Shown here: piece by piece, positions 1 to 64,000 of the stretch
How positions within the stretch are numbered: the first letter of the stretch is position 1
Layout of the letters: every line of letters starts with the position of its first letter
NCBI RefSeq assembly: GCF_030384885.1
Contig: NZ_CP128614.1
Reading direction: 5' to 3' (one strand)
From: Escherichia coli
Lineage (GTDB): Bacteria > Pseudomonadota > Gammaproteobacteria > Enterobacterales > Enterobacteriaceae
Length of the DNA stretch: 64,000 nucleotides
Notes under the pieces: generated by a model
The model's input: only the letters and a program-made list of their open reading frames with translations
Told to the model about the DNA's origin: nothing
Databases searched by the model: none
Made by a program: the position numbers and the translations under genes

Positions 1-187
1 TACAAAATACTGGATCAAGTGGAAGGAACGAAACCACCAAGAGATTAACCTTACCCGACATAGCAAAGTTCCAAAGAGGGAGTATCTGGGTTCTTACGCA
101 CCAAAAGTTGAGCTAATTGGTAATGCCAGAAAAGTAACGATCACTTGGCATCAGTTCAGCCCTTATAAAACAAGAGCGCCTAGTCAC

Positions 188-391
188 ATGTCAAAACGGG
201 TGCAACCAATGAAAAGTGGAAAATATTCTAAGAACTGTTTTGTAAACCATGCCAGCTGGGAATACGAAATGATTTCTGAAACGGAAGCATTGCTGGAGCC
301 TTACAGAGAAATGCTTGAGCTCTATCATTCAGCATATATCGAACTTGGACGAAAAATCCGTCAATACTCAAAAACTAAGGTGGCACAATGA
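188..391 (+). CDS. hypothetical small protein
   Basis: 67-aa ORF directly upstream of and co-directional with the transfer genes; no recognisable motif. Confidence 0.3.
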   Translation: MSKRVQPMKSGKYSKNCFVNHASWEYEMISETEALLEPYREMLELYHSAYIELGRKIRQYSKTKVAQ

Positions 392-1125
392 CCGACGCAA
401 TTATCACGGACAATGAGCGTATTAACATTGAACCAAAAGATGTAATGGTAAAAGGTTCAAATAAAAAGCAAGGCGTAAACGCTCAAACTTCTACTCAACG
501 TAGACCAGAGCACCAGGGTATGGCCAAAGTTATTATTAACCCCGGCACCCCAGATTTTAACCGGTTTTTAACTGCCAGAAATGGAGCAGTCATCAGAGGT
601 TTTGATGATGTGAGTATCGCTATTTCCTCTCTCTTTAAAACGGTTGATGCAGTTAAACATCCTGACCTTGTTCAGGCTATTCAGGATTGGTTCAACGAGC
701 TGCATGAAGAAAACAATAAGATGAAAGAAAATCTTGTTGCTTATATTAAGTCAATTGAGTTCGACAAGAATGACTCATTCATGTCATCAACTCAGTTTGT
801 ACCTTTCAGTTTTGAACCAGTACAACTCAACTTCAATAACCACAACACCATGAGGTTTTACAAGTACATCTTCGAGATGAACCAGCTCATGAACACAATG
901 TATGAGTACAACTCATTGGGTTTACTGGCTGTAAGCGACTATCCGGTTATGTCTCACAACATTATAAAGAGTATTAATTTATATGTTGAGAATGTGAAAA
1001 AGACTCTGAATGTTTCTCGCCGTAAGGATGGGCCATACAGTCCAGCAGAGTTCATCACCAAAGTAATGCAATATAAAAGTGTGCAGGCATACATTGCAGC
1101 CGAACTGTCAGGCAAACGTCGATAA
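388..1125 (+). CDS. conserved transfer-region protein, possible relaxosome accessory protein
   Basis: 245-aa ORF ending 4 bp before the relaxase ORF on the same strand; function not readable from sequence. Confidence 0.45.
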   Translation: MTDAIITDNERINIEPKDVMVKGSNKKQGVNAQTSTQRRPEHQGMAKVIINPGTPDFNRFLTARNGAVIRGFDDVSIAISSLFKTVDAVKHPDLVQAIQDWFNELHEENNKMKENLVAYIKSIEFDKNDSFMSSTQFVPFSFEPVQLNFNNHNTMRFYKYIFEMNQLMNTMYEYNSLGLLAVSDYPVMSHNIIKSINLYVENVKKTLNVSRRKDGPYSPAEFITKVMQYKSVQAYIAAELSGKRR

Positions 1126-1128
1126 GGT

Positions 1129-4100
1129 ATGATGATGAATTTCAGGGCGCTGTATTTATGTATTAAACGGATTTTGGGGATATTCTCATCTCAGGAGAAT
1201 GATGCAACCTCTGTAATGATTGAGGATATATCAAGCCTCTCTCCTTTTGCGCAGATTCTAGGAGATCAGAAGTACACTGTTCCTGATCATCCAAATCCAG
1301 AAGTCCTGAAATTCATCGAGTATCCAACTCGTCCGACGGGCATACAGACATTTAATGAACAGTCAATCCTGTCTCTGTATCGGGAAAAGCTGCACTCAAT
1401 TTCAATGATGTTAGCTATCAGCGATAGCGACATCAGGGACGATGCATATACATTTACTAATTTAGTATTAAAGCCCTTGGTTGAATATGTTCGCTGGATA
1501 CATCTTTTGCCAGCTTCCGAAAATCATCATCATAATGGTATTGGTGGGTTACTTTCTCACAGCCTGGAAGTGGCCATACTCTCTTTAAAAAATGCGCATC
1601 ACTCAGAACTGAGACCAATCGGATATCAAGATGAAGAAGTAGTCCGTAGAAAAGTATATCTCTATGCTGCGTTTATCTGTGGTTTAGTCCATGATGCCGG
1701 AAAGGTTTACGATCTCGATATTGTAAGCCTGAATTTAGCTAGTCCGATCATTTGGACGCCAAGCTCACAAAGTCTTCTTGACTGGGCACGTGAAAATGAC
1801 GTGGTTGAATACGAAATCCACTGGCGAAAGCGTATTCATAATCAACATAATATCTGGTCCAGCGTTTTCCTTGAGCGAATCCTAAACCCGGTATGTCTTG
1901 CATTTTTGGATCGGGTAAATAAAGAACGTGTTTATTCAAAAATGATCACCGCCCTAAACGTTTATACTGATGGGAATGACTTTTTGTCTAAATGCGTGAG
2001 GACCGCTGATTTCTATTCTACTGGTACAGACCTTAATGTTTTACGTGACCCTATCATGGGTCTGCGTTCTAATGATGCAGCAGCAAGGGCCATTAGTACC
2101 ATCAAGCACAACTTTACCAGTATCAATATCAACAATTACAATGCTAAGCCTATGCACATCATTATCGTAAATGGTGAGGTATACCTTAACGAGAACGCAT
2201 TCCTTGATTTTGTTCTCAATGATTTCGAATTACATAAATATAACTTCCCTCAGGGAGAGGCTGGTAAGACGGTATTGGTAGAATCCCTAGTTCAACGTGG
2301 TTACGTCGAGCCCTATGATGATGAGCGTGTCGTTCACTACTTCATTCCGGGTATCTATTCGGAAAACGAAATATCAAACATCTTTAGAAATGGGATAGGG
2401 AAACTAGAATTCTATAACCTTCTTAAGCTAAGGTGGATTGGTTTAATCTTTGATTCCTATAAAATCCCTGACTCAGTGCCGGGTCTTTTTAGCGTTAATG
2501 CCAATAAAGACTTTATTTACATTGACGAGCAAAAAACAGTTACTGAATACAGAAGACCAGTGCCCGGTCGGGACGCTATAACTAAAATTACTGATACTGT
2601 TGAGACGGCTGTTCTTAAGGTTAATGATTTAGGCCGCTCCACTGCCTCTATTGATGTTGATATACATTCTAAGAAAAATGAAGGCTCATCCGACGATTTT
2701 GAGAAGAAAGCCGAAAGTGATAATGAAATTGATAATGACACGCAGATAGTTAAATCTGAGGGTGAGGAAGCAGCTGATCCTGTCATTCCTGATATAGAAG
2801 AAAGTGAAGATGAATCGGCAAAGGACACGGAATCCCATGTCCTGGTCAACCAACTTCATGAACTCCTTTTAAGCGCTCCACTTTCCAATGACTATATAGT
2901 GTGTGTAGATGCTGTCCCCTACCTCAACATAGATGCCACTATGGCATTGCTGCCGGGATTAGATGAAAAAGCATTTAGTGAAGAGCCCTATTTCCAACTG
3001 ACATTCAGAGAAGGCTCTCTCGATGGAATGTGGATAGTAAGGGACATTGACGATCTGCGTTTAGTCCAGCTCGGCGATAACTGCGCCGGGTTCCAGCTCA
3101 CCTATCATGAGCCAAGAAGGCCAACAACTTTAAAGTCACTTTTCAATACTTCTATGTATCAGGCATTAGTGATTAATGATGAGTCTTCTGTTGAAAACTC
3201 TGCCCCACGTCCAAAGCAAACGCTTGAGCTGCCTCCCCCACGTGTAAATGCAGTCGAAGAACATTCTGGCGACGTGGAATATCATGGAACCGATAGTGCA
3301 TCCGCGACTGGTCCGCTGAAAACTGAGGCTGTGGAATATGAACATTATCAACATCTTTTTGAGGAAGAAGATGAAGAGCATGAGATCATTGATTATACCG
3401 ATTTCACACAGCTTAGTGTTTCTCGGCCAGAAGTCGGTAGTTGTGCAACAAGCTCTTCGGTCCATAATGAAAAGCTTCTCCCCGAGCCGTCAGAATTACC
3501 AGAACTTAACCGAGAACAGAACGCTGATCCCCAGGGTACGATTGAACGCTCTATGGATGTTTCTGTAGGACAAGAAAACTCAGAACCAGATACTGAGGGT
3601 AACTGCCCACCACCAGCTGAAGTTGTGTATTCCCAGACCGAAGCAGCCGCAACCAGTGTGATGGCAAGTGAAGAGCCCGCCTTACCTCCTGTACTTGAAG
3701 AATCAAATGGAGAGCATGCGCCCACAGACGCTAAGGGGCATCATCTTTCGCCAGCACTGGCCAGACTGTTCGCCCCAACAGCACCGGTAGAAAAACAAAA
3801 TCCCAAGCGCAACCGGAATAAATCATCGGACAAAGCAGAAGTACAAAAACCAGCATCACCTGTTTCTGGTCACAATCTGAACAGTAAAGTCTTTGCAACT
3901 ACTGAATCAGACCAAAATGGTGAATTCTCGCTTATAAGCGAAGGTGACGTTACAGAGCTTGAATTTGTAGAAATTGCGTCAGTACTGCATCAAATTCTGT
4001 CCAAAATGGAGGTGGCGTTTAAAAGAAAGCGCAAAAACAGATTTATGGTAAGTACTCCTAATACTCTCTATCTGACCCAATCTTGCGTGGAAAAATTTGG

Positions 4101-4281
4101 GTCGCAGTTAGAGGCTCAAGATCTTTTCAATAAGCTTCCTCAGTACCTCGTTAATTCTGGTGCTGTGATCAATACAAAATGCCATGCATTTAACATGCCT
4201 ACTTTGCTGGCCGCATCAGACCGGGCGAAAGTGGACATTGAACGAATTATCAATAACCTGAAAGAGGCTGGGAACCTATAA
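1129..4281 (+). CDS. traI: MobH-family (HD-domain) conjugative relaxase, TraI-like
   Basis: 1050-aa ORF; His cluster HHHNGIGGLLSHSLEVA and HD motif GLVHDAGK in the N-terminal part as in MobH relaxases; long acidic low-complexity C-terminal half; stop overlaps the next start (ATGA); true start may be an internal Met. Confidence 0.7.
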   Translation: MMMNFRALYLCIKRILGIFSSQENDATSVMIEDISSLSPFAQILGDQKYTVPDHPNPEVLKFIEYPTRPTGIQTFNEQSILSLYREKLHSISMMLAISDSDIRDDAYTFTNLVLKPLVEYVRWIHLLPASENHHHNGIGGLLSHSLEVAILSLKNAHHSELRPIGYQDEEVVRRKVYLYAAFICGLVHDAGKVYDLDIVSLNLASPIIWTPSSQSLLDWARENDVVEYEIHWRKRIHNQHNIWSSVFLERILNPVCLAFLDRVNKERVYSKMITALNVYTDGNDFLSKCVRTADFYSTGTDLNVLRDPIMGLRSNDAAARAISTIKHNFTSININNYNAKPMHIIIVNGEVYLNENAFLDFVLNDFELHKYNFPQGEAGKTVLVESLVQRGYVEPYDDERVVHYFIPGIYSENEISNIFRNGIGKLEFYNLLKLRWIGLIFDSYKIPDSVPGLFSVNANKDFIYIDEQKTVTEYRRPVPGRDAITKITDTVETAVLKVNDLGRSTASIDVDIHSKKNEGSSDDFEKKAESDNEIDNDTQIVKSEGEEAADPVIPDIEESEDESAKDTESHVLVNQLHELLLSAPLSNDYIVCVDAVPYLNIDATMALLPGLDEKAFSEEPYFQLTFREGSLDGMWIVRDIDDLRLVQLGDNCAGFQLTYHEPRRPTTLKSLFNTSMYQALVINDESSVENSAPRPKQTLELPPPRVNAVEEHSGDVEYHGTDSASATGPLKTEAVEYEHYQHLFEEEDEEHEIIDYTDFTQLSVSRPEVGSCATSSSVHNEKLLPEPSELPELNREQNADPQGTIERSMDVSVGQENSEPDTEGNCPPPAEVVYSQTEAAATSVMASEEPALPPVLEESNGEHAPTDAKGHHLSPALARLFAPTAPVEKQNPKRNRNKSSDKAEVQKPASPVSGHNLNSKVFATTESDQNGEFSLISEGDVTELEFVEIASVLHQILSKMEVAFKRKRKNRFMVSTPNTLYLTQSCVEKFGSQLEAQDLFNKLPQYLVNSGAVINTKCHAFNMPTLLAASDRAKVDIERIINNLKEAGNL

Positions 4282-6365
4282 TGTCAGATTCGAAGAGGAC
4301 TAACCTCCATGCACAAGAGAATTTTTATCGGCCTATTCTTGAGTATCGTAGTGCCTCAATACTTTTGATTTGTTCGGTTTCTATGCTTTATATGGGACTT
4401 TCTTCAGACGGACTGGACATCGCCCCAATAGTTCTGTTCACCTCAATATTGCTTTTTTTGCTGTGCCTTTATCGTTGCAAAACAGCAGCGCCATTCTTGA
4501 TGGCTCATTGGCGTGTATTCAAGCGACATTTCATGTTCGTTAGTCTTGATTCACTGCGTGTAATTAACAAAAGTAACTTTTTCTCCAATGAGCGAAAGTA
4601 TCGTCAACTGGTTCAGGATTATCAAAATAAAAATAAGGATATACCCGAGCGAAAGTCCTATTTTTGTGATGGGTTTGAGTGGGGCCCGGAACATGCGGAT
4701 CGGGCATATCAAATAGCTAACCTCTCCAGTGATAAACGTGAGATCGAGTTGCCATTCGTCTTCAACCCAATTAAGAGACATTTTGACGCAATGGCTCGTA
4801 AGATGGGCGGCAGCAATGCAATTTTTGCTGTGGAACGTAGGGAACCCATATTTGTAACTGAAGACAATTGGTTTGGTCATACTCTGATAACCGGAAACGT
4901 GGGTACCGGGAAAACGGTGCTACAGCGTTTACTAAGCATTAGCATGCTTCATCTTGGTCATGTTGTTGTTGTCATAGATCCAAAGAACGATGCAGAGTGG
5001 CGAGAATCTCTAATGGAAGAGGCTAAGACCCTCGGTCTTCCTTTCTATAAATTTCATCCTGGCCAGCCAGCATCTTCGGTCTGTATTGATGTCTGCAACA
5101 CCTATACTAATGTTTCTGACCTAACATCTCGTCTTTTGAGCTTGGTGACAGTTCCCGGTGAGGTTAACCCATTCGTTCAGTATGCCAAGGCTCTCGTTTC
5201 CAATGTGATTTCCGGGCTTTCTTACATAGAGAAAAAGCCTTCTATTTATCTGATTCACAAGAACATGAAAAGCCACATGTCTATTGTGAATCTTACAGTC
5301 AAGGTAATGGAGTCATGTTACGCGAGATATTATGGTTACGATGTCTGGACCGAAAAAGTTAAGTACGTCGCTAACGAAACCTTGCCGGTACGTTTCAAGC
5401 GTCTCGCTGAATGGTTTACGGCTCATTTCATGAATTACGAGGGGTCCGAACAAATAGACTGGTTAGATACTGTTTCCCAGCTTATTGATTACTCAATGTC
5501 CGACCCAGAGCATATGGCTAAAATGACCGCAGGTATTATGCCTGTTTTCGATATGCTCATTGAAAAACCTTTAAATGAGCTTTTATCTCCTAACCCGAAC
5601 TCAGTATCATCAAGAGAAATTGTAACAAGCGAAGGGATGTTCAGCACTGGCGGGGTGCTATACATTTCGCTTGATGGCCTTTCAAACCCCGATACAGCAG
5701 CTGCTATTTCTCAATTAATAATGTCAGATCTGACCTCCTGTGCCGGTAGTCGCTACAACGCTCAGGATGGTGATATGTCAGCTAATTCCAGGATAAGTAT
5801 TTTTGTTGATGAGGCACACTCAGCCATTAACAACCCTATGATTAACCTTCTGGCGCAGGGTCGTGCAGCGAAAATTGCACTGTTTATTTGCACCCAAACC
5901 ATCTCCGACTTTATTGCTGCGGCAAGTGTTGAAACTGCCAATCGAATTACGGGGCTCTGCAACAATTATATAAGCTTGCGAGTCAACGATACTCCTACTC
6001 AGACGCTTGTTGTAGAGAACTTTGGTAAGAGTGCGATAAGCACAAATATGGTCACTTATACGACCGGTTCAGAAACATCTTTGCCGCATAATAACTTCTC
6101 AGGTTCAATCTCAGAAAGAAAGCAGACAACTTTAGAAGAGAGTATTCCAAAGGATCTCTTGGGTCAGGTCCCTATGTTTCACATAGTTGCCAGGCTTCAA
6201 GATGGCAGGAAGGTTGTAGGCCAAATCCCTATTGCTGTTGCTGAGAAACAAATGAAGCCAAACACAACTCTGTCGGAAATGCTTTTCAAGAAGGCCGGAA
6301 AAGTTACTTTGCGTCAAAATCTCGATATCAAAAATCTTAATAAATTTCTAAGGAAGTTTCATTGA
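4281..6365 (+). CDS. traD: conjugative coupling protein (T4CP), TraD-like
   Basis: 694-aa ORF; N-terminal hydrophobic segments, Walker A GNVGTGKT and Walker B-like SIFVDEAH; translationally coupled to the relaxase gene. Confidence 0.8.
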   Translation: MSDSKRTNLHAQENFYRPILEYRSASILLICSVSMLYMGLSSDGLDIAPIVLFTSILLFLLCLYRCKTAAPFLMAHWRVFKRHFMFVSLDSLRVINKSNFFSNERKYRQLVQDYQNKNKDIPERKSYFCDGFEWGPEHADRAYQIANLSSDKREIELPFVFNPIKRHFDAMARKMGGSNAIFAVERREPIFVTEDNWFGHTLITGNVGTGKTVLQRLLSISMLHLGHVVVVIDPKNDAEWRESLMEEAKTLGLPFYKFHPGQPASSVCIDVCNTYTNVSDLTSRLLSLVTVPGEVNPFVQYAKALVSNVISGLSYIEKKPSIYLIHKNMKSHMSIVNLTVKVMESCYARYYGYDVWTEKVKYVANETLPVRFKRLAEWFTAHFMNYEGSEQIDWLDTVSQLIDYSMSDPEHMAKMTAGIMPVFDMLIEKPLNELLSPNPNSVSSREIVTSEGMFSTGGVLYISLDGLSNPDTAAAISQLIMSDLTSCAGSRYNAQDGDMSANSRISIFVDEAHSAINNPMINLLAQGRAAKIALFICTQTISDFIAAASVETANRITGLCNNYISLRVNDTPTQTLVVENFGKSAISTNMVTYTTGSETSLPHNNFSGSISERKQTTLEESIPKDLLGQVPMFHIVARLQDGRKVVGQIPIAVAEKQMKPNTTLSEMLFKKAGKVTLRQNLDIKNLNKFLRKFH

Positions 6366-7474
6366 TGGATGAAAAAATTGTCCTGACGCGCCAGCAAATT
6401 TTAAGCTCTGCACTAAAAGTCAGCAAATGTCGCTCGCTCGTAAAAAGGCGCTTTCAGTCTTTGGGTTTAAAGTACGCAGATTCTCAGGAAGTTCGAGATC
6501 GGCTAACTAAGATAGAAAAAAACGCGTTTCATCATTTGGGAAAATTTTGTCAGAGCAACGATATCGATTCCCTATTCTCCATGGCAAATACCCTGTCTGA
6601 GCTTTTCCTTTTAAAGGGAGAGTTGATCACGACTGATCCCTTTGGGGACCGTGAAACCAGCTACTGGTCGGTACCACAAGGTTCATGCCATGAATGGATT
6701 CAATCGCTGACCACCAGCGAAGGTCCTGAACGTAAATTCGTTAGTTTCCGTATTTCTTTCGATAACAATGACGAACGGTGTGATCTTGTAAAGAAGAATG
6801 CCCGTATGCTTGGTTGTTATCTTTTGCCTTATTTCGTCGATTTGACACGCACGGTGGGCGCATTCATTAATTTGCCAGGTAGTGTCTCTTTTAAACAAGT
6901 ACAGCGCATCAAACCCCAGATTCATCCAGAAACAACACATAGTCATATAGTTACTATTGAGGACTCTCCCTTTCTTTCTCGGTTAAAATTTAAAATCATT
7001 ACTGCCATAGATCGGCTTCCTGACCCTAATGGCCTTTATACAAACACCTTTAACAGCATTATTGACCGTGCACTGCTGACTCATCTCAAAACCGAACAGG
7101 AAAAAATAGATAGTCCAAGAGTCTGCAAAAATGTGATTTCGGCTTTTGCCGACTCAACTCTTTCTCTGCCGGTGTTTAACATCGGCCTAAACGAGCAGTA
7201 CAGATACTGGACGCCGTGGGGCATCAACTTTATAGAATTTTCCCGCCAGGCCGCAAAAGTAAGGACCGCTGTATTTGTTCCTGATGTGGGACAGATCGAG
7301 TGGAAAAGCGCAGAGCATAAAGAACTGGCGGAGTTAAGCCTCATCGACCAAATCATACCTAAACAGTACCACTGGCTCCTGGGTATCCCGACGATGTGGC
7401 GTAACAACTATTGCAATCACGATCAGAGGCTAGCTCTTTTTCGTGAATGGAGGGAAAGCAATGGCTGCGGATAA
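6362..7474 (+). CDS. hypothetical protein of the transfer module
   Basis: 370-aa ORF overlapping the traD stop by 4 bp; no motif recognised. Confidence 0.5.
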   Translation: MMDEKIVLTRQQILSSALKVSKCRSLVKRRFQSLGLKYADSQEVRDRLTKIEKNAFHHLGKFCQSNDIDSLFSMANTLSELFLLKGELITTDPFGDRETSYWSVPQGSCHEWIQSLTTSEGPERKFVSFRISFDNNDERCDLVKKNARMLGCYLLPYFVDLTRTVGAFINLPGSVSFKQVQRIKPQIHPETTHSHIVTIEDSPFLSRLKFKIITAIDRLPDPNGLYTNTFNSIIDRALLTHLKTEQEKIDSPRVCKNVISAFADSTLSLPVFNIGLNEQYRYWTPWGINFIEFSRQAAKVRTAVFVPDVGQIEWKSAEHKELAELSLIDQIIPKQYHWLLGIPTMWRNNYCNHDQRLALFREWRESNGCG

Positions 7475-8123
7475 TACAAGCAGAGCAGCAGTGCTCAGAA
7501 CAATGCTTTTTTTTGGCATGGTCATTTATTTTGGTTACAGCCTGGCTTTCCAGAATACTGAGGAGCTCAAATATCAGATTACTCAGGAGGTTAATGCAAG
7601 CCGGTCCATCATATCAAATGACCGTTGGAAGTCTGTTATTGCAAATAGTGAAGCGACTTTAAATTGGTTGGTACATGACTATAAGTTAATTGACTATCTG
7701 AATACTATTCTGATCCCTGACACCAAAAAACCAGCCAGAGGTATTAACATTGTTGCTGAAAAATTTACCTCTATTAATTACACTATGGCCAAAAACATAC
7801 CCCTCTTACTTTATCAGTCCATTTTCCGGTGGAACTTAATCCTGGGGTGGCTAATCGTTTTTCTGCCCTATCTATTTGCCATGCTAGCAGATGGAATGTA
7901 CCAGTGGAAATTGAAGAGGTACGTATTTGGTAAGGTTACAGTTCAGTTTTATCGTATTTGGTTTCGAGCATTTTGGGTGATCAGTGCTTTAACGATGGTC
8001 TACCTGGTCATGCCGAATATGTCACTATTTAACAATATCGCTCAACTTTTCCCACCAGTCGCTTTATTGATACTGGGAATTGCATTGAATCGCTTGTGGT
8101 CTAACTTTCAAAAACTCATGTAA
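7443..8123 (+). CDS. integral membrane protein
   Basis: 226-aa ORF with several long hydrophobic segments (e.g. LRTMLFFGMVIYFGYSLAF, LILGWLIVFLPYLFAML); overlaps the upstream gene. Confidence 0.5.
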   Translation: MNGGKAMAADNTSRAAVLRTMLFFGMVIYFGYSLAFQNTEELKYQITQEVNASRSIISNDRWKSVIANSEATLNWLVHDYKLIDYLNTILIPDTKKPARGINIVAEKFTSINYTMAKNIPLLLYQSIFRWNLILGWLIVFLPYLFAMLADGMYQWKLKRYVFGKVTVQFYRIWFRAFWVISALTMVYLVMPNMSLFNNIAQLFPPVALLILGIALNRLWSNFQKLM

Positions 8124-8133
8124 AGGTGGTCAG

Positions 8134-9315
8134 ATGTTAAGCAGTAAAAAAAGGAAGTCCCCTACAAATATCAAAGAATCGCTCAATGATAACGCTGACC
8201 GTTTTTATAAGATGTTTCGCATTCATACCACGGCAAAAGTTGCTATGTCGCTAATTGCCATGACCGCTGTAGGGTTTTCTTTCTACAATCTTTACGAACA
8301 ATGGCAGGACGCTGAAGGGAAGAAAGACCATATAGCTGTAATACGGATTTCTGGCGAGATGGGTACCGGCTCGGAAACGGGCGATGGAACAGTGATCGCA
8401 ACAGCTCTTGCCAAAGCTTACAATAATCCCCATGCCAAAGCAGTTATTATCGAGGCAGAGTCAGGTGGTGGTGGTCCCTCTGACGCCATCATTATTTACC
8501 GCCAGATAAACGCGCTTAAAAACCACCAGCCACAGATTGAACGCGTATCAGATGCCGGTTGCTCTCTTTCATCTGTAGCCGCTGACAAGAGTAACAAAAC
8601 CGGGAGCACAGAACGTGGCGATGAAGCACGGTCGAAGCAAAACTCCCTCGAAGTACTCTCCAGCGGTACCGGTCGTTTTTTCTCTGATATCGCAGACTCA
8701 TATAAACCAATCATCGTTAGTGTGAAAGGCATATGCGCATCCGCATGCTATTACGCGGTATCGCCCGCTGATGCAATTTATGCCGACAGTAATGCCCTGA
8801 TCGGTTCTATCGGTGTGCGTATGGACCACTGGAATCTGTCAGAGATCATGAGCACAGTAGGCGTCAAGAATGAGCCCCTTACGGCCGGTGAGTTCAAAGA
8901 TGCTCTTGACCCCTTCCACCCATTGTCCGATTCAACGAGGGAGTTCATGCAGAAGGAGATCCTGAACACGATGCATGAAAAATTTATAACTGATGTTGAA
9001 CTTGGACGGGGTAAAAAGCTTCTCTCGCGTCATGATGCCGATGCTGTTTCTCTCTATTCAGGCCGTGTATGGCCAACACCTCAGGCAGTTAAGTACGGCC
9101 TGGTGGATGGAGATCTTACGTCAGTAGAGATCCGTACACGTCTTTCAAAAATGTACTCCACTGACACGTTCAAAAACTACAATGAGCCTCATCGTAATCT
9201 CCGTTCTGCACTCGGCATGCTGATGAGCCTGTCTTCAAATATTGAGAGCCTTACCGGTACCACTACCCGCTTGGTAGAATCTGTTAATGCCACCAGCTAC
9301 CCCTCTGTGAGGTAA
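8134..9315 (+). CDS. S49-family (SppA-like) serine peptidase
   Basis: 393-aa ORF; N-terminal membrane anchor; segment GICASACYYAVSPADAIYADSNALIGSIGV resembles the signal-peptide-peptidase catalytic region. Confidence 0.55.
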   Translation: MLSSKKRKSPTNIKESLNDNADRFYKMFRIHTTAKVAMSLIAMTAVGFSFYNLYEQWQDAEGKKDHIAVIRISGEMGTGSETGDGTVIATALAKAYNNPHAKAVIIEAESGGGGPSDAIIIYRQINALKNHQPQIERVSDAGCSLSSVAADKSNKTGSTERGDEARSKQNSLEVLSSGTGRFFSDIADSYKPIIVSVKGICASACYYAVSPADAIYADSNALIGSIGVRMDHWNLSEIMSTVGVKNEPLTAGEFKDALDPFHPLSDSTREFMQKEILNTMHEKFITDVELGRGKKLLSRHDADAVSLYSGRVWPTPQAVKYGLVDGDLTSVEIRTRLSKMYSTDTFKNYNEPHRNLRSALGMLMSLSSNIESLTGTTTRLVESVNATSYPSVR

Positions 9316-9316
9316 C

Positions 9317-10048
9317 ATGGATGCTTTCAATCTGCTGTGGAGCATTACGGGGGTAGCTTTCATTATCCTTATTTTCGTCGTGTTGCTGTGTCTGTTGGGT
9401 TTTATGACCTCTGCCATAGCGGAACGGCGGACTGCAAAGGCAATTGAATCTGGGCTTCCTGAAGAAGCTCAGGGGCTACTTAGTGATCTCACCTTTCAGT
9501 TGTCGGCTCATAGCACTACTCAGGTTGATCACATTCTCGTAGCCCCACATGGTATATACGTCATAGAGCAGAAAAACTACGTAGGCAAGCTCTACGGTAC
9601 TCTGGAGGAAAGCCACTGGCGGAAATGGACTCAGTCCCGAACCCTCAAGTTGCAGAACCCGTTTAAGCAAAACCAGGGGCACATCAGGGCTATTCAGTCT
9701 GCTCTTAAGGCTAGAGAACTGGAATGTATCAATGTCGTCATCATAAACGGACGTTGTAAGTTTGATGGCATCAAGCCGGAATGGTTATGTATGGGGATGG
9801 ACGATTTTATCCATAAAGTCAAACAACGACGAGGGCTACGGTTGTTCACACCGGAGTCTGTTCAGCACATCTGTTCGGTGTTGAAGTCAACAAGGAAGTC
9901 GCCAGGGCTCTATACGGACCTTACTCATATTCACAACATAACGACAAAGTACAAAGCCCCGATGAAATTCGAGCAACGAGTAACATACATTCTGCTCAAC
10001 TTTATCCATTATCTGTGGGCAAGTCTGTTCACTAAGCAGAAGCCTTAG
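9317..10048 (+). CDS. NERD-domain protein (predicted nuclease-related)
   Basis: 243-aa ORF; N-terminal TM helix then HILVAPHGIYVIEQKNY...HWRKW, matching the NERD signature as recalled. Confidence 0.55.
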   Translation: MDAFNLLWSITGVAFIILIFVVLLCLLGFMTSAIAERRTAKAIESGLPEEAQGLLSDLTFQLSAHSTTQVDHILVAPHGIYVIEQKNYVGKLYGTLEESHWRKWTQSRTLKLQNPFKQNQGHIRAIQSALKARELECINVVIINGRCKFDGIKPEWLCMGMDDFIHKVKQRRGLRLFTPESVQHICSVLKSTRKSPGLYTDLTHIHNITTKYKAPMKFEQRVTYILLNFIHYLWASLFTKQKP

Positions 10049-10086
10049 CGCTCTATCATTGGTAAGGCTGTAAAATGTCTGCAAAA

Positions 10087-10120
10087 GGCCCCATCGGTAA
10101 ATTGTTGGGGCTTTTTCTTT
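10087..10120 (+). terminator. rho-independent terminator after the transfer operon
   Basis: GC stem GCCCCA...TGGGGC followed by TTTTTCTTT, about 40 bp after the NERD gene stop. Confidence 0.6.
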
Positions 10121-10334
10121 GCGTAGTTCTGATACGGTTTATCCTGTGGAGCATTATGGCCACCAGCCAGCTGGTGACTGGCCAACGCTTTGTATGACGT
10201 AGCCTACTCAGGGCAGGCTATTTTAGAGGGACCGATTTTTATCCGGGCTAATTTAGAAAGAGATAATTTGAACTTAGGCGGGCTGACCACCAGCAGAGAG
10301 GTAAATCACTAGCCGGTGATATTGACAGAAGTCG

Positions 10335-10697
10335 TCAGGGGTTTAACGCCGGAATATTTTGCCAGGCCTCCTGCAAGGTCTGCAAGACTTCTACAAGTGA
10401 TAGTGACGGCCACAGGACTGTTTCCGTCATTATCACTCCAGGTGGCTCGCACTCTACTGGTACCAGAATTAAAACAACACGAGTTCCTTTTACCTGGTAG
10501 GCAAGGTTTACTGCCGGTTGGCGGTAGGAGGCCAGTACACCCTCACCATATTGAGCAGGGTTACTTGCCCAGTTCCGCACCATTGCATACACCTGAGGCA
10601 TATACCGACTATCCAGATCCCCTTTGGGCCGTCTGAACGGCACGATTTCTTCTGAGCGGTAGGTGGTCGTTGTTGTATTGGTTGTCATCTTTGTCAC
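10335..10697 (-). CDS. hypothetical protein
   Basis: 120-aa ORF preceded by a strong RBS (GGGGAGGTG); Thr-rich N-terminus; likely start is the internal ATG. Confidence 0.4.
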   Translation of the reverse strand: MTKMTTNTTTTTYRSEEIVPFRRPKGDLDSRYMPQVYAMVRNWASNPAQYGEGVLASYRQPAVNLAYQVKGTRVVLILVPVECEPPGVIMTETVLWPSLSLVEVLQTLQEAWQNIPALNP

Positions 10698-10753
10698 CTC
10701 CCCTGTTCGTCCATTTAGAGTTTTAAGCTGCTTTACACATCACACTCAACTGA

Positions 10754-11038
10754 TTATTTAAGCTGGTCATCGTCTCTGGCCAGCATAGCCCAACCATTCG
10801 ACTGGTTTTCGCGGGAGTAAGGATTCATTTCAAAATAACTATCTACCGCGTCGCTGTCCGCAACAGAACTGTTGTTAGCTCTCTTTGAACCCTGAACCAC
10901 TACAGCATCAACCTCTGCGGCTTTCCCGTTGCGCTGTACCAGGATTTTAACCGTCTTGGGCTTACGTCTTGCGAGCAGTTTGTTGGCGATAAAAAGCACA
11001 ACAATCCAGGCCAAAAGCACGTATAAAAATTTATTCAT
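10754..11038 (-). CDS. small membrane-anchored protein
   Basis: 94-aa ORF with one N-terminal TM helix (FLYVLLAWIVVLFIANKLL) and a basic juxtamembrane patch; palindromic motif 164 bp upstream. Confidence 0.45.
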   Translation of the reverse strand: MNKFLYVLLAWIVVLFIANKLLARRKPKTVKILVQRNGKAAEVDAVVVQGSKRANNSSVADSDAVDSYFEMNPYSRENQSNGWAMLARDDDQLK

Positions 11039-11201
11039 AATGCCCTCCTTTGTATGTGATTATTATACCTGCTTCCATTGCAGGCCAAACAGGTTCGGTG
11101 TATGAAAAATAGACTTCTCTCCGGCGTATAGCAATCTACTTACTGATCTGTTTTCGTATCAAACTGTATGGCATAACCGAGGGGCGTACGTGGTGAGTCA
11201 G

Positions 11202-11212
11202 AAAGTTACTTT
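11202..11212. promoter_or_regulatory. palindromic motif AAAGTTACTTT, copy 1
   Basis: exact 11-bp palindrome, 164 bp upstream of the minus-strand gene starting at 11038. Confidence 0.55.
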
Positions 11213-11394
11213 TCCGTAATAGTTAATTTCAGATCCTTCTTCCAGTTACGCTTCAGTATAAAACCGATACCCTCTAATTCAGCATCCTTCACGTTTAATA
11301 CGCTTCACTTTAAGGCAGGGCTTTTCGGTTGATATGAATTCTTTTTCCGGTTGCTGGACATGGGTTTCATCCTGATAGTTAAAATTGCAGGCTA

Positions 11395-11697
11395 TCAGTC
11401 ACCACCACCACCTCCTCCTCCTCCTCCTCCACCGCCACCATCACAACCACCAGCTATGCTATTTTCACCATTACAATCACCTCCGAGGGGGTTCAAATGG
11501 CTGCTCCCCTGTAGATGGTGTCCTTGCCAGATCGAACCCGAACCAGCGCCTCCTGAGCGTCTTTGCTTGCCCTGAGGCAATTGTGCAGGCTCACCAGCAC
11601 CGGCGGTCCCAAAAATGTCCCGGGCAATTTTATAAAGAAGGTAAAAAGGTACGCCCAGCATCATAAAAAAGATTACTGAAAATATTACACGTTCCAT
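11395..11697 (-). CDS. small membrane protein with C-terminal poly-glycine tail
   Basis: 100-aa ORF; N-terminal TM helix then a Gly-rich tail ending GGCDGGGGGGGGGGGGGD, encoded by a (GGN)n / (CCT)6 triplet repeat; plus-strand ORFs over the same repeat read as poly-Pro or poly-His, so the coding strand is uncertain. Confidence 0.35.
   Translation of the reverse strand: MERVIFSVIFFMMLGVPFYLLYKIARDIFGTAGAGEPAQLPQGKQRRSGGAGSGSIWQGHHLQGSSHLNPLGGDCNGENSIAGGCDGGGGGGGGGGGGGD
11399..11440. repeat. triplet simple-sequence repeat, (CCA)3(CCT)6 on the + strand
   Basis: caccaccaccacctcctcctcctcctcctccaccgccacc read directly. Confidence 0.8.
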
Positions 11698-12129
11698 TGA
11701 TGATCTCCTGTCTTGTGAGAGACCAGTTATATCAGGGTGATTCAGTATTTCCGTTTAGAAAAGAGTACTAATTTGGCCCTGTTCGATCTTAATTTGCCAT
11801 CCGGGAAAAAGTCATAGGGATAGGCCTGCCAGAGTCAATAACTTCCAGTGATCTGGAGGAGACCCCGGCTCTCTGAGCCCTCATGGATGGTACGGCTTTA
11901 CCCCCTGTAAACAGATTCACGTTCCGCAGGACAAACATCGACTACTGACGTCTCATATTTGCTGACGCTAATCCGACGTCTCATTGCCGTCTGCTTGTTT
12001 TCTTTAAAGGGTGTATTAGACGAATATCAAATCGGAATGGTAGGGGATGTGTGGGCACCATGCCCGGCCCTCTTTGAGCATCTGAGAGATTGGAGACCTA
12101 GCCGGGTAAGATAGCTACTTTCTTACGGG

Positions 12130-12498
12130 TTACCCTTCAAATCCAAAGACGAAACGGACGCTGCCGTTCTCCACGTGGAGACGCTTTACTTCTTCGACAA
12201 ATTCCTGGATCACCTCTCCGGCGTTATCGGGTGGTATGGCTGACAAAATTTCTTCCGAAGTCAGCCATGAGTATGAATGTTCACCGAATAAATCATCATC
12301 TTCGGACGGTATATCATCAGGTAATCCGCGTAATGCGTGGATAAAAACTGCTGATGTGCTCGCCCTTTCACGATCTACATCAAATCCGAGCCAGGCAAAG
12401 TGGAGATATGATCGGTCCCCTTTATAATTGCTTGATAAATTAATCCATTTACCAGGCTTTTCTTCCCTTTGAAATCGCCAGCAGATATCAACGCCCAT
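12130..12498 (-). CDS. hypothetical protein
   Basis: 122-aa ORF, acidic, no motif recognised. Confidence 0.4.
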   Translation of the reverse strand: MGVDICWRFQREEKPGKWINLSSNYKGDRSYLHFAWLGFDVDRERASTSAVFIHALRGLPDDIPSEDDDLFGEHSYSWLTSEEILSAIPPDNAGEVIQEFVEEVKRLHVENGSVRFVFGFEG

Positions 12499-12662
12499 TA
12501 AGAAACTCCATTACTATCGTTCGTATGAGATAACTATCATTTCAGAATACTATGACTTCTTCCCGTATAGAACTAATCGCTCACGCCAACTGGGCGAAGC
12601 CAACCGGTTCCGCCACTTCGCTCATTGGTTTTTAGGCGTAAGCACTGAAGCCAGTCTCCATG

Positions 12663-13205
12663 CTAACTGGCGAGCCTGCGAAAGTCAGACTCGTTGTTAT
12701 AAAGCGGCATATCGTAAGCGGTGTCTGAAATGAACATGCGGATCTGCTCAAGCGTCATGCCACAATGAAAACGGTTTACGCTCACATTGGCCCGGGGGAA
12801 GTCAGCACAAAACGCATTCAAAACATTTTCATGGACAATGCCAATGTTGATCAACGCAGCTGGCCCGTTGTCACGGAAGGATACGACACGGAATCCCCCA
12901 TACCAGCCTGAATGGGAGAAAAATGAAAATGCGCCGGATGCCAGACCATTAGACAGGTCATAGCGCAATTTCCCGCACAGAGACTGGCTGTCTTTGCTGT
13001 ACACGCGATTAATGAAAATACCGGGACCAACTTCTACCGGCTGCTTGTTGCTTGCTAAACACGGAAAGCCCACCAGCGAAACCTCCCTTTCTCCTGACCA
13101 GTTTACCTGATACCCGGCAGTGAGAAAGTCCGTCAGTTCTACGCCAGAAAGAGCATTAATGGCCGCGATATCGGTAGTCAAAATATTTACGTTTTTCATA
13201 TTCAT
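12663..13205 (-). CDS. hypothetical protein
   Basis: 180-aa ORF; next gene downstream of 13267..13704 on the same strand. Confidence 0.45.
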   Translation of the reverse strand: MNMKNVNILTTDIAAINALSGVELTDFLTAGYQVNWSGEREVSLVGFPCLASNKQPVEVGPGIFINRVYSKDSQSLCGKLRYDLSNGLASGAFSFFSHSGWYGGFRVVSFRDNGPAALINIGIVHENVLNAFCADFPRANVSVNRFHCGMTLEQIRMFISDTAYDMPLYNNESDFRRLAS

Positions 13206-13266
13206 CTCATCTTTATTCTAAAGTGCGTTTTTTGTCTATCAGCCCGAGGATTGAAAATTTGAATAT

Positions 13267-13704
13267 TTAATGTGACAGATAAATACCTGTCACTTTTTCA
13301 AAAACAGCCTGTAATTGAATATCGAGAGAGTTCATTTTAAAATCCACCAGCTCAGCTTTATTATCGCAAACCAAATAAAAATAGGAGTCAAATGCGTCTG
13401 TATCTTCATCTTTAAAAATACGGAAGGAATTAATTTTATCATGCCCTTCAAATTCGGCATGAATACCATAGCGAACCGAGCCGTCATCGAACTGAACAAC
13501 CCGTCGTACAGAATTAATCCGGACGTACTGTTTTAAGGCCCTCGCGAAATCGGCATTTAACGCCAACGCTCGTAAGATTGAATCAGCGGTTTCATTCTGC
13601 TTTTTACGATCGTATTCAAATATCCCACAGCCGGTGTTACGAAAGACCGGCTGAAGAGCATTAACCAGGTTGAAGGAATCCACGTTTCTGTCGTTTCTGT
13701 ACAT
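13267..13704 (-). CDS. hypothetical protein
   Basis: 145-aa ORF. Confidence 0.45.
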   Translation of the reverse strand: MYRNDRNVDSFNLVNALQPVFRNTGCGIFEYDRKKQNETADSILRALALNADFARALKQYVRINSVRRVVQFDDGSVRYGIHAEFEGHDKINSFRIFKDEDTDAFDSYFYLVCDNKAELVDFKMNSLDIQLQAVFEKVTGIYLSH

Positions 13705-13748
13705 GAGATATCTCCTGCCCCTCCGCTATACGAAGGGGCTTGATAGGG

Positions 13749-14045
13749 TTACTGCCAGGCTGCGATCACTTCTTCGCACTGGAAATGAGATAAGCACTGC
13801 TGGAGTAGAAGAGCCAGCACCGCTGTGTTAGGGACGCGATTGTTACACCACGCGTTGAAAAGCAGCTGCCATGGACCGGCATAATACCCGGCCAGTTTCT
13901 TTTTTTGTTTAGCTGTACGGCAGCGGGAAATGGCCTGCTGATAAAGGCTTTCATTCTCATCACCAGCCCGTTTTTGCAGAGTGCGATAAATATACGAATA
14001 AAGACTGTCAGAACAGTTTGAAGCGTACGCCAGTTGTTTTTTCAT
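13749..14045 (-). CDS. hypothetical protein
   Basis: 98-aa ORF. Confidence 0.4.
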   Translation of the reverse strand: MKKQLAYASNCSDSLYSYIYRTLQKRAGDENESLYQQAISRCRTAKQKKKLAGYYAGPWQLLFNAWCNNRVPNTAVLALLLQQCLSHFQCEEVIAAWQ

Positions 14046-14165
14046 AATACCTCCTGTTTAGAAGTATTATATGTAAACAGCCTCAGCGGCTAATAACCCG
14101 TAGCAATATAATTTGCATTTTTTCTATTTCTGAAGACGCTTTTTAAATTAATATTTACTGAGTTA

Positions 14166-14444
14166 TCACAACTTATTATTCTTCCCGTCTGCTGTTTTAT
14201 TAATCCCCCAGTTAGTAATCACGCCAAGTCGGCGCAATTTTTCACGTTGTTCATAAATAAAAAAATCGCCAAGGCAGTCTTTTAAAACTTCACTATCCTG
14301 ATATTTTATTTTTTGAAGCATCCTCGCAACTATGGCGCGTTTCAGGAATATGGCTGCATCAGACTCAAGCATTTGTGAGGACTGTCTGACGGTCTCCTGC
14401 ATGTCGACGATACTGCTGAGCTTTCGTCTGACCACGCTTAGCAT
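14166..14444 (-). CDS. hypothetical protein
   Basis: 92-aa ORF. Confidence 0.4.
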   Translation of the reverse strand: MLSVVRRKLSSIVDMQETVRQSSQMLESDAAIFLKRAIVARMLQKIKYQDSEVLKDCLGDFFIYEQREKLRRLGVITNWGINKTADGKNNKL

Positions 14445-14628
14445 AGTGTCCGGGAACCGCTTAGCGGCTGAATGTAACCCGCAACAACGTTACGCATTGT
14501 TTTACTCACTGCAATTTTCCATTTAAGTCTGTTTGTTCCACCAGCTGCTAACATCAGCGTTATTCATCCTGAGGTTTCGCCCGCGATTGACAGATCAGAG
14601 GCAGCATGGATGAAATTGCCAGAGTAGA

Positions 14629-14910
14629 TCACTGCATACGCGAATAGTGGTTTGTATTCAGTTCTGCGTTTGCCTGCTTTTCCAGTGCTGTCATAACCCG
14701 GCGGAGCATCGCCAGAGCCTGAACAGGCGAGCTCCCAAACTGCACTTTCACTTCAGCCGTATCATGATCCTGAATCAGGTCGAGTATATTCACTTCGATC
14801 CCTGCCCCGTTTTCATCTTTTGCCGTGCACTGAATACTTACCCGGGTCACCGAATCCGTCAGGACTGGCAGTGGGTTAGTTTTGTCTACGTTGATAACAG
14901 CCTTCTTCAT
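14629..14910 (-). CDS. hypothetical protein
   Basis: 93-aa ORF directly downstream of the ParB-like gene. Confidence 0.45.
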   Translation of the reverse strand: MKKAVINVDKTNPLPVLTDSVTRVSIQCTAKDENGAGIEVNILDLIQDHDTAEVKVQFGSSPVQALAMLRRVMTALEKQANAELNTNHYSRMQ

Positions 14911-14975
14911 TGCCCTGTTTCCCCTTGTCCTGAAAAAGTTACCGACCCGTCCGGATGGAGGGGTCGGTCAGAAAA

Positions 14976-16160
14976 TCATGACTGTCCCTTGTTCATCTTA
15001 TCAGCATGCTTACGCAGGTACTCTTTCAGGTCAGCATGAGCGTTGATGATATCGTTCATTTCATCATTGGTCAGAACAAGCGTGTAAGTATCAGTACTGA
15101 CAGATTCACCTTCTTTAAGCTTGGCTTCTTCAGCAATACGTTCAAAAATCGGGATCGCGGTGTCTGCAATGACGGTCACAGTCTTTTTGTTCAGAACGCT
15201 GGACATGGAAGGTGCTTTACCTGCCGGGTTCTGTTTAGGAGCGCTGTCCTTTGGAGCTGGAGCCGGTTCCTGTACCGGTGGCGTATCCAGCGTCTCCGTA
15301 TTGCTTTCATCGTTCAGTTGATCCGGTACCGGGGTGTTATCGGTAGTATCATCTGCCGGTTGCTCAGCACCGATGTTTTCCGGAGTCTGCGGATCTGCCA
15401 TGCGCTCTTCTACCTTGGCAGCTTTGACGAATTTCAGCGTGTTTTTCGTCGCCTTGCCATAGATGGAGATCGCTTTGTTGATGTTATCTACCGCATCCTC
15501 ACCGCTGTACATATACTCGTCCAGTGCAACGTACATGCTCACCTGATCGCTCACAAGCATGGTCTGTAGTTCAGAAGGCAGGTCCAGTACGCGAACCATC
15601 TGGCGAAGATGCTGCTCTGATTTACCACGTTTTTTTGCCAGTTCCGCAAAGGTCTTAGGCTCTTCTTTATCTTCAACCAGACGCTTAATTGAAAGCGCTT
15701 CAGCTACGACAGACAGCGCCAGGTTGGAGTTGCCGGTCAGGGTGAAGAGTTCTGCTTTTGAAGCGCTACCGCGAAACTCTTCGCAGCGAATACGAGTAAT
15801 GCGTTCACGCCCTTCTGCTTCCAGCTGGCGGTTTGCAATAGCGATGGAACGGATACGGCAAGCCCCCTGACGCAGTACAGGTACGCCATTAACCATCTGA
15901 ACAACGATAGGCGTCACGCTGAACGGGTCTTCCATGTAGGCATCGGCCAGGCTGTTCAGGTGTTCCACAACGTGAGGCATTGAATAGTAGAGCTCGCCCA
16001 TACCGGCCGTGCGGGTGTTAAAGCCTTCCTGCTCTACAACAACCGAAGGGTCAATGATAAGGCCGTTGCCTTTACGGGCACCGTTACCAGTGCGTTCCAG
16101 GTAACCACGAAGGCTGATTTCGTTGCTGTTGTTTTTTACTTCAGTTTCGATTGCGGACAT
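14976..16160 (-). CDS. ParB-like protein with an acidic, Pro-rich linker
   Basis: 394-aa ORF; N-terminal region with GFNTR and RIRSIAIANRQ resembles a ParB/Srx-type domain; central low-complexity acidic/Pro-rich segment; two copies of the palindromic motif upstream. Confidence 0.5.
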   Translation of the reverse strand: MSAIETEVKNNSNEISLRGYLERTGNGARKGNGLIIDPSVVVEQEGFNTRTAGMGELYYSMPHVVEHLNSLADAYMEDPFSVTPIVVQMVNGVPVLRQGACRIRSIAIANRQLEAEGRERITRIRCEEFRGSASKAELFTLTGNSNLALSVVAEALSIKRLVEDKEEPKTFAELAKKRGKSEQHLRQMVRVLDLPSELQTMLVSDQVSMYVALDEYMYSGEDAVDNINKAISIYGKATKNTLKFVKAAKVEERMADPQTPENIGAEQPADDTTDNTPVPDQLNDESNTETLDTPPVQEPAPAPKDSAPKQNPAGKAPSMSSVLNKKTVTVIADTAIPIFERIAEEAKLKEGESVSTDTYTLVLTNDEMNDIINAHADLKEYLRKHADKMNKGQS

Positions 16161-16250
16161 TTTTGTTCTCTTTTTTGGTTGGTTGTTTAACTGCGCTACA
16201 ACACAACAATACCAGGTTCGACATTTTTCCTAATAGGTTGCGGAGAAGAA

Positions 16251-16261
16251 AAAGTAACTTT
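16251..16261. promoter_or_regulatory. palindromic motif AAAGTAACTTT, copy 2
   Basis: 91 bp upstream of the ParB-like gene start. Confidence 0.55.
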
Positions 16262-16376
16262 TTTTAAAAATTTTCCTGAGGCAATACTACTCGATCCGTC
16301 CGTTTTAAATCTTCACAACAGTGGGCCGTTTTTACGTTTAAGCAAAATAACTGGTTCAGAAGGTGACTCAGAGAGA

Positions 16377-16387
16377 AAAGTTACTTT
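16377..16387. promoter_or_regulatory. palindromic motif AAAGTTACTTT, copy 3
   Basis: 217 bp upstream of the ParB-like gene start; extended context GAAAAGTTACTTTTCCGGTTG. Confidence 0.55.
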
Positions 16388-17261
16388 TCCGGTTGTCTGG
16401 GCCAGTGATGGGAGAGTGGCAGGACAGGAATGGCTAAACCGGTGCGGGTCTCTTGTAAGTCGCAGGGGATTCAGGAGATATAGAGGTAAACTGGTACGTT
16501 CAGTTTTTGGATTGAGCCGGGCTTTTGGCCCGGGCTTAAGGAAGCAGAAATTTGAACGAACTGGCAGGTAATGCTTTATGCCGCCGACAGCTGGCCGTCA
16601 GTGCTTTGCTGTTCTGGTTTGACAGTTGGGGGATAACCGGCAGTTAGCCGCTGGCATTCCGCATCACAGAAAGCCCTGAGGTTGCTGAAGACGGACTCCA
16701 TGAAATCAGCATGAGCATACGAGTCTACAGGACGTGTCTTGTTATCTTTCATCTTGTTCTCCTCAATCATTATTAAAACCAGCGGATTTAGTTTCTGGCG
16801 CTCCATCTGCTGACCGGCTTTCCCAGAGAGCAGCGATGTGTCGGGTTCTTTTTCTCATTTTATCGTTTTCATCGGGCCCATCCGGGCGTATAAGAGACCG
16901 ATTTGGCATGTTTAGGAAACGTACTGGCGTAATTAAAAGCTGAGGTTGGATTTGGAATAAAAGGATGCTTTTCCCGTTTGTCGGGTCTTTCGCCACCGCT
17001 GCACGATGATTCTGTCAGGCATTCTGCGCCCTCCCAGGCTGCACATCTGGAAACAAGCGTTGGGATGTTCCCTTCCCCTGCTCACCGTAGAAAGATCGGC
17101 AAGTCCCGACGGTCGTTCCGTACGAGCCGGGTCCAAATAATGAATAAATAAAACGCCGCTTCAATTGTATTGACAATAGAAGTCAGGAGGATCATAGTGT
17201 CATTCATGGTGCGGCTTTCGCACCACCGCCCCGGCGGTACCGGGCAGAACTGGAGTACCTC

Positions 17262-18206
17262 ATGAAACTTTCCCGTCAGACGACTTCTGATACTTCTGTT
17301 GATGGCCGTTCACGCGCATATGCCTGGGGCCGTGTCCATTATTTCATTATCGAACATGCACCAATGGCTGAGCTGGTCGCTATTGACGAGCTGCTGGAAA
17401 AAGCTGGCTGGAGCAATGACGGCTGTCCGAACTATGAGAAAGATGACGAGTTTGGTAATGCTGGTTACAGCTGTGGTTACTGGATCGATATTGACAGCGT
17501 GGGAAGCTTCAAGGCTGACTACAAACGTCTTAAGGGGGAGATTAGTGCGCATATCGCCTCAAAGGCGGCAGAGGTGGAGATCCGCGTACTGGACTCGATG
17601 TCCGACAAAGAATGTAAAGATGTTGCCTCGGTGGCATCTACTGTTCGCCGTGACTTACGTACGCAGTCCGAATCGCTTCATTCACTGCGTACAATCGTAA
17701 CGGTTGATCATTACAATCCCTATGTGACCACCAGCCGCCCGCTGAGCATTTCCGCCTGGACACTTATCCACGACTGTCTGAAAACAGGCACCATCAATGA
17801 CGTCTGTTCACGGTTGAGTTCATTAATCCTGCACTCTGAAGCCGCGATTGCCCGTTGTAAGGGAAGCTCCGACTACTCTTCGGAACACGCTCAGCTATCG
17901 TTTTTTGCTGGTAACGACTATGTCACCAGACGCACCCTTGTTGATGCAGCTCACGAAGAGGCTCTGCGAATGAACCGCCGCTTTGATGAACGCATTGCAA
18001 TGAACGCGGATTCTGATGCCAGAAGGCTCCAGTGCGAATTCAACCTTAGCAACCATGTCGTACAGCGTAGGACCGTTGAATCTGCTCATATCCAGGCACT
18101 CAATGAAGACGTCACCCGTTCACAGGCGGAACCACGCTGCCCTGGAAAGCTTCTTCTGAATATGACCAGTCATGAGGAAGTGCGGGACTCACTGAGCGCC
18201 TGTTAG
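17262..18206 (+). CDS. hypothetical protein
   Basis: 314-aa ORF, first gene of a short plus-strand block; no motif recognised. Confidence 0.5.
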   Translation: MKLSRQTTSDTSVDGRSRAYAWGRVHYFIIEHAPMAELVAIDELLEKAGWSNDGCPNYEKDDEFGNAGYSCGYWIDIDSVGSFKADYKRLKGEISAHIASKAAEVEIRVLDSMSDKECKDVASVASTVRRDLRTQSESLHSLRTIVTVDHYNPYVTTSRPLSISAWTLIHDCLKTGTINDVCSRLSSLILHSEAAIARCKGSSDYSSEHAQLSFFAGNDYVTRRTLVDAAHEEALRMNRRFDERIAMNADSDARRLQCEFNLSNHVVQRRTVESAHIQALNEDVTRSQAEPRCPGKLLLNMTSHEEVRDSLSAC

Positions 18207-18302
18207 TCCAGCGACACCCCCTGCGGCTCTACTACCGGGCCGCAGTCTGCTCCTGCCCAGATGGTGCCAGTGGTGTAATGAATTTGTTTAATAAGGCTAA
18301 GT

Positions 18303-18905
18303 ATGATGAATAAAGAACAACTAATCGACAAACTGGAACGCGTGGTATGTGGTCAGTACTCCTACGAAATGCAGGAGCTTGCGTATTCGGCCCTCTGCTG
18401 CATTAAAGGCACCCCGGACGACTGCGCTAAGTTCCCTGTTACGCGTCCGCTGCCTGACACCTTAGTGGACGTATGGGACGAAATCGGGCAATACCTTGGC
18501 ACAGGCAAAGCCATTGAAACTCGCAGTTGCGGCGTTTCGCTTCTGCTTCATGGACACTGCTACGATTCAAATCATGTGCTTTACTGGCGCAATGCTGGCG
18601 CACTTCCAGCAGCTTGCGATACGCCACTGGCTGGTGGGTCTCGCAAACTGTTCACCTGCTCAGCCTGTGGAGTGGACGGTCTGGATGAACCACCTGAAAC
18701 CAGTTGCCACTGCTGCACAGAGGGGGCCCACTGGGTTGAGAGCAGGCTCTTCACCTCCGGGCAGGCAGACCCTGAAGAATTTAGACCCGTGGCGGTCGTG
18801 AAAGAGTGTGCAGGCTCAACGCCGGATGATCGGCTCATCTGGAGTGTGATTGAACAGCTCAACGGCGAACTGGCGGAAGGCGATAAACTATTTAAGCGAC
18901 GCTGA
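18303..18905 (+). CDS. hypothetical Cys-rich protein
   Basis: 200-aa ORF with clustered Cys (CSACGVDG...CHCC), possibly metal-binding. Confidence 0.45.
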   Translation: MMNKEQLIDKLERVVCGQYSYEMQELAYSALCCIKGTPDDCAKFPVTRPLPDTLVDVWDEIGQYLGTGKAIETRSCGVSLLLHGHCYDSNHVLYWRNAGALPAACDTPLAGGSRKLFTCSACGVDGLDEPPETSCHCCTEGAHWVESRLFTSGQADPEEFRPVAVVKECAGSTPDDRLIWSVIEQLNGELAEGDKLFKRR

Positions 18906-18958
18906 CAGATCACGGCAGCATTTATAACAGACGAACTCCAGAATAATTTAAAGCAACC

Positions 18959-19315
18959 ATGAACATGAAAAAGCCCAAAGCTGCATTACAGAATGCCATG
19001 AAAGAAGATGTGCCAGCTGTGACACAGATTCAGATGCGATCTACGGTTTCCAGAAAGGTTCGCTATGTAAAACAGGCAAATCGAGAGGGTCTGAAATTAT
19101 CTGAGTGGATGTCGCGGCATCTCGACGCTGTCTGTGATACCGCAGATGAGATTCATAAAGGCAAACGCTCAACTCCGGTTGCGCCTGGGAAGATTCCCCC
19201 AGAGGTATACCAGGTGATATACGATCAGTGCGGCGGGTTCGTGGAGTGTGATGCTAATGCCCAGGTTATCTGGGAAGCCTGCCGTAATGCCATTCTTAAC
19301 GGAGACAAAGGGTAA
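18959..19315 (+). CDS. hypothetical protein
   Basis: 118-aa ORF. Confidence 0.4.
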   Translation: MNMKKPKAALQNAMKEDVPAVTQIQMRSTVSRKVRYVKQANREGLKLSEWMSRHLDAVCDTADEIHKGKRSTPVAPGKIPPEVYQVIYDQCGGFVECDANAQVIWEACRNAILNGDKG

Positions 19316-19345
19316 ACGGCAGGTATCGCCTGTCATTTTACCCTT

Positions 19346-19564
19346 GTGAGGACAATACTGATGAACCATGAGAGCCGAACTGTATACCTGAACACGGCCA
19401 TTGAGGCCCTGCTGAAAGCTGAGGCGGCTCTGAACGATCTGGCATTAGCCTATGAGCTTAAACCTGATGAAAAGGCAAGCGCATGCCATCCCAGAACCGG
19501 CACACTTTCCACTGCGTCCCAGGTAAAAAAACTCCGCCGTGTCCTTGAGAAGCAGAAGGTATGA
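19346..19564 (+). CDS. hypothetical small protein
   Basis: 72-aa ORF. Confidence 0.35.
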   Translation: MRTILMNHESRTVYLNTAIEALLKAEAALNDLALAYELKPDEKASACHPRTGTLSTASQVKKLRRVLEKQKV

Positions 19565-19573
19565 AGGGCTGCA

Positions 19574-19876
19574 TCAGCCAGGCCCGGATATAAATACATG
19601 CTCTGCCAGGTGAGTACCACTGCCCGGTAGCCGAATGATAAGTTTTGATTTCACGGTTGCAATTTCTCCCTCTGGCATCACTGCTCCACGATGCACCCCG
19701 ATCAGCTTAGCGTCTGAAAATGAAGATGCACCGGACCTGCATGAAGCGGAACGGTGCCCAGCTGAGTGTTTGTGGGCACAATGAACCGCAATTTCATGAT
19801 GGGAATGAAAGATGGCTGGTGGCCCGCTGATATGAACGCTTACCCTGCATAACGTTACTAACCACAATCTTTTCAC
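19574..19876 (-). pseudogene. possible degenerate RadC-like (JAB/MPN) remnant
   Basis: 100-aa ORF with VH...AHKHSAG, reminiscent of the RadC AHNHPSG region but with the HxHx7Sx2D signature not intact; weak. Confidence 0.2.
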
Positions 19877-19913
19877 TAAAAGAAAAAAGGGTTCCTCCGC
19901 TTTAGAGGAACCC
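19876..19913 (-). terminator. rho-independent terminator (minus-strand sense), probably the displaced hok terminator
   Basis: stem GGGTTCCTC...GAGGAACCC followed on the minus strand by a U-run (plus strand AAAAAA at 19883-19888); adjoins the IS186 insertion site. Confidence 0.5.
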
Positions 19914-19969
19914 TTTCAAAAGGTGCCGATGGCATACTAATCCACACCCTGAAAAGAGGGGGGTTGCCC

Positions 19970-21309
19970 CCATAAGCGCTAACTTAAGGGTTGAACCATC
20001 TGAAGAATGCGACGCCTCGGTGCCTCGTTAAGACGATGCCTCGCGTTCTTCAATTGCGTTTTGTAGGCTGTCAGGGATACTGTCCCACGAATGGCCACCT
20101 GTAAGCTCCAGATGACCATTTTTGTTATTCTCCACAACGAGTTAGTTCTTCTTTTCGGATCCGGCACTTCTGGGGGGGAAATCCAGCGATGGCTGGATTA
20201 TGTCGTCAATTAAAAATGCGGCGAGTAGATTAGCAAATATCCACGCTTTCGCGAGTTCAGGTTCCTTTGCACGCAAAGCATCCAGGTGCAGCAAACTTTT
20301 GAGCCGCTTAAAAGCCAGTTCAATTTGCCATCGCAGACGGTAACAATCAGCCACTTGCTCTGCTGAATATTCATCTTCCGGTAATGATGTTAGCAATAGC
20401 ACATGGCCCGCTGCTTCCAGCGTTTCCGCCTGAACTACTCGTCCTTTTCGACGATTCTCGCTGAGCAGTCGGGTTTTACTGATTAATGCTTTTTCGGGAG
20501 GAAGTGATACGGCAATGAGACGTGCCGGAAAGGGAGCTCCGGCTTTTTTATTACCTGAATTGCCTATCATTACAGTGGTTTCACCGTTCTTACCGCAATC
20601 CAGCCCGCGCAGAAAACCCATCATGTCAAAGCGCATTCCTTCTGCAGTTAACCAGCGCAATCCTCGCCAGTGAACCCGGACGATATAATCAGCTTCTCCA
20701 AAAGCAAGTGAGCGGATACATTCGGGACGCGAACCGAATCCCCGGTCAGCAATGCGTATCTCGTCTGCCGTTTGCGCAAATCGGTCCAGCCGTTCAGCGT
20801 CTCTGCTGTCGGTTAGCTCAAAATCAGTGAACTGACAGGTATGAGGATCATATCCCATATGTAGTCGCCATTCAGCGCTGCCGCCCCCGGGCGCACTGAT
20901 TGCTGTTCCATCGACAAGACGCAATCTCTTTCCGCTTGTACAACCCGTAACTGCGGCGCGTACAGCAAGTGTTTGTGCGGCAAGTATGCCAAACCAGTCG
21001 GCGGCATTCCGCAGCCGCTTCAGGAGAGCCACGTCAGATAATGTTGCAACGTCATGGAGCTGAGCCCATGCAGTGACTTCACGTAATGACATCCCCCCGG
21101 GGCCGTAAGCCAGCCCCAGACGTAGCAGAGTTGCAGCATCACGAATTTCGCGGCGGCGGGTTAGAGCCCCGGCATTACGTGCCGAAGTATCCAGTTCTTC
21201 GGGCTTACCAATATGGGCCAGAATTGCTGACCAGTTATCGTGAGAGTAATTCATCGGCACGTTAAATCATATCAGGCGTAATACCACAACCCTTAAGTTA
21301 GCGCTTATG
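19970..21309 (-). mobile_element. IS186 (IS4 family) insertion sequence
   Basis: about 1340 bp bounded by perfect inverted repeats CATAAGCGCTAACTTAAGGGTTG (19970-19992) and its reverse complement (21287-21309); flanked by a direct duplication of about 12 bp (GGGGGTTGCCCC) within a GC-rich palindromic target. Confidence 0.85.
20142..21260 (-). CDS. insL: IS186 transposase (DDE, IS4 family)
   Basis: 372-aa ORF filling the IS; N-terminus MPMNYSHDNWSAILAHIGKPEEL recognised as IS186 transposase from memory. Confidence 0.85.
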   Translation of the reverse strand: MPMNYSHDNWSAILAHIGKPEELDTSARNAGALTRRREIRDAATLLRLGLAYGPGGMSLREVTAWAQLHDVATLSDVALLKRLRNAADWFGILAAQTLAVRAAVTGCTSGKRLRLVDGTAISAPGGGSAEWRLHMGYDPHTCQFTDFELTDSRDAERLDRFAQTADEIRIADRGFGSRPECIRSLAFGEADYIVRVHWRGLRWLTAEGMRFDMMGFLRGLDCGKNGETTVMIGNSGNKKAGAPFPARLIAVSLPPEKALISKTRLLSENRRKGRVVQAETLEAAGHVLLLTSLPEDEYSAEQVADCYRLRWQIELAFKRLKSLLHLDALRAKEPELAKAWIFANLLAAFLIDDIIQPSLDFPPRSAGSEKKN

Positions 21310-21332
21310 GGGGTTGCCCCCCTCTTTGTCAG

Positions 21333-21491
21333 CTACTTACCGGATTCGTAGGCCAGGATAGCAAATACCTCCCTTGTTCCGTCTTTCATCCGCAACTCGC
21401 AAAGCGAGTTTCGTGTGAGCCAGGTGAATATCAACAGCGTTAAACAAACTATTAATATGCACAAAACAATGGGTTGGTTCGGCATTTTCAT
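21333..21491 (-). CDS. hok: Hok/Gef-family type I toxin
   Basis: 52-aa product [52 protein letters not shown], close to plasmid R1 Hok as recalled; the listed 71-aa ORF is an upstream extension. Confidence 0.7.
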
Positions 21492-21589
21492 GGCCTTCTT
21501 CTCCTTGCATTTAAGCAGGCAAGAGGCTACGCTGTGTGTGACTAGCATACAGGGGCCTCGGGTTGTACTGACCCCAGAAAGTTGGACAG

Positions 21590-22441
21590 TTAAACACGAG
21601 GCATATAGGTCTGATTCCGATATTCAATTGGAGTCAGACCTTTTAATTTCAGGCTAATTCTTCTGCTGTTGTAGTATTCAATATATTCCGTAACAGCATC
21701 CTTCAGCTCGCTTATATTACTGAACTCATCAAGATAAAAACACTCCGACTTTAAGGTTCCAAAGAAACACTCCACCACAGCATTATCCAGACAATTGCCT
21801 TTTCTGGACATGCTTTGTTTAATACCATGTTCTTTAAGGATATTTTGATATCTTCTCATACGATACTGCCATCCCTGGTCAGAGTGCAGAACAGGATGCT
21901 CGTGAGGATTAAGCTTTTTGAATGCCTGATCGAGCATATTCTCGACCATGTTCATCACTGGTCTTTCCGAAAGGCTGTAAGAAATAACTTCGTTGTTGAA
22001 GAGATCTATTACTGGAGACAAATACAGCTTGCGCCCATTGACTGCAAATTCAGTAACATCGGTAACCCACTTCTCGTTTGGCCGCGTAGCCTTGAAATCT
22101 CTTTGGAGAACATTGGGGGCGGTTTGCCCTACCTCTCCTCTGTAAGAGCGGTATCGCTTGACCTTAATCGCTGCCTTCAGTGAGAGGATTCCCATCAGGC
22201 GCTGAACAGCTTTATGGTTAATCTGTTTCCCTTCTCGATGAAGAGACAGCGTTACCCTACGGTATCCGTATCGGCCTCTATTCTCATGATAAATCTCACC
22301 AATACGCTTTTTAACGTCCGCATACTTGTCAGGCTTGCTGAGAGCCTTTAGATGGTAATAAAACGTACTGCGCGGTATCTCCGCAGCCCTGAGAAGCTCA
22401 TCAAGAGGATAAAACTGCCTTAGCTCGTTGAGTACTTTCAC
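21590..22441 (-). CDS. insK: IS150 transposase OrfB (DDE catalytic domain)
   Basis: 283-aa ORF overlapping orfA in the -1 frame; integrase-core motifs ([16 protein letters not shown]) typical of IS3 OrfB. Confidence 0.85.
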
Positions 22442-22959
22442 TTTTTCGTGGGATGAGCTAAGGCTTTCAGCTTTTTTAGATACACAAGCCGCGTTTCAAG
22501 AAATCGAACTTGCCTTTCAAGATCCTCAATGCGTCGGTCTTTTGACAGCTCCAATGCTGATGCCGCTTTTTCTGGATCAACTGATATTGCAATGTTTCTT
22601 TTGGTGCCAATCTTGAGCGCGCGTAAACCAGCTTCTCCGCGCTCTTCATAAACCTTCAGCCACCTGGCTACAGAACCACTACCAGCAAGCATAAAGTGAG
22701 CAGCAGCCTGATTAAGGGACATGTGCTGCTCGATCACCGCTTTCACGACCTTAATACGCAACTCAGGATCAGCACTAACACCTTTAGGTTTGGGAATTAA
22801 ACCTTTTTCTCCATGTTTTTCATAGAGGGCAACCCATGTCCTGACCTGGGTTCGGGGGACACCAAAACGTGCCGAGATGATCCTGTAACCATCATCAGTA
22901 GTGAAGTAGTGATTCACGACTTCAAGGCGCTTTTCAAAAGGGTATTTTGGCTTTGACAT
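22438..22959 (-). CDS. insJ: IS150 transposase OrfA (HTH)
   Basis: 173-aa ORF MSKPKYPFEKRLEVVNHYF... recognised as IS150 InsJ from memory. Confidence 0.85.
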   Translation of the reverse strand: MSKPKYPFEKRLEVVNHYFTTDDGYRIISARFGVPRTQVRTWVALYEKHGEKGLIPKPKGVSADPELRIKVVKAVIEQHMSLNQAAAHFMLAGSGSVARWLKVYEERGEAGLRALKIGTKRNIAISVDPEKAASALELSKDRRIEDLERQVRFLETRLVYLKKLKALAHPTKK

Positions 22960-23291
22960 ATCAGGGGCTATTCCATTTCATCGTCCAACAAAATGGGTGC
23001 AGTACAGGTTAATTGAAAAATTACTCGGGGCTTTCTGCTTTTACCACAGTCAAACAGTGTTACCGCTGGCTGGGGCAAAAGCCTCCAGCACCAGCGTCAT
23101 TATATCACTCTGCCCTGATCAGCCAAACACCCTGCCTGCATAAATCATTGATTTATAATTTATTTGACATGAGTCACTTCCGGTTGTCGGAGACAGTCTT
23201 TTTACACTAAAGAAAAGGGTAACGGGCAGCTGCTTGGTCGGAACATACAGTGCAGTTCCTGCCCGTTTAATTTCCGGATGCAATGGTAGGA

Positions 23292-23897
23292 TCAGGAGGC
23301 ACTGGTTCCGTTGATTAGGGAAAGCTTATGTGCCTGAATACGGCTGTATTCGAGATGGGATGGAATATTACAGATGCGCTCCAGTCGATCATGCAGCCTC
23401 GTGTAGGTCAGTCGATGAATACCGGACATTTCATCAAGTAGCCAGCGCTTGATGTAAGGGTTACAGGAAAGCCGGGCAAGATCGTCGTCATCCACTTCGT
23501 CAAAGAACCAGTACTGCTCCATCGGGACTACCTGAAATATCCACGGCCGGGGATAGTCCCCTGTGACAACCAAAAACCATGCGAGAAAGCATAGACACAG
23601 CTCAACGATCATCAGCATCGAAAATTGCGAATAACTTAGACCAGGCACATAGGGTGAACTATCCGCAACATACCCCCTGAACAATTCCGCCACAAGGTAG
23701 CCCAATAGCGACAAGGCCAGCATCAGGGTCAGGATTAATCCCCCATTAAACGCTACCGAAGCCTTTTGAACCCGATCAGGTGCTGTCCGGCTGCGATAGT
23801 TGGTCACTACTCTTTCTACAAGTGCCCTTATGGCAGCCTGTTCTTTACTGACATCAGCTCCGGAAAAACCGGACGGGCTTTTATTTAATTCAGTCAT
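23292..23897 (-). CDS. membrane protein, unknown function
   Basis: 201-aa ORF with two or three TM helices (GLILTLMLALSLLGYLVAELF, MLMIVELCLCFLAWFLVVT). Confidence 0.5.
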   Translation of the reverse strand: MTELNKSPSGFSGADVSKEQAAIRALVERVVTNYRSRTAPDRVQKASVAFNGGLILTLMLALSLLGYLVAELFRGYVADSSPYVPGLSYSQFSMLMIVELCLCFLAWFLVVTGDYPRPWIFQVVPMEQYWFFDEVDDDDLARLSCNPYIKRWLLDEMSGIHRLTYTRLHDRLERICNIPSHLEYSRIQAHKLSLINGTSAS

Positions 23898-24112
23898 ACC
23901 CCACTCCTGTTATGTGCTCTACTGAACAAACACGTAGATCATACAGAGCTCACGGACGCACTCCTGCCAGATAAAGGAGGGAATTTGGCTGTAAGACGGT
24001 TAGCCAACAGTTCAGGTTATGCGTGGGATCCGGCCAGTCAGAAAGGATTCCGTTATTAACAGGCAAGGTTAAAGGCAGATGGACGTTGAAATTGTGGATG
24101 CTAAAAGGGGTA

Positions 24113-24394
24113 TTACTCTTTTTCCTGCATAGCGGCTTTTTCAGCCCGGGTGGCCAGGCGAGCATTTCCGAAAGGTTCACGGACAAGCAGGGGCTTCTCC
24201 TTCTTCCAGCCCCTGATAGCCGTTTCTCCAAAACGACGTGGTGCATTGCCGTTCCAGCGAGCAATCACATGATTATCATGAATTTCTATAATGACAACGG
24301 GGTGGACAATGACCGTTGTAATGGTGGTATTTCCCATTTTGGTACGGGTTACAGACCAAACCTGCATCCCGGATTCCAGCTGGCTGATTTTCAT
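24113..24394 (-). CDS. hypothetical protein
   Basis: 93-aa ORF. Confidence 0.4.
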   Translation of the reverse strand: MKISQLESGMQVWSVTRTKMGNTTITTVIVHPVVIIEIHDNHVIARWNGNAPRRFGETAIRGWKKEKPLLVREPFGNARLATRAEKAAMQEKE

Positions 24395-24768
24395 ATTATA
24401 TCCTTAAGCCAACACGAACTGCGCCACAAAAATTAATGTGGCGCAATTTACCATAAACAATAAACATCAGATACCCGTGAAGAGATTTCCCTTTATTTTA
24501 AAATTCTTCTGGAGAAAAAATGATATTTCCAGAAGAAGTCAGCGAAATTCAGAAACGGCCATCACAATGGTGCTGCGCTGACGCTGGCGTTCTGCCTTGC
24601 GCTGCCTGCGGCGATAGATCTATTTTGCGCTGACGTAAGGGCAGTCCTCACGGGTATACCAGCAGCAGCCGCAAGGTTCGGGCCGGGGTTTTCCGGCAAG
24701 TCCAAATGGTTTCATCAAGTCACCTTTTTAATATTTTTAATGGCAAGATACTTCCCTAACACATTGTT

Positions 24769-25080
24769 TTATCGCATATAACGCTGTTGCATAAACAGAT
24801 ACAGATAACCCTCAGGAGAAAACATGCAAAGGTTATCAGTGATAACCGCATCCAGATACCGAGTGTCAGTCTGTAAACGTTTTATCACCAGAAAATGTGC
24901 TGCCGCAGCCTTAATGCCAGAACTACCGTTTACAACATTATGTATACCCGCTTCGAATAACGAACGAGCATGAATTACCTTTTCCCGGGCCGCTTCGATC
25001 TCCGCATTAATAACGCATTGCCGCGCCTGGATGACTGCCTCTCCGGTTAAATCGCGGAAATTCATTAGAGATGTGATCAT
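24769..25080 (-). CDS. hypothetical protein
   Basis: 103-aa ORF. Confidence 0.4.
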   Translation of the reverse strand: MITSLMNFRDLTGEAVIQARQCVINAEIEAAREKVIHARSLFEAGIHNVVNGSSGIKAAAAHFLVIKRLQTDTRYLDAVITDNLCMFSPEGYLYLFMQQRYMR

Positions 25081-25302
25081 GATTAACTCTCCAGATTATG
25101 TGGAATCATTATAACAACTGGCATCCCGCCACAAATAACCTGAGAAAAATTCTTTGAAATATTCCTATATATAAGGAATTACAGTCGGAAAAGAAACGAT
25201 GAAATAGCGCCGACCGCTTAAAATCGATAAATTAAAATGGACGGCACTGGAATGAAAAACTGAAAGTAGTAAGACCGTAATTATCCTTCACGGATGTAAG
25301 CT

Positions 25303-25503
25303 TTATAAGAGGAGTACTGGCAAAGCTTTGCCAAGTACTTCGGCGGTTGTGTCTACGATTTTACGGATGTCATCGATCTGCGAAGGCTTATTCAACACCA
25401 CCGTAAAAAGCTCTCCTTCGTTATCAGCCTGCTCGCAGTTTCCGTATCGGCTCCCGTCGTACAGCTGCACAATACGTGACATAGAAGACTTTGTTTGTTT
25501 CAT
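25303..25503 (-). CDS. hypothetical small protein
   Basis: 66-aa ORF immediately downstream of 25543..25767. Confidence 0.4.
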   Translation of the reverse strand: MKQTKSSMSRIVQLYDGSRYGNCEQADNEGELFTVVLNKPSQIDDIRKIVDTTAEVLGKALPVLLL

Positions 25504-25542
25504 GGCTTTGCACCTGCTTTTAGGCAGTTTGGTTACTGGTTA

Positions 25543-25767
25543 TCAGAAGCTGGTTTCATGCGCTTCCGGCTGGGACACGAACTGGTATTTGACGCCGCCA
25601 GGCACACCTACTGCTTCGGCAATAGAGTCGCAAAGCCGCGATAAATCATTTAGTGTCATCGGATATTCAATATCTACAGAATATAAAGCACCTGCATTTT
25701 CAGCATCTTCGATGTTTTTATACTGGGCACTAAATATAGCAATGGTCTGAATTTCGTGGTTATGCAT
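25543..25767 (-). CDS. small acidic protein, paralog of 30732..30971
   Basis: 74-aa ORF sharing the block PMTLNDLSxLCxSxAxAVGxPGGxKY with the 79-aa ORF about 5 kb away. Confidence 0.5.
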   Translation of the reverse strand: MHNHEIQTIAIFSAQYKNIEDAENAGALYSVDIEYPMTLNDLSRLCDSIAEAVGVPGGVKYQFVSQPEAHETSF

Positions 25768-25821
25768 GAACCGGTCCTTATTAAATTATAAAAGCCACCC
25801 GAGAGTGGCCTGAGTTGAAAC

Positions 25822-26025
25822 TTAAATCTGTGAAGTATTTTTGAGAGATTTTTTGCGATCCAGATGCCGGGCAACAATGGTTCCGATAACAAGTAGCATG
25901 ATGACCGCACTGAAGAAGGTGCTGTCAGGGACGCCCTGGAAAAAATCACTGAAACTGTAAACAATAAAAATCAATGCGCAAAAATAGAAAACGATACGAA
26001 CATAAGGGGTAAAAAACATTTTCAT
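25822..26025 (-). CDS. small membrane protein
   Basis: 67-aa ORF with two hydrophobic helices; palindromic motif 141 bp upstream. Confidence 0.45.
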   Translation of the reverse strand: MKMFFTPYVRIVFYFCALIFIVYSFSDFFQGVPDSTFFSAVIMLLVIGTIVARHLDRKKSLKNTSQI

Positions 26026-26165
26026 CGGTTGCCTTCCATTCAGGGAGAATTCTCAGTAATTACATCACACCTGAAGAGAAACTATTTTCGTATAAATGAG
26101 CATTTTCGACATATCAGAGGGGGGGTTTACTCATAAATGAGGTAGTAAGGGTCACACTTGAGGTG

Positions 26166-26176
26166 AAAGTTACTTT
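26166..26176. promoter_or_regulatory. palindromic motif AAAGTTACTTT, copy 4
   Basis: 141 bp upstream of the minus-strand gene starting at 26025; context AAAGTTACTTTCCTGGCTG. Confidence 0.55.
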
Positions 26177-26204
26177 CCTGGCTGCGAACGAACTATCTCA
26201 AATG

Positions 26205-26498
26205 TTAGAGGTGTGCGTTCGCCTTGAGAGCCTCATGCCCTGAGGAGCTCAACTTGAGCCGATAGTATAAACCTGGCTCCAGATGGCTTGCTGGCTGGCA
26301 TAACTCCACGAGGCCGAGCCGGAACAGGACCGGAGAGCTCCTGCACGTCACATCATCAGGATTCCCCATAAACGTACGCCGTTCTCTGGCCCGTCTGAAA
26401 TTGCCAGAGATATCATAGACCGTGCCGGATGCCATCCGTCGTAACACGTAAATCTGTGCCATTGTAAGCTTCTGGGCGGAACTGCTTAAACCTGACAT
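26205..26498 (-). CDS. hypothetical protein
   Basis: 97-aa ORF. Confidence 0.4.
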   Translation of the reverse strand: MSGLSSSAQKLTMAQIYVLRRMASGTVYDISGNFRRARERRTFMGNPDDVTCRSSPVLFRLGLVELCQPASHLEPGLYYRLKLSSSGHEALKANAHL

Positions 26499-26577
26499 AC
26501 CTTCCCCTCCTTATATAAAACAATCCGCCAGCAGCTCGACTGGCGGACAATGTTTGACTGGCAACAGCAAGGACATA

Positions 26578-27069
26578 CTATTTAGTGACAAGTTTGATCT
26601 TGGTTTCACTCATTCGAAGTCGAAACTCCTGAAAACCCTGCTCTACCGCTAACTCCAGCCACTCAACGGGAATGGTATAGCTACAATCAGACCCACCCAA
26701 AGCGGCATCACAAGCGTAATCCCAGTCCTCATCCAGTTTTGGATTCATCCCCTGGGCGTAAGCCACAGTATCGCGGGATGCGGGAGAGCCCTCAAGCTCA
26801 GCATTAGTGATCAGGTATACACCATGACTGTGCGCGAGAAGCACTTTTGGCACCAGATGTGTGCTGGCAATTTTTGAGGATGAGGGAAAGAAAACCCTAC
26901 CAGCTTTACGCGCCTCTTCTTCAGTCTGTCCCTCAGCGTTAAGGAGGGCTCCCCCCGGATAGCATGCCGGGTCATAGATCTGATCTGCGGTGACCGAAAA
27001 CGTTTTTGCGGTGCGAATTTCTTCGATCAGTTTATTAATATCCGCCATTTCAAATACGAGAGTGGTCAC
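26578..27069 (-). CDS. hypothetical protein
   Basis: 163-aa ORF. Confidence 0.45.
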   Translation of the reverse strand: MTTLVFEMADINKLIEEIRTAKTFSVTADQIYDPACYPGGALLNAEGQTEEEARKAGRVFFPSSSKIASTHLVPKVLLAHSHGVYLITNAELEGSPASRDTVAYAQGMNPKLDEDWDYACDAALGGSDCSYTIPVEWLELAVEQGFQEFRLRMSETKIKLVTK

Positions 27070-27073
27070 AGGC

Positions 27074-27421
27074 TTACTCTCCCTCTTCAGTGGACAACAT
27101 CAGATACTTTGTTGCCAGCAGAAGCTCTCCCACATCCTTGAGGGACAATTCAGCTTTGCCTTCTACGGCAAGCTGCAAGCGCTGTCGAATTGCATGAACA
27201 GAATCTGAAGATAAAGATGCCATTTTGCGCAAAACGGCATTAGCCTTTTCTACAGCAGGATACAGAATTTCTGAGTTGGTATTATCTTCGTCATTATCAA
27301 AGATAATTTCAGAATCCATATTGATGTTATCTTCAAGCCAGCTTGAAAGCACTTCAAGTAATGACATCACCTTTTCAATTTGCATATCGCCTCCTCTGTT
27401 AATGTGAAACAAATATAACAA
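27074..27421 (-). CDS. hypothetical acidic protein
   Basis: 115-aa ORF, 5 bp downstream of the previous ORF. Confidence 0.45.
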   Translation of the reverse strand: MLYLFHINRGGDMQIEKVMSLLEVLSSWLEDNINMDSEIIFDNDEDNTNSEILYPAVEKANAVLRKMASLSSDSVHAIRQRLQLAVEGKAELSLKDVGELLLATKYLMLSTEEGE

Positions 27422-27900
27422 AGTGGCTTACCCGGCTAATAACCTGAGCAGAAAGTTTTCGCACTTTGTTTGAAAACAACTTTTCTGCTCAGGTTAATGT
27501 TAAAGTCGCTGTGTAAAAGATAAAGGGCACTAAAGATGATTTAAGCATCAAACAGACTAAATCGGATTCCGTCTTTTATATCGCTTTTAAAATAGAATGA
27601 ATGAAATATAAATTTAGCGTTTATGATTGAACGCTGTAGAGGTTGATTTATCCAGTGATATTCAGTTTGGGGCCTTAAAAAGGTTTTATTTTGGATTCGA
27701 ATTACAAAGGGAGCACCGACATTTTTCTGGGGGCTCCCGCAGAGAAAAAGCGGTGAGGCTATGAAGACGAAGAGGAGGTATTCGACGAAATACTGTATGG
27801 CCACAGGAGAGCTTCAGCACCCATATCCTGCCGTCTCGCTCGCCTGTAATGATTTCAACATGTACAACGTCATACCACGTAGTTGTATTTCTCACTTTGT

Positions 27901-28221
27901 TTATGCTTCCTGACACCGTGTGAACGCAATCTTCGTCTGGATGCGTTCATAGATGGAAAACTGCCTTTCAATGGAACCGGCATTAGACAGTAATTCATGA
28001 AGCTCAGCAGAGTCTGTATCGGGAACGATAGCTACAGAAACTCCATATCTCCGTCCAATTTTGATTAGGTGCGCAAGCTGTTCTTTTTCGGATTCTGTGA
28101 GCATTGCCAGATCTCTTCCGGACACCTGCTCTATAAACGAACCAAGGTTTTTGGGAAAAAAGGGTTCGGCATCAGAGTTATGTGCTGGGCGCGTCTGCGG
28201 CTTATCGAAGCTATTGGGCAT
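27901..28221 (-). CDS. hypothetical protein
   Basis: 106-aa ORF; palindromic motif 152 bp upstream. Confidence 0.45.
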   Translation of the reverse strand: MPNSFDKPQTRPAHNSDAEPFFPKNLGSFIEQVSGRDLAMLTESEKEQLAHLIKIGRRYGVSVAIVPDTDSAELHELLSNAGSIERQFSIYERIQTKIAFTRCQEA

Positions 28222-28372
28222 GAATAGAACCTATACAGTTAGAGAACTGGAGAATGGATAAAGACTCTATGAAAATCAGTTGTGCTACACTCGAATGCTA
28301 ATCAAGCTTTATGATGGCTTTAGTAGGGATGGCCGTCAACTTAAACCGATAAGAAGGGAGCCATTTATCGTT

Positions 28373-28383
28373 AAAGTAACTTT
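28373..28383. promoter_or_regulatory. palindromic motif AAAGTAACTTT, copy 5
   Basis: context AAAGTAACTTTCCCGGATG; 152 bp upstream of the gene starting at 28221. Confidence 0.55.
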
Positions 28384-28400
28384 CCCGGATGATGCTCTTT

Positions 28401-28628
28401 TTACGAAATAAGTTTCTCACACTCCTGTATAAGAGTCGCCCTGGAACGAGATCGACTGGCTTTGCTTAATGAAGAGCGTAGTTGATGTTCATCAACCCCA
28501 TCAGCGATAAACTGACCGATTTTTGTTTCAAGCCGCTGCATTGCCTCGTAAAGCTTGGCATCCGCATTATTTTTAAGAAACCTCAGTATATAATCAGCAA
28601 TAATTTGGACGGGAGTGAACTTATACAT
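28401..28628 (-). CDS. hypothetical small protein
   Basis: 75-aa ORF. Confidence 0.4.
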   Translation of the reverse strand: MYKFTPVQIIADYILRFLKNNADAKLYEAMQRLETKIGQFIADGVDEHQLRSSLSKASRSRSRATLIQECEKLIS

Positions 28629-28855
28629 TATGTATCCTTAAGACGTTGTGTTAAATGATTCAAAAAAATTTATAACCAGACGTAAATTATTATACATAAG
28701 TAAGCACTTTAGCTAACAAGCTGGAGGAGTGAATTTCGGTTAGCAACTATATTTTAGAAGCTGATTGCTGAATAGACAAAGCCCGGCTTACCGGGCATTC
28801 ATTTAATTAGATGCTAGAAATCTGACCCGTCGTCTGACTTTTATTCCAGGCAGAG

Positions 28856-29467
28856 TTAGGAACTAATAATGATGGCCTGGTCAGTTTGAGGAAGCCGGTT
28901 TCCTCTGATAAATGCAGGGTGGTTTAAACGAGAAGAAGAAATGGTCATCGCCAGAAATGTCTCTTCACGCGAACGCAGAAATTCCCCCCATGAATAGGTT
29001 TCCCATACGTCGTGAGAAAGGTCGGATTCCTTTATGTACCGGGATTGCATTGTTGGCTCAAAATCGACAGGGGCTAAACTGTCATAGGATGGATGAACAC
29101 GGTACCCCAATCCCTCCTCCGTCTGATGGTATGCATGTGCCAAAAGGACATCGTGGGAGACCAGGTCATAGTCGTTGTCCTGAACGAGCGTTTTTACGGT
29201 ATGACTAATTTCCCCAAAGCCGTCTATTTCCCAGAGCGTTATCATTGTGAACTCAGCTAAAGTTCGTGGGCTCTTTACCAGAAAGCCATTTAATGCTCGT
29301 CGCCCCTTCAGCATGCCAACGTGGTAGGTCTTGTTGGGATAGGGTTTCATTGCCACCAGCGAATCAGCTTTAAGCTCAAGTGACAATTCAGGGACAGACA
29401 CGGACATGAGAGTACACTTGTTTTTCATATGGTGAAGAATACGTGGCACAAGATGCAGATACATCAT
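28856..29467 (-). CDS. hypothetical protein
   Basis: 203-aa ORF. Confidence 0.45.
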   Translation of the reverse strand: MMYLHLVPRILHHMKNKCTLMSVSVPELSLELKADSLVAMKPYPNKTYHVGMLKGRRALNGFLVKSPRTLAEFTMITLWEIDGFGEISHTVKTLVQDNDYDLVSHDVLLAHAYHQTEEGLGYRVHPSYDSLAPVDFEPTMQSRYIKESDLSHDVWETYSWGEFLRSREETFLAMTISSSRLNHPAFIRGNRLPQTDQAIIISS

Positions 29468-29578
29468 TTTCTCCTTTTATGGATATAACTGGCAGATCCT
29501 CAGCAGCATCAAAATAGTTAATAGACTTTTTTAATTGGTTAACCACTGTTGATTGACTTGTTTTATGTCTCTGAGAAA

Positions 29579-30145
29579 TTATTCGTTTTGTTTCTGTTCG
29601 TTATACTGCTCAAACCAGAAGACGACCGGTTTTACTACAATATGAAGCAAACCAAAACGTTCTGCGGTACGGAAATTCACGCTATATGCGCGAGCCCGTT
29701 CAACCTGTTTGGTAATTTCATTTCTCATTCCTTCAACACTAAAAGCTCCTTTAAAAAGGTTGCAGGGAGCGCATGATGGAAATAAGTTTTCTATTGCATG
29801 CAGTTCAGGGTGCATAACCTTACCCGTACTTCGGGCAACATGAGTTACGCCGCTGCCGACCGGGGCTCTCACCAGTTCAAAGTCGCGTCGAACAGGCTCA
29901 ACATGATCGGCATGCCACCCTTTTTCAGGAAGCTTGCAACCACAATAGGCACAACGCCCCCCAAATTTCATTCGCAGCTCAGCTCGCTGTATTTTAGAGA
30001 TCTTATTTTTAGGTTTTGAGAACCTACCATCAGGTGATTCCGCTTTGGATAACTTTGCTGAGGGCTCAGGTAACTCAACTAAATTCCCGTTGATATTTAT
30101 CACCTTGACCATATCATTTTCCGCCTTTACTAATCTCACGGGCAC
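29579..30145 (-). CDS. HNH endonuclease
   Basis: 188-aa ORF with CAYCGCKL...WHADHVEPV...NLFPSCAPCN (CxxC, H-x-DH, CxxCN), a classical HNH motif arrangement. Confidence 0.6.
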   Translation of the reverse strand: MPVRLVKAENDMVKVININGNLVELPEPSAKLSKAESPDGRFSKPKNKISKIQRAELRMKFGGRCAYCGCKLPEKGWHADHVEPVRRDFELVRAPVGSGVTHVARSTGKVMHPELHAIENLFPSCAPCNLFKGAFSVEGMRNEITKQVERARAYSVNFRTAERFGLLHIVVKPVVFWFEQYNEQKQNE

Positions 30146-30172
30146 AGGAGCTGGCTTAAGTAACCGCTGAAG

Positions 30173-30361
30173 TTAACAGCCACTGACTGCCTCTACCCAG
30201 ACCTTCTGTTTATACTCAATAGGCCACCCCTCTTTATCTGCCCGGATGACGCAATCATTTACCGTGGTGCGTGACCGGATACGAACATCAAGCGGAAGCG
30301 AATCGTTATCCACACGAGCCTGTGCCTCATTTAAAATGCGTAAAAACATCTCTTTGGTCAT
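30173..30361 (-). CDS. hypothetical small protein
   Basis: 62-aa ORF overlapping the next gene by 4 bp. Confidence 0.35.
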   Translation of the reverse strand: MTKEMFLRILNEAQARVDNDSLPLDVRIRSRTTVNDCVIRADKEGWPIEYKQKVWVEAVSGC

Positions 30362-30669
30362 TCAGATACCCCCTCAACTTTGCGAATTTTGATCAGATGA
30401 GGGCGATTCAGTTTACAAAGTTGTTCTGTCGCTTCATCAATCGAATTGAACCGATGAGCCTCTTCGATATTTAAAGTCCAGTATTTCGCTTTCCCTTCTC
30501 CCAGATCGGACTCAAAATAATTTCGCTTTACATCCATTTTTTTAGGCCTGCCATTTATCTTGACGACATTATGTCTGTCATCAAAAAGAAATTCGTCCCC
30601 CTCAAAAGTGATTAATACAAATGGCCCCTCAGGCTTGGAAGTCCGGGGACTTCCCATTTTCAAAGTCAT
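30358..30669 (-). CDS. hypothetical protein
   Basis: 103-aa ORF. Confidence 0.45.
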   Translation of the reverse strand: MTLKMGSPRTSKPEGPFVLITFEGDEFLFDDRHNVVKINGRPKKMDVKRNYFESDLGEGKAKYWTLNIEEAHRFNSIDEATEQLCKLNRPHLIKIRKVEGVSE

Positions 30670-30731
30670 ACTTCAGCCTCTCGATAGAACTCATGAAACC
30701 TCAAATTAAAATGGACTCACACCACACTGAT

Positions 30732-30971
30732 TCAGTATTCCTCCTGAACCCCATTAGGCTCTGTTGTGATTTCATATTTAATACCGCCAGGTGCTCCCAC
30801 AGCGTCCGCGACCGACTCACACAGCAGCGAGAGATCGTTGAGGGTCATTGGGTGTTCAATGTCCAGCGTGAAGAGTTTCCCGGCTTGCTTGGCGGCTGTC
30901 TTGTCAGCATGTTCAGCATTAAAAAGGTATACGGTGTGTTTTTCCTGAGCGGGGGTATTTTGATTTTGCAT
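30732..30971 (-). CDS. small acidic protein, paralog of 25543..25767
   Basis: 79-aa ORF with the shared block PMTLNDLSLLCESVADAVGAPGGIKY; palindromic motif 133 bp upstream. Confidence 0.5.
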   Translation of the reverse strand: MQNQNTPAQEKHTVYLFNAEHADKTAAKQAGKLFTLDIEHPMTLNDLSLLCESVADAVGAPGGIKYEITTEPNGVQEEY

Positions 30972-31103
30972 TGATGATCCTTTTGTTTAGTTCCCCGATT
31001 CCGGGGGTGAGTGAATTAATTTAAATTTATATTTGTCTGGTTTAATTAGAACGTTTCCAGGCTATGCGTAAACAGGTAATGCAAAGGCTGTATCAACAGG
31101 ATT

Positions 31104-31114
31104 AAAGTTACTTT
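31104..31114. promoter_or_regulatory. palindromic motif AAAGTTACTTT, copy 6
   Basis: context AAAGTTACTTTTCTGGATG; 133 bp upstream of the gene starting at 30971. Confidence 0.55.
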
Positions 31115-31220
31115 TCTGGATGCAGCAACGCTTGGACATGATGTCCACATTACATCACGATCAAAGCTAAGTTTTTTTTGTATAACCCCTTCATTTTCGT
31201 GTGTTTCGCGTTTCAGACGC

Positions 31221-33176
31221 TTATACGACCTGCCTGACCATCCTCATCAGAAGGCGGTTTAACAGTCCTTTCGCTGTCGGGCGATTGCTATCGACATAGT
31301 AAAAACCTGTTTTGGTCGTACCGTGAGCACTGCTCAGCACCCTCAGTTCCCAGATAACGTCACGGATAACGCCGCCATTTTCTGGCTTAAGGCATTCAGA
31401 TAAATGGCGCATGAAACGAGCTCTTACGGCACGGTAATAGCGGAACTCCTCTGGCTGGTTAGTATTTTCTTTCACCCGGAGTCGCTGGTTACACAGAGTT
31501 AGAACTGCATCCATCATTCCCGCCTTCAGCTTCGCCTGGATCGCACCTTGTTGCTGTTCCCTCTCACCTTCGAGTAACGTTAAGATTCTTTCTCCGAGTG
31601 CCGTCTTGTTGTGTACGTGCAACTGTACACAGGCAGCTACGCATGCCCAGAATCTGAACTTTTTTATCTGTCCACGCAATTTCCGGGCTACAACCTGACG
31701 GTATGCAGTATCGCTGAGTATTTTAAAACGCCGACTGGCAACCAGCTCTGGAAGCGACACTCTTTCGCCTATCCCCAGGCGGGAAAAGGTTTGTCCCCGT
31801 TGTGCGAGACGATGATAGACAGCGCCCTTCCCTTTTGAAATTCGGACCGCGCCATAACGAAGAAGATACTGAGCAGCAGTCGTTGGAGTAAACTCACCGT
31901 CAGCGATGCTCTGGCGTAACCCGTCGTATTCATGCCAGATAATCCAGGACGCCGTATCTTCTTCAACAGTCAGCTCATCCTCTTCCTCGAATGCCACGAC
32001 GACAGAACTGCTCTCTCCGGTCTTTAGGCTACGTGAAGCCCTGGGGTCAGCCTGCCCGTCAAAATAGGTCATCAGCGGCAACGTATCAGTCAGTCCATCA
32101 TAAGCTGTACCGAACCGGCCTCCGGGCAGTTTCATCCAGAGTGGAGCTGGCATTGGTGTACGGGCCACAGGCAGCATGTCAGGCTCATCCTCAAGAAGGT
32201 CCAGATCGGCCTCTTCCCAGACTCTGCGATAGATCTCAATTGCCCGAAACGGGCGAGGGTTGAAACAGTGCAACGACCAGAGGAAATCAACGTGGATCAC
32301 GTTTGCTTCATGTACAAGCCGAAATTGTGGCTCAGCCATACGACGGTTATAAGCCGTATCGTCCACCTCGCCGGAAAGTAGCTTTCTGCGATGCTTTGCC
32401 GCACGTCTGGCTTCAACATAATCAAGGCTGCAACAGACATGAAAAAGACGTTCAGTCAGGGACGAAGAAAAGATATTGGGTTGAAGACGCACATACCCGC
32501 CTTCGAACACTTTACGACCGATATAATCCCGCAGGCTCCAGTCGTACTGGATCTTAGAAAGAAATCGCTGAAGACGACTTAGGCCTGCCTGATAACCATA
32601 TTTCTCAGGGTCAGTGCGAAGGAGCGTTTCCATTGAATGGTCAACCCCTACGGCTGTGCAAAGCGAGCACCCATATCTAGCCCCACAAGCTGAGGTTCGC
32701 GTGGGTTTCTCCGGCGACCAGATACACTCTCCGGTGGCGTCTTTATAAAGCGTTGCCAGGCTGAAGTTATCCGGCATAAAGCTTGGTAAAGGGAAGCGGG
32801 ATTCGGAACCACAGGCCATTAGAAAAGACCAGATGTCCTGAGTGCGCCACTCCTTTACTGGATAGAGTTCACCACCGTGCTCAGTCAGGGTTACTTTCCT
32901 CGCCTGCCCTCCCATTTTGAGGATATTTCCGGCCCTTCGGGCACTTTCATCATCCCTGGAGCCCAGCATCAGGCATACCCTGCTTCGTACGGATGCCGGG
33001 GCGTTTTTTAGATAACGAGCTTTGGCCTTGCGCAGGGGGGCGATTTTGTAGTCACAAACTACTACCACACTGTTACAGTGTAGAAATTCTGGAAGGCGGT
33101 GCCAGTGTTGGTTTAGGATAATGTTAACAATTTTTCCAGAGTTTTCAGAGAAAAGAGATTTTGAGTGACAAACCAC
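31221..33176 (-). pseudogene. PAPS-reductase-family (DndC/IbrA-like) gene lacking its N-terminal P-loop region
   Basis: 651-aa ORF with GSRDDESARR, EWRTQDIW and CGARYGCSLC motifs of the PAPS-reductase fold but no SGGKDS P-loop; in-frame stop 6 codons upstream of the annotated GTG start (read directly), so the N-terminal part is not encoded here. Confidence 0.5.
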
Positions 33177-33418
33177 TGATGTTTTCCAGAATCACTTTCT
33201 CTTAGAAGATCGATAAAGTCTGTCTATGGGGAGGATCGTCTCCCAGGGTGAAGTCAGTCCACTTCACCGAGTTGCTTCCCCATCGGTGGGTTCTTCAAAA
33301 GGGCAACATGGCCGCCCTCCAGAGGTGAACGTACCTTATGCCTATGTACCAAGCCTTAGATTCCTGATAGTTCTAAGGGCGAGAAATAGCAAACTTACTT
33401 GAAAATTGACTCTGAAAT

Positions 33419-34525
33419 TCAAGCTTCAGCTAGAATAAACTTCCGTTGCTCATCTTCGCATTTATAACATGCGAAATATTTGATTGTTTCCATATCACCA
33501 GTCACATACTCATCACAATGTGGACAGTTAACTGCTGACCATCCTCTATCAAAGCATGAAACACAACTCCACTGACCTTCAATATAGAAAACTGAATTTG
33601 GAGCGTGCTGACATACGTGACAACCAGCGACACATTCGCCACCTTCCTCCCACCAATCATCACCCGTTACATATATGTCGCGACACAATTTTATTAAGAT
33701 ATTTGTGGTGATCTCATGAGCACATTGTGGACATTTATTGATGTCAGGACTGAAAAATTCGAATGGTACTTTACAGTTTGGGCAAGGCAAAGTATCAGTG
33801 ACTTGCTCTACCGCAACGCCCTGCGATTCGCAAACAAGACATTCATAATCATCTCCCCATTTATGAGTATCATTAACTTTACCGGCTTCAAGGCCACATT
33901 GACGGCACTTAACTATTTTAATTTTTTTTAATCTTAAGACGTCAATTTCCTTTGAAAGCTCATTGAATCGGGTGCTGAGGAACTCTTTTTGTTGCAGCAT
34001 TCTCTTATGCACACGCTCAAACTCTTCCTTAAATTTAATAAATTCATCTTTCCATTCAATAGTGAGTAAATTATATAAATGGTGCCATGAAGACCATTGT
34101 TGAGCTACAACCCCTGCTTTATTAGCTTGAGCGCTTGAATATCCAGTGTGTGCAAAGTGAACAATTTGGTTCCTATGCGCACCTAACGTTCTGAACTCAT
34201 CAAGGATACTGTCATCAAGTTTAATGCCAATAACAGTTTTAAGACGTTGAACAGCGTCACTAAAATACACAGAATTAAAGTCACCAACGCTAAATTTTTG
34301 TTTATTAGCTTTGCCAGGATCATCTAATATTAAAGTCCAATGTTCGAGCATTAACCTTGCTTTTAAGAAAAGTTCAATGGCTGTATAGAAATCAACAATC
34401 GAATTTTTGGGTCTTATATTTAAATCATCAATTGACGACTCAAGAAAATCTATAGCATTTATCACTAAAGAATCAAAAAGTTGTTCATTGCTCTGTACTG
34501 TTTGCTTAATGTATGTGCGTGCCAT
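33419..34525 (-). CDS. multi-Cys zinc-ribbon protein, unknown function
   Basis: 368-aa ORF; helical N-terminal half; C-terminal half has at least six CxxC pairs (CRQC, CLVC, CPNC, CPQC, CHVC, CVSC, CPHC, CYKC); very AT-rich coding sequence. Confidence 0.5.
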   Translation of the reverse strand: MARTYIKQTVQSNEQLFDSLVINAIDFLESSIDDLNIRPKNSIVDFYTAIELFLKARLMLEHWTLILDDPGKANKQKFSVGDFNSVYFSDAVQRLKTVIGIKLDDSILDEFRTLGAHRNQIVHFAHTGYSSAQANKAGVVAQQWSSWHHLYNLLTIEWKDEFIKFKEEFERVHKRMLQQKEFLSTRFNELSKEIDVLRLKKIKIVKCRQCGLEAGKVNDTHKWGDDYECLVCESQGVAVEQVTDTLPCPNCKVPFEFFSPDINKCPQCAHEITTNILIKLCRDIYVTGDDWWEEGGECVAGCHVCQHAPNSVFYIEGQWSCVSCFDRGWSAVNCPHCDEYVTGDMETIKYFACYKCEDEQRKFILAEA

Positions 34526-35023
34526 AATGCCTCTTGATTATATTGCCCTTCGAATGTTGAACATTATATCTTTAGAGGCAATATTTTGTCACATCCCACG
34601 ATATTTTGGAGCTGAATTATTTGATCAGGCTTACACAATCTTTCTTCTCTATCCCCATTTACCTTTTGCTCTGTTACCTGCGTTGAAATGGTTGATGACC
34701 CACTAATACTGTACTCTGCCTCTTGTATAAATACATTTCAACATAAGATTGGCAAAGTAATCCTCCATAGTAGCTGCTTGAGTGGTTGATTGTCGGAATA
34801 GTGCATAGCCATTTTGGTCAGCAGAAAGCGCTGTTACCGAATGACTTGATCGTAGTACGTGTCTACTCGCCTACCAGAACTGCTGTCCTCTCATCAACTA
34901 TCTGTATAGGACCATTTGAAACATCAGATATATTTTCAGAAATCTCCTGTTAGCGTGATGGTGACTATCTTAGCTGAGAAGGATTACGAATATATTCTTA
35001 CATCATATTCTTTGAGGTGAAAG

Positions 35024-36247
35024 CTATCTATAATTTTCCAGATAGCAAGTGTCTTTGAATGCATTATAATTGCCAATTTCTTGGTTTATTTCAATTTCAT
35101 AATCTAAGCTGACAATAGGTATTTCAACACCATTTAATAAAAGAGACTCTTGATTTTTCTTCCATTTTTTGTTTTCATTCCATGCTAATTCACTTTTGTT
35201 CTCGGGGTCTCCCATTACTTCAATTTTGATACCTTTTAAAGTAAATGTACAATAAAATGATTTGATGTTTTCTGATGTGGTTTTAAACAACTCCCCTTTG
35301 ATACCAGGGTTGATTAACTTGCATATTTCATTAGCCCCTTTCTCCGTTGTTATGATATCAATATCATTTGCATAAATTTGAACGCCTTGTAAGTACCTAT
35401 TAGCCCCACCAGTTATACTCCAATCCTCCTCAATCGGTTGGAGTAATAATGTTAATTCTGTAATTGCGTCGATCAATTGTTTGCTTTGAAAGTTATTTTT
35501 ATTATAAAGCCGTTGAGCCCAGGTTTGTTTTATTTGCATACTGTGTTTTAAATAAATTGCATTATTAATGCTTGGAGCTGTAAATATCTCATGTTCGTAT
35601 TTAGAATATATGTAAGATAGATATTCTGGTGCTTTGCGATTATTAATCTCTATGAATCCATCTATTTTTTTCATCTCATTGTGGGCGTTGAAAAAACCTG
35701 ACACTTCTGAGAATAAATTATAGAAATTATTTATGACTAGCATCCCAAATATGGCGCGGCTATACTGAAAATCTAAATTATCAGTCAGCGTGGTATACAT
35801 AATAATAATTATACTAACTAGTAGTAGTATTGTTAGTAATAAATAGAATAACTTCTGCTGGAAAGCTTTAATATATAAGATAGAGTTCCAGTATGCATTC
35901 TCTTGTATGAGTGTTATTAACCTCTCTGCACGAAAGCCATTTTTATTTTCCGCATTACCATCAATGTAGAGTCGCTCTCGGTAAAAATTTTCCTCGCCTA
36001 TAATACCTCTCAGCATTTCTAATCTTTTTGTTTCTATAGCCTTAGCTGCATACGAAGTTTTAAAATGCATTGCAAACCAAGTGAGGAGTTGTATTATAAA
36101 CGTGAGGGTTGCAATACCGTAGAGCCAATGAGAATTCAAAAAAATCCCGACGATCGATAAGCAGGAAATCATTAATGTTGAATAACTGATAGACTTAGAT
36201 AAAAAGTCAACTCTATCAAAATAAAAACTACTGTTTTTTGATTCCAT
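35024..36247 (-). CDS. membrane-anchored predicted nucleotidyltransferase (4TM N-terminal domain fused to a Pol-beta-like NTase)
   Basis: 407-aa ORF; about four TM helices in the N-terminal 180 aa; C-terminal ITGGANRYLQGVQIYANDIDI fits the minimal nucleotidyltransferase motif hG[GS]-x(9-13)-DhD; AT-rich. Confidence 0.5.
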   Translation of the reverse strand: MESKNSSFYFDRVDFLSKSISYSTLMISCLSIVGIFLNSHWLYGIATLTFIIQLLTWFAMHFKTSYAAKAIETKRLEMLRGIIGEENFYRERLYIDGNAENKNGFRAERLITLIQENAYWNSILYIKAFQQKLFYLLLTILLLVSIIIIMYTTLTDNLDFQYSRAIFGMLVINNFYNLFSEVSGFFNAHNEMKKIDGFIEINNRKAPEYLSYIYSKYEHEIFTAPSINNAIYLKHSMQIKQTWAQRLYNKNNFQSKQLIDAITELTLLLQPIEEDWSITGGANRYLQGVQIYANDIDIITTEKGANEICKLINPGIKGELFKTTSENIKSFYCTFTLKGIKIEVMGDPENKSELAWNENKKWKKNQESLLLNGVEIPIVSLDYEIEINQEIGNYNAFKDTCYLENYR

Positions 36248-36582
36248 TTCTCTATCTTGCTCACTTTTTTTTGTATTTTTACATACGAATTGACAATGTC
36301 AAGATGTAGGGGGAATAATTTGTTCATAACGCATGGGGAGTAAATAGTTCCTATGAACCAATCATGTCATGATTTTCCACATAACGTGGTGTCAACTACA
36401 AGGCATAATAATCTCAGACATTAGTTCGGATGCTTGTCTCGTAAACTCGAGCTTAAACTTTTAATACTTTAATTGTTATGGCTCAGTCGTTACTGAGAAA
36501 GCTAATTTTGTAAAATAACCACCTACCTTACAGGTGCTAACGGATGCGCAAGCCATTGAATTATCTGGAAAATTCAATGAGT

Positions 36583-37053
36583 TCAATGATTATTTTTTTC
36601 TTCTAATTTTTTTATGACATTCCCATGCTTTTTACCACACCATGCTTGTTTCCTACCCATAATAAGCAAAACCATTGGCTCGGTCGCTTTCAGTCCGGTT
36701 CGCCAAGACCTTAGATCAGTACTTGATGGCTGTGGGAAATCTTCGGGATGCGTATGCCATTCGCCCAAATAGACTAGAAAACCGTCTGATTGCTGAAATA
36801 AGTCATCCACTTTTTGCTGGTGATGTTTGCTTTTTCTTTCTATTCGTAATCGCGATCTTATATCACCTGCGCCTGGTTCTGATATGTGGGTGATGACAAT
36901 GTGTTTCCCACGACGTTCTCCAATAAGGATTCCTCCTGCCTCGGTACTGGCATGATGTAATTGACGATATAAATACAACCGCTGCACAACATCACTCATG
37001 ATGACGACATGATTGTAATCATCATCGATAAAAACTAACTCAGTTATGTTCAT
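36583..37053 (-). CDS. cap3: CBASS Cap3 (JAB/JAMM isopeptidase)
   Basis: 156-aa ORF with EWHTHPEDFPQPSSTD (HxHx7Sx2D JAMM motif); overlaps the cap2 stop by 14 bp. Confidence 0.75.
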   Translation of the reverse strand: MNITELVFIDDDYNHVVIMSDVVQRLYLYRQLHHASTEAGGILIGERRGKHIVITHISEPGAGDIRSRLRIERKSKHHQQKVDDLFQQSDGFLVYLGEWHTHPEDFPQPSSTDLRSWRTGLKATEPMVLLIMGRKQAWCGKKHGNVIKKLEEKNNH

Positions 37054-38809
37054 TGCAGATAGGACAGTTAGGCTGATGTGGCAAAAACTGAGGTTTCAGT
37101 GAACGTCCACCTTCTAACATATGCTCGTTGTAAGTCCATTTGAGGTCAGGCTCAAGAGTACTCAAGACTGCCTGTTGAGCCAAAGATGCCGTTATATTAC
37201 TCACCGCCGCATCATAAGATGTGTATGTGCTACCACAACTTTTATTTTTTTCACTTGAGATATCGAGGTTGTAAAATCGGGAATCGATACCATTATGGTA
37301 TTTTGCTGGATTAGTAACCATACATCCATAGCAGCTTCGGCCATCATCGATTAAAACTTTGGATGCTCGTCCATTACCATCATTGAAGGCGTGGATAATA
37401 ATAGGTCTTTGCTCACAGGGAATCTGTCTTACGATAGCCGCAATACGCTTGGAAACAGGAGGTCGACCTGTTGCATCGATAATAATGTCATATTTTTTCA
37501 TAACATCAATACTGATGGGGAATTGCTTATAAAATCCTTCTACTCTGGTCTGTAAATGCACAGAGTCTTGAAGTTTTGTTGCGAGTGAGAGCGCTTTGGA
37601 CCACCCAAAATCATGTGAAGGTAAAATGTGACGACCAAAATTACTAGGACGGTAGATATCATCATCAAATAAATGCAGTAAACCTTTCCCACAACCGGCA
37701 CCGTTTCGGAGTAACAATTCTGCAATATACCCACCAATGGTTCCGCAACCAACTAAAGCTATACGCTTATCGGATAAGCATTCTTTGCTTCTCCTTTGGG
37801 CATTTCGGCTAAGGAGGGTTGCCATATCAGCGCGAACCACACCCAATCGTTTATATGAGGCGCATACATTTTTACCAGCTAACAATGTGGCAAGTTTGGA
37901 CGTTGATTTTTTAGCTGATCTCTTGTGCCTTCTGAAATCAACAGCGTTAGTATTTAACTCAATATAGATGGCAAATATATCTTGATTGAAAATGTCGAAT
38001 AAAAAAATATATCTTTTCTTCCCCTCTGTTGTGATGTAGTGAACCACTCTGTCCCTGGCATTATGGTCCGCATTTTCTAGCCAGTCCAGTAATTCGCGGA
38101 ATGAAGTCGGTGGCCATTTCATCCCAGCAAGACGATTAGGGTTTACAGAAATATAATGAGTGTTGATAGAATAATTTTTCAAAGATTCTTGACGAAGGTA
38201 TCTTTGATTAAGCCATTTTTTTAAAATGGTTTCAGAGTCCTCGGGAGAGGATTCTTGGACAGTTATATATTCTAGCCTGGGAGAACCATCAGGAAATGTT
38301 GACTCTGAAAACAGTGTCTTAAGTCTGATCCCGCGGCTTGCTTTTGATAAAATATATAAACTATCACTAGGTCGCCAGTAAGTTGCAAATTCACCTTCGA
38401 GTTCTCTCTTATCATTCAGGCCATTAGTAGCGGCTAAAACTGAATTAATCAGTGTTCGGTGAATCTGGGCATCGACTTCTTTGTACGTACCCTCAAGGTT
38501 GTTTGGATCCCAATCAGCTTCCAACTGCTCTACATAACAGAGAATTCCTTCTTGGCTTATGTGAGGCATAAGGCGATCTCTGAACTTTTCAGGCAGATCA
38601 ACTATGCAAGCTAATGGCAGTTCCGTAAAAGGATCTGGCCGAATAACTAGTGCTACATTGAAATTTCCGGCTTCGGTTTCATATTCTTTCGTATAATAGC
38701 CTTTCAGGCGTTCCTGACTGTGTAGGAACGCCTTTTCAGGAAGTTTGCGGGCTAGCGTATAGCGATACCCGCACTCTATCATCATTTTATGGAGCCTTCC
38801 TTCCTCCAT
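37040..38809 (-). CDS. cap2: CBASS Cap2 (E1/E2 ubiquitin-like conjugation enzyme fusion)
   Basis: 589-aa ORF; Rossmann/ThiF-like ALVGCGTIGGYIAELLLRNGAG in the C-terminal half; start overlaps the CD-NTase stop. Confidence 0.75.
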   Translation of the reverse strand: MEEGRLHKMMIECGYRYTLARKLPEKAFLHSQERLKGYYTKEYETEAGNFNVALVIRPDPFTELPLACIVDLPEKFRDRLMPHISQEGILCYVEQLEADWDPNNLEGTYKEVDAQIHRTLINSVLAATNGLNDKRELEGEFATYWRPSDSLYILSKASRGIRLKTLFSESTFPDGSPRLEYITVQESSPEDSETILKKWLNQRYLRQESLKNYSINTHYISVNPNRLAGMKWPPTSFRELLDWLENADHNARDRVVHYITTEGKKRYIFLFDIFNQDIFAIYIELNTNAVDFRRHKRSAKKSTSKLATLLAGKNVCASYKRLGVVRADMATLLSRNAQRRSKECLSDKRIALVGCGTIGGYIAELLLRNGAGCGKGLLHLFDDDIYRPSNFGRHILPSHDFGWSKALSLATKLQDSVHLQTRVEGFYKQFPISIDVMKKYDIIIDATGRPPVSKRIAAIVRQIPCEQRPIIIHAFNDGNGRASKVLIDDGRSCYGCMVTNPAKYHNGIDSRFYNLDISSEKNKSCGSTYTSYDAAVSNITASLAQQAVLSTLEPDLKWTYNEHMLEGGRSLKPQFLPHQPNCPICNEHN

Positions 38810-40110
38810 CAGCCGCTTACCATCGTGGTGTTAATTTTTACAGGCGCCTGCTCCTTAGACGGGGAGATTTGAAATGCAGGAGCCGCAGCAATTGAAGTTA
38901 TTAACGAGGCATTAGTTACTCGTTTTCCAAACGCATTGTTTATCTTACGTAATGCTTCTTCCCTGCTACTTGAACTCTCTGCATCAAGCAAAATCCCCTC
39001 TAAATTTCTCATGGTTTCAACGATGGTTCTCTGATGTACGTTATGATCGCATTCGGCAGGGAAAAGTAACTTTTCATCAGTATCGTCGGGACTTTCCAGA
39101 CCGCGACAGAATTCATTAGGTAGTAATCTTGCAACTAGTTTCATCGTCCCTGTGAGGTCTGAACCATTATGTGCTTCTCTGTCGAGGATGTTTACAACTG
39201 CAGCCATCAGGCTAATAGATGAAGGACCTCCCACTTCCCATTGGGCATCTCTCCAGGCCTTCATAAAGCGGCAAATTGAACGGAGATGACCGCCAATACG
39301 CTTGCAACTATCATTAAACCAATCTTCAACAATTTTGGGGTCGCTGATCGACCACCTTCTTGCACCCTGACGCAGCGCTAAATTAACTTTGTCAGGTTCT
39401 ACTAGATATGCCTCGCGCATATCCATGTTTGCTGATAAAGACTCGAACATGGAGTCGGCACTTTTTATGATGTGTGCTGAATCGGCTGCAGTTTGTTTGG
39501 TCTGAAATTGCTCTTTGGGGATCGCATACATCGGTACGTCGATGTGTGTTTTCTCGTGAGGAATTTTGATGCGTCCGCAGGTGTTTTTTTCTTCATATAC
39601 CCATCCATCGTTTTCAGCCTCTAACGATTTCAGTGACGTATCAACGAGCAGAAGAAGTAAGGTGTGCCCAATACTGGGTTCGGATTCAAAGACCGTCATT
39701 GGCATGTAGGTGCCGTCATCGATATCCATTTCCTGACCCGGGTGAAAAGGTCTGTTTAACGTATCGTATTGAAAACTCCCTTGGGTCCAGAAGCGAGGTT
39801 GAAATTTGATGAAGTCATCACGAGCTACATCTTCCATTTCAAAAATGAGTCGAGCGAGAGTCTCACGGTCTGAGGGAGAGAGGTAGCGAACATTAGTTTG
39901 CTCCAGTTTAAATCTAACGCTTTCAAGCGTCAGAGTTTGCTTTCTGGCGTCTGTAGCAATTTGACGAGCTTCTTTAAACACATCCCTCGTTCTTTCACGG
40001 ACTTTCTGGCGAAGTGCTTTCAGTTTGTCGGATTCAGTCTTACCCAATTTTAGTTTACTGATTAAGCCATCCACACTATGGCTGTAGTAATTGTTAAAAT
40101 CCCAACGCAT
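38809..40110 (-). CDS. dncV: CD-NTase, DncV-like cyclic dinucleotide synthase
   Basis: 433-aa ORF; NTase motif QGSFQYDTLNRPFHPGQEMDIDDG; long stretches match Vibrio cholerae DncV as recalled (MRxxWNFxxYY N-terminus, RFWTQGSFQYDTLNRPF, C-terminal NxAFGxRVTN...STMVSG). Confidence 0.85.
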   Translation of the reverse strand: MRWDFNNYYSHSVDGLISKLKLGKTESDKLKALRQKVRERTRDVFKEARQIATDARKQTLTLESVRFKLEQTNVRYLSPSDRETLARLIFEMEDVARDDFIKFQPRFWTQGSFQYDTLNRPFHPGQEMDIDDGTYMPMTVFESEPSIGHTLLLLLVDTSLKSLEAENDGWVYEEKNTCGRIKIPHEKTHIDVPMYAIPKEQFQTKQTAADSAHIIKSADSMFESLSANMDMREAYLVEPDKVNLALRQGARRWSISDPKIVEDWFNDSCKRIGGHLRSICRFMKAWRDAQWEVGGPSSISLMAAVVNILDREAHNGSDLTGTMKLVARLLPNEFCRGLESPDDTDEKLLFPAECDHNVHQRTIVETMRNLEGILLDAESSSSREEALRKINNAFGKRVTNASLITSIAAAPAFQISPSKEQAPVKINTTMVSG

Positions 40111-41180
40111 CAGTGGATCTCCTGCGCATTCATGCGCTTAAAGGGTTTTGCGGGAGTAGTGAAAAAATTCTTAAGCTTCTGATCTTGAGCGAACTCAACA
40201 TTGGCGAGCTGCCTTCCCCTTGCGCTTAAATTTTCAAGGGAACTCTTCGTGGCATTATCCAGGGTGATATCACTGGCTGCTTCATTGGGGATAATTTCAT
40301 CCAGGTAGATGTAGTTATCCACCGCGTCATGGAGCATAAGCTCACGCTGTAGCATATTTTTATGAAGATGCTGGTTAGCTGTCATGGTTGTAAGCACCAG
40401 CCGTTTTCCCATACCCCAGAGACGACAGTAGCCATTCCACCATGTTTTGCTCAACAACTTTGGACTAAGTGAATACTCTTCACCAACAGTACCGATATTA
40501 AGTATATGTATGTCTTTATGGGTGACGCTGAAGTCAGAATTCATATCCCTGAAAACTTCCAGAAGTCCTATGTAGCTGGGGTTGTTTGCGACCAGACCAC
40601 CATCGGCAAAATATGCGCGGAGATCCTCACAATAGTGTGGGGAAAAATACGTTGGCGCGGCTGAGGTTGCCAGTGCGGCATCTATCAATTTAAGAGGCCC
40701 ATCACGAGTAAAATCTGGGTTGTGTGGTGTCTTGAAAAACTGCGGTTTTCCTGTTGAAAGGTTTACTGCCGGGATCATTACTCGCCGGGTTAGGTCATTG
40801 AATGTGGTTTCAGCCCCAATCATTTCTTGAATTGTTTCGCGAAGAGGATGGCTGCGGTAGATAGGAGCACAAAGTGATCTAAGCAAGTTGGTCAGGGACC
40901 ATCTTTTGGGAAAAATGTCATTCGCCCTATCGAAGAACACTCGTTCCAGCTCACGGGCACTTTTTCCTGTAGCAAGGCCGAGAGCTAATATGCCGCCTAT
41001 TGATGTCCCTGTAATGAGGTCAAAATAATCGCCAATTTTAATATCCTGATTAGGGTATTTGCTGGCAAGTATCCTCTCAATCTCAGAAAGGACACTGATC
41101 GTAAACATTCCCCTGGCCCCCCCGCCATTAAGACTTAGTATCCGCACGCCATAGTGATTTCCTGCACTTATGTCAGACAT
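40110..41180 (-). CDS. capV: CBASS effector CapV (patatin-like phospholipase)
   Basis: 356-aa ORF with patatin motifs GGGARG (oxyanion), GTSIGG (GxSxG nucleophile) and DGG; stop overlaps the dncV start. Confidence 0.85.
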   Translation of the reverse strand: MSDISAGNHYGVRILSLNGGGARGMFTISVLSEIERILASKYPNQDIKIGDYFDLITGTSIGGILALGLATGKSARELERVFFDRANDIFPKRWSLTNLLRSLCAPIYRSHPLRETIQEMIGAETTFNDLTRRVMIPAVNLSTGKPQFFKTPHNPDFTRDGPLKLIDAALATSAAPTYFSPHYCEDLRAYFADGGLVANNPSYIGLLEVFRDMNSDFSVTHKDIHILNIGTVGEEYSLSPKLLSKTWWNGYCRLWGMGKRLVLTTMTANQHLHKNMLQRELMLHDAVDNYIYLDEIIPNEAASDITLDNATKSSLENLSARGRQLANVEFAQDQKLKNFFTTPAKPFKRMNAQEIH

Positions 41181-41630
41181 AGCCAGCTCCCCTCGGAAAG
41201 ATAGCTATAAGATATGTCCGCTTTTGTAGTTTTCAATGTACAAATAACCAGCAAATTTGAAATATGGTTAAAATAACTGCGTTATGGAAATTAATTGAAT
41301 ATTAATTCTTATTTTTGTTTTCCTGATGGAATTAAAATCTAAGTATGTCATTTTCTGGCTAATTTTACGAAAGGAAAATCCATGGCACATGCAGCCATCA
41401 CCTCACTCAGTCTTGGCTACATGAAACAATCTTGGTGTTATCACCGGTGAGCAAGGAATTGAGAGCTAAGCCTTGAAACAGAGGCATATGTGGGAAAGTC
41501 AGTGGAAAAAATGATGGATCCTAATCTCCCTGTTCAATCGTAACGAATTATCGCCCTTTACTCTTTTCCAGATCCGACTTGGATGTTGTTCATCCAGGCC
41601 GCTAAACGTTGCTGTCGCCGGGCCATCTCG

Positions 41631-41927
41631 TCACCATTTCTCCTGTCTGGCGGGCAAATTTTCCAAAGATTTATTCTCTCCCGACGGCATCATTTCTGAT
41701 GAATTTGCCATCGATGAAAGGCTGATTTCTACTCCCAGCACGGTAAACACTTTGAACAGGCGTTCAATACTCGCACTGGCTGGATTGGCCTCCAGACGAG
41801 CATAGGTTTGCTGGGTCACACCTAACCTTTCAGAGACGTCTTTTTGCGTCAGCCCATTCGCTTTACGAAAGCCAAGCAGCATTGGACGCAATTGGGTAAG
41901 TATTTTTATCGGATAAACATTTTTCAT
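41631..41927 (-). CDS. HipB-like XRE-family HTH regulator
   Basis: 98-aa ORF; LGFRKANGLTQKDVSERLGVTQQTYARLEANPASASIERLFKVFTVLGVEISL aligns with E. coli HipB as recalled; no hipA-like gene follows; lies 450 bp upstream of capV on the same strand. Confidence 0.6.
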   Translation of the reverse strand: MKNVYPIKILTQLRPMLLGFRKANGLTQKDVSERLGVTQQTYARLEANPASASIERLFKVFTVLGVEISLSSMANSSEMMPSGENKSLENLPARQEKW

Positions 41928-42201
41928 CGTGGGTAGGCCTCTATATGGTTTGATACACCCTGTAAGCTGTGTTTACATAATTACACCTTAAAAGCTGTTA
42001 AATCAAGATTACAGCTTAAAAGCTGTTCAAAAGTCATAACAGCCTGTTGCTATTAATATGGACAGGAAGAATACGTAGCACTGGCAGACGCAAACCAGAC
42101 TTGGATTGATAACGGCCACTGCTGTTTATTGTTGAATCCGTCTAACCTAATTCCAGTTCAACTATTGAAATAGAACCGGCATAGCGGATACATTACGCAC
42201 G

Positions 42202-42600
42202 TTGTTACCTTGTATCATCAGGATGCCGTTGACTGTGTTTATCAGCCGTGAAGTCATTTCCAGAATCGTGCTTATCATCATGGCTGTTGCCGTGCTGAGC
42301 AGTTCGCTTATGGTAAAACCACAGGCTGTCTACAATCTCCAGGATACAACATCCATCAGTGACCATCAGCACGACAGCGATGAACCGCTGAATGAGCACG
42401 ATCCGTTACAGTTCCACTCGCACGGTAATGTGCATCACCTCAATGCCGATCATTCCCACGATCTGAACAAACTCTTCACGCTGACTGCTTTGCAGGCCTG
42501 GAACGCAGGCATGCGGGCGACGTTCGCGCTAAGTTCAGAACAAATCCTGCGGGTCCCCCAGGCGACCCCCGAACGCCCTCCGAGATCCCTGATTGCGTAA
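42202..42600 (+). CDS. His-rich secreted or membrane protein (possible metal binding)
   Basis: 132-aa ORF with a hydrophobic N-terminus and His/Asp-rich segment HQHDSDEPLNEHDPLQFHSHGNVHHLNADHSHD. Confidence 0.35.
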   Translation: MLPCIIRMPLTVFISREVISRIVLIIMAVAVLSSSLMVKPQAVYNLQDTTSISDHQHDSDEPLNEHDPLQFHSHGNVHHLNADHSHDLNKLFTLTALQAWNAGMRATFALSSEQILRVPQATPERPPRSLIA

Positions 42601-42643
42601 TAACTTCCGTTAATTCGTTATTATTCAATTTGTAAGGGTTTTT

Positions 42644-43043
42644 ATGAATACCAGCCTCGATATACAGGGCCGGTTGAACGGTGGCCTGCTTTCAGCTCAG
42701 GCGCGTTCGGCTTGTCTGTTTTTCCTGTTGTTACTGCTTTTCTACAGCCAGGGCGCGTATGCGCACGACGTGGCGGAGGGCGACAAAGGGTACATCCAGG
42801 AAATCACCGGGATTATCGTCAATGCACAAAGGAGCGTGGGTAACGCTGGAAGGTAATGTTATCAGCCAGCAGGATGAGTGGTACACCTTCCGTGATCCAA
42901 CCGGCACCATCAAAGTGCGCATTCCTCAGAAGGTCTGGAACGGGCAGCACTTCGATGCTCAGGATTTGGTGCGGGTGAGTGGGCAGGTAATTCATGAGAA
43001 TGGTGCTACGAGCCTTGATGTAGGTGTGATTAGCAAGCCCTGA
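42644..43043 (+). pseudogene. YgiW/YdeI (BOF, OB-fold) family periplasmic protein, frameshifted
   Basis: signal peptide in frame 1 (42644..42856) and the OB-fold body (AWVTLEGNVISQQDEWYTFRDPTGTIKVRIP...) in another frame (to 43043); frames switch near 42820-42850. Confidence 0.5.
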
Positions 43044-43235
43044 ATTCCATCAAAACAAGCGGTACTTATAATAACCTTCATCCCGAGCGTGATAGCGCAT
43101 CACAACTTCGAGACTTTCTTCAAGGAATATATACGTCTGGGCATAGGACTCTCCATTATGAGAGTCCAACTAATGAGGGCAATGTATCGATCTGAGTATG
43201 AGATTGCTTTGTGGACTAAGGCAGAAATGAGCCTT

Positions 43236-43547
43236 CTAAGGCTGATCCTTCTTCAAGATTTTGATGAGTTCGATTTGCTGTTGTTCAGACATGTTAGCGA
43301 TCAGGCGAGCTAACTCTGCAGTCGTTTCGTTCTCGCAAAAGAAGTAGTTGATCGGTACCCCAAGTTCATCAGCCATACGCTTAAGAGTATCAATGTCAGG
43401 AGTATGTCTCCCCTTCTCGTAGTGGTTCATGCGGCCACTCGCTGAACTTGGTTCCATGCCAATTCGGATACCCAATTCTTTCTGAGTGATCCCGGCATAC
43501 GTTCTGGCAGCCTTGAGCCTGTCAGGTATCGGATTTGGGTGAGCCAC
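43236..43547 (-). CDS. XRE-family HTH transcriptional regulator
   Basis: 103-aa ORF with HTH LKAARTYAGITQKELGIRIGMEPSSASGRMNHYEKG; divergent from the helicase operon. Confidence 0.6.
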   Translation of the reverse strand: MAHPNPIPDRLKAARTYAGITQKELGIRIGMEPSSASGRMNHYEKGRHTPDIDTLKRMADELGVPINYFFCENETTAELARLIANMSEQQQIELIKILKKDQP

Positions 43548-43572
43548 GAAGTCATCATCATTGCCTTAGAGT

Positions 43573-43623
43573 ACTTAGATTGTCTAAGTTTCGTTGGTTT
43601 CTGTATACTTAGCAATTCTAAGT
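43573..43623. promoter_or_regulatory. two 17-bp palindromic operators in the divergent promoter region
   Basis: ACTTAGAttgTCTAAGT (43573-43589) and ACTTAGcaattCTAAGT (43607-43623), same half-sites, 17 bp apart, between the XRE gene and the helicase-operon start. Confidence 0.6.
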
Positions 43624-43646
43624 TTACTGATTTGGAAGTTTTAACA

Positions 43647-44216
43647 ATGAAGTCTGCAGTGAAGTTGCACCCTTATATTTATAATTTGTTGATAGAAAGA
43701 GATTTTGATGAGTTCGGTGCTATCCATCTCAGGGACGCTTTGCTGAAGATTACAGATTCATATGCTGATGTAACTGAAGCCAGAAAATTCATCCGCCGAC
43801 AACTTATCCGGCTGGAGGCATTGGGCTTCATTTTTAAAATTGAAAATAGCAGTGGGCGTCCGAAGATCCTGTACAAGAAAACGGAAAGCTTCTATTCAAC
43901 GACTTTCATACCAAGAAAATTGCCAAGTAACTCGCGCCTGGCTGCTGTGCCCGAAAATGTGAAACTACACGTTTTGGATGTCGATCTGTTCTTAATGGAC
44001 CTGACAAAAGAAAAAACTGTCCATGAGGCCAAACTTGCCGTCATTCTGAGTGAAATTGAAGAGTACCAGTCTCTTATGGAGCGTTTTCCCAGTAGACGGA
44101 GCTGCTTTATTGAACTCCATCAGCACGCAAAAAATCAGTCCGCCGCTTTGCTTGGCAGGGTTACTGCTTTATCGAAAGTGCTAGGTCAGCTTAGCGATGG
44201 GGATTGCGCATGCTGA
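43647..44216 (+). CDS. hypothetical protein, first gene of the helicase operon
   Basis: listed ORF 43539..44216; likely start is ATG at 43647 (MKSAVKL..., RBS-like GGAAG upstream) since the upstream part overlaps the divergent XRE gene; no catalytic motif recognised; 13-bp overlap with the helicase gene. Confidence 0.5.
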   Translation: MKSAVKLHPYIYNLLIERDFDEFGAIHLRDALLKITDSYADVTEARKFIRRQLIRLEALGFIFKIENSSGRPKILYKKTESFYSTTFIPRKLPSNSRLAAVPENVKLHVLDVDLFLMDLTKEKTVHEAKLAVILSEIEEYQSLMERFPSRRSCFIELHQHAKNQSAALLGRVTALSKVLGQLSDGDCAC

Positions 44217-45598
44217 GGGAGTGGCAGAAAGAATGCTCTGAAGCAGCGCTAGAAAAATATCAATCTGGATCGCCGCACTTTCTATGTCTTGCCAGTCCTG
44301 GTGCAGGAAAAACCGTGATGGCTGCTGAAGTTGCCAGGAAAATGCTGGAGCTGAAACTAGTAGATCTCATCCTATGCTTTGCACCTTCATCTGTGGTGGT
44401 TGCATCCATTGAAAGTACTTTCTCCCATATTCTTCAAAGGAACTTTAATGGTGGTCTTGGTGCAGTAGGTGCTGCGTATACTTATCATAGCTTGATGTAT
44501 TTCGATAAAAGCTTCTGGAAGTCTTTGCAGATGCATCGGGTATTAGTTATTTTCGACGAAATCCATCATTGTTCTGGCGATTCGCTGGATAATGCTAATG
44601 TGTGGGGCGGGGAAATCCTTTCTCAAGTTCAGCAATGTGCCAGTTACTCTTTGGCACTAACAGGGACTCCATGGCGAACTGATAGTACTCCTATAGTGCT
44701 CTCAAATTACACTGATCCGGATGGGGAGATCTGTTGTGACTATGTATATGGACTACATGAGGCTATTGTCGATGGTGTTTGTCGTAAACCTAAAATCGCC
44801 TTGATAAACAGCAATAATTTAGTATATTCATCAAAGGATAATGTTCAGTTTTTTGGTTCCATCACAGATTTCCTGAGTGAAACCGTTGCTTCGTATCAAT
44901 CAATAATTTGGCATCCAGAAGCAATGAAGTATGTACTAGAAGCTGGATGTAAAAAACTTAACGAAATACGCAAAGTTAATTCTGATGCGGGTGGTTTAGT
45001 TGTTGCTTCTTCAGTCGAGCATGCATATAAGCTACTGAATATTTTGGAAAAAGAGTTTGACCAAACAGCGATAATTGTGACGTACCACGATCGAGATGCT
45101 TTGGCTAAGATTGGATATTATCGGCAATCAACTACAGAATGGATTGTTAGCGTTGGTATGATTAGTGAGGGCACAGATATCCCCAGGCTACAGGTCTGCT
45201 GCCATTTGAGTTCTGTCAAAACAGAACTTTACTTCAGACAAGTATTGGGCAGGATATTACGGGTGAATCAGAGTGAAAATCAGGAAGCCTGGTTATTTAC
45301 AATGGCTACAAATGAACTGACATTATTCTCAAACAGATTGGCCGAAGATTTACCTGAAGATTATAAAGTTATGCAACAACAATCTGATGATTGGTCATTC
45401 CCTACAATTGATTCTCAGTCTATGCCTCCAGAGTTTGTGCGGAAAAATGGTATATCTAAAATAAAAGAGATTGATTTAGAAATGGATATTGGTGAAATAA
45501 CTACATCGTCACCTACGATTTCAAGTCAAACAAAACAACTAAAAATGGGCTCAATGCATCAACAAGTGATAGATGCATTTTTATTTTCAATTATTTAA
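44204..45598 (+). CDS. SF2 DExH-box helicase
   Basis: 464-aa ORF with Walker A ASPGAGKT, motif II IFDEIHH, LTGTPWR, and motif VI FRQVLGRILR. Confidence 0.65.
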   Translation: MRMLREWQKECSEAALEKYQSGSPHFLCLASPGAGKTVMAAEVARKMLELKLVDLILCFAPSSVVVASIESTFSHILQRNFNGGLGAVGAAYTYHSLMYFDKSFWKSLQMHRVLVIFDEIHHCSGDSLDNANVWGGEILSQVQQCASYSLALTGTPWRTDSTPIVLSNYTDPDGEICCDYVYGLHEAIVDGVCRKPKIALINSNNLVYSSKDNVQFFGSITDFLSETVASYQSIIWHPEAMKYVLEAGCKKLNEIRKVNSDAGGLVVASSVEHAYKLLNILEKEFDQTAIIVTYHDRDALAKIGYYRQSTTEWIVSVGMISEGTDIPRLQVCCHLSSVKTELYFRQVLGRILRVNQSENQEAWLFTMATNELTLFSNRLAEDLPEDYKVMQQQSDDWSFPTIDSQSMPPEFVRKNGISKIKEIDLEMDIGEITTSSPTISSQTKQLKMGSMHQQVIDAFLFSII

Positions 45599-45654
45599 TT
45601 TTTTATCGTATGCCGTAAACGGTTTGAAGAGTGAATTAACGGCATTGATTCAAG

Positions 45655-45975
45655 TTAAAACTGGCTAGTTACGGCCAGTTTCCCTAGGGAACTATAGTTT
45701 TTATCTATACAACGTGAAGCTAAAGAAGAGTGAATGATTGCCTTTTTTGTAACTAATTTTATTTTTAACTCCTCAAGCTTGTCTTTTAATGATTTATTTT
45801 CCTCTTCAAGAAATGATATTTTTACTAGTGATGCCCTTAATAAGTCATTGAGCTGGTGATGTTCTGAAGCCATTTGACGGAGTCTTTTTCGAGGGGGCTG
45901 AAAGCGTTCTGCAGGCACTGTTAGTGGTATAAAATATGCCCACGACTGTATTCCTGTTGTGTGGTAATTCCTCAA
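45655..45975 (-). CDS. small coiled-coil protein (partial paralog of 45993..46433)
   Basis: 106-aa ORF; MASEHHQLNDLLRASL...EEENKSLKDKLEELK parallels MAAEHHQLSHALRVARSRIEALEQEIKALK in the neighbour. Confidence 0.4.
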   Translation of the reverse strand: MRNYHTTGIQSWAYFIPLTVPAERFQPPRKRLRQMASEHHQLNDLLRASLVKISFLEEENKSLKDKLEELKIKLVTKKAIIHSSLASRCIDKNYSSLGKLAVTSQF

Positions 45976-45992
45976 TGAAAAGAAGTGAATGC

Positions 45993-46433
45993 TTATTTTA
46001 TTCTTACTATCTGGCCTTGTTTTAAAGCTTTTATCTCTTGTTCCAGCGCTTCAATACGTGAACGTGCAACCCTCAGCGCATGGGAGAGCTGATGATGTTC
46101 AGCCGCCATCACTTCCAGACGACGTTTCATATCAGATGCTTTTACACGGTACTGAATTTTCACTTTACGCTCTTGGTTAAATTTATGTCGCAGGGCTTCC
46201 TGTGACTGATGAGTTAGCCTGCCCTGAGGGGATATTTTTAACCGCAGAATTTCCTCCTGGACGCGTGACTTAAATGCCCCGTAGTAGTAACAGGTTCCGT
46301 TTCCCAGCCCGGCCTCCTCTTCAACAGCACGCACCGACAACTTTCGGTTGTCAGGGATACGTTTTGTCTGACCATCAAGGATCCGTTGTAGTGCAGCTTC
46401 AAGTTTAAGGAGTGTATTTTCTGATTTGCTCAT
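45993..46433 (-). CDS. small coiled-coil protein downstream of the recombinase genes
   Basis: 146-aa ORF overlapping the stop of the 720-aa gene by 4 bp. Confidence 0.45.
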   Translation of the reverse strand: MSKSENTLLKLEAALQRILDGQTKRIPDNRKLSVRAVEEEAGLGNGTCYYYGAFKSRVQEEILRLKISPQGRLTHQSQEALRHKFNQERKVKIQYRVKASDMKRRLEVMAAEHHQLSHALRVARSRIEALEQEIKALKQGQIVRIK

Positions 46434-48592
46434 ACGCCTGTCACCTTAATGGGATGTTCATATGTGTCATAGCCAATCCCATGATCCTGCATAACCCGTT
46501 CCGCAGCCCGGATTTGAGTGATACAGTGGGCATACTCACTGATGCTTAGATCCGTCTGTTGCTGAAGATACATTATCAAAGCATTATGACGTTGCTGCCA
46601 CCACATGGCCTTATCCGTATCGATAATGCTTCCACCGCTACGACAATCCACGCAGAATGCAGGGTTGACCACACCATCCATATCGCAGTCATAGCCGTTT
46701 TTGCAGTAACTATGTAGCGTTCCATGCAAAGTAAGTCGTTTTTCCCTGACCAGTCGATAGAGATTATCCCAGCTACTGTAGATCACAGGCTTATCATTAC
46801 GCATAGCTAGAATGGCTTTGCCAAAACTTCCGCTGAGTTGACTATCCCCGTTAAACCAGCTGTCAAAAAGACTAGTTGTCTGTTCGAGCCTTGCTTCATT
46901 CAGTAATTTAATCAGTTCGCTGTCCACCTGTATTGATTGTAGCCGTGCTTCAACAGCACCGTTCCCATACCATTCACTCATTCGCAGGCTGAGGTGTTTA
47001 AACTGTTGTTTGATTGCGATGGGGTGTCCGAGCTGGTTACGTACGGCAAAGCAGGCGAAAGTTCTTCGAAACTGATGGGTTAAAAGGGGCCAGGCCTCTC
47101 CTGTTCTGATCTTATCTTCTATAGCCCCCCTGTCCCGAGGGTTAAGCTGACGGCACTCTGCGAGTGCCTGTTTATCAACAATAGCACCCACATGTCTGGA
47201 AAAATTTTTTAAACGGTCGTTCCACTTGCTGCGTGAAATGAGGACAGGCAGGTTTTTTCTTTGGTACTGGCTGAGCCACAGATTTCCTGCTGTCTCAGTA
47301 AGCGTATCAGACTGCCCTGGGTCGTTGCTGTGAACCGCTATTTTTAACAGCTGTTCACGAGCACACGCGCTGAGAGCCGTCGCAAGCGATATGGCTTTTT
47401 CAACAATAGGGCTTGCCAGCCATTCTTCATTTTTTTTCCCGGCAGCCAGTTTGTGGGTTGCTGCGCTTACCGAGTGAAAATCCTGTCCATTAATGGTGTA
47501 GGTGTGAAAACTGTCCACATGCAATTCAAATATTTCGCTGACTCTCATTCCTGTGAAAGCACCACAACAAATAAAACAGGCTGCCTGAAGTTGAGCACGA
47601 AAACTGACGAGCCAGTTACCGTCTGCTGCGCTACTGGGCAGGAGTCCTGTTCCGGTGAGATGGTTTTTGATTAGGGTATTTTGCGACCGGGGTGTCGCTT
47701 TATTAATTTCTTCTACATATTCTTTTGAACATAATTTCCCCTGTCCGTTAGTCAGCCATGTCCACTTACCTGTAAGTATTTTATAGTCAACAACGGCACG
47801 CCCGATATCATAATTAGACTGCAGTTCACGTTCTAGCTGGGCTAGTGTTTCTCTGTGGGGCCATGCAAGCTCGACAAGTCTAACGGCTTCTCCATAGAGT
47901 ATATTTGCTATTGCCTGGGGGATGGCCAGGGTTTGCCTGTGTTCTGCTTTATTTTTAGCTGACAGTTTTTTGGCTGTCTGTTTGTAGTTCAGCTGTGGCA
48001 GGTCAAGCTGGAAAGGAAGCCATGAATTTAGTCTTTCGACTGACTGTAGTGCAGAGAAAATCAATTCAACAGTTCGCTTACTAAAGGCTTCACGTTCGAT
48101 ATCGTTTTGTAGCTTTTGCCATATCTCGGGTTTATTGAAGTCAGACAGGCACGTGCTGCCACTATGCAAAAGCGTTAATAAACTCTTTTTTAACCCTAAA
48201 TTGAATCGGGAGGTCAGTGTTGACAGCTTGCAGTCTTTTCCGGAGTGATAATTTTGCTCAAATATCCATCCATATACGATAAGCTTCGCCTGAAGGAGAA
48301 GCGCCGGAGCGGACTCCAAATAGGTAAAGTTAAATTCACGCTGGTTTTTATCCGTTCCCTTATCTGAAGCAAAGGGGCTACAGTCCCAGCAATTTTGACC
48401 AAAATATGCTCGCGTGATGTTATGTTTATCGATACATATTGGGAGCTTATCGAGCGCAGACCAGTTTTTGTTTTTTATCAGAAGTAAAATATCTTCTGTG
48501 GCTCCATACGTCAGAGCGTCTTTATGAAATGAGTTCAACAGAATAGCCATAGTGATCCTTATGTCATATCTGTGCTTTGCACATCTGACCAC
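46430..48592 (-). CDS. tyrosine-recombinase-like protein (third of three tandem genes)
   Basis: 720-aa ORF with AFTGMRVSEIFEL (box I Arg) and LTHQFRRTFACFAV (HxxR) in the C-terminal half. Confidence 0.55.
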   Translation of the reverse strand: MVRCAKHRYDIRITMAILLNSFHKDALTYGATEDILLLIKNKNWSALDKLPICIDKHNITRAYFGQNCWDCSPFASDKGTDKNQREFNFTYLESAPALLLQAKLIVYGWIFEQNYHSGKDCKLSTLTSRFNLGLKKSLLTLLHSGSTCLSDFNKPEIWQKLQNDIEREAFSKRTVELIFSALQSVERLNSWLPFQLDLPQLNYKQTAKKLSAKNKAEHRQTLAIPQAIANILYGEAVRLVELAWPHRETLAQLERELQSNYDIGRAVVDYKILTGKWTWLTNGQGKLCSKEYVEEINKATPRSQNTLIKNHLTGTGLLPSSAADGNWLVSFRAQLQAACFICCGAFTGMRVSEIFELHVDSFHTYTINGQDFHSVSAATHKLAAGKKNEEWLASPIVEKAISLATALSACAREQLLKIAVHSNDPGQSDTLTETAGNLWLSQYQRKNLPVLISRSKWNDRLKNFSRHVGAIVDKQALAECRQLNPRDRGAIEDKIRTGEAWPLLTHQFRRTFACFAVRNQLGHPIAIKQQFKHLSLRMSEWYGNGAVEARLQSIQVDSELIKLLNEARLEQTTSLFDSWFNGDSQLSGSFGKAILAMRNDKPVIYSSWDNLYRLVREKRLTLHGTLHSYCKNGYDCDMDGVVNPAFCVDCRSGGSIIDTDKAMWWQQRHNALIMYLQQQTDLSISEYAHCITQIRAAERVMQDHGIGYDTYEHPIKVTGV

Positions 48593-50334
48593 AGGGGATG
48601 TCGTCCTTCATCAGCAAGTTTTCGACGGGCATGTTGTAGTGTTTTTTGATTCAGTAATTTCAGCCTGCTATCAATGTTTACGATGGTCTGGCCAAAGTTT
48701 TTTGTGTAATGGGCTTTATCCAGGTGAAGGTATTGTGATTCTTCCAGATATTCACGGAAGCTTAACACGCACCATAAATCCGTTACTGATTCGACCAGAA
48801 CCTGATGTTTGCAACTCCAGCAGTTTAACAGGTCAGCACAAGCCAGCGTTTCTTCCGGGGGGATCAGCCCGTTTCTCCTGGCCCGGGAAGTGAACATCGT
48901 GGCCATTGTACCAGCCGTGTCGTTACAATAACTTCCATGGGAGTTTCGTACGGGAGGCGATGCTCTTCTGACATAGGCCTCATATGCCAGCACGCTGACC
49001 TTTTGTGCTTCACGTACTTTCTGTTTTGCAGATTCAATACTCTGCCTGTCCCGGACAACCTGTTCCAGTGTCTGGCTGGTATCCCGGTTCATTTGATTGT
49101 TCTCGTAGGGGTTACCATCAGAATATGCCTGACGGATAGTTTCGGGGGTATTATCAAGCAGTAGTGCAGCCTCGACCGGGCCCTTCAGCGCCAGTGTCAG
49201 ATGACTGCCGGTGGCCCGAAAGCGCCTGGTGACCGGCCACAGCCTTTGCCCTAAGTCGTCTGTCATGGGGAAGTGTACAGAGAGCCAGCTACTTTTGAAG
49301 TCATTCAGCAGGCAGGAACTCATCATCTGGACGCTTTTTTTCCGATGACTATAGGTCGGTAAGAGCAGGCCATCCGGGCCGGGGTCTAACAACGTTGACG
49401 CAGTAATGAGCTGGTCAAAAAACTGTGTTGCGTATTTGGGTATTTCCAGCCGATTGTTGTCACCTATCTCAACAGAGATTGTTTTAAATGCCCGGCGCTT
49501 AAAGGCTGGCATCTGATGCCAGTTATCTGATGGTGTATGGCTGCTGAGTGTCGGTCTTTTTAATGTGTACAGGATGGAGCTGTTGCTCCATGTGTAATAA
49601 CTGAGCAGGTATGCGGCTGCATAAAATAATTTTGATACACCGCTGCGTACAGGATACGTTTTCCCTTTCCAGCAAAAAGTCATTGTTGCTGTGATACCGC
49701 TGGCTTTGATATGTGAATCTGGGTCAAGAATAAACTGGGAGTAAAGTTGCCTGAACAGTCCTCTTAGTAAAGGGAGTAATTTTTTCAGGTCACCATCGCT
49801 ATATCCTCGTGTGGGCTCTGATTGTGTATTTCCCGGGTTTTTAAACCCTGACGTAAACTTTGTACTCCGCCCCATCCAGTTGTATAAGGTTGTCAGGTCT
49901 GCCTTTATCCTGGAGGCTGTGCTGTCTTTGATTTCGCCCCTCCTTTGACGAAGTAAATGACATTTCAACTCTCTGATGAACGTGCTCTCAGACAGGGGGA
50001 TAAGTGCTGGCACCTGACTGTCACAGAAAGTAAAATGCTTTCTTGCAGCATTAAAAATATTATACTTTGTTGCAGGTGTGACATCTTCATGGCCAGTAAT
50101 TGCAATAAACAGTGACTGTACAATGTCATCCCGTGCCAGTAATTGCTCATCCCCCTGTTTTATCAGGTTGGTTTTGGGTATGCCCTTATAGCGAAAGCGG
50201 TTAAAATCTAACAGGGTATGAGCATTGGCGCCATTGCGTATTGGTATACAGAGGTGTTCAACCCAGGGCGTTGTGAGTTTTAATTTGCTGCTCATACTTT
50301 CACTCCAGTAGTGCTCTGTGCATAATTTCATCAA
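48559..50334 (-). CDS. recombinase-module protein (second of three)
   Basis: 591-aa ORF overlapping both neighbours; catalytic motifs not clearly readable. Confidence 0.45.
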   Translation of the reverse strand: MMKLCTEHYWSESMSSKLKLTTPWVEHLCIPIRNGANAHTLLDFNRFRYKGIPKTNLIKQGDEQLLARDDIVQSLFIAITGHEDVTPATKYNIFNAARKHFTFCDSQVPALIPLSESTFIRELKCHLLRQRRGEIKDSTASRIKADLTTLYNWMGRSTKFTSGFKNPGNTQSEPTRGYSDGDLKKLLPLLRGLFRQLYSQFILDPDSHIKASGITATMTFCWKGKTYPVRSGVSKLFYAAAYLLSYYTWSNSSILYTLKRPTLSSHTPSDNWHQMPAFKRRAFKTISVEIGDNNRLEIPKYATQFFDQLITASTLLDPGPDGLLLPTYSHRKKSVQMMSSCLLNDFKSSWLSVHFPMTDDLGQRLWPVTRRFRATGSHLTLALKGPVEAALLLDNTPETIRQAYSDGNPYENNQMNRDTSQTLEQVVRDRQSIESAKQKVREAQKVSVLAYEAYVRRASPPVRNSHGSYCNDTAGTMATMFTSRARRNGLIPPEETLACADLLNCWSCKHQVLVESVTDLWCVLSFREYLEESQYLHLDKAHYTKNFGQTIVNIDSRLKLLNQKTLQHARRKLADEGRHPLWSDVQSTDMT

Positions 50335-51679
50335 GCATAGAGATTTTTTCTTTCAGGGCTTCTTTAGTTTTTAGATAGCGTAAATACTTCCATGTTGTTG
50401 ATTCATTTTTATGCCCCATCCATTGCATCAGCAGGCTGAGTGCATCGGCAGGCTCTATGCCCGCAGTAAGTAGACTGTACAGGCGATACGTTGCATAACT
50501 GCACCTCAGGTCATGAAACTTATGGTCAAATGCGATCCCTGAATTAATCATTTTTTTTCGCAATTCACCAAATCGGGCACCCGTGCTCTGTGGGGTACAG
50601 GGGGAGCCCTGCTGACTAATAAATAAGGGTTCATTTTGAATGGCAGAAACTAAAGATTCAGATCTGATTTTGTCTGAAAAGAGTGTTCCGGGTACGGTTT
50701 TTATTTCTTGCTGACCCATTTTTAACATCGCTTTAATACGCATCTGTAATTTATCAAAGCGGGTCATTCTTCTTTCGCTAATGGCATAGTGCTGTAATTT
50801 ATCTAAAAGAGTATTAGTTATTTCAATCGTTCTTGTTTTATTATATTTAGTGGGTACACCGTTACTAGGTCCAATAGTGATTTCGTAGTGGGTACGTGAT
50901 TCGGTTCTTTGTACAGCCTGATTTAACGCAGTTAAGGTAAATCCTGTGGCTTCTTCAATTCTGAGCCCACATTGTGCTGCCAGCAGACAAATAAGCTGCA
51001 TTTCAACTGAGGTCTGGCTAAGATGGATTGCAAATTCTGTAAGCATTGTTTGCGAAAGTGGTGATAATCTGCGAATATTCAGACTGTTAGAGTCTTTAGG
51101 GACCCTGATACGTAAATCCGTTGTCTGTACGAAAAATTTTGGCTTCATATGTGCCAGTATGTCGTTATTTCTGAATCTGACAAATTCTATGTCAAAGGGT
51201 TTGTTTGTTTCCGTTACCGGAAAGTAGTGCTCATACGCTGCCCAGAGATAGAACTGTACAAGATGACATATATAGGTATTAGCCGTGGAAAAAGCGATTT
51301 CTCCAGTTTTGACCTTTTTTAGCAGCCCATCATTACGGTAGCGATAGGCAGGTTTTAATGCTTTTACTGCAGGAAAGTTATCCCATGCAAGTTCTTCAGA
51401 CTCCAAAAAGCACCAGTAAAATTTTAACGCTCTTGCATAAGAGCTAAGGTTTTCCAGTCTTTTTTCAGCTTTGAGATGTATAAGCCATTGATTTACAGGT
51501 TCTATATAATTACCATCATAACCATACAATGTAGGAAGTGGACCCACATTTCGTCCCCCCCTGAATTCAATCGATTCATCTGTAGTAATGATATCACCAC
51601 CAATAAATACATCTGCTGAGTTGAGTAAATAAGCCAAGAATGCAGACCTCCAATGGTTGTAAACTTCTGCCATGCTCAT
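50300..51679 (-). CDS. tyrosine recombinase / integrase (first of three)
   Basis: 459-aa ORF with CGLRIEEATG (box I Arg), HKFHDLRCSYATY (HxxR) and C-terminal WKYLRYLK Tyr region. Confidence 0.65.
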   Translation of the reverse strand: MSMAEVYNHWRSAFLAYLLNSADVFIGGDIITTDESIEFRGGRNVGPLPTLYGYDGNYIEPVNQWLIHLKAEKRLENLSSYARALKFYWCFLESEELAWDNFPAVKALKPAYRYRNDGLLKKVKTGEIAFSTANTYICHLVQFYLWAAYEHYFPVTETNKPFDIEFVRFRNNDILAHMKPKFFVQTTDLRIRVPKDSNSLNIRRLSPLSQTMLTEFAIHLSQTSVEMQLICLLAAQCGLRIEEATGFTLTALNQAVQRTESRTHYEITIGPSNGVPTKYNKTRTIEITNTLLDKLQHYAISERRMTRFDKLQMRIKAMLKMGQQEIKTVPGTLFSDKIRSESLVSAIQNEPLFISQQGSPCTPQSTGARFGELRKKMINSGIAFDHKFHDLRCSYATYRLYSLLTAGIEPADALSLLMQWMGHKNESTTWKYLRYLKTKEALKEKISMLDEIMHRALLE

Positions 51680-52783
51680 TCTCCAAAGCCTGATGCTGTT
51701 TCCCCGGAAGATAACAAGAAAAGACCGGGTGTGTGGCTATGAAGAAGATCCTGTATAACTTGAAGAACATGTCCCCGGACATTATATTTCAGTGACATAC
51801 CTTAGTTATGTTTAGCTCATCTTCAGCGAAAAGCCAGTACCAGATTAATCATCTGGAAGAGGTGAGCATCTGTTAAGTTTAGACAATATTTCCCGGAACG
51901 AGAAACTAGCTGGAAAAATGGAAGAGGAAGGTATGAATCAGCGTTTCATCTGGTTTGCGGAAAACAGAGACAAAAAGTATAGGGAGGATATCGATGCTAA
52001 CATATTTTCTCAATGAGATAATGTGTGATAGTAATTTAATGCTTATGTAAAATTGGGCTACCCATTGAAAGAACCAAGAATCAATATAACTGGATAGATG
52101 TTTTGGATGAATTGTTCCTTCAGAAATAAGTGGGGTCTACATACTTTATCAGGTTCAACAGTCTGATACAAAAGATAGTACAACCTCAGTGCCTGGCTGT
52201 TTAGCGCTGGTTTTAAAAGGTTAATCAAAGGTTTTGAAGGAAGGATGATTGAGCAGTAACAGCCTTATGAAGGTTGTATACATTGATACTGCGTGCCCGG
52301 AGAGAAAATGAGAGGGTGAGGCATCGGTTTCACCCTCTCATCAGCCGCTGATATGCTGATGGAAATAAACCACTAGGGCGTACTACTGTATGCTAGATCC
52401 CTTTTAATTTAATCATCTTCTGATTTGTATACAACAACTTTGATTGAGATTTTATTTTTGACAGACGTAACTTATTTTGGCTGAAAAGTTGTATTCGCTA
52501 CCCTCATGAAATTAAAATATGCGGAGTACTTTCTGCCCTGAAAAAGACGCTTCCGTGAAAAGCAGATAAACCCTGATGAGAAAAGATGGTGATCACTAAC
52601 TGACTAGTAGTGATGTTAATTCACGTTTTTTGATTTTTAAGTTCGATACAACTACGTGATAATTTATAGTTTTTATGGGAAAGTGATGCGTTTTACTGAG
52701 GGGTGGCATTCTTCAGTAGGGTAAAAATTAATCTTCCTACAAATTAGTTCTTATATATTGAGATGCTTGGAAAGAATCCGGAC

Positions 52784-53032
52784 TTATGAGTATACGCCAT
52801 GCTCTAAACGCAAAATTAATGATACGACCATTAAACCTCCCTCTTCAGGGTCAATGGCTTCAGTGGGTGTTTTCCAGGCTAATGCTCTGTTAGAGGTATT
52901 GCACCATTTCAAAGCAGAATCTCTGTTCCCCTCAAAAAGCGCTAACGCTTTTAGATGTAGAACACTTTTGGTCATCATCTGTGATCCTGAATGACTTTTT
53001 AGTACTTCAAAAAGGTTGCTTCGTAGAGTCAT
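52784..53032 (-). CDS. DUF2384-like protein (toxin-binding domain of Xre/ParS/MbcA-type antitoxins)
   Basis: 82-aa ORF; DSALKWCNTSNRALAWKTPTEAIDPEEGGLMVVSLILRLEHGVYS fits the recalled DUF2384 consensus (W..P.ALGG.P..L..T..G...V...L.RIEHG); no RES-type partner ORF downstream; palindromic motif 115 bp upstream. Confidence 0.5.
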   Translation of the reverse strand: MTLRSNLFEVLKSHSGSQMMTKSVLHLKALALFEGNRDSALKWCNTSNRALAWKTPTEAIDPEEGGLMVVSLILRLEHGVYS

Positions 53033-53146
53033 TGTTTCGGGTCGTTACGAACTCAACTGTGGCAACCTTGCTTGTCATGATTTCCGAACCTACCTGTCGG
53101 GGCACAGATAATGCCAGCAAAGATACTATTCCATACGCTATCCCAA

Positions 53147-53157
53147 AAAGTTACTTT
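53147..53157. promoter_or_regulatory. palindromic motif AAAGTTACTTT, copy 7
   Basis: 115 bp upstream of the gene starting at 53032. Confidence 0.5.
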
Positions 53158-53396
53158 TCTATAGCAACCTAAACCAGTGTGGTTGTGACCAGTCCCCGGT
53201 ATTAAACACCATAGTCAGTTAGTAATATCAGTTTTCTTTCTTTATCCCATTTTGCCAGTCTATTGCAAACTCCGCTGGCGTCAGAAAATTCAGTGAGGAA
53301 TGAGGCCGACATGCTCTGCACTCTGACCTGATAGCATAAAAAAACTGGCTTTTTAGGCCAGTTTTACAGAGTTGCAAAGGTGTAGGTATAGTTTTT

Positions 53397-53969
53397 CTAC
53401 ACTAACGTGTCATGGTAGGTTGAGCACTGACGGGTTGAAGAATTAGTCCAGGTCGGAAGTCCACGTCCAGTCAGAATGCGGCCTACCCAGCTCTGCGTAA
53501 GAGACGGTTGGGCGACAAGGACTGTGACCGGTAGCTGGTGTTCAGCAATGAACATTCTAAGCTGGTTGAGAACCTGTGAAGCCTGATAGTGCATCTCAGG
53601 GTTTTCGATCAGCGTATCGGACATCTGAATGAAATGATGTTCGCTGATATTTGTGCCGTTACGTACTGCCCTGATCAATGCCATCAGAAATAGGTGAAGA
53701 AGAGAATGGGAGTCTTTACCGCCACTGTATCCCACGCACATCGTCCATCCGTCCGTAATAGCCTGATAAATAGCAGATGTGGCTGACGTGACCAGAGAAG
53801 AAAGACTCACAGTCTCCTTTTCATCGGTATAGTTCAGATCGGCATCGGTTGTCAGGGTCTCCCAAACATCAGCCCATTTATCATGTTTCAAAATGGCAGC
53901 ATTAGCCGCCTCAGGAAAAATAACTTCTGAGGGTAATTCAAGGAATGAGTCACTTTTTTCAATAAACAT
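53397..53969 (-). pseudogene. N-terminal fragment of a PAPS-reductase-family (DndC/IbrA-like) gene
   Basis: 190-aa ORF with P-loop YSGGKDS and DT/PE motif (SDTLIENPE) but none of the downstream fold motifs; those are found in the 31221..33176 ORF. Confidence 0.5.
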
Positions 53970-54141
53970 ATATTTTCCTGAACCACGGCATATGCTGCAT
54001 CACTGATATTTTTATTAGAACTTTAAAATAACTACAGCGCAACCATTTAGCGAAATTATATTAAATCAAAATCACGCAAATTTAATTCTTAAATAGATTT
54101 AAAATAAAAACCCATTGTAATTTAATCTCCCAGCACAGCTA

Positions 54142-54591
54142 TTAGATATAGGTTGGTGGTGTAATAAAAGCCGTGACATTTGTTTTCAACTCAGACAGCG
54201 GAATTGAAGGAGTGTTAAGAGTCATGTCATCACCACAATGGCGTGGTAGAGCAGAAAGCTGAAATGAATCTTTCATCACCCTAATAACCGGGCATTCCGT
54301 ACGTGCTGATGGCATTACTTCCCGCAGCATCGCTTCCTGCCTTGTGCTATCGCTATGCTTATATTCATCCTGGTCTGTTATTTCTTGAATTTCATCTTCA
54401 CCACAAAATGACCAGTTAGCGTCATAGAAGTAAAACTCAGTTAACTGAAGATCGTTTTTTTTCACGTATGTCGCCAATTTGCGGATACGCTGTTCAAGCA
54501 TTGTATCTATCCGTAAGGAAACACTTTGCGGAACATCACTTGCAAAGTCATTGATGCAAACAACGGTAGATACTATGAATTTATTGGTCAT
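54142..54591 (-). CDS. hypothetical protein
   Basis: 149-aa ORF. Confidence 0.45.
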   Translation of the reverse strand: MTNKFIVSTVVCINDFASDVPQSVSLRIDTMLEQRIRKLATYVKKNDLQLTEFYFYDANWSFCGEDEIQEITDQDEYKHSDSTRQEAMLREVMPSARTECPVIRVMKDSFQLSALPRHCGDDMTLNTPSIPLSELKTNVTAFITPPTYI

Positions 54592-54642
54592 GGCAGGCTC
54601 CAGGCCACCGGGGGAACCGGTGGCTACGGTTATCAGGCAGGC

Positions 54643-55434
54643 TTATGCGCCGCAAAGGGTGTCAAGGGAAGGAAGAAGCTTGCTCAGCTTGTCGTAATCG
54701 AGCGGAGACAGTTCTGTAACGAGTTCGACCGAAAGACTGGTGTTGTCTTCTTCACTCAGAATATAGATTCCGTCTTCTGGCTCTTTTCCGGCACATGCCT
54801 TCAGTCGTCTGTTAACGACCTCCTGGGCTGAATCCGCTACGTCGCAGCTCAGGACATAGCTTGCCACATAGCTGCTCTCACCGTGGTAATGCGTCACTTT
54901 ACACAGAGCATACTGGATACCGGCTTTGTGAGCCTCATTCATGAGACGAGAAAACTGACAGCCATCCTGGTAATAGTGGGTATCCTTTGTGACCAGAATA
55001 GTCATACCCCCAAATTCATCTGTCCGGCTTTTACTGCATGTAAATGCAGCAGTAATTGTTACCATTTCCGGGAGGTCGAATACCGACAGCACGGCAGTTG
55101 TGAGGCAAATTGCATGGTCAAGATCAATAGTCTCTCCATGAAAAACTGACAGCCCACTGCTGTTAACTTCTGTTGCGAACGACAGTTCATAATTACAGTC
55201 TGGGCAGGATGGTTGCCCAAAGCTCGGCTCTGAAGGGTCATACTCAGGGTGGTTCTCAATAATACTGAGAATCAGCTTCTCAGTCAGAGAACAATCTGCC
55301 AGTGGCTTATCAATCAAACGCTCACCTTCTGCAATTTCTGCTTCGGTAACGAATGTGATTGCTTCTTGTGCCATTTTAGCCTGCTCCTGAGTGCAGGGAA
55401 TAATAAACGACGCCAGAGTATAATTATCTGCCAC
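54643..55434 (-). CDS. hypothetical protein
   Basis: 263-aa ORF, acidic. Confidence 0.5.
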   Translation of the reverse strand: MADNYTLASFIIPCTQEQAKMAQEAITFVTEAEIAEGERLIDKPLADCSLTEKLILSIIENHPEYDPSEPSFGQPSCPDCNYELSFATEVNSSGLSVFHGETIDLDHAICLTTAVLSVFDLPEMVTITAAFTCSKSRTDEFGGMTILVTKDTHYYQDGCQFSRLMNEAHKAGIQYALCKVTHYHGESSYVASYVLSCDVADSAQEVVNRRLKACAGKEPEDGIYILSEEDNTSLSVELVTELSPLDYDKLSKLLPSLDTLCGA

Positions 55435-55660
55435 AGTTGACTCCTTGATTATTTAATTAATGTATTTGATGAGAAGATCATAACAAACACACTACTACCA
55501 ACTAATAACCTGAAGTCGTTTTTTTAGAAAAAATATTAAGAAGAATATGAACACCACCTCATCTTAAATTAATATTGTTCAGGATTAATATTCATTTTTG
55601 CAAATAAAATCCGCCAGACGGCGGCTTTTATAAAGAGGGAAATATCATTGGAAGCTGAAA

Positions 55661-55918
55661 TTACTTCACGGCAGGCCGACAAATTACGCGACTGCTGTGA
55701 GCTGAAGCGAAACTTGTAGAGGAAACTATAATCACCTTTTCTAAGTCGTCGGCACTGTCGGCAATATGATGCCGAAAAGCCTCCTCTGCATCACCAGGGG
55801 AATCGGCTTCGACCGGGTAGGCCTGATCATCATCATCAAACATAATGCGCCCGGAAATGAGATAAAGTCGGCTCAAATCTGGCGTCGCTGCGCTCGTGCT
55901 TCGTTCGTTCAGATTCAT
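55661..55918 (-). CDS. hypothetical small protein
   Basis: 85-aa ORF. Confidence 0.35.
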   Translation of the reverse strand: MNLNERSTSAATPDLSRLYLISGRIMFDDDDQAYPVEADSPGDAEEAFRHHIADSADDLEKVIIVSSTSFASAHSSRVICRPAVK

Positions 55919-55983
55919 TTTTTCTCCGTCTGTTGCTCGTAAAAAGAATGACGCCGGTTTAAAAGGCGTCGCCAGGGTTCAGG

Positions 55984-56310
55984 CTAAAACGCAGGGTTGC
56001 CATCGAGGAAGCTCATTGGCTGGCCAATAGCGGATGCCACCCTGAGAATTTCACCTGGTGTGGCATAGCGCAGCATTTCTGAGCGTCCAAATTTCTGATA
56101 CTCATCTACTGACATCTTTCTCCACTCGGGGTGAGGATCTTTTCCGCACAGTGACCAGTTGCTTTCAGAGGAATCACGACGGAGAACGTACACATCAAGC
56201 GAGGCTGTAAGCCCGCTTCCATATCCCCGCTGCGCTACAATACGAACCTGAGAACCATCGTCGCGTTGCAACGTCTGGGTTAATTTCGTGATAGGATCCT
56301 GAGAATGCAT
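55984..56310 (-). CDS. hypothetical protein
   Basis: 108-aa ORF; palindromic motif 207 bp upstream. Confidence 0.45.
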   Translation of the reverse strand: MHSQDPITKLTQTLQRDDGSQVRIVAQRGYGSGLTASLDVYVLRRDSSESNWSLCGKDPHPEWRKMSVDEYQKFGRSEMLRYATPGEILRVASAIGQPMSFLDGNPAF

Positions 56311-56516
56311 GCCATTTACCTCGTTTTTAAAAGAATTACCGTAAGTAAATGATACCGAATCGAGAATTCTGGCTAATAGGTCAGAAGAAAAAATATTGCA
56401 TATTTTTGAAGTGTAGGATAATGATTAGAATAAAATGGCCTGAATAAATCGTTAGCTTTAACTCTGCTTATTTCAGAAAAACTCTGAATTAGTAGTGATG
56501 GAAAACGACGCGGTGA

Positions 56517-56527
56517 AAAGTAACTTT
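56517..56527. promoter_or_regulatory. palindromic motif AAAGTAACTTT, copy 8, with extended arms
   Basis: GGTGAAAAGTAACTTTTACACC is a 22-bp near-perfect inverted repeat centred on the core. Confidence 0.55.
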
Positions 56528-57152
56528 TACACCGCAATTCAGAAAAAAGTTTCAGTTAGTCACATTACGAATAACCCGGCTTACTTTCGCATGTGCGTTC
56601 CCCTGCATGTTAAAGTAAAGCCCTCCGGGCAGACTCGTCGCCCACTTAACGCCTCGCTCAGCCATACGCTTCGGTGTTTCCAGCCAACCACGAGGAATAT
56701 TGCCCGGAACGTTACCGATAACCCGTCAAATGCATGCTGCTACCCGGATGCCGCCGGGAATATCGCATTTGGATTCAACAATATGCATGACCTCAGATAA
56801 AGCACCATGCCGCTGGACATGATCGCCAATGTGCAACTCGATAGGAGAAGCCATTTCTGAATCTGACTTCATATCTGTCCACCTTTAATTTAGAAACCGT
56901 CTAAATTACCAAATTAGTTAATCCAACAACATCTGTATCACAACCATCAATTTGTTTTTGTTGGGTCTATATCGTAGAAACAAGTGAATAATGAATACAC
57001 TCGTTAATACAGACAACCGGAAATGAATGACTACCTGATTATCTCAGCGGTATATGCTAAGCCGTTAATATTGCCATTCTCTGGTGGAACCACTGCTAAA
57101 TGAATAAACCGTTTGTCGCTTCAAACCACTTTATCAAAACCGTTAACTTGCA

Positions 57153-58403
57153 TTAAGTCCGATACAGTTCGGCGAGCTCATCCAGCATGGGGTTACTCTT
57201 ATATCCCGGTGCGGCCGTAAAAAGGTTTCGGGAAATCGCCAGCCACTCCATGATTTTGTCCGTCGCCAGCCAACGTCTGCCAAGTCGCTCGGCTGCGATG
57301 GGGACTTTATGCAAGCCAGCGAAGGGATCTACAACAAGATCTCCCGGCTCTGTCAAAAACTCAATCAGAAACGCTGCAAGCCTGGTAGGAGACGTTGCAC
57401 CGTGCAGCGGAAAACCGAGCTCGCGGGCAATGGAATGGCAAAATCTCGTATCAGCGCAGCTATTGCCGTAAAACAAAGTATTCTTGGGGATCGTTCCTTC
57501 TGTTTTATTTCCAAAGGAACCGCTTTTAAGCTGGTACGCCCCATCACCATAAAAGGTCGTGCGATTTTCACCGCCTGCTGCCTGCAATTTTAGATGCTGG
57601 TCTGAATGCGGTTGTAGTACACGTAAGTTGTTTGAACGAACCTTACTCGCATCATTGGTAAACCACAGCACAGGCTCATACGATGAGCAGAGCTGCACCC
57701 GTTGCTTACATGCCCAGTGCGTTGGCGATGGGGGCTTACTGCGATTCACCCACTGAAGCCTGTCCATGAGCTCAAGCCCCAGCTTGTCACATAATGCCAG
57801 TGTCAGACGCTCCAGATACAGAGAACGTGAAGGCCTACCCCTATTAAAGCTATCTTGAGTGATATTCAATGCCACACTTGCGCCCGGTACAAGCTGTTTC
57901 ACGATCGGTTCGAGGATACGCAGAAGCCAGTCAATATAAGCCTGCTCGCCACGCCCCCCTCCGTGCCCGTAGTCTCTTGAATTTCGAAGGAGGTAAGGTG
58001 GCGAGGTCAGGCAAAGATGAATTTGCTCGGTGATATTGCTGAAGAAGGCATAGGCGTTTCCAAAAACCGATGCCCCAAGAGAAGTTGAGAAACCGACAAC
58101 ACAGAGCTTTTCCCATGACTCATGCAGGTTTGTTTTCGTCTTAGAGGCGTATCTCCAGACGCCCCGTTTTTCTGGAACGCGTTCGATGACCCCGGCCTGA
58201 CGGAGAGTCTGCTGAAACCAGCGAACCTTATGTTTGACGCCGCTGGTTCTGGTTTTATCTGACCCAAATTCTTTCAGTTCGTGCAATTCGGCATCCGACA
58301 TGCCAGTTTTACGCTGCACTTCGCGATAAAGCTCGTCGTTGGTCAACGGCGATTCGGAGGCAGCGTAGATATGCGCAATTAAGTCCGTATTAATCGTACT
58401 CAT
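57153..58403 (-). CDS. DNA methyltransferase (N6-adenine or N4-cytosine class)
   Basis: 416-aa ORF with catalytic motif IV LCLTSPPY preceding SAM-binding motif VVDPFAGLH (beta-class order). Confidence 0.7.
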   Translation of the reverse strand: MSTINTDLIAHIYAASESPLTNDELYREVQRKTGMSDAELHELKEFGSDKTRTSGVKHKVRWFQQTLRQAGVIERVPEKRGVWRYASKTKTNLHESWEKLCVVGFSTSLGASVFGNAYAFFSNITEQIHLCLTSPPYLLRNSRDYGHGGGRGEQAYIDWLLRILEPIVKQLVPGASVALNITQDSFNRGRPSRSLYLERLTLALCDKLGLELMDRLQWVNRSKPPSPTHWACKQRVQLCSSYEPVLWFTNDASKVRSNNLRVLQPHSDQHLKLQAAGGENRTTFYGDGAYQLKSGSFGNKTEGTIPKNTLFYGNSCADTRFCHSIARELGFPLHGATSPTRLAAFLIEFLTEPGDLVVDPFAGLHKVPIAAERLGRRWLATDKIMEWLAISRNLFTAAPGYKSNPMLDELAELYRT

Positions 58404-58571
58404 CAGCCATCCTAATGGGGATACAGTTATTATATCGGCCTGATGGTTGGAAGTGAGATTACTAAATCAGACCGATCTGGTTTGTTGAAGACTTTGCCAA
58501 ATCATGCAGCACAGCTGGGCTTGCACAGAGCGAGCCGGGCTCCTTTAGCGGAGACACCTTCGCAAGTTGGA

Positions 58572-59192
58572 TTAATCAGCCTCAAGATTCTGGAACTCAA
58601 TGAGCTTTTGCTCACACTCCTCCCTGCCCCACGATCCCTGCCAGTCACAGATGTCCCGGTACTTACTTTCCAGCTTATCCATCTGTGCGAGATTAGCTGT
58701 TGCGAAGTCTGTCCATATGTCATGCCAGCAAGCGTTGTACGTAACGCCAGCTGGTGGACAATACTCCATTGCATCAGCATTAATAATTTCAACGCGAAGA
58801 TCGGTTGCAAACGAGGCTGCAACGAGGTTAATAACATCCTGTTCTTTTTCGATTACCGTGACATGGGTTACATCGTCTTTCTGAAGAATGGCGTGGAGCA
58901 CCATACCAAGACCAAGACCATTAATGAGCACCCGCCCGGTGGCTCGCTCTATAAAATCCTGGCAGGTTCGGATCTCCATCGGGGTATTGGACATCACCAC
59001 ATCCCAGCCGTTGGACAAGCGGCGATATCTACCGGGCGGGATAAACTCATCTGTATTACCAGTACACTCGGCACGAAGGGCGAGGGTCAGCGCCTTATCT
59101 GTGGTAATTTCGAAAGTGTCCAGTTTCCAAGTTCCGGACTTGCCGTCTTTAACGGGTAAATCAGAAAAGCAGCTCTTCATCGAGGCAACCAA
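58572..59192 (-). CDS. SAM-dependent methyltransferase-like protein
   Basis: 206-aa ORF with Gly-rich VLINGLGLGMVLHAIL resembling class I MTase motif I; substrate unknown. Confidence 0.5.
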   Translation of the reverse strand: MVASMKSCFSDLPVKDGKSGTWKLDTFEITTDKALTLALRAECTGNTDEFIPPGRYRRLSNGWDVVMSNTPMEIRTCQDFIERATGRVLINGLGLGMVLHAILQKDDVTHVTVIEKEQDVINLVAASFATDLRVEIINADAMEYCPPAGVTYNACWHDIWTDFATANLAQMDKLESKYRDICDWQGSWGREECEQKLIEFQNLEAD

Positions 59193-59335
59193 AATTCCAG
59201 TAGTTTTGTTACGCTGAACCTACCACAAACCCGCTCTTAATGAAGGCATCAGGAGCGATAGCGATCTTTGAGGCATCGTTTAAAACAGCGGCATCCTGTA
59301 ACAGACACCCGATATTTTTTTTAATGCCGCAGGTG

Positions 59336-59593
59336 TTAAAGGTAGCGTTGCAAAGTTGCAACATCTTCAGGGGCAACCTCCACGCAGCTCCTGACACTGT
59401 AGTGATTTTCGCCGTTGTAGTCATAAACCCCACCGTCTTCAAAACTCAGCTGTTCAACCTCGCCAGCACACTCGGAAATCAGTGCCGTCTGGCAAGCATT
59501 TTTCTCACAATCGCTGACGAGTATACGAACATAGCTTTTCTCATGGTCGCCGTTACGGTTCTGGATCTTTACGATAAAGTGTTTTTCAGACAT
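59336..59593 (-). CDS. hypothetical small protein
   Basis: 85-aa ORF. Confidence 0.4.
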   Translation of the reverse strand: MSEKHFIVKIQNRNGDHEKSYVRILVSDCEKNACQTALISECAGEVEQLSFEDGGVYDYNGENHYSVRSCVEVAPEDVATLQRYL

Positions 59594-59657
59594 TTGTGCC
59601 TCCAGCTCAGGTTGAGGTTAATTTAGCGTTGCCCCGGTTCACCGGGGCAAGAATAAA

Positions 59658-60086
59658 TCAACCCTTAATGAAATTGTGCCCCCAGGTGTTAGGCTTAAAT
59701 GCCTGCTCTTTGATATATGTTTTCATTACCTTGCAGGTTTTTTTCAGGGCTTTGGTATTGGCATCGGTTACTGGGATAAAATGGCGAGAATGACGGTTTT
59801 CCCGGTACTGCTTATCAGCGTTTGGGTCAATTGCTTCGCTTTGCAGGAGCCCTTCGTGCCTGCCAATTACTATTACGTAGTTCATTTCACCTGAAACACG
59901 ATCCGTGAGTAATTGAAGGGAAATATCAGCTGCTCGCGTGGCCTGGCTTGCAGATATTTTTGCATGCAAGAAAGCCCCCTTTCTGAATTTGGCCGGAGTT
60001 AGCCCTGTAATATCCTCAACACTAAAATTAAGTGAGGAAAGAATTGAAAATAAGTCGCAGCTAATGACTTCAGTATTATTAGGCAT
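59658..60086 (-). CDS. hypothetical protein
   Basis: 142-aa ORF. Confidence 0.45.
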   Translation of the reverse strand: MPNNTEVISCDLFSILSSLNFSVEDITGLTPAKFRKGAFLHAKISASQATRAADISLQLLTDRVSGEMNYVIVIGRHEGLLQSEAIDPNADKQYRENRHSRHFIPVTDANTKALKKTCKVMKTYIKEQAFKPNTWGHNFIKG

Positions 60087-60180
60087 TTTACCCGTCCCCG
60101 TCCATATTCATGATACGGTAATGATACCAGGTCGATATCATTACCTAATAACTTGGTGAAAGAAAATCTGTAATTTTTAG

Positions 60181-60558
60181 TTAACTAAAATTAATAGTCT
60201 CAATACTGCTCAAGAATTCTTTTTTTACGTCCGGTGTAAAAGGTATACGTTCAATGTATTTATAAAGTGTCGCAAATGTTTTGGGTTCAATGTTTCGGGA
60301 GATAATGTCATCAATCGGATCTTCGAACATATTGATAAAGATATCGACATGCTGCTCTCCGCTTTCTGATGCCTTTGAAAGAAGACTGACCACTTCAATG
60401 TAGCGATTATCCTGCTCTGCAATGAACAACCAGTGCCCTTCGTTAAAGGCGGGTGCAGCGCTGTAGCGTTTAACAACAATTTCTGAAAGATTATATCCTG
60501 CCTGATTCAGCAGATTATTAAAGTTGAGTTGAGTTGAAATCACGTCTAACGTTTTCAT
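60181..60558 (-). CDS. hypothetical protein
   Basis: 125-aa ORF; palindromic motif 171 bp upstream. Confidence 0.45.
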   Translation of the reverse strand: MKTLDVISTQLNFNNLLNQAGYNLSEIVVKRYSAAPAFNEGHWLFIAEQDNRYIEVVSLLSKASESGEQHVDIFINMFEDPIDDIISRNIEPKTFATLYKYIERIPFTPDVKKEFLSSIETINFS

Positions 60559-60728
60559 AAAACCTCCTTTTCATCTGTACTTATTATACTGTTACCCAAC
60601 CCCCAGCTAATAACCTCCCAGCAAATTTTCAGAAAAAAAACACCGCCTTTTATTTAAGATTGAACACATCCTTTTTTAATACCAACAATGATTATGAAAC
60701 CACAATGTAAGTGAAGCGCCATTATGGA

Positions 60729-60739
60729 AAAGTAACTTT
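60729..60739. promoter_or_regulatory. palindromic motif AAAGTAACTTT, copy 9
   Basis: 171 bp upstream of the gene starting at 60558. Confidence 0.5.
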
Positions 60740-60965
60740 TGTGCAGCTCATAAATTTTATTTATTAGTTACGTTCCTTTGTCTTGTGGTCGAAGTTCATC
60801 AGGCGAGGCCTAAGAAGAATATGTGTGGTTTCAGCCAATGCGGTGATCGGGCATTATAATTTGGTCGGGCTATTATACGTGGGTAAAGGTAGTGGTAGGG
60901 AGAGGATCAGGTTAAATTGCATTTTCCCGGTTGCCTTCCCTGGCCTACCGGTTTCAGGTCAGACG

Positions 60966-62009
60966 CTAAGACCAGCGGTAATACTTAAAGTAGTCCTCAT
61001 TTACAGCCAAAAACTCCCTTAAACCGTTCATTAATCCCTTTTCAAACGCTGTAACGATAAACCGGTATCCGTCCAGTGTTTCAATGTAGTAGATCCCGCC
61101 CGGTGTTATTCCAACATGCAACACCTCGGCTGTCATCATAAACTGGCCTTCCGGAAAATCATGCGACAGGTATATAAAACCCGTCGTGGCCGGTGCGGGT
61201 GTGGCATTCACTAAGACACCGTTAAACTGCTGCCCGTGCCTCGCCGGTACAAGCTCACTTCCCCTGGTTGACTTATCGAGCAGCCCCTTAACATCTTTTT
61301 GCTCTTTAGATGAGGTATAGCCCCGCACATCACTCCCATCACCTGGGCGAGAGCCGGTGCCGACATGTGCAAGACGACGGTAAGCGCTGCGCATATTGAT
61401 GTGGCAGGATGCCCCGGCTCTACCCTGAAGCCTTACGCCAAAATCTTCGCAAAGTAATAAAATCTGACGTAGCTGGTGTTCATACACGGACGCAGAAAGT
61501 GAAAGGTTGAAACTGGAAAAGGTCAGTTCTAAAACCTTTTCCCGTTTGTCATTGAAATGTGCTTCCAGCCTGATGATTGGCTTTTCCGACATTGCAAAAG
61601 CTTTGTCCGTTGCTCTGTACCGGCATTCATCTCCGAAACATTCTTCAACAACGCTGGCTATAACCGTGTCGTGATCGCCATCTTCCGGAGCTGGCACAAA
61701 GATTTCAAATTGTGCCGGTGTCTCCGGCTCCAGCAGAACGGGATATAAACGCGGAGAATTAAGCAATGCGCATTCAGAATTAATGAGCTTAACCCAGGCG
61801 CTTTTGTCGTCCGGATCCTTAAGCTGCTGTCCAAGGTTATCGCAAAAGTCTACTATCTGACGGGTATGCTCATCCGTGACTGCACAGATCAGGTTAAGAC
61901 CATGCGTGGCCATACTCAATTCCCGGGTTCGGGACTGGGAATTGATCGACCAGGGGTTAAGTGAAAGCGAAATAGGGCTTATGGAAGGGACGACCGTCTC
62001 ATTCTGCAA
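60966..62009 (-). CDS. hypothetical protein downstream of the HigB-like gene
   Basis: 347-aa ORF, 146 bp downstream of the HigB-like toxin gene on the same strand; no HTH recognised. Confidence 0.5.
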   Translation of the reverse strand: MQNETVVPSISPISLSLNPWSINSQSRTRELSMATHGLNLICAVTDEHTRQIVDFCDNLGQQLKDPDDKSAWVKLINSECALLNSPRLYPVLLEPETPAQFEIFVPAPEDGDHDTVIASVVEECFGDECRYRATDKAFAMSEKPIIRLEAHFNDKREKVLELTFSSFNLSLSASVYEHQLRQILLLCEDFGVRLQGRAGASCHINMRSAYRRLAHVGTGSRPGDGSDVRGYTSSKEQKDVKGLLDKSTRGSELVPARHGQQFNGVLVNATPAPATTGFIYLSHDFPEGQFMMTAEVLHVGITPGGIYYIETLDGYRFIVTAFEKGLMNGLREFLAVNEDYFKYYRWS

Positions 62010-62155
62010 ATCTGTAAGCTGGCAGTTCGCAGTAGGCTTCGGGGAAAGGGTACTAAATATGTAACTTGCCTATTGTTTAGTACTGGCCTGGATATAAAAC
62101 ATCGCGTCCATGCTTGTATCCCGGGATGAAATTGAAAATAGCTTCATTTTTAACC

Positions 62156-62452
62156 TTAATGGATGAGCGATTTATAGTCATGTGCTGACAAATGGACATT
62201 ATGTGCGCCATCATTCCATTCAAAGAATAATCGATACTTAGAGTTTACTCGAATGGAGGAATAACGGTTTGACGTCATTCTTAAGCGTTCATAACGCAAG
62301 CTGTTGGATAATAACTCCCGCTCACTCTGGACATTATCCAGCGTTTCGAGTCGACACAGAATCGCGTTAATAATTTCAGAAGGAATACCTGCCGTTGTTT
62401 TTCCATTACGGAAGAACTTTTCAAGCCGTCTGTCTTTAAATGAATGGATCAT
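62156..62452 (-). CDS. HigB-family (RelE/ParE superfamily) toxin-like protein
   Basis: 98-aa ORF; pattern MIxSFKDxxLEKFFxxGxxxGIP...YSSIRVNxKYRLFFEWxDG...HDY matches the recalled killer-protein HigB family. Confidence 0.55.
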   Translation of the reverse strand: MIHSFKDRRLEKFFRNGKTTAGIPSEIINAILCRLETLDNVQSERELLSNSLRYERLRMTSNRYSSIRVNSKYRLFFEWNDGAHNVHLSAHDYKSLIH

Positions 62453-62501
62453 AGTTCCTCCGTAATAATTGACCTTAAAATTAAATTAAAAGGGCTTTGA
62501 A

Positions 62502-62972
62502 TTAATGAATCCCTAAAATGCGGGCGGCGACTGCCAGCTGCTTATCACTTAACTGACGCTGGTGGGTTAAAGAAGACTTAAGGCTTTCCAGAAAATTATT
62601 ACTGCTGGATTGCTGGGTGATTGCATCAACCATTTTTTGATGAGATCTGCACCATGCATTGAACGCAGAGTTGTGGGCGTTTTCAGTCCTCAAACGCTCG
62701 TTTTGCAAGGATGCTGACACTTTGCGGGCAGCTTGAGCATTAATGCGGTACAGCGCATTCAGCGTGTAAGCAGTGCGGGTCGTTTCGAGGCTGTAACCCG
62801 TGGCTTTACAAGCCATACAGCGACTTCTATAAAAATGCTTACGCTCTCCCCGACCATTGCATTTATCGCAAAGAATACGAAAAGTATATTCCGCAGTACC
62901 TTTTACAGAATCAACACAGCGGATTTTTGCGCTGGAGATTTCAATTCCACTGCGATCATAATATTTGGTCAT
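62502..62972 (-). CDS. hypothetical protein with a CxxC zinc-ribbon-like motif
   Basis: 156-aa ORF with CDKCNGRG...CMACKATG. Confidence 0.45.
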   Translation of the reverse strand: MTKYYDRSGIEISSAKIRCVDSVKGTAEYTFRILCDKCNGRGERKHFYRSRCMACKATGYSLETTRTAYTLNALYRINAQAARKVSASLQNERLRTENAHNSAFNAWCRSHQKMVDAITQQSSSNNFLESLKSSLTHQRQLSDKQLAVAARILGIH

Positions 62973-63406
62973 AATGTGATTCCTCCGGTTAGTTCTGGAG
63001 TAATCATGACAGAATGAATCTACTGGCTAATAACCTGAGAGTAAATATTTTAAAAAAACATTGAGAGAGGGTCTGCAAATTTATACACGAAGGATTCAAA
63101 TATAATTTTGTTTAAAAAATTAAGAGCATTCTGAAGTAAAAGTGCATCAAAAAGCATTCATGGATAAATCATGTACTGGTGCCAGCCATTTAAACGCGGG
63201 CATTGTTCCGGAGTGATTAAACGGTTTAGCATCATAGATTAAAACCAAAAGGAAGGCGTCCTTCCCGTCTCGGGAATATTACTTTCCCGTTTGCAATTTA
63301 AGAGCCACTTAATGAGAAAGTAATAATTAAGTCATGCTCAACTCTACATATTACATTGAGGATGGCGTAACAGGGTACGGCATACTACCGCACCCTTCTG
63401 AAGAGC

Positions 63407-63814
63407 TTATGTTTGAGGGAATTCTATAGCAAATGTGGCCGTGCCAGATTGACCACTTACAGCGGGAGTAACGGGATACGTGCGCTCTTCACCATTACCA
63501 AGATCCAGTGACAGCGATTTAGTTTCACCAGGCTGGACCGTAACTCCGGCAACCGTAACGCCGAACTGGGCATTTTTCTGAACAGTCAGGGTTCCGTTTA
63601 ACTGTCCGGTAATGATAGAACCGTCCTGACGCCGCAACACACTGGTTCGGATGATGGCCAGCGGCGTGTTGTCCGTTGCTTTCAGTGCTACGGCTGTGGC
63701 CAGCGTCTTGAGATTATCCAGCATAATCAGATTCGCAGGCTGGTAGGTAAAATTAAGCGTTTTAGTGGTCCGGTTACCTGATTCGTCAATAGCCAGTGCC
63801 TCCAGATGATACAT
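63407..63814 (-). CDS. C-terminal part of a larger Thr/Gly-rich beta-type surface or tail-like protein (partial)
   Basis: 135-aa ORF rich in T, G, V and Q; an overlapping minus-strand ORF in another frame (63727..63921) suggests the gene extends toward the window edge or is frameshifted. Confidence 0.3.
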   Translation of the reverse strand: MYHLEALAIDESGNRTTKTLNFTYQPANLIMLDNLKTLATAVALKATDNTPLAIIRTSVLRRQDGSIITGQLNGTLTVQKNAQFGVTVAGVTVQPGETKSLSLDLGNGEERTYPVTPAVSGQSGTATFAIEFPQT

Positions 63815-64000
63815 CTGTCCCGATTCGTCAGTGTTGGGGAAGATTCTGGGGTATTCCGGAATAAAGACATCCTTGGATAACGGCGTGAATGCCAGGGTGA
63901 CCTTTTCAGAGTTAGGTCCACCAGCGAGCTGAAGCGATGTCAGGGAAGCATCCCCAGAGGCATCAGTAACGCTTATGCGAAGGTTCTCAAGCCCTTTAAC

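Follow-up and report, generated by a model that had tools for sequence, protein, structure and literature searches.

What kind of mobile element is represented by five consecutive minus-strand open reading frames (ORFs) of an Escherichia coli contig (NZ_CP128614.1), and how far does that element extend? Within the window, that is, the whole 64,000-nucleotide stretch that was analysed, we recovered these ORFs (459, 591, 720, 146 and 106 aa) exactly where the first-pass annotation had placed them, at 50300-51679, 48559-50334, 46430-48592, 45993-46433 and 45655-45975, respectively. We consider it very probable that they constitute the core recombination module, together with a srap-like relic, of a plasmid-borne copy of SE-EasCA1043, a catalogued strand-biased circularizing integrative element (SE). 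The whole SE occupies 33054-53417, comprising 20,358 bp from terminus C to terminus C' plus a 6-bp footprint.

SE-EasCA1043 was listed in the chromosome of Enterobacter asburiae CAV1043 (NZ_CP034336.1; Additional files 6 and 8 of Idola et al. 2023, PMC10214605). CP034336.1 matches the window at 99.977% identity across 17,425 bp, the match beginning exactly at 53417; the IntA, IntB and Srap proteins of CAV1043 are identical to those of the window, Tfp differs by one substitution, and the curated tfp and srap coordinates agree with the window proteins. Both copies have the same C and C' termini, the same cargo and the same GC content (42.02% over our 20,358 bp, published value 42.0248%). They differ in location, SE-EasCA1043 lying at the 3' end of gor and the window copy inside a PAPS-reductase-family gene of a large, resistance-type IncHI2 plasmid, and in footprint, which is GTTTGT in the window and TCAACC in SE-EasCA1043 according to a CAV1043 attR taken from the machine-read supplement only. 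The published table gives an SE_end of 3010419 and a length of 20,288 (PMC10214605); this end looks like a one-digit slip, since our own mapping and the paper's terminus sequence both give 3010489 (20,358 bp).

Genes of the recombination module

All core genes share a strand and are grouped at the element's motif-C end, in the SE order intA-tfp-intB-srap:

50300..51679, minus strand: intA, tyrosine recombinase of ordinary size, 457-459 aa (Pfam Phage_integrase, E = 4.8e-8)
48559..50295, minus strand: tfp, tyrosine-recombinase-fold protein of 578 aa without the full catalytic set
46430..48550, minus strand: intB, large tyrosine recombinase of 706 aa whose N terminus carries a long extension and whose C-terminal part has a Cys cluster
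[quoted passage not shown]
45655..45873, minus strand: srap-like C-terminal remnant, called as 72 aa, in a frame open to 45975 (the 106-aa ORF)

The 591-aa tfp ORF begins at an upstream TTG and the 720-aa intB ORF at an upstream GTG; the actual starts, judged from alignments of homologs and from the genes called in ten other copies, are the ATG codons at 50295 (Tfp, 578 aa) and 48550 (IntB, 706 aa). The overlapping stops and starts reported earlier are thus mostly a longest-ORF artefact: gaps of 4 nt and 8 nt, with good ribosome-binding sites, separate intA from tfp and tfp from intB, and the sole overlap among the core genes is that of the srap start with the intB stop, by 4 nt (ATGA).

The first and third proteins are tyrosine recombinases, as had been proposed from their motifs. 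IntA residues R238, K276/K279, H387, R390, H421 and Y430 are invariant in 28 homologs, and IntB residues R336, K367, H492, R495, H519 and Y528 are likewise invariant across homologs. Both proteins therefore carry the R-H-R-Y motif expected of SE recombinases, and IntB has the unusual length that marks SEs (706 aa). The absence of a recombinase fold from the middle and third genes had been named as grounds for abandoning the recombinase interpretation; the fold is present in both Tfp and IntB. A Tfp-IntB profile-profile alignment yielded no significant match. In Tfp, the second catalytic Arg (R360) is retained, as is a Tyr (Y391) at the canonical 31-residue spacing, and Asn replaces the first Arg and the second His of the catalytic set. 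By tblastn, Tfp lands on curated tfp coding sequences of other SEs (E = 8e-58 to 7e-87), and its identity to the Tfp proteins of Vibrio and Alteromonas on the published list is 30-38%. The Srap encoded at CP034336.1 3003065-3003505, by the srap gene WP_023309561.1 of the SE paper's list, is exactly the window protein. The tfp-srap synteny block is the screening criterion for SEs (PMC10214605), and here the two genes are syntenic and their products orthologous to curated SE proteins. The hosts are gammaproteobacterial, as in other SEs, namely the Enterobacter cloacae complex and an IncHI2 plasmid.

The two small coiled-coil genes had been read as a partial duplication. Both proteins do contain a block of 36 residues that includes EHHQL (50% identity, E = 1e-8), but two full genes are not present: Srap similarity extends upstream of the called ATG of the second gene, which accordingly looks like the 3' remnant of a srap-like gene. 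This remnant is located at the boundary between core module and cargo.

Termini, footprints and insertion sites

The ends were mapped by comparison with an empty IncHI2 site (L002), the approach suggested in the first-pass annotation, and the junction was clean:

53424..53969, minus strand: N-terminal part of the interrupted target, an IncHI2 'PAPS reductase family' gene
53418..53423, minus strand: 6 bp beside C in attL, TCAACC, the central 6 bp of the plasmid attB by comparison with the empty site
53398..53417, minus strand: motif C, the terminus nearer intA (minus strand TACCATGACACGTTAGTGTA), matching exactly the C published for SE-EasCA1043
53341..53365, minus strand: hairpin resembling a terminator, with a T-run after it, immediately inside motif C (sequence scan)
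52784..52978, minus strand: small gene, called at 64 aa, whose product consists only of the C-terminal (toxin-binding) domain of Xre/MbcA/ParS (Pfam PF09722 in the called gene of ten copies; annotation of the plasmid copy)
51680..52783, minus strand: region upstream of intA, about 1.1 kb, GC about 0.37-0.38, element interior
33060..33079, minus strand: motif C', the terminus farther from intA (minus strand ACTGTAACAGTGTGGTAGTA), the same sequence as the published C'
33054..33059, minus strand: 6-bp footprint beside C', GTTTGT, missing in the empty site, unlike chromosomal copies
31221..33053, minus strand: C-terminal part of the interrupted 'PAPS reductase family' gene

Motif C' is an imperfect inverted repeat of C (local alignment score 24, compared with 12 +/- 2.2 for shuffled sequences, 0 of 2000 of which reached 24), in line with the imperfect terminal inverted repeats of about 13-20 bp that characterize SEs. 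Homology with ten chromosomal copies begins exactly at 53417, so that the element ends 1,738 bp upstream of the intA start and not in 51680-52783, where an end had been suspected. That AT-rich interval contains no ORF of at least 60 aa lying wholly inside it, no Rfam match and no tandem repeat; its sequence was found in one PLSDB record only, and the window is 99.9-100% identical to chromosomal copies over stretches that include it. It presumably holds the promoter or a regulatory region of the intA operon. The toxin-binding domain gene at 52784..52978 has no RES toxin gene after it.

The N-terminal part of the target is 99.9% identical to pSTM6-275, in which the gene is an intact 794-aa coding sequence, and about 1000 IncHI2 plasmids have the site without an interruption, giving a clean junction without target duplication. 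In Enterobacter chromosomes the insertion site is the gor 3' end, and at least ten genomes have the element at gor; there the first 16 nt of motif C restore the final codons and stop of gor; the hairpin at 53341..53365 probably ends the rebuilt gor transcript there. With both gor and a plasmid gene as sites, the cluster does not occupy the one fixed chromosomal position that would have spoken against mobility.

The hexamers flanking the termini link the two kinds of site. The window's hexamer beside C', GTTTGT, is what flanks motif C at the gor site, and the C'-side hexamers of plasmid copies, GTTTGT (window, L001) and ATTTGT (L015), are the two natural variants of that 6-bp sequence. Conversely, TCAACC, the C flank of the plasmid site, is present beside C' in six of ten chromosomal attR loci, which represent nine distinct copies because two of them (L013 and L020) come from the same contig. 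The other four chromosomal attR loci (three distinct copies) carry TCTACG or TCTACC, for which no donor site was found. In all nine copies with an assignable donor, the C' hexamer is the C-side flank of the donor and the C hexamer is the target core. This is the footprint pattern of SEs, in which the central 6 bp of the target lie beside C and the 6 bp that flanked C in the donor lie beside C', without duplication. If the window copy moves again, the TCAACC at 53418..53423 is predicted to become the spacer of its circular form. Two different footprints on two plasmid backbone subtypes imply repeated insertions.

Related elements and alternative explanations

SE-6283 and SE-6945 of Vibrio alfacsensis, which have been characterized experimentally (PMC9345347, PMC10214605), have the four core genes in the same order as the window. 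They share with our element imperfect terminal inverted repeats, a donor-derived 6-bp footprint beside C' without target duplication, a lack of transfer genes, and copies on both a conjugative plasmid and a chromosome. Their cargo is bcp or blaGMA-1, whereas that of the window is CBASS defence; our element also differs in its Enterobacteriaceae host and its preference for the gor 3' end, and is known here from sequence alone.

Among other classes, genomic islands with three integrases (GInts, ginA-ginB-ginC-ginD) are the SE sister group commoner in Enterobacterales; they outnumber SEs in Escherichia and Klebsiella (PMC10214605) and have a similar layout of three recombinase-fold genes followed by a small coiled-coil gene. 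A GInt is nonetheless a highly improbable identity for this element. In GInts the incomplete protein is the product of the third gene; here the second gene encodes it and the third gene product is catalytic. Tfp also matches the tfp genes of curated SEs, as described above, and the paper itself lists the element as an SE and places Tfp and GinC, and Srap and GinD, in separate clusters (PMC10214605). Equally hard to sustain is membership of the RIT or Tn554 families, which the three adjacent recombinase-type genes had suggested. RIT elements encode three recombinases of 315-410 aa, all with a catalytic tyrosine, between 34-bp inverted repeats and have no fourth gene (PMC10214605), whereas the window proteins measure 457, 578 and 706 aa, the middle one lacks the full catalytic set, the imperfect termini are about 20 nt long and srap is present. 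By BLASTP, according to the same paper, SE proteins show no similarity to those of GInts. The likeness to Tn554 goes further, in that both leave a 6-bp footprint without target duplication and, according to PMC10214605, Tn554 depends on a small TnpC-like protein as SEs do on their small helper; this is shared behaviour and not proof of membership. The same paper describes Tn554 as consisting of tnpA-tnpB-tnpC only, without a Tfp counterpart, and as occurring in Firmicutes (Staphylococcus and Enterococcus); the additional recombinase-fold gene tfp and the enterobacterial host speak against it. What survives of the earlier proposal is a mobile-element module of several recombinase-type genes with a coiled-coil helper that works in a Tn554-like manner; the family assignments do not.

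Tyrosine recombinases normally act by conventional excision and integration, and Tn916-type elements bring 6-bp flanking sequences to new sites. Our data are end states from which intermediates are absent, and would be compatible with phage- or ICE-type cut-and-paste, or with Tn916-like heteroduplex coupling in which the footprints are coupling sequences. We judge such a route unlikely. Classical integration requires identical attL and attR cores, and here they differ (TCAACC and GTTTGT). The unequal hexamers also set the element apart from a classical integrase island (phage, ICE or IME), and a gene of the Xis type was not seen in it. Tn916-like resolution should place donor hexamers at either end, from either flank, whereas all nine assignable copies are one-sided, and in other SE members bottom-strand products stayed under 0.04% and no empty site appeared (PMC10214605).

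There is also a small chance that the cluster is an immobile relic, its shared sequence having passed between plasmid and chromosome by homologous recombination: the core genes are annotated in fragments on pMY490-mcr-9, the sole PLSDB plasmid with the element, and one SE assayed in published work gave no circle (PMC10214605). In the window, however, none of the four core ORFs is disrupted, each is identical or nearly so to its chromosomal counterparts, and both termini are intact. Plasmid and chromosomal flanks have no homology in common by which recombination could be driven, the junctions fall exactly at C and C', and the two footprints on distinct backbone subtypes again speak for repeated insertions.

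Cargo and proposed mode of transfer

The defence genes had been described as an island beside the recombinase cluster. They instead lie inside the same mobile element, at 33080..45598, and were assigned from PADLOC matches and from Pfam searches on the called genes of other copies:

44204-45598, plus strand: ResIII helicase
43539-44216, plus strand: VspR-like protein
43236-43547, minus strand: HTH control protein
40110-41180, minus strand: type II CBASS, CapV
38809-40110, minus strand: type II CBASS, CD-NTase
37040-38809, minus strand: type II CBASS, Cap2 E1/E2
36583-37053, minus strand: type II CBASS, Cap3 JAB
35024-36247, minus strand: 407-aa protein
33419-34525, minus strand: HEC-08 candidate

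No conjugation or mobilization genes were found among the cargo (called genes, Pfam and PADLOC). The footprints indicate that this element without transfer genes moves between cells on IncHI2 plasmids and then enters the gor 3' end. The reciprocal footprints show that movement took place in both directions at some time; current activity of the window copy does not follow from them.

Under the published SE model (PMC10214605, PMC9345347), IntA, IntB, Tfp and Srap would pair attL with attR and exchange the top strand only. The element would be copied out as a nicked double-stranded circle (attS) carrying the 6 bp that flanked C, leaving the donor site filled; the circle would then enter a preferred attB, and its spacer would end up beside C'. 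SE-EasCA1043 is not among the SEs assayed in published work, and strand bias is known from other members (PMC10214605): in five other SEs, a circular copy arose by top-strand exchange only and an empty donor site was absent (PMC10214605, PMC9345347). We suggest that catalytically incomplete Tfp subunits in the synapse could restrict exchange to one strand; a Tfp with R360 and Y391 but with Asn substitutions tentatively fits half-dead subunits that enforce single-strand exchange. On balance, we lean towards reading the footprints as the trace left in nature by a defence-carrying SE that was copied out and in repeatedly, and both ways, between megaplasmids of the IncHI2 type and the Enterobacter gor 3' end, with conjugative HI plasmids as the putative vehicle.

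Since the SE class and SE-EasCA1043 are both already published, these results add no new biology as to what the element is. The published survey has SE-EasCA1043 in the chromosome only (PMC10214605). The plasmid copy and its reciprocal 6-bp scars support, at the level of nucleotide comparison, the copy-out/copy-in model for SE-EasCA1043, and the scars illustrate how an element without transfer genes may spread among Enterobacter species. The IncHI2 CBASS "defence island" belongs as cargo to a transposable unit whose ends are defined, and should be annotated as such instead of as seven hypothetical proteins. IncHI2 plasmids rank among the main vehicles of resistance genes, mcr included, which makes a defence-carrying SE aboard them relevant to plasmid and phage ecology.

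A further SE, on a Klebsiella oxytoca IncHI1B plasmid (NZ_CP115680.1; L003), for which we found no name in the literature searched, has the same C' end, the same GTTTGT footprint and the same CBASS cargo (94% nucleotide identity) as the window copy. It shares the first 15 nt of motif C and sits in the homologous PAPS-reductase-family gene, with its insertion point about 200 bp away and its orientation opposite. Its core proteins are only about 40% identical to those of the window (Tfp 40.8%, Srap 42%), homology between the two elements stops inside the srap-like remnant, at 45810, and in the K. oxytoca element ISKpn26 adjoins the srap-like remnant. Given that cargo and C' end are the same while the core proteins diverge this far and a srap relic sits at the breakpoint, we tentatively propose that SE core modules can be swapped onto one cargo.

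Borders of the element and its identity with SE-EasCA1043

On either side of the insert, as far as window position 33053 and again from 53415/53418, the sequence matches about 1000 IncHI2 plasmids, and both flanks fall in a single 'PAPS reductase family' gene. Alignment with the empty site of plasmid pSTM6-275 revealed an insertion of 33054–53417 with 0 duplicated and 0 lost bases; the end mapping against an empty site that the first-pass annotation had proposed thus delimits the insert cleanly. In ten chromosomal copies the shared sequence starts exactly at 53417, and in one of them (L013) similarity to the window ends at 33060. From these limits, the unit between the intA-proximal terminus C and the intA-distal terminus C' is 33060–53417 (20,358 bp, 42.02% GC), while six bases, 33054–33059, lie outside both the plasmid backbone and the shared element. 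The imperfect inverted-repeat alignment of C with C' beat all 2000 shuffles. The range first annotated, 45655–51679, covers about one third of this element. It had been read as lying at the edge of a defence island, with a possible element end in the AT-rich 1.1 kb upstream of intA: the island is in fact cargo within the same element, and the end lies a further 630 bp outward.

[quoted passage not shown] 2023 (PMC10214605) as carrying intA-tfp-intB-srap at the motif-C end, with 13–19-bp imperfect inverted repeats as termini C and C', no target duplication, and a 6-bp sequence that flanks C at the donor site and is transferred to a position next to C' at the new one. With the 591-aa protein of the window as query, tblastn against plasmids produced hits along its full length in Vibrio, Shewanella and Alteromonas (30–38% identity, E = 8e-58 to 5e-94), and their coordinates agree with those of tfp genes in Additional file 3 of that paper. 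Its Additional file 8 lists SE-EasCA1043 of Enterobacter asburiae CAV1043 (42.02% GC, Tfp WP_023309559.1, Srap WP_023309561.1), and the termini printed in Additional file 6, C = TACACTAACGTGTCATGGTA and C' = ACTGTAACAGTGTGGTAGTA, are exactly equal to the ends mapped here. The exact Srap and IntA sequences of the window are common across the Enterobacter cloacae complex, and this Srap is encoded in CP034336.1 at the curated srap coordinates. Between the window and CP034336.1 we found 4 differences in 17,425 bp; one of the core proteins, Tfp, carries a substitution (L379R), whereas IntA, IntB and Srap are identical, as is the small ORF beside srap. Every SE property open to in silico testing is present in the locus, which is a copy of a member already catalogued.

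The published SE_end, 3010419 (length 20,288), falls 70 bp inside the terminus printed in the same paper (PMC10214605). Mapping on CP034336.1 places the end at 3010489, giving 20,358 bp, and the Additional file 8 value looks like a one-digit slip carried into the length.

Both the SE kind and SE-EasCA1043 are already known. In the literature searched, we found no account of the element on IncHI2, of defence as the nature of its cargo, of reciprocal footprints or of the related Klebsiella oxytoca element described below. These additions are useful annotations and an in silico confirmation, from sequence, of a published mechanism rather than a new class of system. In PLSDB, only pMY490-mcr-9 (NZ_CP053569.1) has the element. 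Its core region is 99.6% identical to the window, and its core genes (20432–26067) appear in the annotation as seven hypothetical proteins, all short, reflecting either frameshifts in that copy or assembly indel errors. Megablast against complete E. coli genomes returned no copy of the element, nor did a motif C scan of one-genome-per-species contigs.

In many related IncHI2 plasmids, the 5 kb left of the insertion site (window 28000–33053) is split in two pieces, with IS100, IS21, IS66, ISVsa5, ISApl1 and sometimes mcr-1 among the features annotated there. The surroundings of the PAPS-reductase-family gene look like a general insertion hotspot.

The recombinase core

All five ORFs of the first-pass annotation are present, each as the longest frame:

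50300–51679, minus strand: intA, 459 aa
48559–50334, minus strand: tfp, 591 aa
46430–48592, minus strand: intB, 720 aa
45993–46433, minus strand: srap, 146 aa
45655–45975, minus strand: srap-like small ORF, 106 aa

The EHHQL block noted in the two small proteins belongs to a shared 36-residue coiled-coil block (50% identity, E = 1e-8). When homologs were aligned and genes were called on ten other copies, Tfp shortened to 578 aa and IntB to 706 aa. The long gene overlaps arose because the longest ORFs were taken: stop and start overlap only at intB/srap (ATGA), whereas intA/tfp and tfp/intB are separated by gaps of 4 and 8 nt, preceded by GGAG and AAGGA.

Among the three large proteins, only IntA gave a clear Pfam integrase match (E = 4.8e-8); Pfam returned a marginal match for IntB and none for Tfp (591-aa ORF). 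NCBIfam added nothing to Pfam for the core proteins, with nothing useful for Tfp or IntB, and sequence profiles reached no solved structure. Alignment of diverse homologs nevertheless bore out the recombinase motifs reported in the first and third proteins, revealing invariant R-K-H-R-H-Y sets in IntA (R238, K276/K279, H387, R390, H421, Y430) and IntB (R336, K367, H492, R495, H519, Y528). AlphaFold models of Tfp and IntB, built from alignments (pLDDT 79 each; pTM 0.63 and 0.70), had structural matches to IntI4 (11.7), XerH (11.1), Cre (10.6) and lambda Int (10.5) for Tfp, and to XerA (13.2), IntI4 (12.9 over 279 residues), XerH (12.5) and Tn1549 Int (12.1) for IntB. A recombinase fold is present in IntA, Tfp and IntB, so the objection anticipated in the first-pass annotation, that the middle and third genes might lack any such fold, falls away.

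In the homolog alignment, Tfp shows no conserved His and lacks the box-I Arg, in agreement with the published recombinase-fold protein without a catalytic motif, which is described as lacking RHRY with no more detail (PMC10214605). By motif spacing, an invariant Asn would stand in place of the first Arg (N238; YTWSN versus YTGLR) and another in place of the second His (N382). Tfp keeps an invariant Arg (R360) and an invariant Tyr (Y391) 31 residues apart (RFRATG...LLDNTPxTxxxxY); in XerD, Cre and lambda Int, the second catalytic Arg and the Tyr are spaced by 31–32. Profile–profile alignment of Tfp with IntB (hhalign) was not significant, so the residue-level equivalence of the Tfp pocket is putative. 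Four C-terminal cysteines are invariant or nearly so in Tfp (C457/C486/C492/C495) and in IntB (C616/C622/C633/C636), and may form a zinc-binding module; this region of IntB (residues 586–640) was modelled poorly (pLDDT < 50). The SE literature searched contained no mention of these clusters.

The gene order differs from that of GInt, and the gene set from that of Tn554; the sizes, catalytic tyrosine in all three proteins, 34-bp repeats and absence of a fourth gene that mark RIT elements were not found, and membership among classical integrase islands was rejected. The Tn554-like or RIT assignment first suggested by the layout was abandoned. With Tn554 the locus has only two traits in common, footprint behaviour and a small helper protein.

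Reciprocal footprints at the plasmid and gor sites

The chromosomal element occupies the last codons of gor, with a junction reading ...GAAGA(G/A)TTTGT up to the border and TACCATGACACGTTAG beyond it. The terminus restores the gor reading frame, ending VTMTR-stop; native E. coli gor ends VTMR-stop. The ten chromosomal junctions at C' (attR) represent nine distinct copies, L013 and L020 sharing one contig.

Hexamers beside the termini (copies; site; beside C; beside C')
Window; IncHI2 plasmid; TCAACC; GTTTGT
L001 (pMY490-mcr-9); IncHI2 plasmid; TCAACC; GTTTGT
L015; IncHI2 plasmid; outside coverage; ATTTGT
L004–L013; gor; GTTTGT or ATTTGT; (L013, see below)
L014, L017, L018, L019, L021, L022; gor; outside coverage; TCAACC
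L013, L020, L023; gor; GTTTGT (L013; others outside coverage); TCTACG
L016; gor; outside coverage; TCTACC

TCAACC is the centre of the empty IncHI2 target, and the gor core occurs naturally as either GTTTGT or ATTTGT. Taken with these identities, the hexamers show that at each site the one beside C' is the other site's C-side hexamer. Under classical integration the cores at the two ends should be identical, whereas the hexamers differ; with unbiased, Tn916-like heteroduplex resolution, a donor hexamer could lie at either end, which is not the pattern seen. The reciprocal hexamers fit the prediction of the SE model, in which the 6 bp on the donor's C side would enter the circle and then be deposited beside C'. 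A move from plasmid to gor would yield ...GA(A/G)TTTGT joined to TACCATG at the C junction (attL) and ...GGTAGTA TCAACC joined to GACCATGCG at attR. The footprints also show movement in both directions between plasmid and gor. Footprints and backbone subtypes differ among the plasmid copies, which suggests that the element entered the plasmid site more than once. For CAV1043, the machine-read supplement of PMC10214605 suggests TCAACC at attR; our CP034336.1 locus stops short of that end.

Homologs of the plasmid target gene, searched for a donor of TCTACG and TCTACC, showed only TCAACC, TCTACA and GCTACA. Other HI-type plasmids have TCTACA or GCTACA at the homologous position (TCTACA in IncHI1-like homologs), and a metagenome scan yielded only two further gor-site copies and 0 new donor sites. 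In frame, TCA-ACC, TCT-ACA, TCT-ACC and TCT-ACG all encode Ser-Thr, which is why TCTACG (L013, L020, L023) and TCTACC (L016) may derive from versions of this plasmid gene outside the sample, though this is only suggestive.

Cargo, a related element and the element interior

The interior contains the following further features:

Left of the core: cargo of type II CBASS (CapV, CD-NTase, Cap2, Cap3), an HEC-08 candidate, a ResIII helicase, a VspR-like protein and regulators
52784–52978, minus strand: 64-aa gene with an Xre/MbcA/ParS C-terminal toxin-binding domain only
53228–53377, minus strand: 49-aa ORF ending ...RPHSSLNFLTPAEFAIDW, just inside the C end and conserved in all copies

The VspR-like protein (Pfam VspR_N/VspR_C) and the ResIII helicase (43539–45598, plus strand) adjoin the DncV-like CBASS operon (36583–41180, minus strand). 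vspR and dncV are associated in Vibrio VSP-1, and by this analogy the cargo may be of Vibrio-type origin, in line with the SE host range.

A K. oxytoca plasmid (NZ_CP115680.1) carries a second SE at about 11999–31100 with the same C' end, the same footprint (GTTTGT) and a CBASS cargo whose nucleotide sequence is 94% identical (versus window 33053–45810), whereas identity to the core proteins of the window is only about 40% (Tfp 40.8%, Srap 42%). This plasmid is of type IncHI1B, and the insertion interrupts its homolog of the PAPS-reductase-family gene, in reversed orientation and about 200 bp away from the position equivalent to the window's site. This comparison suggests that core modules were swapped onto one cargo. 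The srap-like small ORF (45655–45975) sits exactly where homology to the K. oxytoca element stops (45810), and its similarity to Srap begins upstream of its called ATG; it may be a relic of an older srap left after core-module replacement, e.g., by tandem insertion and then deletion.

Searches of the mildly AT-rich 1.1 kb upstream of intA returned neither an Rfam match nor a tandem repeat, and they turned up no repeat family hinting at arm-type sites and no relative outside the element. This otherwise featureless region contains a perfect inverted repeat, with 12-bp arms around a 10-nt loop (52308–52341; ATGAGAGGGTGA...TCACCCTCTCAT), which could serve as an operator or fold as a hairpin in RNA. 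Downstream of the 64-aa gene there is no gene for a RES-type toxin; its product would be an antitoxin, whether orphan or degraded, or else a small protein that regulates the intA operon. The end of the 49-aa ORF presumably resembles the C-terminus of IS3-family (rve) transposases and, if so, this ORF is a short IS relic.

Follow-up and report, generated by a model that had tools for sequence, protein, structure and literature searches.

A stand-alone DUF2384 gene inside a GInt of an IncHI2 plasmid backbone, probably the leftover half of an HTH/DUF2384 pair

The window analysed here, a stretch of 64,000 nucleotides from Escherichia coli, contains an 82-aa ORF resembling the toxin-binding domain of Xre/MbcA/ParS antitoxins, with no RES toxin gene beside it. 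Which partner, if any, has this gene lost? A sequence-only reading had suggested that it is the antitoxin of a former Xre-RES pair, whose RES gene may have been lost when an adjacent element arrived and left a boundary at 52.1-52.8 kb; we now regard that account as very improbable. Instead, it is likely, as judged from sequence comparisons, that the gene encodes a stand-alone DUF2384 protein, the leftover half of an HTH/DUF2384 pair, which lies inside a GInt and never had a RES partner at this locus. The ORF and the coding sequence within it are as follows.

52784-53032, minus strand: maximal 82-aa ORF, the longest possible in its frame; the first 18 codons are an in-frame relic of the upstream HTH gene
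52784-52978, minus strand: coding sequence that is probably the true one, 64 aa from M19, for a stand-alone DUF2384 protein (the C-terminal toxin-binding domain of Xre/MbcA/ParS), on the basis of profile, homologue lengths, PGAP annotation, AGGA motif, AlphaFold2 model and dN/dS

The sequence-only reading had assigned the ORF to the DUF2384 toxin-binding domain, and had named failure in a DUF2384 profile search as the result that would count against it. When this search was run, the ORF matched PF09722 (Xre_MbcA_ParS_C) with E=2.6e-8 and 34.2 bits, above the Pfam cut-off of 24.5, and ORF residues 29-79 were aligned to profile positions 2-51 of 51; the identification therefore holds. The NCBIfam model NF049845 was aligned to the ORF over positions 40-112 of 112, with a score under the model's cut-off because the N-terminal part is absent. 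A profile of the short DUF2384 clade matched 8GUG_B at 2e-16, and also 6GW6_B, 6D0H_B and 6FKG_C. The predicted fold agreed: the AlphaFold2 model of residues 19-82 had a pLDDT of 90.7, and all 13 of its best PDB matches were C-domains of RES-family antitoxins (TMq 0.64-0.85), headed by 8GUG_B (TMq 0.84, rmsd 1.4 A) and followed by 6GW6/9R35, 6D0H, 6FKG and 8QNQ. The protein retains the canonical C-terminal RLEHGVYS, and the final five residues of the model were of lower confidence than the remainder. Only the C-domain is present in the ORF; the N-terminal Xre-like DNA-binding domain, the HTH through which the antitoxin of a type II RES-Xre system regulates its own expression, is absent.

The start of translation probably lies within the maximal ORF. 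Close homologues all start at residue 19-20 of the 82-aa frame, an AGGA motif is positioned 7-10 nt 5' of the M19 ATG, and PGAP annotates a 64-aa protein (WP_023309557.1) in pMY490. The best matches of the ORF, its closest relatives, stand alone, are 63-69 aa long and align to residues 19-82, so that the true start is likely M19, giving a probable CDS of 64 aa at 52784-52978.

That the ORF has no RES partner, as had been claimed, was borne out by each search. PF08808 gave no match at E<=10 in six-frame translations of 51680-53240; neither tblastn with 24 RES-type neighbours of the closest full-length homologues (queries chosen by position and length, five neighbours of such kind being confirmed RES) nor a custom RES profile made from those neighbours (hmmsearch --max) yielded anything significant in the whole window. 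The best sub-significant scores (E=0.006-0.2) all lay away from the ORF locus; a RES-like match at 42057-42170 (E 0.02-0.2) and another at 46248-46415 within ginD (E 0.006, low identity) were discarded on inspection of the alignments. As a positive control, five of five tested neighbours of two-domain homologues were RES by Pfam (E=1e-23 to 1e-33), two of them from the 152-156-aa Enterobacterales class and three, of 154-250 aa, from distant phyla. No RES (PF08808) gene is downstream of or overlapping the ORF, as would be found in a type II RES-Xre system, and remnants of such a toxin, for which a search of 51680-52780 had been proposed, were found in none of the frames (six-frame Pfam, tblastn and HMM).

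The sequence-only reading had also proposed a comparison with intact Xre-RES loci, in which RES proved to adjoin only the distant two-domain homologues of ~147 aa (PF20432 plus PF09722). Of 35 genome-scan loci, ~29 encode such a ~147-aa antitoxin, and 21 of those have an overlapping 152-156-aa gene downstream. In contrast, every close relative of the ORF, at loci from several genera, plasmids and metagenomes, is without a RES neighbour and also without the Xre-like N-domain (RES-less contexts inspected: L003, L004-L008, L010-L013, L017, L030, L053-L056 and L058). By these comparisons the ORF is a member of a clade of short DUF2384 proteins that lack a RES partner. Its domain is 47-58% identical to the antitoxins of RES pairs in related Enterobacterales; the plug motif E-H, invariant in RES-paired forms, is altered in most RES-less forms (RIEQ, RINQ, RIGH and others), which fits an altered partner. 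Two other hits were set aside: a chimeric PTS-IIB::DUF2384 protein (P0010) on a 1.6-kb contig, which was uninformative, and a 1,195-aa repeat protein (P0005), which was a spurious top match. No relevant paper on orphan or free-standing DUF2384 proteins came up in literature searches.

The position of the gene relative to the mobile element was established by comparison with an empty site. The element and its genes are listed below.

33054-53417, minus strand: GInt/Tn6571-family element of 20,364 bp, in a 794-aa PAPS-reductase-family gene of the IncHI2 backbone (empty-site comparison)
45993-51679, minus strand: ginABCD-type operon of overlapping genes (ORFs, PF00589, published GInt architecture)
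50300-51679, minus strand: ginA, 459 aa (PF00589, E=2.2e-9)
48559-50334, minus strand: ginB, 591 aa (ORF; no profile match)
46430-48592, minus strand: ginC, 720 aa (weak PF00589 match, E=0.012)
45993-46433, minus strand: ginD, 146 aa (35% identical to the ginD-like ORF of L003)
44204-45598: helicase cargo
36583-41180: type II CBASS cargo
33419-34525: HEC-08 cargo

The empty-site IncHI2 plasmid pMCR1_025943 is collinear with window positions 25051-33053 and 53418-64000, and a contig of an E. hormaechei chromosome is 100% identical to the window from 53417 to 52807 and diverges exactly at 53417. Since these two independent comparisons place the boundary at 53417/53418, the ORF (385 bp inside the element from its 53417 end) and the recombinase trio are contained in one element, and a boundary near 52.1-52.8 kb is not upheld. 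The sequence-only reading was accurate as to the local layout, in which the ORF is followed by ~1.1 kb of non-coding DNA (1,104 bp, 51680-52783) and then by the trio, of 459, 591 and 720 aa. At the plasmid junctions the target site is not duplicated, and the element lacks long terminal inverted repeats. Both marks of a GInt are present, namely three tyrosine-recombinase-like genes plus a small fourth in one operon, and site-specific insertion, often at a gene end and between short imperfect direct repeats, without transposon-type inverted repeats or duplication; judged by architecture and by published descriptions of GinABCD, the element is a Tn6571/Tn554-family GInt with three tyrosine recombinases and GinD. 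A collinear homologous gin operon is present at E. coli gorA, where a related GInt carries SIR2 and a 332-aa gene in the corresponding 5' slot. In E. hormaechei the 5' end of the element abuts the gor 3' end, and the joined ends of the element (...AGTTTGT + TACCATG...) recreate 14 nt of the gor 3' end, AGTTTGTTACCATG; attR at an occupied gor site is predicted to read ...AGTTTGT/TACCATGCGT... (proposed core). The gor 3' end appears to be the preferred integration site; the copy in the plasmid gene stands at a secondary one.

Between the 5' end of the element and ginA, the DUF2384 gene is flanked by the following features; the opposite arm is included.

53330-53417, minus strand: 5' (ginA-side) terminal arm of the GInt (junctions with the empty-site plasmid and the E. 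hormaechei gor 3' end)
53164-53377, minus strand: IS3-family (ISKpn34-like) remnant, transposase C-terminus and downstream end (ORF and identity to ISKpn34)
51680-52783, no strand assigned: non-coding, mildly AT-rich spacer of 1,104 bp between the DUF2384 gene and ginA (ORF, Pfam and Rfam scans)
33054-33150, minus strand: 3' terminal arm of the GInt, with an inverted 9-bp repeat GTGTAGAAA at 33078-33086, ending ...AGTTTGT

The 5' arm carries the 9-bp repeat GTGTAGAAA at 53394-53402 and a terminator-like hairpin at 53341-53365 (terminator scan); the 9-mer is found without mismatch nowhere but at the two ends of the element, and the E. coli gorA element has a similar arm architecture, judged by eye. 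Of the IS3 remnant, a 49-aa ORF (53228-53377) ends ...RPHSSLNFLTPAEF..., an IS3 transposase C-terminus, and 53164-53311 is 74-75% identical to ISKpn34 copies. The spacer has a G+C content of 38.0%, as against 44.6% for the window, and no ORF above 62 aa; it gave no Pfam match in six frames, no Rfam family or structured RNA, no protein-level similarity to related loci and, at the DNA level in PLSDB, no match besides pMY490. A hairpin on its minus strand (52307-52342) consists of a 13-bp stem followed by a U-run (dG -23.1 kcal/mol, z = -2.8). The idea that the 5' slot is the tail of a former tandem second GInt, with relic att arms in the gap, is conceivable but was unsupported: GTGTAGAAA with <=1 mismatch has no copy in 51680-52783, and the 5' arm resembles 52193-52232 only marginally (local score 25, 95% null 23).

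If no toxin is missing, what stood upstream of the gene? Two features bear on this.

52979-53023, minus strand: what is left of a controller-type HTH_3 gene, its 3' end, including the Shine-Dalgarno for the DUF2384 gene (nucleotide alignment to L004)
43236-43547, minus strand: HTH103, an intact controller-type HTH_3 gene of 103 aa, 61% identical to HTH proteins translationally coupled to short DUF2384 genes

In intact cassettes, the short DUF2384 gene begins within the 3' end of a controller-type HTH_3 gene, an overlap of 14-17 nt (L004, L007, L011, L012, L017, L053-L055 and L058), and the unit usually follows ginD directly and opens the defence cargo. In E. coli the cassette HTH is WP_001300511.1, and E. 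coli 214-4 carries an intact cassette in a GInt beside hipA. A contiguous block of ginD, DUF2384, HTH and a 186-aa gene was counted in 157 of the 5,426 E. coli genomes that are complete; the association of the cassette with GInts is drawn from this one E. coli-wide count and some dozen inspected contexts. The DUF2384 proteins of the cassettes are equal in length to that of the window and 52-67% identical to it. PGAP names the pair 'helix-turn-helix domain-containing protein' and 'MbcA/ParS/Xre antitoxin family protein', and we found no paper describing the bicistron of HTH_3 and short DUF2384 genes. The controller-like HTH proteins matched the PADLOC Control_protein model (E=5e-26 and 4e-25), and capH models as well.

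In the window, by comparison, no such overlap exists, only ~45 nt of the HTH gene being left, beside the IS3 remnant. The relic stretch, which encodes the HTH C-terminus ...ERSNLIEALKTSSGVK in L004, encodes RSNLFEVLKSHSGSQ in the window, and HTH homology ends at ~53023 against L004 and at ~53010 against L003. Since the truncated neighbour is the HTH gene, the missing partner is the regulator and not a RES toxin. The order IS3, HTH, DUF2384 also occurs in a K. pneumoniae plasmid (L058), and a similar solo DUF2384 copy in a decayed GInt of E. coli (L056). HTH103 matched Control_protein PDLC03667 with E=3.8e-25, and no DUF2384 remnant was found downstream of it. Two ideas about the cassette were rejected: that it is a canonical antitoxin split in two, the HTH_3/controller-type HTH not being homologous to the Xre-like N-domain (hhalign probability 6%), and that its divergent 183-186-aa neighbour is a hidden toxin, there being no RES or toxin signal in that protein. 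The neighbour weakly resembles an AbiEi-type winged helix (E=0.003), and its C-terminus looks like a coiled coil; its relation to the window's 225-aa protein adjoining HTH103 was undetectable. In relatives the DUF2384 gene stands on the opposite side of the gin operon from the 5' slot that it occupies here.

The sequence of the remaining gene suggests that it is still under selection. dN/dS was 0.17 against L003, whose HTH gene is likewise truncated, to within ~13 nt of the same point, and which has diverged by ~26% in nucleotides, and 0.15 against L004; these values come from only 64 codons with dS above 1, and part of the divergence may be older than the HTH truncation. Identical, intact copies of the ORF are present in pMY490 and E. 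hormaechei; these zero substitutions across three hosts and replicons are not significant alone. Promoter prediction on the minus strand gave no sigma-70-like site from the 5'-arm terminator (53341-53365) to the ORF. The HTH gene upstream is gone, together with whatever promoter preceded it; the window copy may therefore be silent.

In the reading that we prefer, the DUF2384 gene occupies the variable slot that separates ginA from the 5' arm in the 20.4-kb GInt, and its HTH gene has been lost save for the last ~45 nt, beside the IS3 remnant; no toxin was displaced by an arriving element, the lost partner being an HTH regulator gene. The DUF2384 protein would be a small protein-binding module. 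Of its conceivable roles we tentatively rank first that it could pair non-covalently with a controller-type HTH, the two pieces together acting like an Xre antitoxin to regulate transcription of the element or its cargo; HTH103, still encoded at 43236-43547, is a candidate partner. As to a former Xre-RES pair, the domain is that with which RES antitoxins bind their toxin, in canonical homologues a RES gene does overlap the antitoxin gene directly downstream, and the 1.1 kb downstream is non-coding here; however, the ORF and the trio are in one element bounded at 53417/53418, no RES remnant was found in six frames, the close relatives all lack both RES and the Xre-like N-domain, and the truncated neighbour is the HTH gene upstream. 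With no remnant and no RES in any close relative, the claim that an arriving element displaced or deleted a RES toxin was abandoned.

Could the gene be simply debris of an IS3-mediated deletion, no longer transcribed or useful and hitch-hiking in the 5' slot of the GInt? The IS3 remnant and truncated HTH gene on its flank, the lack of a promoter-like site upstream on its strand, the adjoining 1.1 kb resembling decayed DNA without homologues, and the comparable solo copy of L056 are all consistent with this, but the ORF is intact with a Shine-Dalgarno, its dN/dS against L003 is low at considerable divergence, and it is unchanged among three hosts, so that we hold an inert relic to be unlikely. 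It is rather improbable that the free domain acts in trans, plugging the NAD+ pocket of RES-type toxins, NAD+-degrading or ADP-ribosylating, that are encoded elsewhere by the host, by competing plasmids or islands, or by phages; a host of the GInt would then be protected from addiction or abortive-infection modules. In the antitoxin MbcA the last 10 residues, at the same chain position as RLEHGVYS, are required for neutralisation of the toxin, and the NAD+ pocket is closed off by the C-terminal region in the case of P. putida Xre (PMC6436930). With the full toxin-binding domain and RLEHGVYS kept, this fits an antitoxin acting in trans as well as, or better than, a co-regulator; the 47-58% identity to RES-pair antitoxins, and the lower confidence of the last five modelled residues, as a flexible tail might show, lean the same way. 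Against it, the 64-kb window encodes no RES gene, most RES-less relatives have changed the plug motif that is invariant in RES-paired proteins, and such genes are as a rule tightly coupled in translation to a regulator instead of being expressed on their own.

Annotators who meet a solitary 'MbcA/ParS/Xre antitoxin' call on a plasmid or island of enterobacteria should not take it for a broken RES-Xre pair, the short DUF2384 subfamily being normally RES-less and marking GInt-type transposons, a widespread but little-studied class. The limits of the 20.4-kb GInt are now fixed; it brought CBASS and defence genes into the IncHI2 backbone and disrupted the PAPS-reductase-family gene, and the gor 3' end is identified as its likely home site. 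It is possible, if doubtful, that short RES-less DUF2384 proteins, coupled in translation to a C-protein-like HTH, constitute a distinct, undescribed functional module of enterobacterial GInts and defence islands, either a two-piece antitoxin-like switch governing expression of the transposon or its defence cargo, or a portable anti-RES immunity factor. In that case the protein-binding half of the module would survive in the window as a solo copy still under selection, and, were the pair a regulator or anti-RES factor, an antitoxin domain would have been re-used outside toxin-antitoxin systems.

Compared with known systems, the ORF shares its C-domain with the Xre/MbcA/ParS/NatR antitoxins (6FKG, 6GW6, 6D0H, 8GUG, 8QNQ) by profile and predicted fold (TMq 0.69-0.85), and its R-L-E-H-G-V-Y-S end with RES-paired enterobacterial antitoxins. 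It differs from RES-Xre antitoxins, which are about 110-150 aa, in being 64 aa without the N-terminal DNA-binding domain, and from RES-Xre systems in having no RES in cis or in the window, with relatives that are likewise RES-less and reside on GInt transposons and defence islands.

GInts are genomic islands with three integrases and a ginABCD operon (Bardaji et al. 2017, PMC5385486; the GInt/Tn6571 family, of the Tn554 superfamily, is also described by Hochhauser et al. 2023, PMC10121019); they excise as a circle, for which all four gin genes are required (PMC5385486). The window's element shares with published GInts a ginABCD-like operon, defence cargo and a conserved gene 3'-end target (gor); its joined ends share 14 nt with the target, without duplication or long inverted repeats. 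It differs in that ginA lies 1.74 kb from the 5' end, with the ORF, IS3 remnant and spacer between them, in that its 3' end is not notably AT-rich (43% G+C), and in that the window copy stands at a secondary site in a plasmid gene.

Like the bicistron of HTH_3 and DUF2384, the window gene is GInt-associated and has 45 nt upstream that are homologous to the HTH 3' end, but here the HTH gene is deleted, the divergent 183-186-aa neighbour is absent, and the gene lies 5' of ginA and in its orientation, not after ginD, where the bicistron is convergent in L004, L053, L055 and L058 and co-directional in L003. C-protein/CapH-type controllers are not known to be coupled to any DUF2384 protein; CapH, for instance, acts together with the protease CapP. 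The HTH partner of the clade and HTH103 match the Control_protein and capH models of such controllers of restriction-modification and CBASS systems and, like them, are found at the edge of defence cargo.

When the 82-aa reading at 52784-53032 (-), the longest possible in its frame, was compared with Pfam, it matched PF09722 over the full 51-position profile (E=2.6e-8; 34.2 bits against a cut-off of 24.5 bits). PF09722, formerly named DUF2384, is the C-terminal toxin-binding domain of Xre/MbcA/ParS. A profile of 28 short homologues likewise matched antitoxin C-terminal domains (8GUG_B, 2e-16; 6GW6_B; 6D0H_B; 6FKG_C), and each of the best 13 PDB matches of an AlphaFold2 model of residues 19-82 (pLDDT 90.7) was an antitoxin of the RES family (highest TMq, 0.85). 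The sequence-only reading had made its DUF2384 assignment hang on a profile match; that match is present, and together with the structural matches it shows the observation to have been correct, so the DUF2384 identity stands. Alignment to NF049845, the NCBIfam full-length antitoxin model, was confined to model positions 40-112, so the protein lacks the N-terminal third found in ordinary antitoxins. Close homologues all begin at residue 19-20, an AGGA lies upstream of the residue-19 ATG, and PGAP annotated the gene as 64 aa on a near-identical plasmid; the coding sequence is likely 52784-52978.

The same reading suggested that a RES toxin may have been displaced or deleted when the adjacent element arrived. 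Downstream of the ORF on the minus strand, the spacer at 51680-52783 is 1,104 bp of AT-rich sequence (38% G+C; window, 44.6%) in which no ORF exceeds 62 aa. A search for RES remnants in six-frame translations of 51680-53240 gave zero PF08808 matches even at E<=10, and tblastn of the whole 64-kb window with 24 RES-type neighbours, plus a profile made from them (--max), yielded nothing convincing. These 24 queries were neighbours of the nearest two-domain homologues, selected by position and length; in a positive control with Pfam, all five of the neighbours sampled carried RES domains (E=1e-23 to 1e-33).

A word-index search with the ORF returned four proteins only, all of 50-75 aa, and an exhaustive search returned 174, the best true matches being 63-69 aa. 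The comparison loci inspected were as follows.

L003, closest relative (67% identity): ginD homologue (35% identity to the window GinD), 97-aa ORF, solo DUF2384 gene
L004-L008 (58% identity): DUF2384 start overlapped by an HTH_3 gene; four-gene gin-like operon (525, 556, 845 and 167 aa) convergent on the pair
L010-L013: HTH/DUF2384 pair adjoining an insertion sequence and defence genes
L017 (Enterobacter): HTH/DUF2384 pair adjoining a truncated gin operon
L053, L055, L058 (E. coli/Klebsiella plasmids and chromosomes): ginABCD, <-DUF2384 <-HTH, 186-aa gene
L054, L056: DUF2384-HTH-186-aa unit with decayed gin genes; DUF2384 gene solo in L056

No RES gene was found at any of these loci (L003-L008, L010-L013, L017, L053-L056, L058). 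The ginD-DUF2384-HTH-186aa segment had matches in 295 of 5,426 complete E. coli genomes and was at least 80% contiguous in 157. In a one-genome-per-species scan, about 29 of 35 loci encoded two-domain antitoxins of roughly 147 aa, 21 of them with an overlapping downstream gene of 152-156 aa, a class in which RES was confirmed in two sampled cases; three other sampled neighbours (154-250 aa, distant phyla) were also RES. Only two of the 35 loci were of the short type. In a 111-aa predicted protein (L057 1079-1414), a PTS EIIB N-terminus is followed by the 44 C-terminal residues of a DUF2384 protein, 73% identical to that of the window; as this contig is only 1.6 kb, the fusion could mark a genuine insertion or reflect misassembly.

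The DNA upstream of the window gene retains traces of a different partner. A stretch of about 45 nt directly upstream of M19 (52979-53023) aligns with the 3' end of the HTH gene of the cassette, in which an HTH_3 gene overlaps a short DUF2384 gene; this relic encodes RSNLFEVLKSHSGSQ in the window, against RSNLIEALKTSSGVK in L004, and homology ends with it. Two further features bear on the partner.

53164-53377: ISKpn34-like IS3 remnant, upstream of the HTH relic
43236-43547: HTH103, an intact second controller HTH, 61% identical to the cassette HTHs

Since a K. pneumoniae plasmid (L058) preserves the intact IS3, HTH, DUF2384 order on a single strand, the relic and the IS3 remnant identify the lost partner as an HTH regulator. 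With no RES remnant, and no RES gene beside close relatives, the proposed loss of a RES toxin is not borne out. The L003 HTH gene ends within about 13 nt of the window's break point; between the window and this similarly truncated locus the 64-codon ORF is intact across about 26% nucleotide divergence (dN/dS = 0.17), which suggests that the solo gene is under selection.

HTH103 lies 9 kb from the DUF2384 gene, with no DUF2384-like sequence found downstream of it; its own C-terminus is complete, and the two were therefore rejected as parts of one cassette. In the short clade, the partner HTH matches PADLOC Control_protein (E=5e-26), as well as capH and RmrA N-termini; its equivalence to the N-domain of canonical antitoxins was rejected, there being no homology between them. 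In intact cassettes (L004 9995-10017; L017, L053-L055) the HTH stop overlaps the DUF2384 start in an A-rich stretch, ...GGCAAAAAATGA...; a frameshift could conceivably fuse the two proteins.

The last ten residues of MbcA are required for MbcT neutralisation, and the C-terminal region of P. putida Xre blocks the RES NAD+ pocket (PMC6436930). The window protein ends in RLEHGVYS, as do RES-paired enterobacterial antitoxins, which is consistent with its acting in trans as a RES plug. In most RES-less relatives, however, the motif is altered (RIEQGVYS, RINQGVYS, RIGHGVCS), whereas about 31 RES-paired homologues all keep its E-H; for these two residues the search pattern accepted both E/G and H/Q, so this contrast is not a scan artefact. 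Because of the changed motif and the consistent translational coupling with a controller HTH, we slightly favour, as a tentative proposal, a two-piece regulator made with that HTH, in which the DUF2384 protein would serve as protein-binding subunit; a trans-acting plug is unlikely, somewhat more so than the regulator subunit. That the window copy is silent is a serious possibility, as no promoter-like site was found between the 5'-arm terminator and the ORF. A strong hairpin followed by a U-run (52307-52342) is predicted and could terminate transcripts short of ginA.

The backbone in the window is that of an IncHI2 plasmid. With 40000-64000 as the query, more than 600 PLSDB plasmids matched some stretch at 99% identity or higher, and the 25 plasmids listed after the top match were each 100% identical over 53415-64000. 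One of these, pMCR1_025943, is collinear with window 25051-33053 and resumes at 53418. Base-by-base comparison with this empty site placed the target at ...GATTTTGTAGTC^GGTTGAGCACTG... and the insert at 33054-53417 (20,364 bp); the target is not duplicated, and the insert lacks long terminal inverted repeats. It interrupts one gene.

31221-33053 and 53418-53969 (-): split 794-aa PAPS-reductase-family (DndC-like) gene, intact in typical IncHI2 plasmids

Independently, a contig of the Enterobacter hormaechei chromosome (L016) is 100% identical to the window from 53417 to 52807 and diverges exactly at 53417, where the element joins the gor 3' end. The boundary thus lies at 53417 and not near 52.1-52.8 kb, as had been suggested, and the DUF2384 gene sits 385 bp inside the element that bears the recombinase trio. 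The exact 9-mer GTGTAGAAA has only two copies in the window, which are inverted and lie at distances of 25 and 16 nt from the element ends; these repeats (within 33054-33086 and 53394-53417) are putative recombinase-binding sites. The joined ends (...GTAGTAGTTTGT + TACCATGACACG...) restore 14 nt of the gor 3' end at the chromosomal junction. They give AGTTTGTTACCATG, equal to the gor 3' end (window 33054-33086, 53394-53417; L016 9600-9640), and in E. hormaechei the new gor C-terminus and stop codon come from the element 5' end. E. coli EC2 has a related GInt at gorA, with a similar 5' arm and ginA at 65% nucleotide identity. From this and the gor match, gor is likely the home of the element, and the plasmid gene would be a secondary target. 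Among PLSDB plasmids, only one other, pMY490-mcr-9 (E. cloacae), contains 51600-53400, the stretch surrounding the ORF, which is absent from all complete E. coli genomes searched.

Besides four overlapping genes (459, 591, 720 and 146 aa; 51679->45993, minus strand), the element carries a type II CBASS, a HEC-08 candidate and a helicase as cargo.

36583-41180 (-): complete type II CBASS operon
40110-41180 (-): patatin-like effector
38809-40110 (-): DncV-like cyclase
37040-38809 (-): Cap2 E1/E2
36583-37053 (-): Cap3 JAB
33419-34525: HEC-08/DUF3644 candidate, adjoining CBASS
35024-36247: 407-aa membrane protein, adjoining CBASS

In the 43236-45598 region, a 103-aa controller-type HTH is divergent from a 225-aa protein, which had no database match, and a 464-aa ResIII/helicase that weakly resembles PbeA; the region may represent a defence candidate under regulation. 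A second HTH_3 protein (98 aa; 41631-41927, -) appears by eye to be conserved in the Enterobacter sp. 10-1 island (L017 8426-8722), which hints at a common backbone beyond the gin genes. Also by eye, 42202-43043 (+) holds short ORFs resembling pieces of unrelated genes, among them a His-rich 132-aa ORF and a 120-aa ORF like YgiW/BOF-type OB-fold proteins. Between 5' arm and ginA, the window has the IS3 remnant, the DUF2384 gene and the 1.1-kb spacer, and EC2 (L052 10321-13582, next to gorA) a SIR2_2-domain gene and a 332-aa gene; the content of this slot is thus variable. Within the spacer, 52193-52232 marginally resembles the terminator portion of the 5' arm (local score 25; 95% null 23), a resemblance that may be due to chance or to descent from the end of an earlier element.

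Taken together, the sequence-only reading was right in what it observed and largely wrong in how it explained it: the gene is a stranded representative of a DUF2384 subfamily that lacks RES partners and is associated with GInts; no describing paper was found for this subfamily in the literature, though annotation pipelines recognise it. The role of the HTH/DUF2384 pair on GInt transposons is a more interesting question than this locus. GInts (Tn6571-family/Tn554-superfamily) are genomic islands with three integrases, ginABCD (PMC5385486; PMC10121019; PMC8865565), and E. coli GInts with defence cargo have already been reported (PMC10121019). The overlapping ginABCD-like genes, the cargo and the site-specific insertion at a gene end all fit the published definition; the EC2 genes 5' of ginA indicate that cargo can flank the gin operon on either side in this lineage, which departs from the tripartite layout that has been published.

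Follow-up and report, generated by a model that had tools for sequence, protein, structure and literature searches.

The locus and its plasmid context

The 64,000-nt stretch of Escherichia coli DNA analysed here (the window) belongs to the backbone of a conjugative IncHI2 plasmid (R478-like) that is equipped with a MOBH relaxase and a mating system of MPF_F type. Two adjacent genes, which the preliminary description had placed at 57153–59192, were recovered as two conserved ORFs (ORF1 and ORF2), both on the minus strand and separated by 168 bp. The features of the locus are as follows:

57153–58403, minus strand: ORF1, 416 aa, identical to RefSeq WP_000104323.1 'site-specific DNA-methyltransferase'
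58119–58403, minus strand: ORF1 N-terminal domain, an Mrr_N-like winged helix (about aa 1–95) with a conserved RWxQQ helix
57993–58007, minus strand: ORF1 catalytic motif IV, TSPPY (aa 133–137), aligned with TSPPF of M.PvuII
57306–57329, minus strand: ORF1 variant of SAM motif I, DPFAGLHK (aa 359–366), C-terminal to motif IV
58404–58571, minus strand: ORF2-ORF1 intergenic region, 168 bp; a perfect TATAAT lies 26 nt before the ATG of ORF1
58572–59192 (TTG start, 206 aa) or 58572–59180 (ATG start, 202 aa), minus strand: ORF2, RefSeq WP_000833773.1 'hypothetical protein'
58905–58922, minus strand: ORF2 motif I, NGLGLG (aa 91–96), the SAM-binding glycine loop, aligned to GGGDG of E. coli SpeE
58713–58721, minus strand: ORF2 DIW (aa 158–160), directly after beta4, aligned with ISD of spermidine synthase

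About 600 plasmids of PLSDB, from Escherichia, Salmonella, Klebsiella and other hosts, carry the region 56900–59400 at 100% identity, and about 400 further ones, mostly from Enterobacter, at 90–95%. With dN/dS values between two IncHI2 lineages of 0.10 (ORF1) and 0.16 (ORF2), both are real genes under purifying selection. An IS lies within ORF1 in a few complete plasmids; since these plasmids nonetheless persist, ORF1 is dispensable in some of them. About a thousand plasmid records already label ORF1 a DNA methyltransferase, and the pair is named 'Modification methylase PvuII' and 'Polyamine aminopropyltransferase' in one existing annotation. The backbone also encodes an HNH protein (29579–30145) and a NERD protein (9317–10048), both many genes distant from ORF1 and ORF2. 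An Rfam scan of the whole window gave no family at threshold.

ORF1, an M.PvuII-like DNA methylase

ORF1 matched the Pfam family N6_N4_Mtase (PF01555) with 78.5 bits (cutoff 26.7, E = 9e-22) and PADLOC MTase_II with 1.2e-46. Its best match among solved structures was M.PvuII (PDB 1BOO), with a phmmer E value of 2.3e-39 for residues 105–392 against 10–291, the alignment being colinear and covering the part that separates the catalytic motif from the SAM motif. M.PvuII, an N4-cytosine methyltransferase, is the modification enzyme of the PvuII type II restriction-modification system, the target of which is CAGCTG. In the AlphaFold model (25 homologues as input, pLDDT 79), a winged-helix-like N-terminal domain is followed by the methylase core. 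Foldseek also returned 1BOO as the best match of this model (E = 7.6e-22, TM 0.80, 26% identity over the structural alignment), and the next 45 matches were all DNA amino-methyltransferases, mostly of class beta.

When ORF1 was compared with 25 homologues (45–74% identity), S134 and P136 of motif IV were invariant and P135 was conserved in at least 90%, while in motif I D359 and G363 were invariant and F361 was conserved in at least 90%. The family consensus of motif I is DPFxGxxK as against the usual FxGSGTT; since it is family-wide and conserved, this departure is a family trait and not decay, and the SAM loop is probably functional. Motif IV precedes motif I, which is the class-beta order, and on these sequence features ORF1 is assigned to the M.PvuII-like subgroup of the class-beta DNA amino-methyltransferases. 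The first 85 residues matched Pfam Mrr_N with 29.6 bits, barely over the cutoff of 29.5, and an Mrr_N-like domain is also recorded for most members of the family. In this domain, modelled as helix/beta-hairpin/helix/wing, R61, W62, Q64, Q65 and W83 are invariant; the winged helix is presumed to bind DNA. ORF1 resembles M.PvuII in having TSPP(Y/F) and motif IV before motif I, and the two proteins align colinearly throughout the catalytic and recognition region; ORF1 differs from M.PvuII in the extra Mrr_N-like winged helix of ~95 aa, the DPFxGxxK loop and the lack of an R.PvuII or C.PvuII partner.

The ORF1 family, found on mobile elements, comprises 949 clusters at E <1e-10, nearly all of about 415 aa and sharing the two-domain layout of ORF1; its members come from Aeromonas, Yersinia, Ralstonia, Cupriavidus, Acidithiobacillus and metagenomes. 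The strong conservation between motifs IV and I suggests that its members may share one conserved target site. In amino-methyltransferases, an SPP(Y/F) motif combined with resemblance to M.PvuII speaks for methylation of cytosine at N4, and N4-methylcytosine (m4C) is the predicted product of ORF1. CAGCTG is a possible target, although at the level of identity to M.PvuII given by Foldseek the site need not be the same. The window contains 24 CAGCTG sites (30.8 expected), about one per 2.7 kb, a count uninformative on ORF1 specificity, and a literature search turned up no paper that names WP_000104323 or ties an m4C motif to IncHI2, and no methylome or biochemical results on the product of ORF1 or of ORF2. 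Self-regulation via a PvuII site was considered for a CAGCTG 114 nt upstream of ORF1, inside a 19-nt block kept between IncHI2 lineages; this site is treated as chance. CAGCTG was absent within 250 nt upstream of ORF1 homologues in all 8 fetched loci, representing five distinct elements.

ORF2, a small protein with a SAM-methyltransferase fold

Of the two possible starts of ORF2, the ATG at 59180 is probably the correct one, as in RefSeq WP_000833773.1 and the homologues. Single-sequence profile searches gave matches to spermidine synthase and KsgA, all sub-threshold (24.1 bits for NCBIfam spermidine synthase, cutoff 472), and a single-sequence search of PDB gave no match. ORF2 belongs to a family of 1882 clusters of about 200 aa, with a mean column identity of 44%, whose members are borne by phages, plasmids and ICEs; it matched the phage family phrog_15480 'methyltransferase' in PHROGs with 3.5e-34. 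The family profile, when searched against PDB, recovered spermidine synthases (E. coli SpeE, 6.8e-6). No functional study of this family was found in the literature.

The ORF2 model (pLDDT 94.7) has the class I SAM-methyltransferase Rossmann fold, with seven strands in the Rossmann-like arrangement, a GxGxG loop and an acidic residue ending beta2. Its closest relatives are guanidinoacetate N-methyltransferase (GAMT) and spermidine synthases, identity to the structural neighbours being 12–16%, and no DNA methyltransferase occurs among the top 60 of these neighbours. Across 37 homologues, N91, G92, L93, G94 and G96 of motif I are invariant, and so are D158, I159 and W160, which stand where DNA amino-methyltransferases have (D/N/S)PP(Y/F/W). 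An invariant MSNTPxE motif is peculiar to the family. ORF2 has neither motif IV nor a target-recognition domain, consisting only of the core and a short N-terminal lid.

A role as spermidine synthase or polyamine aminopropyltransferase was rejected, as the Asp of GGGDG, which selects decarboxylated SAM, is missing and the score is far below the cutoff. The presence of GLGLG in place of GGGDG favours a SAM-using methyltransferase over an aminopropyltransferase. Besides this lack of decarboxy-SAM selectivity, ORF2 differs from SpeE and GAMT in its length of ~200 aa, its MSNTPxE motif and its location on mobile elements. An acidic residue after beta4 is typical of transferases acting on amine or guanidino nitrogens (GAMT, PRMTs), and the most likely activity of ORF2 is N-methylation of such a nitrogen in a substrate other than DNA, be it a small molecule or a protein. 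A sequence-specific DNA methylase is disfavoured by the evidence; ORF2 could conceivably be a non-canonical nucleic-acid methylase.

Search for a restriction partner

The ten ORFs that flank the pair in the interval 54.1–63.0 kb (85–347 aa, all annotated 'hypothetical') were searched for a restriction partner of ORF1. Pfam, NCBIfam, PHROGs and PADLOC returned no nuclease match for any of them, and neither did a phmmer search of the complete set of PDB sequences. The sole identifiable neighbour, and the only one with a match in PDB, was a HigB-type RNase toxin (62156–62452). Nor was a small HTH controller (C) protein found beside ORF1, the adjacent ORFs having no HTH family match in Pfam or NCBIfam. 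The neighbours of ORF1 homologues in four other element types differ (small ORFs, an upstream ParB-HTH gene, H-NS-like genes, a 2OG-Fe(II) oxygenase gene), with no conserved neighbour among them, and a related IncHI-like plasmid of 226 kb keeps the backbone synteny with different intervening genes. The IS-disrupted ORF1 of complete plasmids argues against an active cognate endonuclease. That ORF1 is an orphan methylase is well supported, within the detection limits for fast-evolving endonucleases.

The preliminary description had recognised an SPPY-type DNA methyltransferase and a second, SAM-MTase-like gene with no endonuclease gene nearby. The first of these claims holds for ORF1 (TSPPY, N6_N4_Mtase match, M.PvuII similarity), the second agrees with the class I fold of ORF2, and the third is borne out by the ten flanking ORFs. 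It had also counted two orphan methyltransferases, which is right for ORF1 as an orphan DNA methylase but not for ORF2, which has no motif IV or recognition domain to qualify it as a DNA methylase. The present analysis corrects the count to one DNA methylase, not two, and adds that proteins built like ORF1 are widespread and form an orphan family and that the locus falls outside the conventional leading region (see below).

Adjacency of ORF1 and ORF2

Terminator-like hairpins were detected upstream of ORF2 (59309–59290) and downstream of ORF1 (56823–56804), and none was found in the scan of the minus strand between the two genes. The lack of a terminator there makes co-transcription, and hence a functional link, possible; the promoter and terminator scan of the locus was at chance frequency, so that an operon structure is suggested at most. 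The IncHI-like 226-kb plasmid keeps the order DnaJ-like gene, HigB, 393-aa gene, 87-aa gene and ORF1-like methylase, with its ORF2 homologue about 10 kb from the ORF1-like gene. In an Aeromonas ICE, the ORF1-like and ORF2-like genes are 4.4 kb apart, with parA and parB between them. No ORF1-like gene lies within 6 kb of the closest non-IncHI2 relatives of ORF2, on Klebsiella plasmids (68% identity) and on ~219-kb Salmonella/E. coli plasmids (76% identity). Genes of 413 aa and 424 aa near the ORF2 homologues of the Klebsiella and Salmonella plasmids were checked and are not ORF1 homologues. More distant ORF2 homologues are solitary; a Rep3 plasmid carries one, phage-like contigs carry others, and in a phage the homologue opens the early-gene array. 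A functional ORF1-ORF2 module was rejected on synteny. The separate contexts of the homologues indicate that the adjacency is specific to IncHI2, and judged by these gene arrangements ORF1 and ORF2 are not a unit, being independent genes that happen to adjoin.

Position relative to oriT

The window begins 95 nt inside mobI, with mobI and the MobH relaxase gene at 1–4281. After mobI, the plus strand carries a 245-aa gene, the MobH relaxase gene (1129–4281), a coupling protein gene (4281–6365) and genes for a DUF4400 protein, an S49 peptidase and a NERD protein. In SXT and IncC elements oriT is upstream of mobI, and TraH of R27 has been described as a MobI-like factor (bioRxiv 10.1101/2025.04.21.649884). 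By analogy, we infer that oriT lies immediately to the left of the window, where ~670 bp separate mobI from the divergently oriented trh genes. From this position the ORF1/ORF2 locus is on the relaxase side, at a distance of about 57 kb here and about 40 kb in the reference plasmid CP022165, the difference being due to an insertion of roughly 20 kb in this window. The leading region is currently defined in such analyses as the side opposite the relaxase; on this basis MOB-H plasmids showed no anti-defence peak, and PTU-HI2 was excluded for having no known oriT (bioRxiv 10.1101/2025.04.03.647016). With oriT placed as above, the ORF1/ORF2 locus is outside the leading region as conventionally defined.

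Both genes sit in a long co-oriented minus-strand array, extending from 10 kb to beyond 64 kb, which also contains genes for a Hok toxin (so annotated in CP022165), ParB-like, HNH and DndC-like proteins, methylases and HigB. If IncHI2 follows the F/RP4/R388 rule, with the relaxase gene transferred last, ORF1 and ORF2 would enter late and the transferred strand would be the sense strand, giving no single-strand transcription. If MOBH11 transfers relaxase-first, the minus-strand array would be template-competent, like a classical leading region. The polarity of IncHI/MOBH11 transfer was not found in the literature. As can be reasoned from conjugation, a donor-methylated plasmid would deliver a methylated strand wherever the gene lies, so polarity would not decide a protective role.

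Proposed roles and alternatives

We consider it probable, at about 0.6, that ORF1 is a solitary m4C-type methylase and ORF2 an unrelated non-DNA methyltransferase, the two being independent accessory genes of IncHI2. ORF1 would be active on its own, its M.PvuII-type catalytic and target-recognition core producing m4C at a fixed short site and its N-terminal winged helix probably aiding DNA binding. When expressed in the plasmid host, it would methylate plasmid and host DNA; the transferred strand would arrive methylated, become hemimethylated after synthesis of the complementary strand, and in this state blunt cleavage by restriction enzymes with the same site. The most probable benefit of ORF1 would be this shielding of the transferred plasmid, a narrow cover since the restriction enzymes of the recipients must share its single site. 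Such an anti-restriction reading is plausible and fits ORF1 only. ORF2 would be a stand-alone small SAM methyltransferase of the spermidine-synthase/GAMT structural clade, circulating among phages, plasmids and ICEs.

M.EcoGIX-type enzymes are N6-adenine methyltransferases of relaxed specificity fused to a ParB-like domain. Like them, ORF1 is a plasmid-borne orphan amino-methyltransferase, but it is SPPY/M.PvuII-like and carries an Mrr_N domain. As cited in PMC11541004, such single-strand-specific plasmid methyltransferases have been proposed to protect transferred DNA (Fomenkov 2020). Orphan methylases are well documented on large conjugative plasmids (PMC11541004; PMC11602122), and leading regions of plasmids show an enrichment of orphan DNA methyltransferases (Samuel & Burstein 2024, PMC11541004). 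ORF1 is similar to those of leading regions in being solitary, on a conjugative plasmid and in an array of small genes of one orientation that includes toxin-antitoxin and ParB-like genes, but differs in lying on the relaxase side of oriT.

The main alternative to a protective role of ORF1 is epigenetic regulation, i.e. that ORF1 mainly regulates plasmid or host genes, such as those for transfer, in the manner of Dam or CcrM, with protection from restriction being incidental. The solitary state of ORF1, its conserved extra DNA-binding domain and the apparently fixed architecture of its family, strongly conserved between motifs IV and I, are consistent with this, and orphan m4C methylases with regulatory roles are documented (PMC7708080). 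We regard it as unlikely, however, in that the sole self-regulatory candidate, the upstream CAGCTG, is missing upstream of the homologues and ORF1 is dispensable in some plasmids.

Similarly doubtful is the proposal that ORF2 is a counter-defence or host-takeover enzyme acting on a host small molecule or protein, with both ORF1 and ORF2 being early-entering establishment genes. The ORF2 family is conserved and occurs widely among phages, plasmids and ICEs, its members are found in small early or accessory gene arrays (in one phage first in the early array, by RecT-type genes), and the array at the present locus has toxin and ParB-like genes. On the other hand, ORF2 matched no known anti-defence family in PADLOC, and under conventional polarity the array would be transferred late, with the strand that does not allow single-strand transcription. 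In its broader form, which we likewise hold with little confidence, the ORF2 family and its co-oriented array would constitute an early-acting establishment and counter-defence island of IncHI, on the relaxase side of oriT, with ORF2 contributing N-methylation of a non-DNA amine or guanidino substrate, which could be a metabolite, a signalling molecule or a protein of the host. If true, this would explain the missing anti-defence peak of MOB-H plasmids in the conventional leading region.

That ORF1 and ORF2 are both orphan DNA methyltransferases jointly protecting the incoming plasmid, for example with two specificities, is improbable. The genes are adjacent and co-oriented with no terminator-like site between them, both products have SAM-MTase folds, and ORF1-like and ORF2-like genes co-occur within 4–10 kb in the Aeromonas ICE and the IncHI-like plasmid. 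However, ORF2, with only ~200 aa, has no motif IV, recognition domain or DNA methyltransferase among its top 60 structural neighbours, and most ORF2 contexts looked up have no DNA methyltransferase nearby, including those of the closest IncHI1-like and Klebsiella relatives. Least probable of all is that ORF1 belongs to a restriction-modification system whose endonuclease is hidden among the small divergent neighbours: restriction enzymes evolve fast, R.PvuII itself has only 157 aa and the ten neighbours are all 'hypothetical', but there was no nuclease signal in five libraries, no conserved neighbour and no adjacent C-protein-like HTH gene, IS-disrupted ORF1 alleles persist and the intervening genes differ despite IncHI backbone synteny.

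The locus is an ordinary plasmid feature that existing records already annotate. In Escherichia, Salmonella, Enterobacter and Klebsiella, IncHI2 plasmids are among the main vehicles of mcr-1, mcr-9 and multidrug resistance, and it is useful to know which of their backbone genes assist entry into new hosts; a contribution of ORF1 is plausible but narrow. Two other aspects may matter more than ORF1: the ORF2 family, which is large, conserved and on mobile elements, with a fold that points to a non-DNA substrate, and the gene content of leading-region type that apparently lies on the relaxase side of oriT in IncHI2, which would bear on the reported anti-defence deficit of MOB-H plasmids.

The ORF1–ORF2 stretch

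An IS5-family element lies inside the 2-kb ORF1–ORF2 stretch in a few plasmids that are identical elsewhere (NZ_OU015329.1, CP088806.1, NZ_ON960341.1 and others; matches H49, H1, H2, H21 and H22), and in H49 it breaks ORF1 into "winged helix-turn-helix" and "DNA methyltransferase" pieces. Since ORF1 is split in otherwise identical plasmids, it is not needed for plasmid survival. The intergenic region between ORF2 and ORF1 contains a 19-nt block similar to CCCAGCTGTGCTGCATGA (58458–58476), which includes a PvuII site and has been kept between IncHI2 lineages despite divergence of the surrounding spacer; this block was not found upstream of the homologues in other elements. When the whole window was compared with a maximal-order Markov model, the most depleted 6-bp palindrome was GCCGGC, the NaeI/NgoMIV site (0 observed vs 11.3 expected), and CTCGAG, CCGCGG, GTGCAC and GGCGCC were likewise low. 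An additional protein annotated as "methyltransferase" (253 aa, WP_001167416.1) is encoded on the IncHI2 backbone about 10 kb past the right edge of the window (CP022165, L001 24236–24997).

The IncHI2 backbone also encodes a 394-aa ParB-HTH protein (14976–16160, minus strand). Its homologue in an Aeromonas ICE, a 319-aa protein (L004 413–1372) that shares 28% identity with it (E = 5e-14), is encoded directly upstream of an ORF1-like methylase. Another element encodes a 312-aa HTH_ParB protein at the equivalent position relative to its ORF1-like methylase (L015 5028–5966). With ParB-like genes beside the methylase in two other elements, a gene of this type and the ORF1 methylase family thus tend to travel together.

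A mobile defence island

The backbone gene for a DndC-like/PAPS-reductase protein, unbroken in the IncHI2 reference plasmid CP022165 (794 aa), is interrupted in the window by an insertion of about 20 kb. Its cargo includes a type II CBASS composed of patatin, DncV-like cyclase, Cap2 and Cap3.

Features of the insertion and its flanks
31221–33176, minus strand: part of the DndC-like/PAPS-reductase gene
33177–53396: insertion
33419–34525: HEC-08/DUF3644 candidate defence gene
36583–37053: CBASS Cap3 (JAB)
37040–38809: CBASS Cap2 (E1/E2)
38809–40110: CBASS DncV-like cyclase
40110–41180: CBASS patatin
43539–45598: ResIII helicase pair
50300–51679, 48559–50334 and 46430–48592: three overlapping genes, tyrosine recombinase first
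53397–53969, minus strand: remainder of the DndC-like/PAPS-reductase gene

The insertion is a mobile defence island carried by a resistance plasmid.

A co-oriented gene array on the relaxase side of oriT

From about 10 kb on (10000–64000, minus strand), the backbone genes are nearly all small and unannotated and point toward the predicted oriT. A NERD nuclease-related gene (9317–10048, plus strand) immediately follows the Tra1 operon, and one gene of a conserved backbone pair (28856–30145, minus strand) encodes a DUF6012 protein and the other an HNH protein of 188 aa with weak PtuB-like matches. Members of the array include genes for a HigB toxin (in the window), a Hok toxin (in CP022165), the ParB-HTH, HNH and DndC-like proteins and the methylases. 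The content of the array is leading-region-like, yet it lies on the relaxase side of oriT (mobI/relaxase at 1–4281), an arrangement relevant to the reported shortage of anti-defence genes on MOB-H plasmids (bioRxiv 10.1101/2025.04.03.647016).

Follow-up and report, generated by a model that had tools for sequence, protein, structure and literature searches.

We describe an operon in the backbone of IncHI plasmids whose three genes encode, in order, a zinc-ribbon protein of 156 aa, a HigB-family protein of 98 aa and a 393-aa partner protein. In the stretch of E. coli DNA analysed (64 kb, hereafter the window), the partner gene is interrupted by an amber codon. The organization of the locus and the relatives of its products suggest a non-canonical, tripartite toxin-antitoxin-like module, a reading that we hold with about even confidence.

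The window is the backbone of an IncHI2 plasmid, in which RepHI2 and MobH were identified. The genes for the zinc-ribbon protein, HigB and the partner, all on the minus strand (Table 1), lie in a long run of small unknown genes of one orientation, together with orphan DNA methyltransferases, beside the MobH/TraD transfer region. More than 1,000 sequenced IncHI resistance plasmids have the module in their backbone, and the reference plasmid matched by the window carries blaNDM-6. The operon promoter is presumed to reside in the untranslated region 5´ of gene 1, next to a hairpin at 63266-63250 that resembles a terminator and belongs to the Ig-like gene before it. Promoter, terminator and inverted-repeat scans of this region returned no minus-strand sigma-70 consensus match and no operator-like palindrome, and its sequence is the same in sister plasmids with and without the amber codon. 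An Rfam scan found no RNA family in the window.

Table 1. Features of the HigB-family operon and its partner gene (positions in the window).
Feature	Position	Strand	Basis
Untranslated region 5´ of gene 1, presumed site of the operon promoter	62973..63249	minus	
Gene 1, basic zinc-ribbon protein, 156 aa	62502..62972	minus	ORF
Spacer between gene 1 and higB, 49 nt, with the Shine-Dalgarno of higB, ACGGAGGAA	62453..62501	minus	
Gene 2, HigB-family (RelE/ParE superfamily) toxin homologue, 98 aa	62156..62452	minus	PF05015
Spacer between higB stop and partner ATG, 8 nt, GGTTAAAA	62148..62155	minus	
Gene 3, 393-codon partner, putative novel acidic protein, amber-interrupted in the window	60966..62147	minus	Continuing frame and homologues
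Amber codon TAG in place of the Gln26 codon CAG	62070..62072	minus	Alignment
Partner repeat A, residues 1-112	61812..62147	minus	AF2 model, hhalign
Partner repeat B, residues 113-242	61422..61811	minus	AF2 model, hhalign
Partner basic linker, residues 243-292	61272..61421	minus	Alignment, pLDDT, pI
Partner six-stranded beta-barrel and C-terminal helices, residues 293-393	60969..61271	minus	

The original prediction placed an unrelated 347-aa protein 146 bp downstream of the HigB-like gene. Both ORFs and the distance between them are as it described, but the gene model is different. The 347-aa ORF (TTG start, 60966-62009, minus strand) continues upstream in the same frame to an ATG at 62147, 8 nt past the higB stop codon, and this frame is broken only by a TAG at codon 26. 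The 146-bp gap is the coding 5´ end of a 393-codon gene, and the 347-aa ORF is its downstream remnant. The amber codon results from a C>T change at 62072 (minus-strand sense, CAG>TAG), verified by alignment with two IncHI2 plasmids and a near-identical sister plasmid. Full-length homologues have 391-394 aa, and the glutamine at the position of codon 26 is invariant among them. In RefSeq, a plasmid with the CAG allele, pEC_HLJ255, has the complete CDS of 393 aa, with its start 8 nt past higB, whereas the TAG allele appears as a 315-aa “flavin reductase” CDS that carries no pseudogene flag. The sister plasmid with the CAG allele differs from the window plasmid by two SNPs in 4,182 nt and shows no compensatory changes. 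Pseudogenization of the partner is a single recent SNP, and the intact, conserved triad is the ancestral state. The gap was also searched for a short antitoxin and holds none, being partner coding frame throughout. A single further ORF (48 aa, 62077-62223) is read in a different frame and overlaps higB as well as the conserved partner frame. A general internal start at Met79, a residue invariant in all homologues, was likewise rejected; no Shine-Dalgarno motif is conserved 5´ of it across the loci.

Homology identifies the 98-aa protein as a genuine member of the HigB family, as the original prediction had proposed. Residues 4-88 match positions 2-88 of the 91 in the Pfam model HigB-like_toxin (PF05015; i-E 6.2e-18), and further matches are to PHROG 3066, “toxin of TA system” (E 9e-18), and, by phmmer, to the solved HigB chains of Proteus vulgaris in the PDB (E 7.5e-6). 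From the homology to these chains we infer a RelE/ParE fold. Four residues are critical in P. vulgaris HigB: His54, Asp90, Tyr91 and His92 (PMC5027501). In the phmmer alignment, two of the four are kept, Asp92-Tyr93 of the window protein corresponding to the catalytic Asp90-Tyr91, and the remaining two are replaced, His54 by Glu55 and His92 by Lys94. Because both histidines are replaced, the RNase activity of the protein is uncertain. Active sites vary across the RelE/ParE superfamily, and activity can therefore not be judged from sequence alone. Constraint on the gene is strong (dN/dS 0.05-0.10). The C-terminal half of the protein, which contains the active site, is 92-100% identical among loci whose partners are 48-62% identical, and the N-terminal half varies. 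A near-full-length higB match is found in 1080 of 1082 PLSDB records. With respect to charge, HigB is basic and the partner acidic.

The view that no antitoxin ORF lies upstream of higB overlooked gene 1, a conserved gene located upstream of higB in all loci examined and never split in PLSDB (1025 of 1025 records). Its product has a pI of 9.6-9.8 and contains the zinc-ribbon motif CxxCxGxG ... CxxCxxxG, which is matched weakly by the Pfam family DnaJ_CXXCXGXG (E 1e-3) and more clearly by phrog_4046 (E 4e-12). The sole functional hint is a weak match to phrog_127, which is antiterminator-Q-like. A PDB profile search with the zinc-ribbon alignment gave only insignificant or generic similarity to DnaJ zinc fingers, and no match to MqsA. 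We regard the gene 1 product as a candidate nucleic-acid-binding regulator or neutralizer; a strongly basic zinc-ribbon protein is unusual for an antitoxin.

The 393-aa partner is an acidic, HTH-less protein of a novel family. It begins with two tandem repeats of ~95 aa, of which B is an internal duplicate of A (residues 17-110 against 149-241; hhalign probability 95.6%, E 1.2e-8). In the AF2 model, repeat A is built from a beta-beta-alpha plus a beta-beta-beta-alpha unit (pLDDT ~60-90). Repeat B is strongly acidic (pI 4.7) and is followed by a basic linker (pI 10, pLDDT <50) with the sequence QGRAGASCH...RRLA..., which is kept in the closer homologues but not in the most divergent member. The small barrel with the C-terminal helices is the most conserved part and occurs also as stand-alone proteins of 113-145 aa in the gene arrays of phages and other mobile elements. 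The stand-alone homologues inspected (L007, L012 and L013) are surrounded by arrays of small unknown genes, in regions that resemble mobile elements, with no consistent toxin neighbour. A search for a cryptic HigA or other antitoxin domain in the downstream protein came out negative, in agreement with the proposal that no HigA-type HTH antitoxin follows the toxin: Pfam returned no match of any kind, including HTH or HigA-type domains, for the 347-aa ORF or all 11 full-length homologues, and none for the barrel family. NCBIfam gave nothing for the 347-aa ORF (E<=0.01) or two of the full-length homologues (E<=1), and PHROGs gave no match to the partner. PDB profile searches with the full-length partner alignment and with the barrel alignment gave only insignificant matches. 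None of the three window proteins or their homologues matches a defence model in PADLOC-DB v2.

The order zinc-ribbon gene, higB, partner is kept in every homologue examined, in IncHI2 plasmids, in a plasmid typed as IncHI1A and in metagenomic contigs (triad loci L002, L003, L004, L006 and L010, and the IncHI1A-typed pKPC_CAV1374). Every related locus encodes a protein of 391-394 aa 8-15 nt after HigB, such that the pair is conserved in other genomes. The spacers between higB and the partner gene measure 8, 8, 8, 9, 9 and 15 nt in six loci, with 8 nt in pKPC_CAV1374. This close spacing suggests translational coupling. Far from being unrelated, as originally described, higB and the partner gene are inherited together and closely coupled. 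Gene 1 and higB are separated by 36-59 nt, and a conserved GGAGG is found just 5´ of the higB ATG in six of six loci. Across the six-locus set, with the near-identical IncHI2 allele L006 left out, the partner is 30-62%, HigB 62-85% and the zinc-ribbon protein 36-64% identical to its counterpart in the window. Purifying selection acts on all three genes, in each of which pN is far below pS. Among 5.8 billion proteins, each of the three families forms a mere 15-20 clusters, and the families are co-distributed. The loci all come from a single plasmid lineage and share its synteny, so that the adjacency of the genes does not count as independent evidence for a functional link. Literature searches (protein accession, IncHI2 with HigB, R478 with toxin-antitoxin, leading region) found no study of the module, only automated “higB/higA” listings.

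Loss of the partner is common among plasmids. An 81-nt probe for the mutant TAG allele has an exact match in 292 of 1023 PLSDB plasmids and in 137 of the 259 E. coli records, and ~40 further plasmids have a partner gene that is truncated or split by an IS. In the truncated partners inspected, the retained part includes the 5´, HigB-proximal end. The IS-truncated versions lose the C-terminal barrel, the part that is otherwise most conserved, so no single region of the partner is kept in all natural variants. The 3´ truncations may reflect a neighbouring insertion hotspot. Such loss of the full-length partner, in about one third of plasmids and with higB unchanged, argues against its being an indispensable antitoxin. 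Given how young the amber lineage is, it could have spread by hitch-hiking with resistance genes and not because the allele is truly neutral.

If the operon is a tripartite toxin-antitoxin-like module, HigB would act at the ribosomal A site, either as an mRNA endonuclease or as a blocker of translation, and the 393-aa protein, encoded in the position of HigA, would be its co-expressed binding partner or modulator. The full-length protein would not be needed for cell survival, and HigB would hence have to be kept in check otherwise: the upstream zinc-ribbon protein might do this, or expression might be low or toxicity weak. A HigBA-like system of two components, with the 393-aa protein as sole antitoxin, is rather unlikely in our estimation. 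It would have to assume that a shorter product of the amber allele still neutralizes HigB, made either by low-level read-through of UAG or by translation that restarts at codon 47 (TTG) or codon 79 (ATG, the start of the 315-aa CDS). The gene order with the partner in the antitoxin position, the 8-15-nt spacer, an acidic and fast-evolving partner beside a basic and conserved toxin, the invariance of Met79 and the preservation of the HigB-proximal end in truncated partners would all fit such a system. However, Met79 lacks a conserved Shine-Dalgarno motif, half of repeat A would be missing from a product begun at codon 47 or 79, and the barrel is missing from the IS-truncated variants.

A possibility to which we give a little more weight, while still considering it improbable, is that the HigB-fold protein does not arrest growth at all, that the operon serves another plasmid function, such as establishment after conjugation, anti-defence or gene regulation, and that the partner is an accessory effector that some lineages can lose. 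This would accommodate the replacement of the equivalents of the catalytic His54 and His92, the frequent and uncompensated loss of the partner, the surrounding array of small genes and orphan methyltransferases with MobH/TraD adjoining, the recurrence of the barrel as small proteins in phage and mobile-element arrays, and the absence of a PADLOC match. It sits less well with the very strong purifying selection on the beta-sheet half of HigB and its retained Asp-Tyr, as expected of a protein that docks on a conserved target in the host, for example the ribosome, or with a PF05015 match that spans the full domain; nor is there positive evidence for any alternative activity. The original prediction also raised the choice between a non-canonical pairing and a degenerate locus. 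The pairing is non-canonical and conserved, and in the window the locus is degenerate, through the amber mutation. For the family, decay of a canonical higBA, in which HigA was deleted and an unrelated gene came to lie downstream, is effectively refuted and very improbable. Such decay would explain why there is no HigA or HTH gene and why the partner is a pseudogene in the window, but all of the gap is conserved partner coding sequence, in frame and from the 5´ end of the gene, pseudogenization required a single recent SNP, and the triad with its 8-15-nt spacing persists across lineages in which synonymous sites are saturated and pN is far below pS. Least credible of all is that the downstream gene encodes a flavin reductase that has nothing to do with HigB. 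This identity derives from the RefSeq names “flavin reductase” and “flavin reductase family protein” and would imply an FMN-binding split barrel, yet the 11 members have no Pfam match, Flavin_Reduct included, the NCBIfam searches were negative at the thresholds given above, and no flavin reductase occurs among the PDB profile matches. The identity was rejected at the level of both sequence profile and fold, and the RefSeq name is unsupported.

The closest known system is HigBA of the P. vulgaris plasmid Rts1. In both, the toxin is a basic member of PF05015 with the Asp-Tyr active-site pair, and its gene comes first in a tightly spaced operon that is carried by a large conjugative plasmid. HigA is an Xre-HTH protein of ~100 aa, whereas the partner in the window has 393 aa, lacks an HTH or Xre domain and is not detectably homologous to HigA. 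The window module further differs in having a zinc-ribbon gene in front of the toxin, in the Glu and Lys at the positions of His54 and His92, and in a partner that is naturally losable. Tripartite modules of the superfamily include TAC of Mycobacterium tuberculosis (HigB1-HigA1-SecB-like chaperone) and PaaR2-PaaA2-ParE2 of E. coli O157. As proposed for the window module, three co-transcribed genes are organized around a toxin of the RelE/ParE/HigB fold, with neutralizing and regulatory roles split between separate proteins. The gene order X, toxin, Y is different, and neither the zinc-ribbon protein nor the 393-aa protein was found to be similar in sequence or fold to a known antitoxin, chaperone or regulator family (Pfam, NCBIfam, PADLOC, PDB). 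A zinc-binding protein is also encoded beside a RelE-fold toxin in MqsRA, where the antitoxin MqsA is located downstream of MqsR and has an Xre-HTH. In contrast, the protein in the window is encoded upstream, has a DnaJ-type CxxCxGxG ribbon and does not match MqsA in the PDB profile search. Finally, the window and about one third of IncHI2 plasmids resemble orphan toxin genes in having an intact higB beside a disrupted partner. They differ from these in that the loss is a recent polymorphism, the intact triad is ancestral and the zinc-ribbon gene is always kept.

In conclusion, we have described in the IncHI backbone a conserved operon in which HigB is paired with a protein family without known relatives or domains. 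IncHI2 plasmids are major carriers of resistance genes, and the current annotation of this locus is misleading, with the “flavin reductase” name, an unflagged 315-aa CDS and the absence of higB from the gene table of one record. Near-isogenic natural plasmids with and without the partner (two SNPs in 4.2 kb) ease a clean test of toxin control, plasmid stability and transfer. One tentative possibility, on which we would not insist, is that the 393-aa protein represents a new class of large, HTH-less HigB partner, an antitoxin or a sensor that gates HigB, and that together with the zinc-ribbon protein as regulator or neutralizer it forms an IncHI-specific tripartite module for plasmid maintenance, establishment or phage defence. 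In that case, the amber allele, widespread as it is, would amount to a natural loss of function whose phenotype could be measured in epidemic resistance plasmids. Should either the partner or the zinc-ribbon protein neutralize HigB, it would be a new type of antitoxin; if neither does, the operon would show how a HigB-fold protein was taken over for a different function of the plasmid.

A single nonsense mutation has created the 146-bp gap and the 347-aa ORF, both of them artefacts. In the original prediction, a 98-aa HigB-like gene was followed, 146 bp further on, by an unrelated 347-aa gene. Both ORFs are present at that spacing in the ORF listing of the window, but the gap is in-frame coding sequence of a longer gene, here called the partner, with an ATG at 62147, only 8 nt from the higB stop. 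The 347-aa gene model is thus replaced: homologues of the downstream protein measure 391–394 aa, as against 315 or 347, and upstream in-frame translation of the window reads MKLFSISSRDTSMDAMFYIQASTKQ*ASYIF..., the frame being broken by TAG at codon 26 (62070–62072). Gln26 is kept in all 11 aligned homologues, and two IncHI2 plasmids carry CAG opposite the window TAG. The window differs from its CAG sister plasmid pEC_HLJ255 by only two SNPs in 4,182 nt, the amber change itself (C>T at 62072) and an intergenic one at 60677, and RefSeq annotates the full 393-aa CDS on pEC_HLJ255. For the TAG allele, RefSeq gives a 315-aa CDS from the next in-frame ATG at 61913 (window 60966–61913, minus strand) and leaves it unmarked as a pseudogene; some CAG-allele records place the start at Met13 (381 aa), not at the conserved ATG 8 nt past higB.

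Features of the module and its surroundings (window coordinates unless a locus is named), with the state of the three genes in PLSDB records
Feature	Location	Strand	Basis or remark	PLSDB
Zinc-ribbon gene, 156 aa	62502-62972	minus	49 nt upstream of higB	near-full-length and unsplit in 1,025/1,025
higB, 98 aa	62156-62452	minus	ORF listing	near-full-length in 1,080/1,082
Partner, 393 codons	60966-62147	minus		amber in 292/1,023; about 40/1,029 without a contiguous copy
347-aa ORF (TTG start)	60966-62009	minus	ORF listing	
Partner C-terminal barrel domain, residues 293-393	60969-61271	minus	model and profile search	
Orphan DNA methyltransferase, 416 aa	57153-58403	minus	N6_N4_Mtase; PADLOC MTase_II, E 1e-46	
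Methyltransferase-fold protein, 206 aa	58572-59192	minus	adjoins the 416-aa methyltransferase	
Large Ig-like (DUF4165/Big_3) gene	63407-64000	minus	also in related loci L003, L004, L010	
Stand-alone barrel proteins	L007:3989-4411; L012:4001-4399; L013:2531-2950			

The mutation is frequent. An 81-nt probe centred on codon 26 had exact matches in 292 PLSDB records out of 1,023, the remaining 731 showing a single mismatch; among records from complete E. coli genomes the exact match occurred in 137 of 259. The mismatch was confirmed to lie in the TAG codon in three plasmids, and these allele counts assume the same generally. By their PLSDB alleles of the whole module, IncHI2 plasmids form two groups. 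The first (about 599 records) has at least 99% identity to the window and, among the records listed, mostly E. coli and Salmonella hosts. The second (about 425 records, listed mostly from Enterobacter) shows 94.8% identity for the partner gene and 96–99% for higB and the zinc-ribbon gene. The hosts of the listed TAG records are E. coli and Salmonella, plus one Klebsiella oxytoca; this suggests that the TAG allele belongs to the first group.

By its profile matches the 98-aa protein is clearly a member of the HigB family, as proposed: it covers almost the whole of Pfam PF05015 (i-E 6.2e-18) and matches PHROG 3066 “toxin of TA system” (E 9e-18) and solved P. vulgaris HigB chains (E 7.5e-6). In P. 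vulgaris HigB the critical residues are His54, Asp90, Tyr91 and His92 (Schureck et al., PMC5027501). Their counterparts in a phmmer alignment are Glu55, Asp92, Tyr93 and Lys94, so that two of the four are kept and both histidines are substituted. The active site of RelE employs Lys, Arg and Tyr residues, and the residues found here therefore neither prove nor exclude activity. Between loci whose partner proteins are just 48–62% identical, HigB residues 50–98, the beta-sheet half bearing Asp92-Tyr93, retain 92–100% identity, and residues 1–49 retain 61–76%. Such a pattern would be expected if one face docked on an invariant host target and the other co-evolved with the plasmid-encoded partner.

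The pairing is conserved in other genomes, a point that the original prediction had marked for checking, and it extends to a third gene. All related loci retrieved, namely three contigs of metagenome, sequencing-run and NCBI genome origin, the very divergent contig L010, the second IncHI2 allele L006 and the IncHI1A-typed plasmid pKPC_CAV1374, have the order zinc-ribbon gene, higB, 391–394-aa gene, with spacers of 36–59 nt ahead of higB and 8–15 nt past it. For pKPC_CAV1374 the PLSDB gene table, which has known omissions, gives no CDS for the higB homologue (L016 2501–2797, 79.5% nucleotide identity) and lists the zinc-ribbon and 393-aa genes flanking it as hypothetical proteins. Each protein family is tiny (15–20 clusters among 5.8 billion proteins), and the three are co-distributed. 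Since all loci share an IncHI-like synteny (Ig-like Big_3 genes, Mrr_N-type methyltransferase), the adjacency by itself reflects common inheritance, not independent evolution; in L004 the tight coupling persists through local rearrangement of neighbouring genes. Substitution patterns show purifying selection on all three genes: between lineages, synonymous sites have reached saturation (pS 0.65–0.86), and pN is much lower at 0.08–0.16 for higB, 0.19–0.27 for the zinc-ribbon gene and 0.23–0.36 for the partner (window/L006 allele, L002, L003 and L004, leaving aside L010 and the window–L006 pair). Where dS was computable, dN/dS was 0.05–0.10 for higB and 0.10–0.39 for the partner.

Two of the three proteins are novel. 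The strongly basic zinc-ribbon protein (pI 9.6–9.8; CxxCxGxG...CxxCxxxG) matches phrog_4046 (E 4e-12), Pfam DnaJ_CXXCXGXG (E 1e-3) and, weakly, the antiterminator-Q-like phrog_127 (E 2e-5 to 2e-3). The partner is acidic (pI 5.2–5.7), except in its most divergent homologue. As predicted, no HTH appears in it, 11 of 11 family members being without a Pfam match; the cryptic HigA/VapI or other antitoxin domain that had been envisaged found no counterpart in Pfam, NCBIfam, PADLOC or PDB profile searches. When 1.84 billion representative proteins were searched exhaustively with a profile, full-length relatives came only from the family itself. The AlphaFold2 model from the 11-sequence alignment is moderate (pLDDT 64) and fairly confident for the N-terminal 240 residues, which form repeated beta-beta(-beta)-alpha units with an internal duplication (residues 17–110 against 149–241; hhalign probability 95.6%, E 1.2e-8). 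The last ~100 residues match about 25 stand-alone proteins and, remodelled with these added (pLDDT 94.7), are predicted to form a six-stranded small barrel with flanking helices. This wider family (mostly 113–145 aa) has no Pfam entry and matches PHROGs 8840, 11960 and 2063, each of unknown function; its members occur within runs of small genes of unknown function in metagenomic, mobile-element-like settings, with no consistent toxin neighbour in the contexts examined. In RefSeq the partner goes by the name “flavin reductase (family protein)” (WP_164846946.1, WP_001424497.1). PH-like barrels are among the lower-ranked matches listed for the C-terminal domain and flavin reductases are absent, so the name is unsupported; no test run favoured this identity, which is scarcely conceivable.

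Loss of the partner occurs in nature (see table), in events that are phylogenetically non-independent and include an IS21 insertion in pSal-5364, an IS1 insertion and 3´ truncations; in some plasmids its 3´ end adjoins an insertion hotspot. HigB accession WP_000581857.1 is common to TAG, CAG and IS-disrupted plasmids, and the window and its CAG sister plasmids have identical bases throughout the promoter region, the zinc-ribbon gene and higB. The full-length partner can therefore be lost without other change in the module. The amber lineage is young, and its spread may reflect hitch-hiking with resistance genes.

We give about even odds to a non-canonical HigB module with the partner in the HigA position and HigB restrained by other means. 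Its anatomy is held with high confidence, its specific mechanism only tentatively. HigB would act on the ribosome, and the 393-aa protein would be its co-expressed partner, not an indispensable antitoxin when full-length; restraint would then have to come from the zinc-ribbon protein, low expression or weak toxicity. A two-component system rescued by a shortened partner is rather unlikely: an internal start in the TAG allele could possibly yield a shorter product, but the invariant Met79 has no ribosome-binding site ahead of it that is conserved across loci. Recruitment of a HigB-fold protein to a non-toxin plasmid function is doubtful, if somewhat less so. Between a non-canonical pairing and a degenerate locus, the original prediction had left the choice open. 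The partner is indeed broken in the window, but the triad is conserved with no Xre-HTH HigA, and descent of the family from a decayed canonical higBA locus is most improbable.

This region matches many E. coli plasmids at 100% identity and, since the matched record pWL164-blaNDM-6 has RepHI2 and a MobH relaxase, is IncHI2 backbone. There the triad lies within ~45 co-directional, mostly small hypothetical genes (about 170–205 kb; L009, L014; roughly window 28000–64000) that include a Hok toxin, an HNH endonuclease, a PAPS-reductase-family protein and DUF proteins, and point towards the MobI/MobH/TraD transfer region. The run resembles a block for establishment or anti-restriction. The 416-aa methyltransferase, with an Mrr_N-like N-terminus in homologues, lies a few genes downstream of the triad in the same orientation, and is syntenic with it in all related loci. 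Flanking Ig-like genes (about 795 aa) number one or two; in L004 one has shifted from upstream to downstream.

The toxin belongs to the HigB Pfam family, but the module lacks the Xre-HTH HigA that defines HigBA and is therefore not filed there. Tripartite RelE/ParE/HigB modules (TAC, PaaR2-PaaA2-ParE2) resemble it in logic only, and MqsRA shares with it only a zinc-binding neighbour; homology supports neither likeness. The literature searched contained no description of the module, and the IncHI2 papers found merely list “higB/higA” from automated annotation. Toxins with unrelated partners no longer surprise specialists. This module, however, is uncharacterised, the plasmid family that carries it is clinically dominant, and nature already offers near-isogenic mutants of it.
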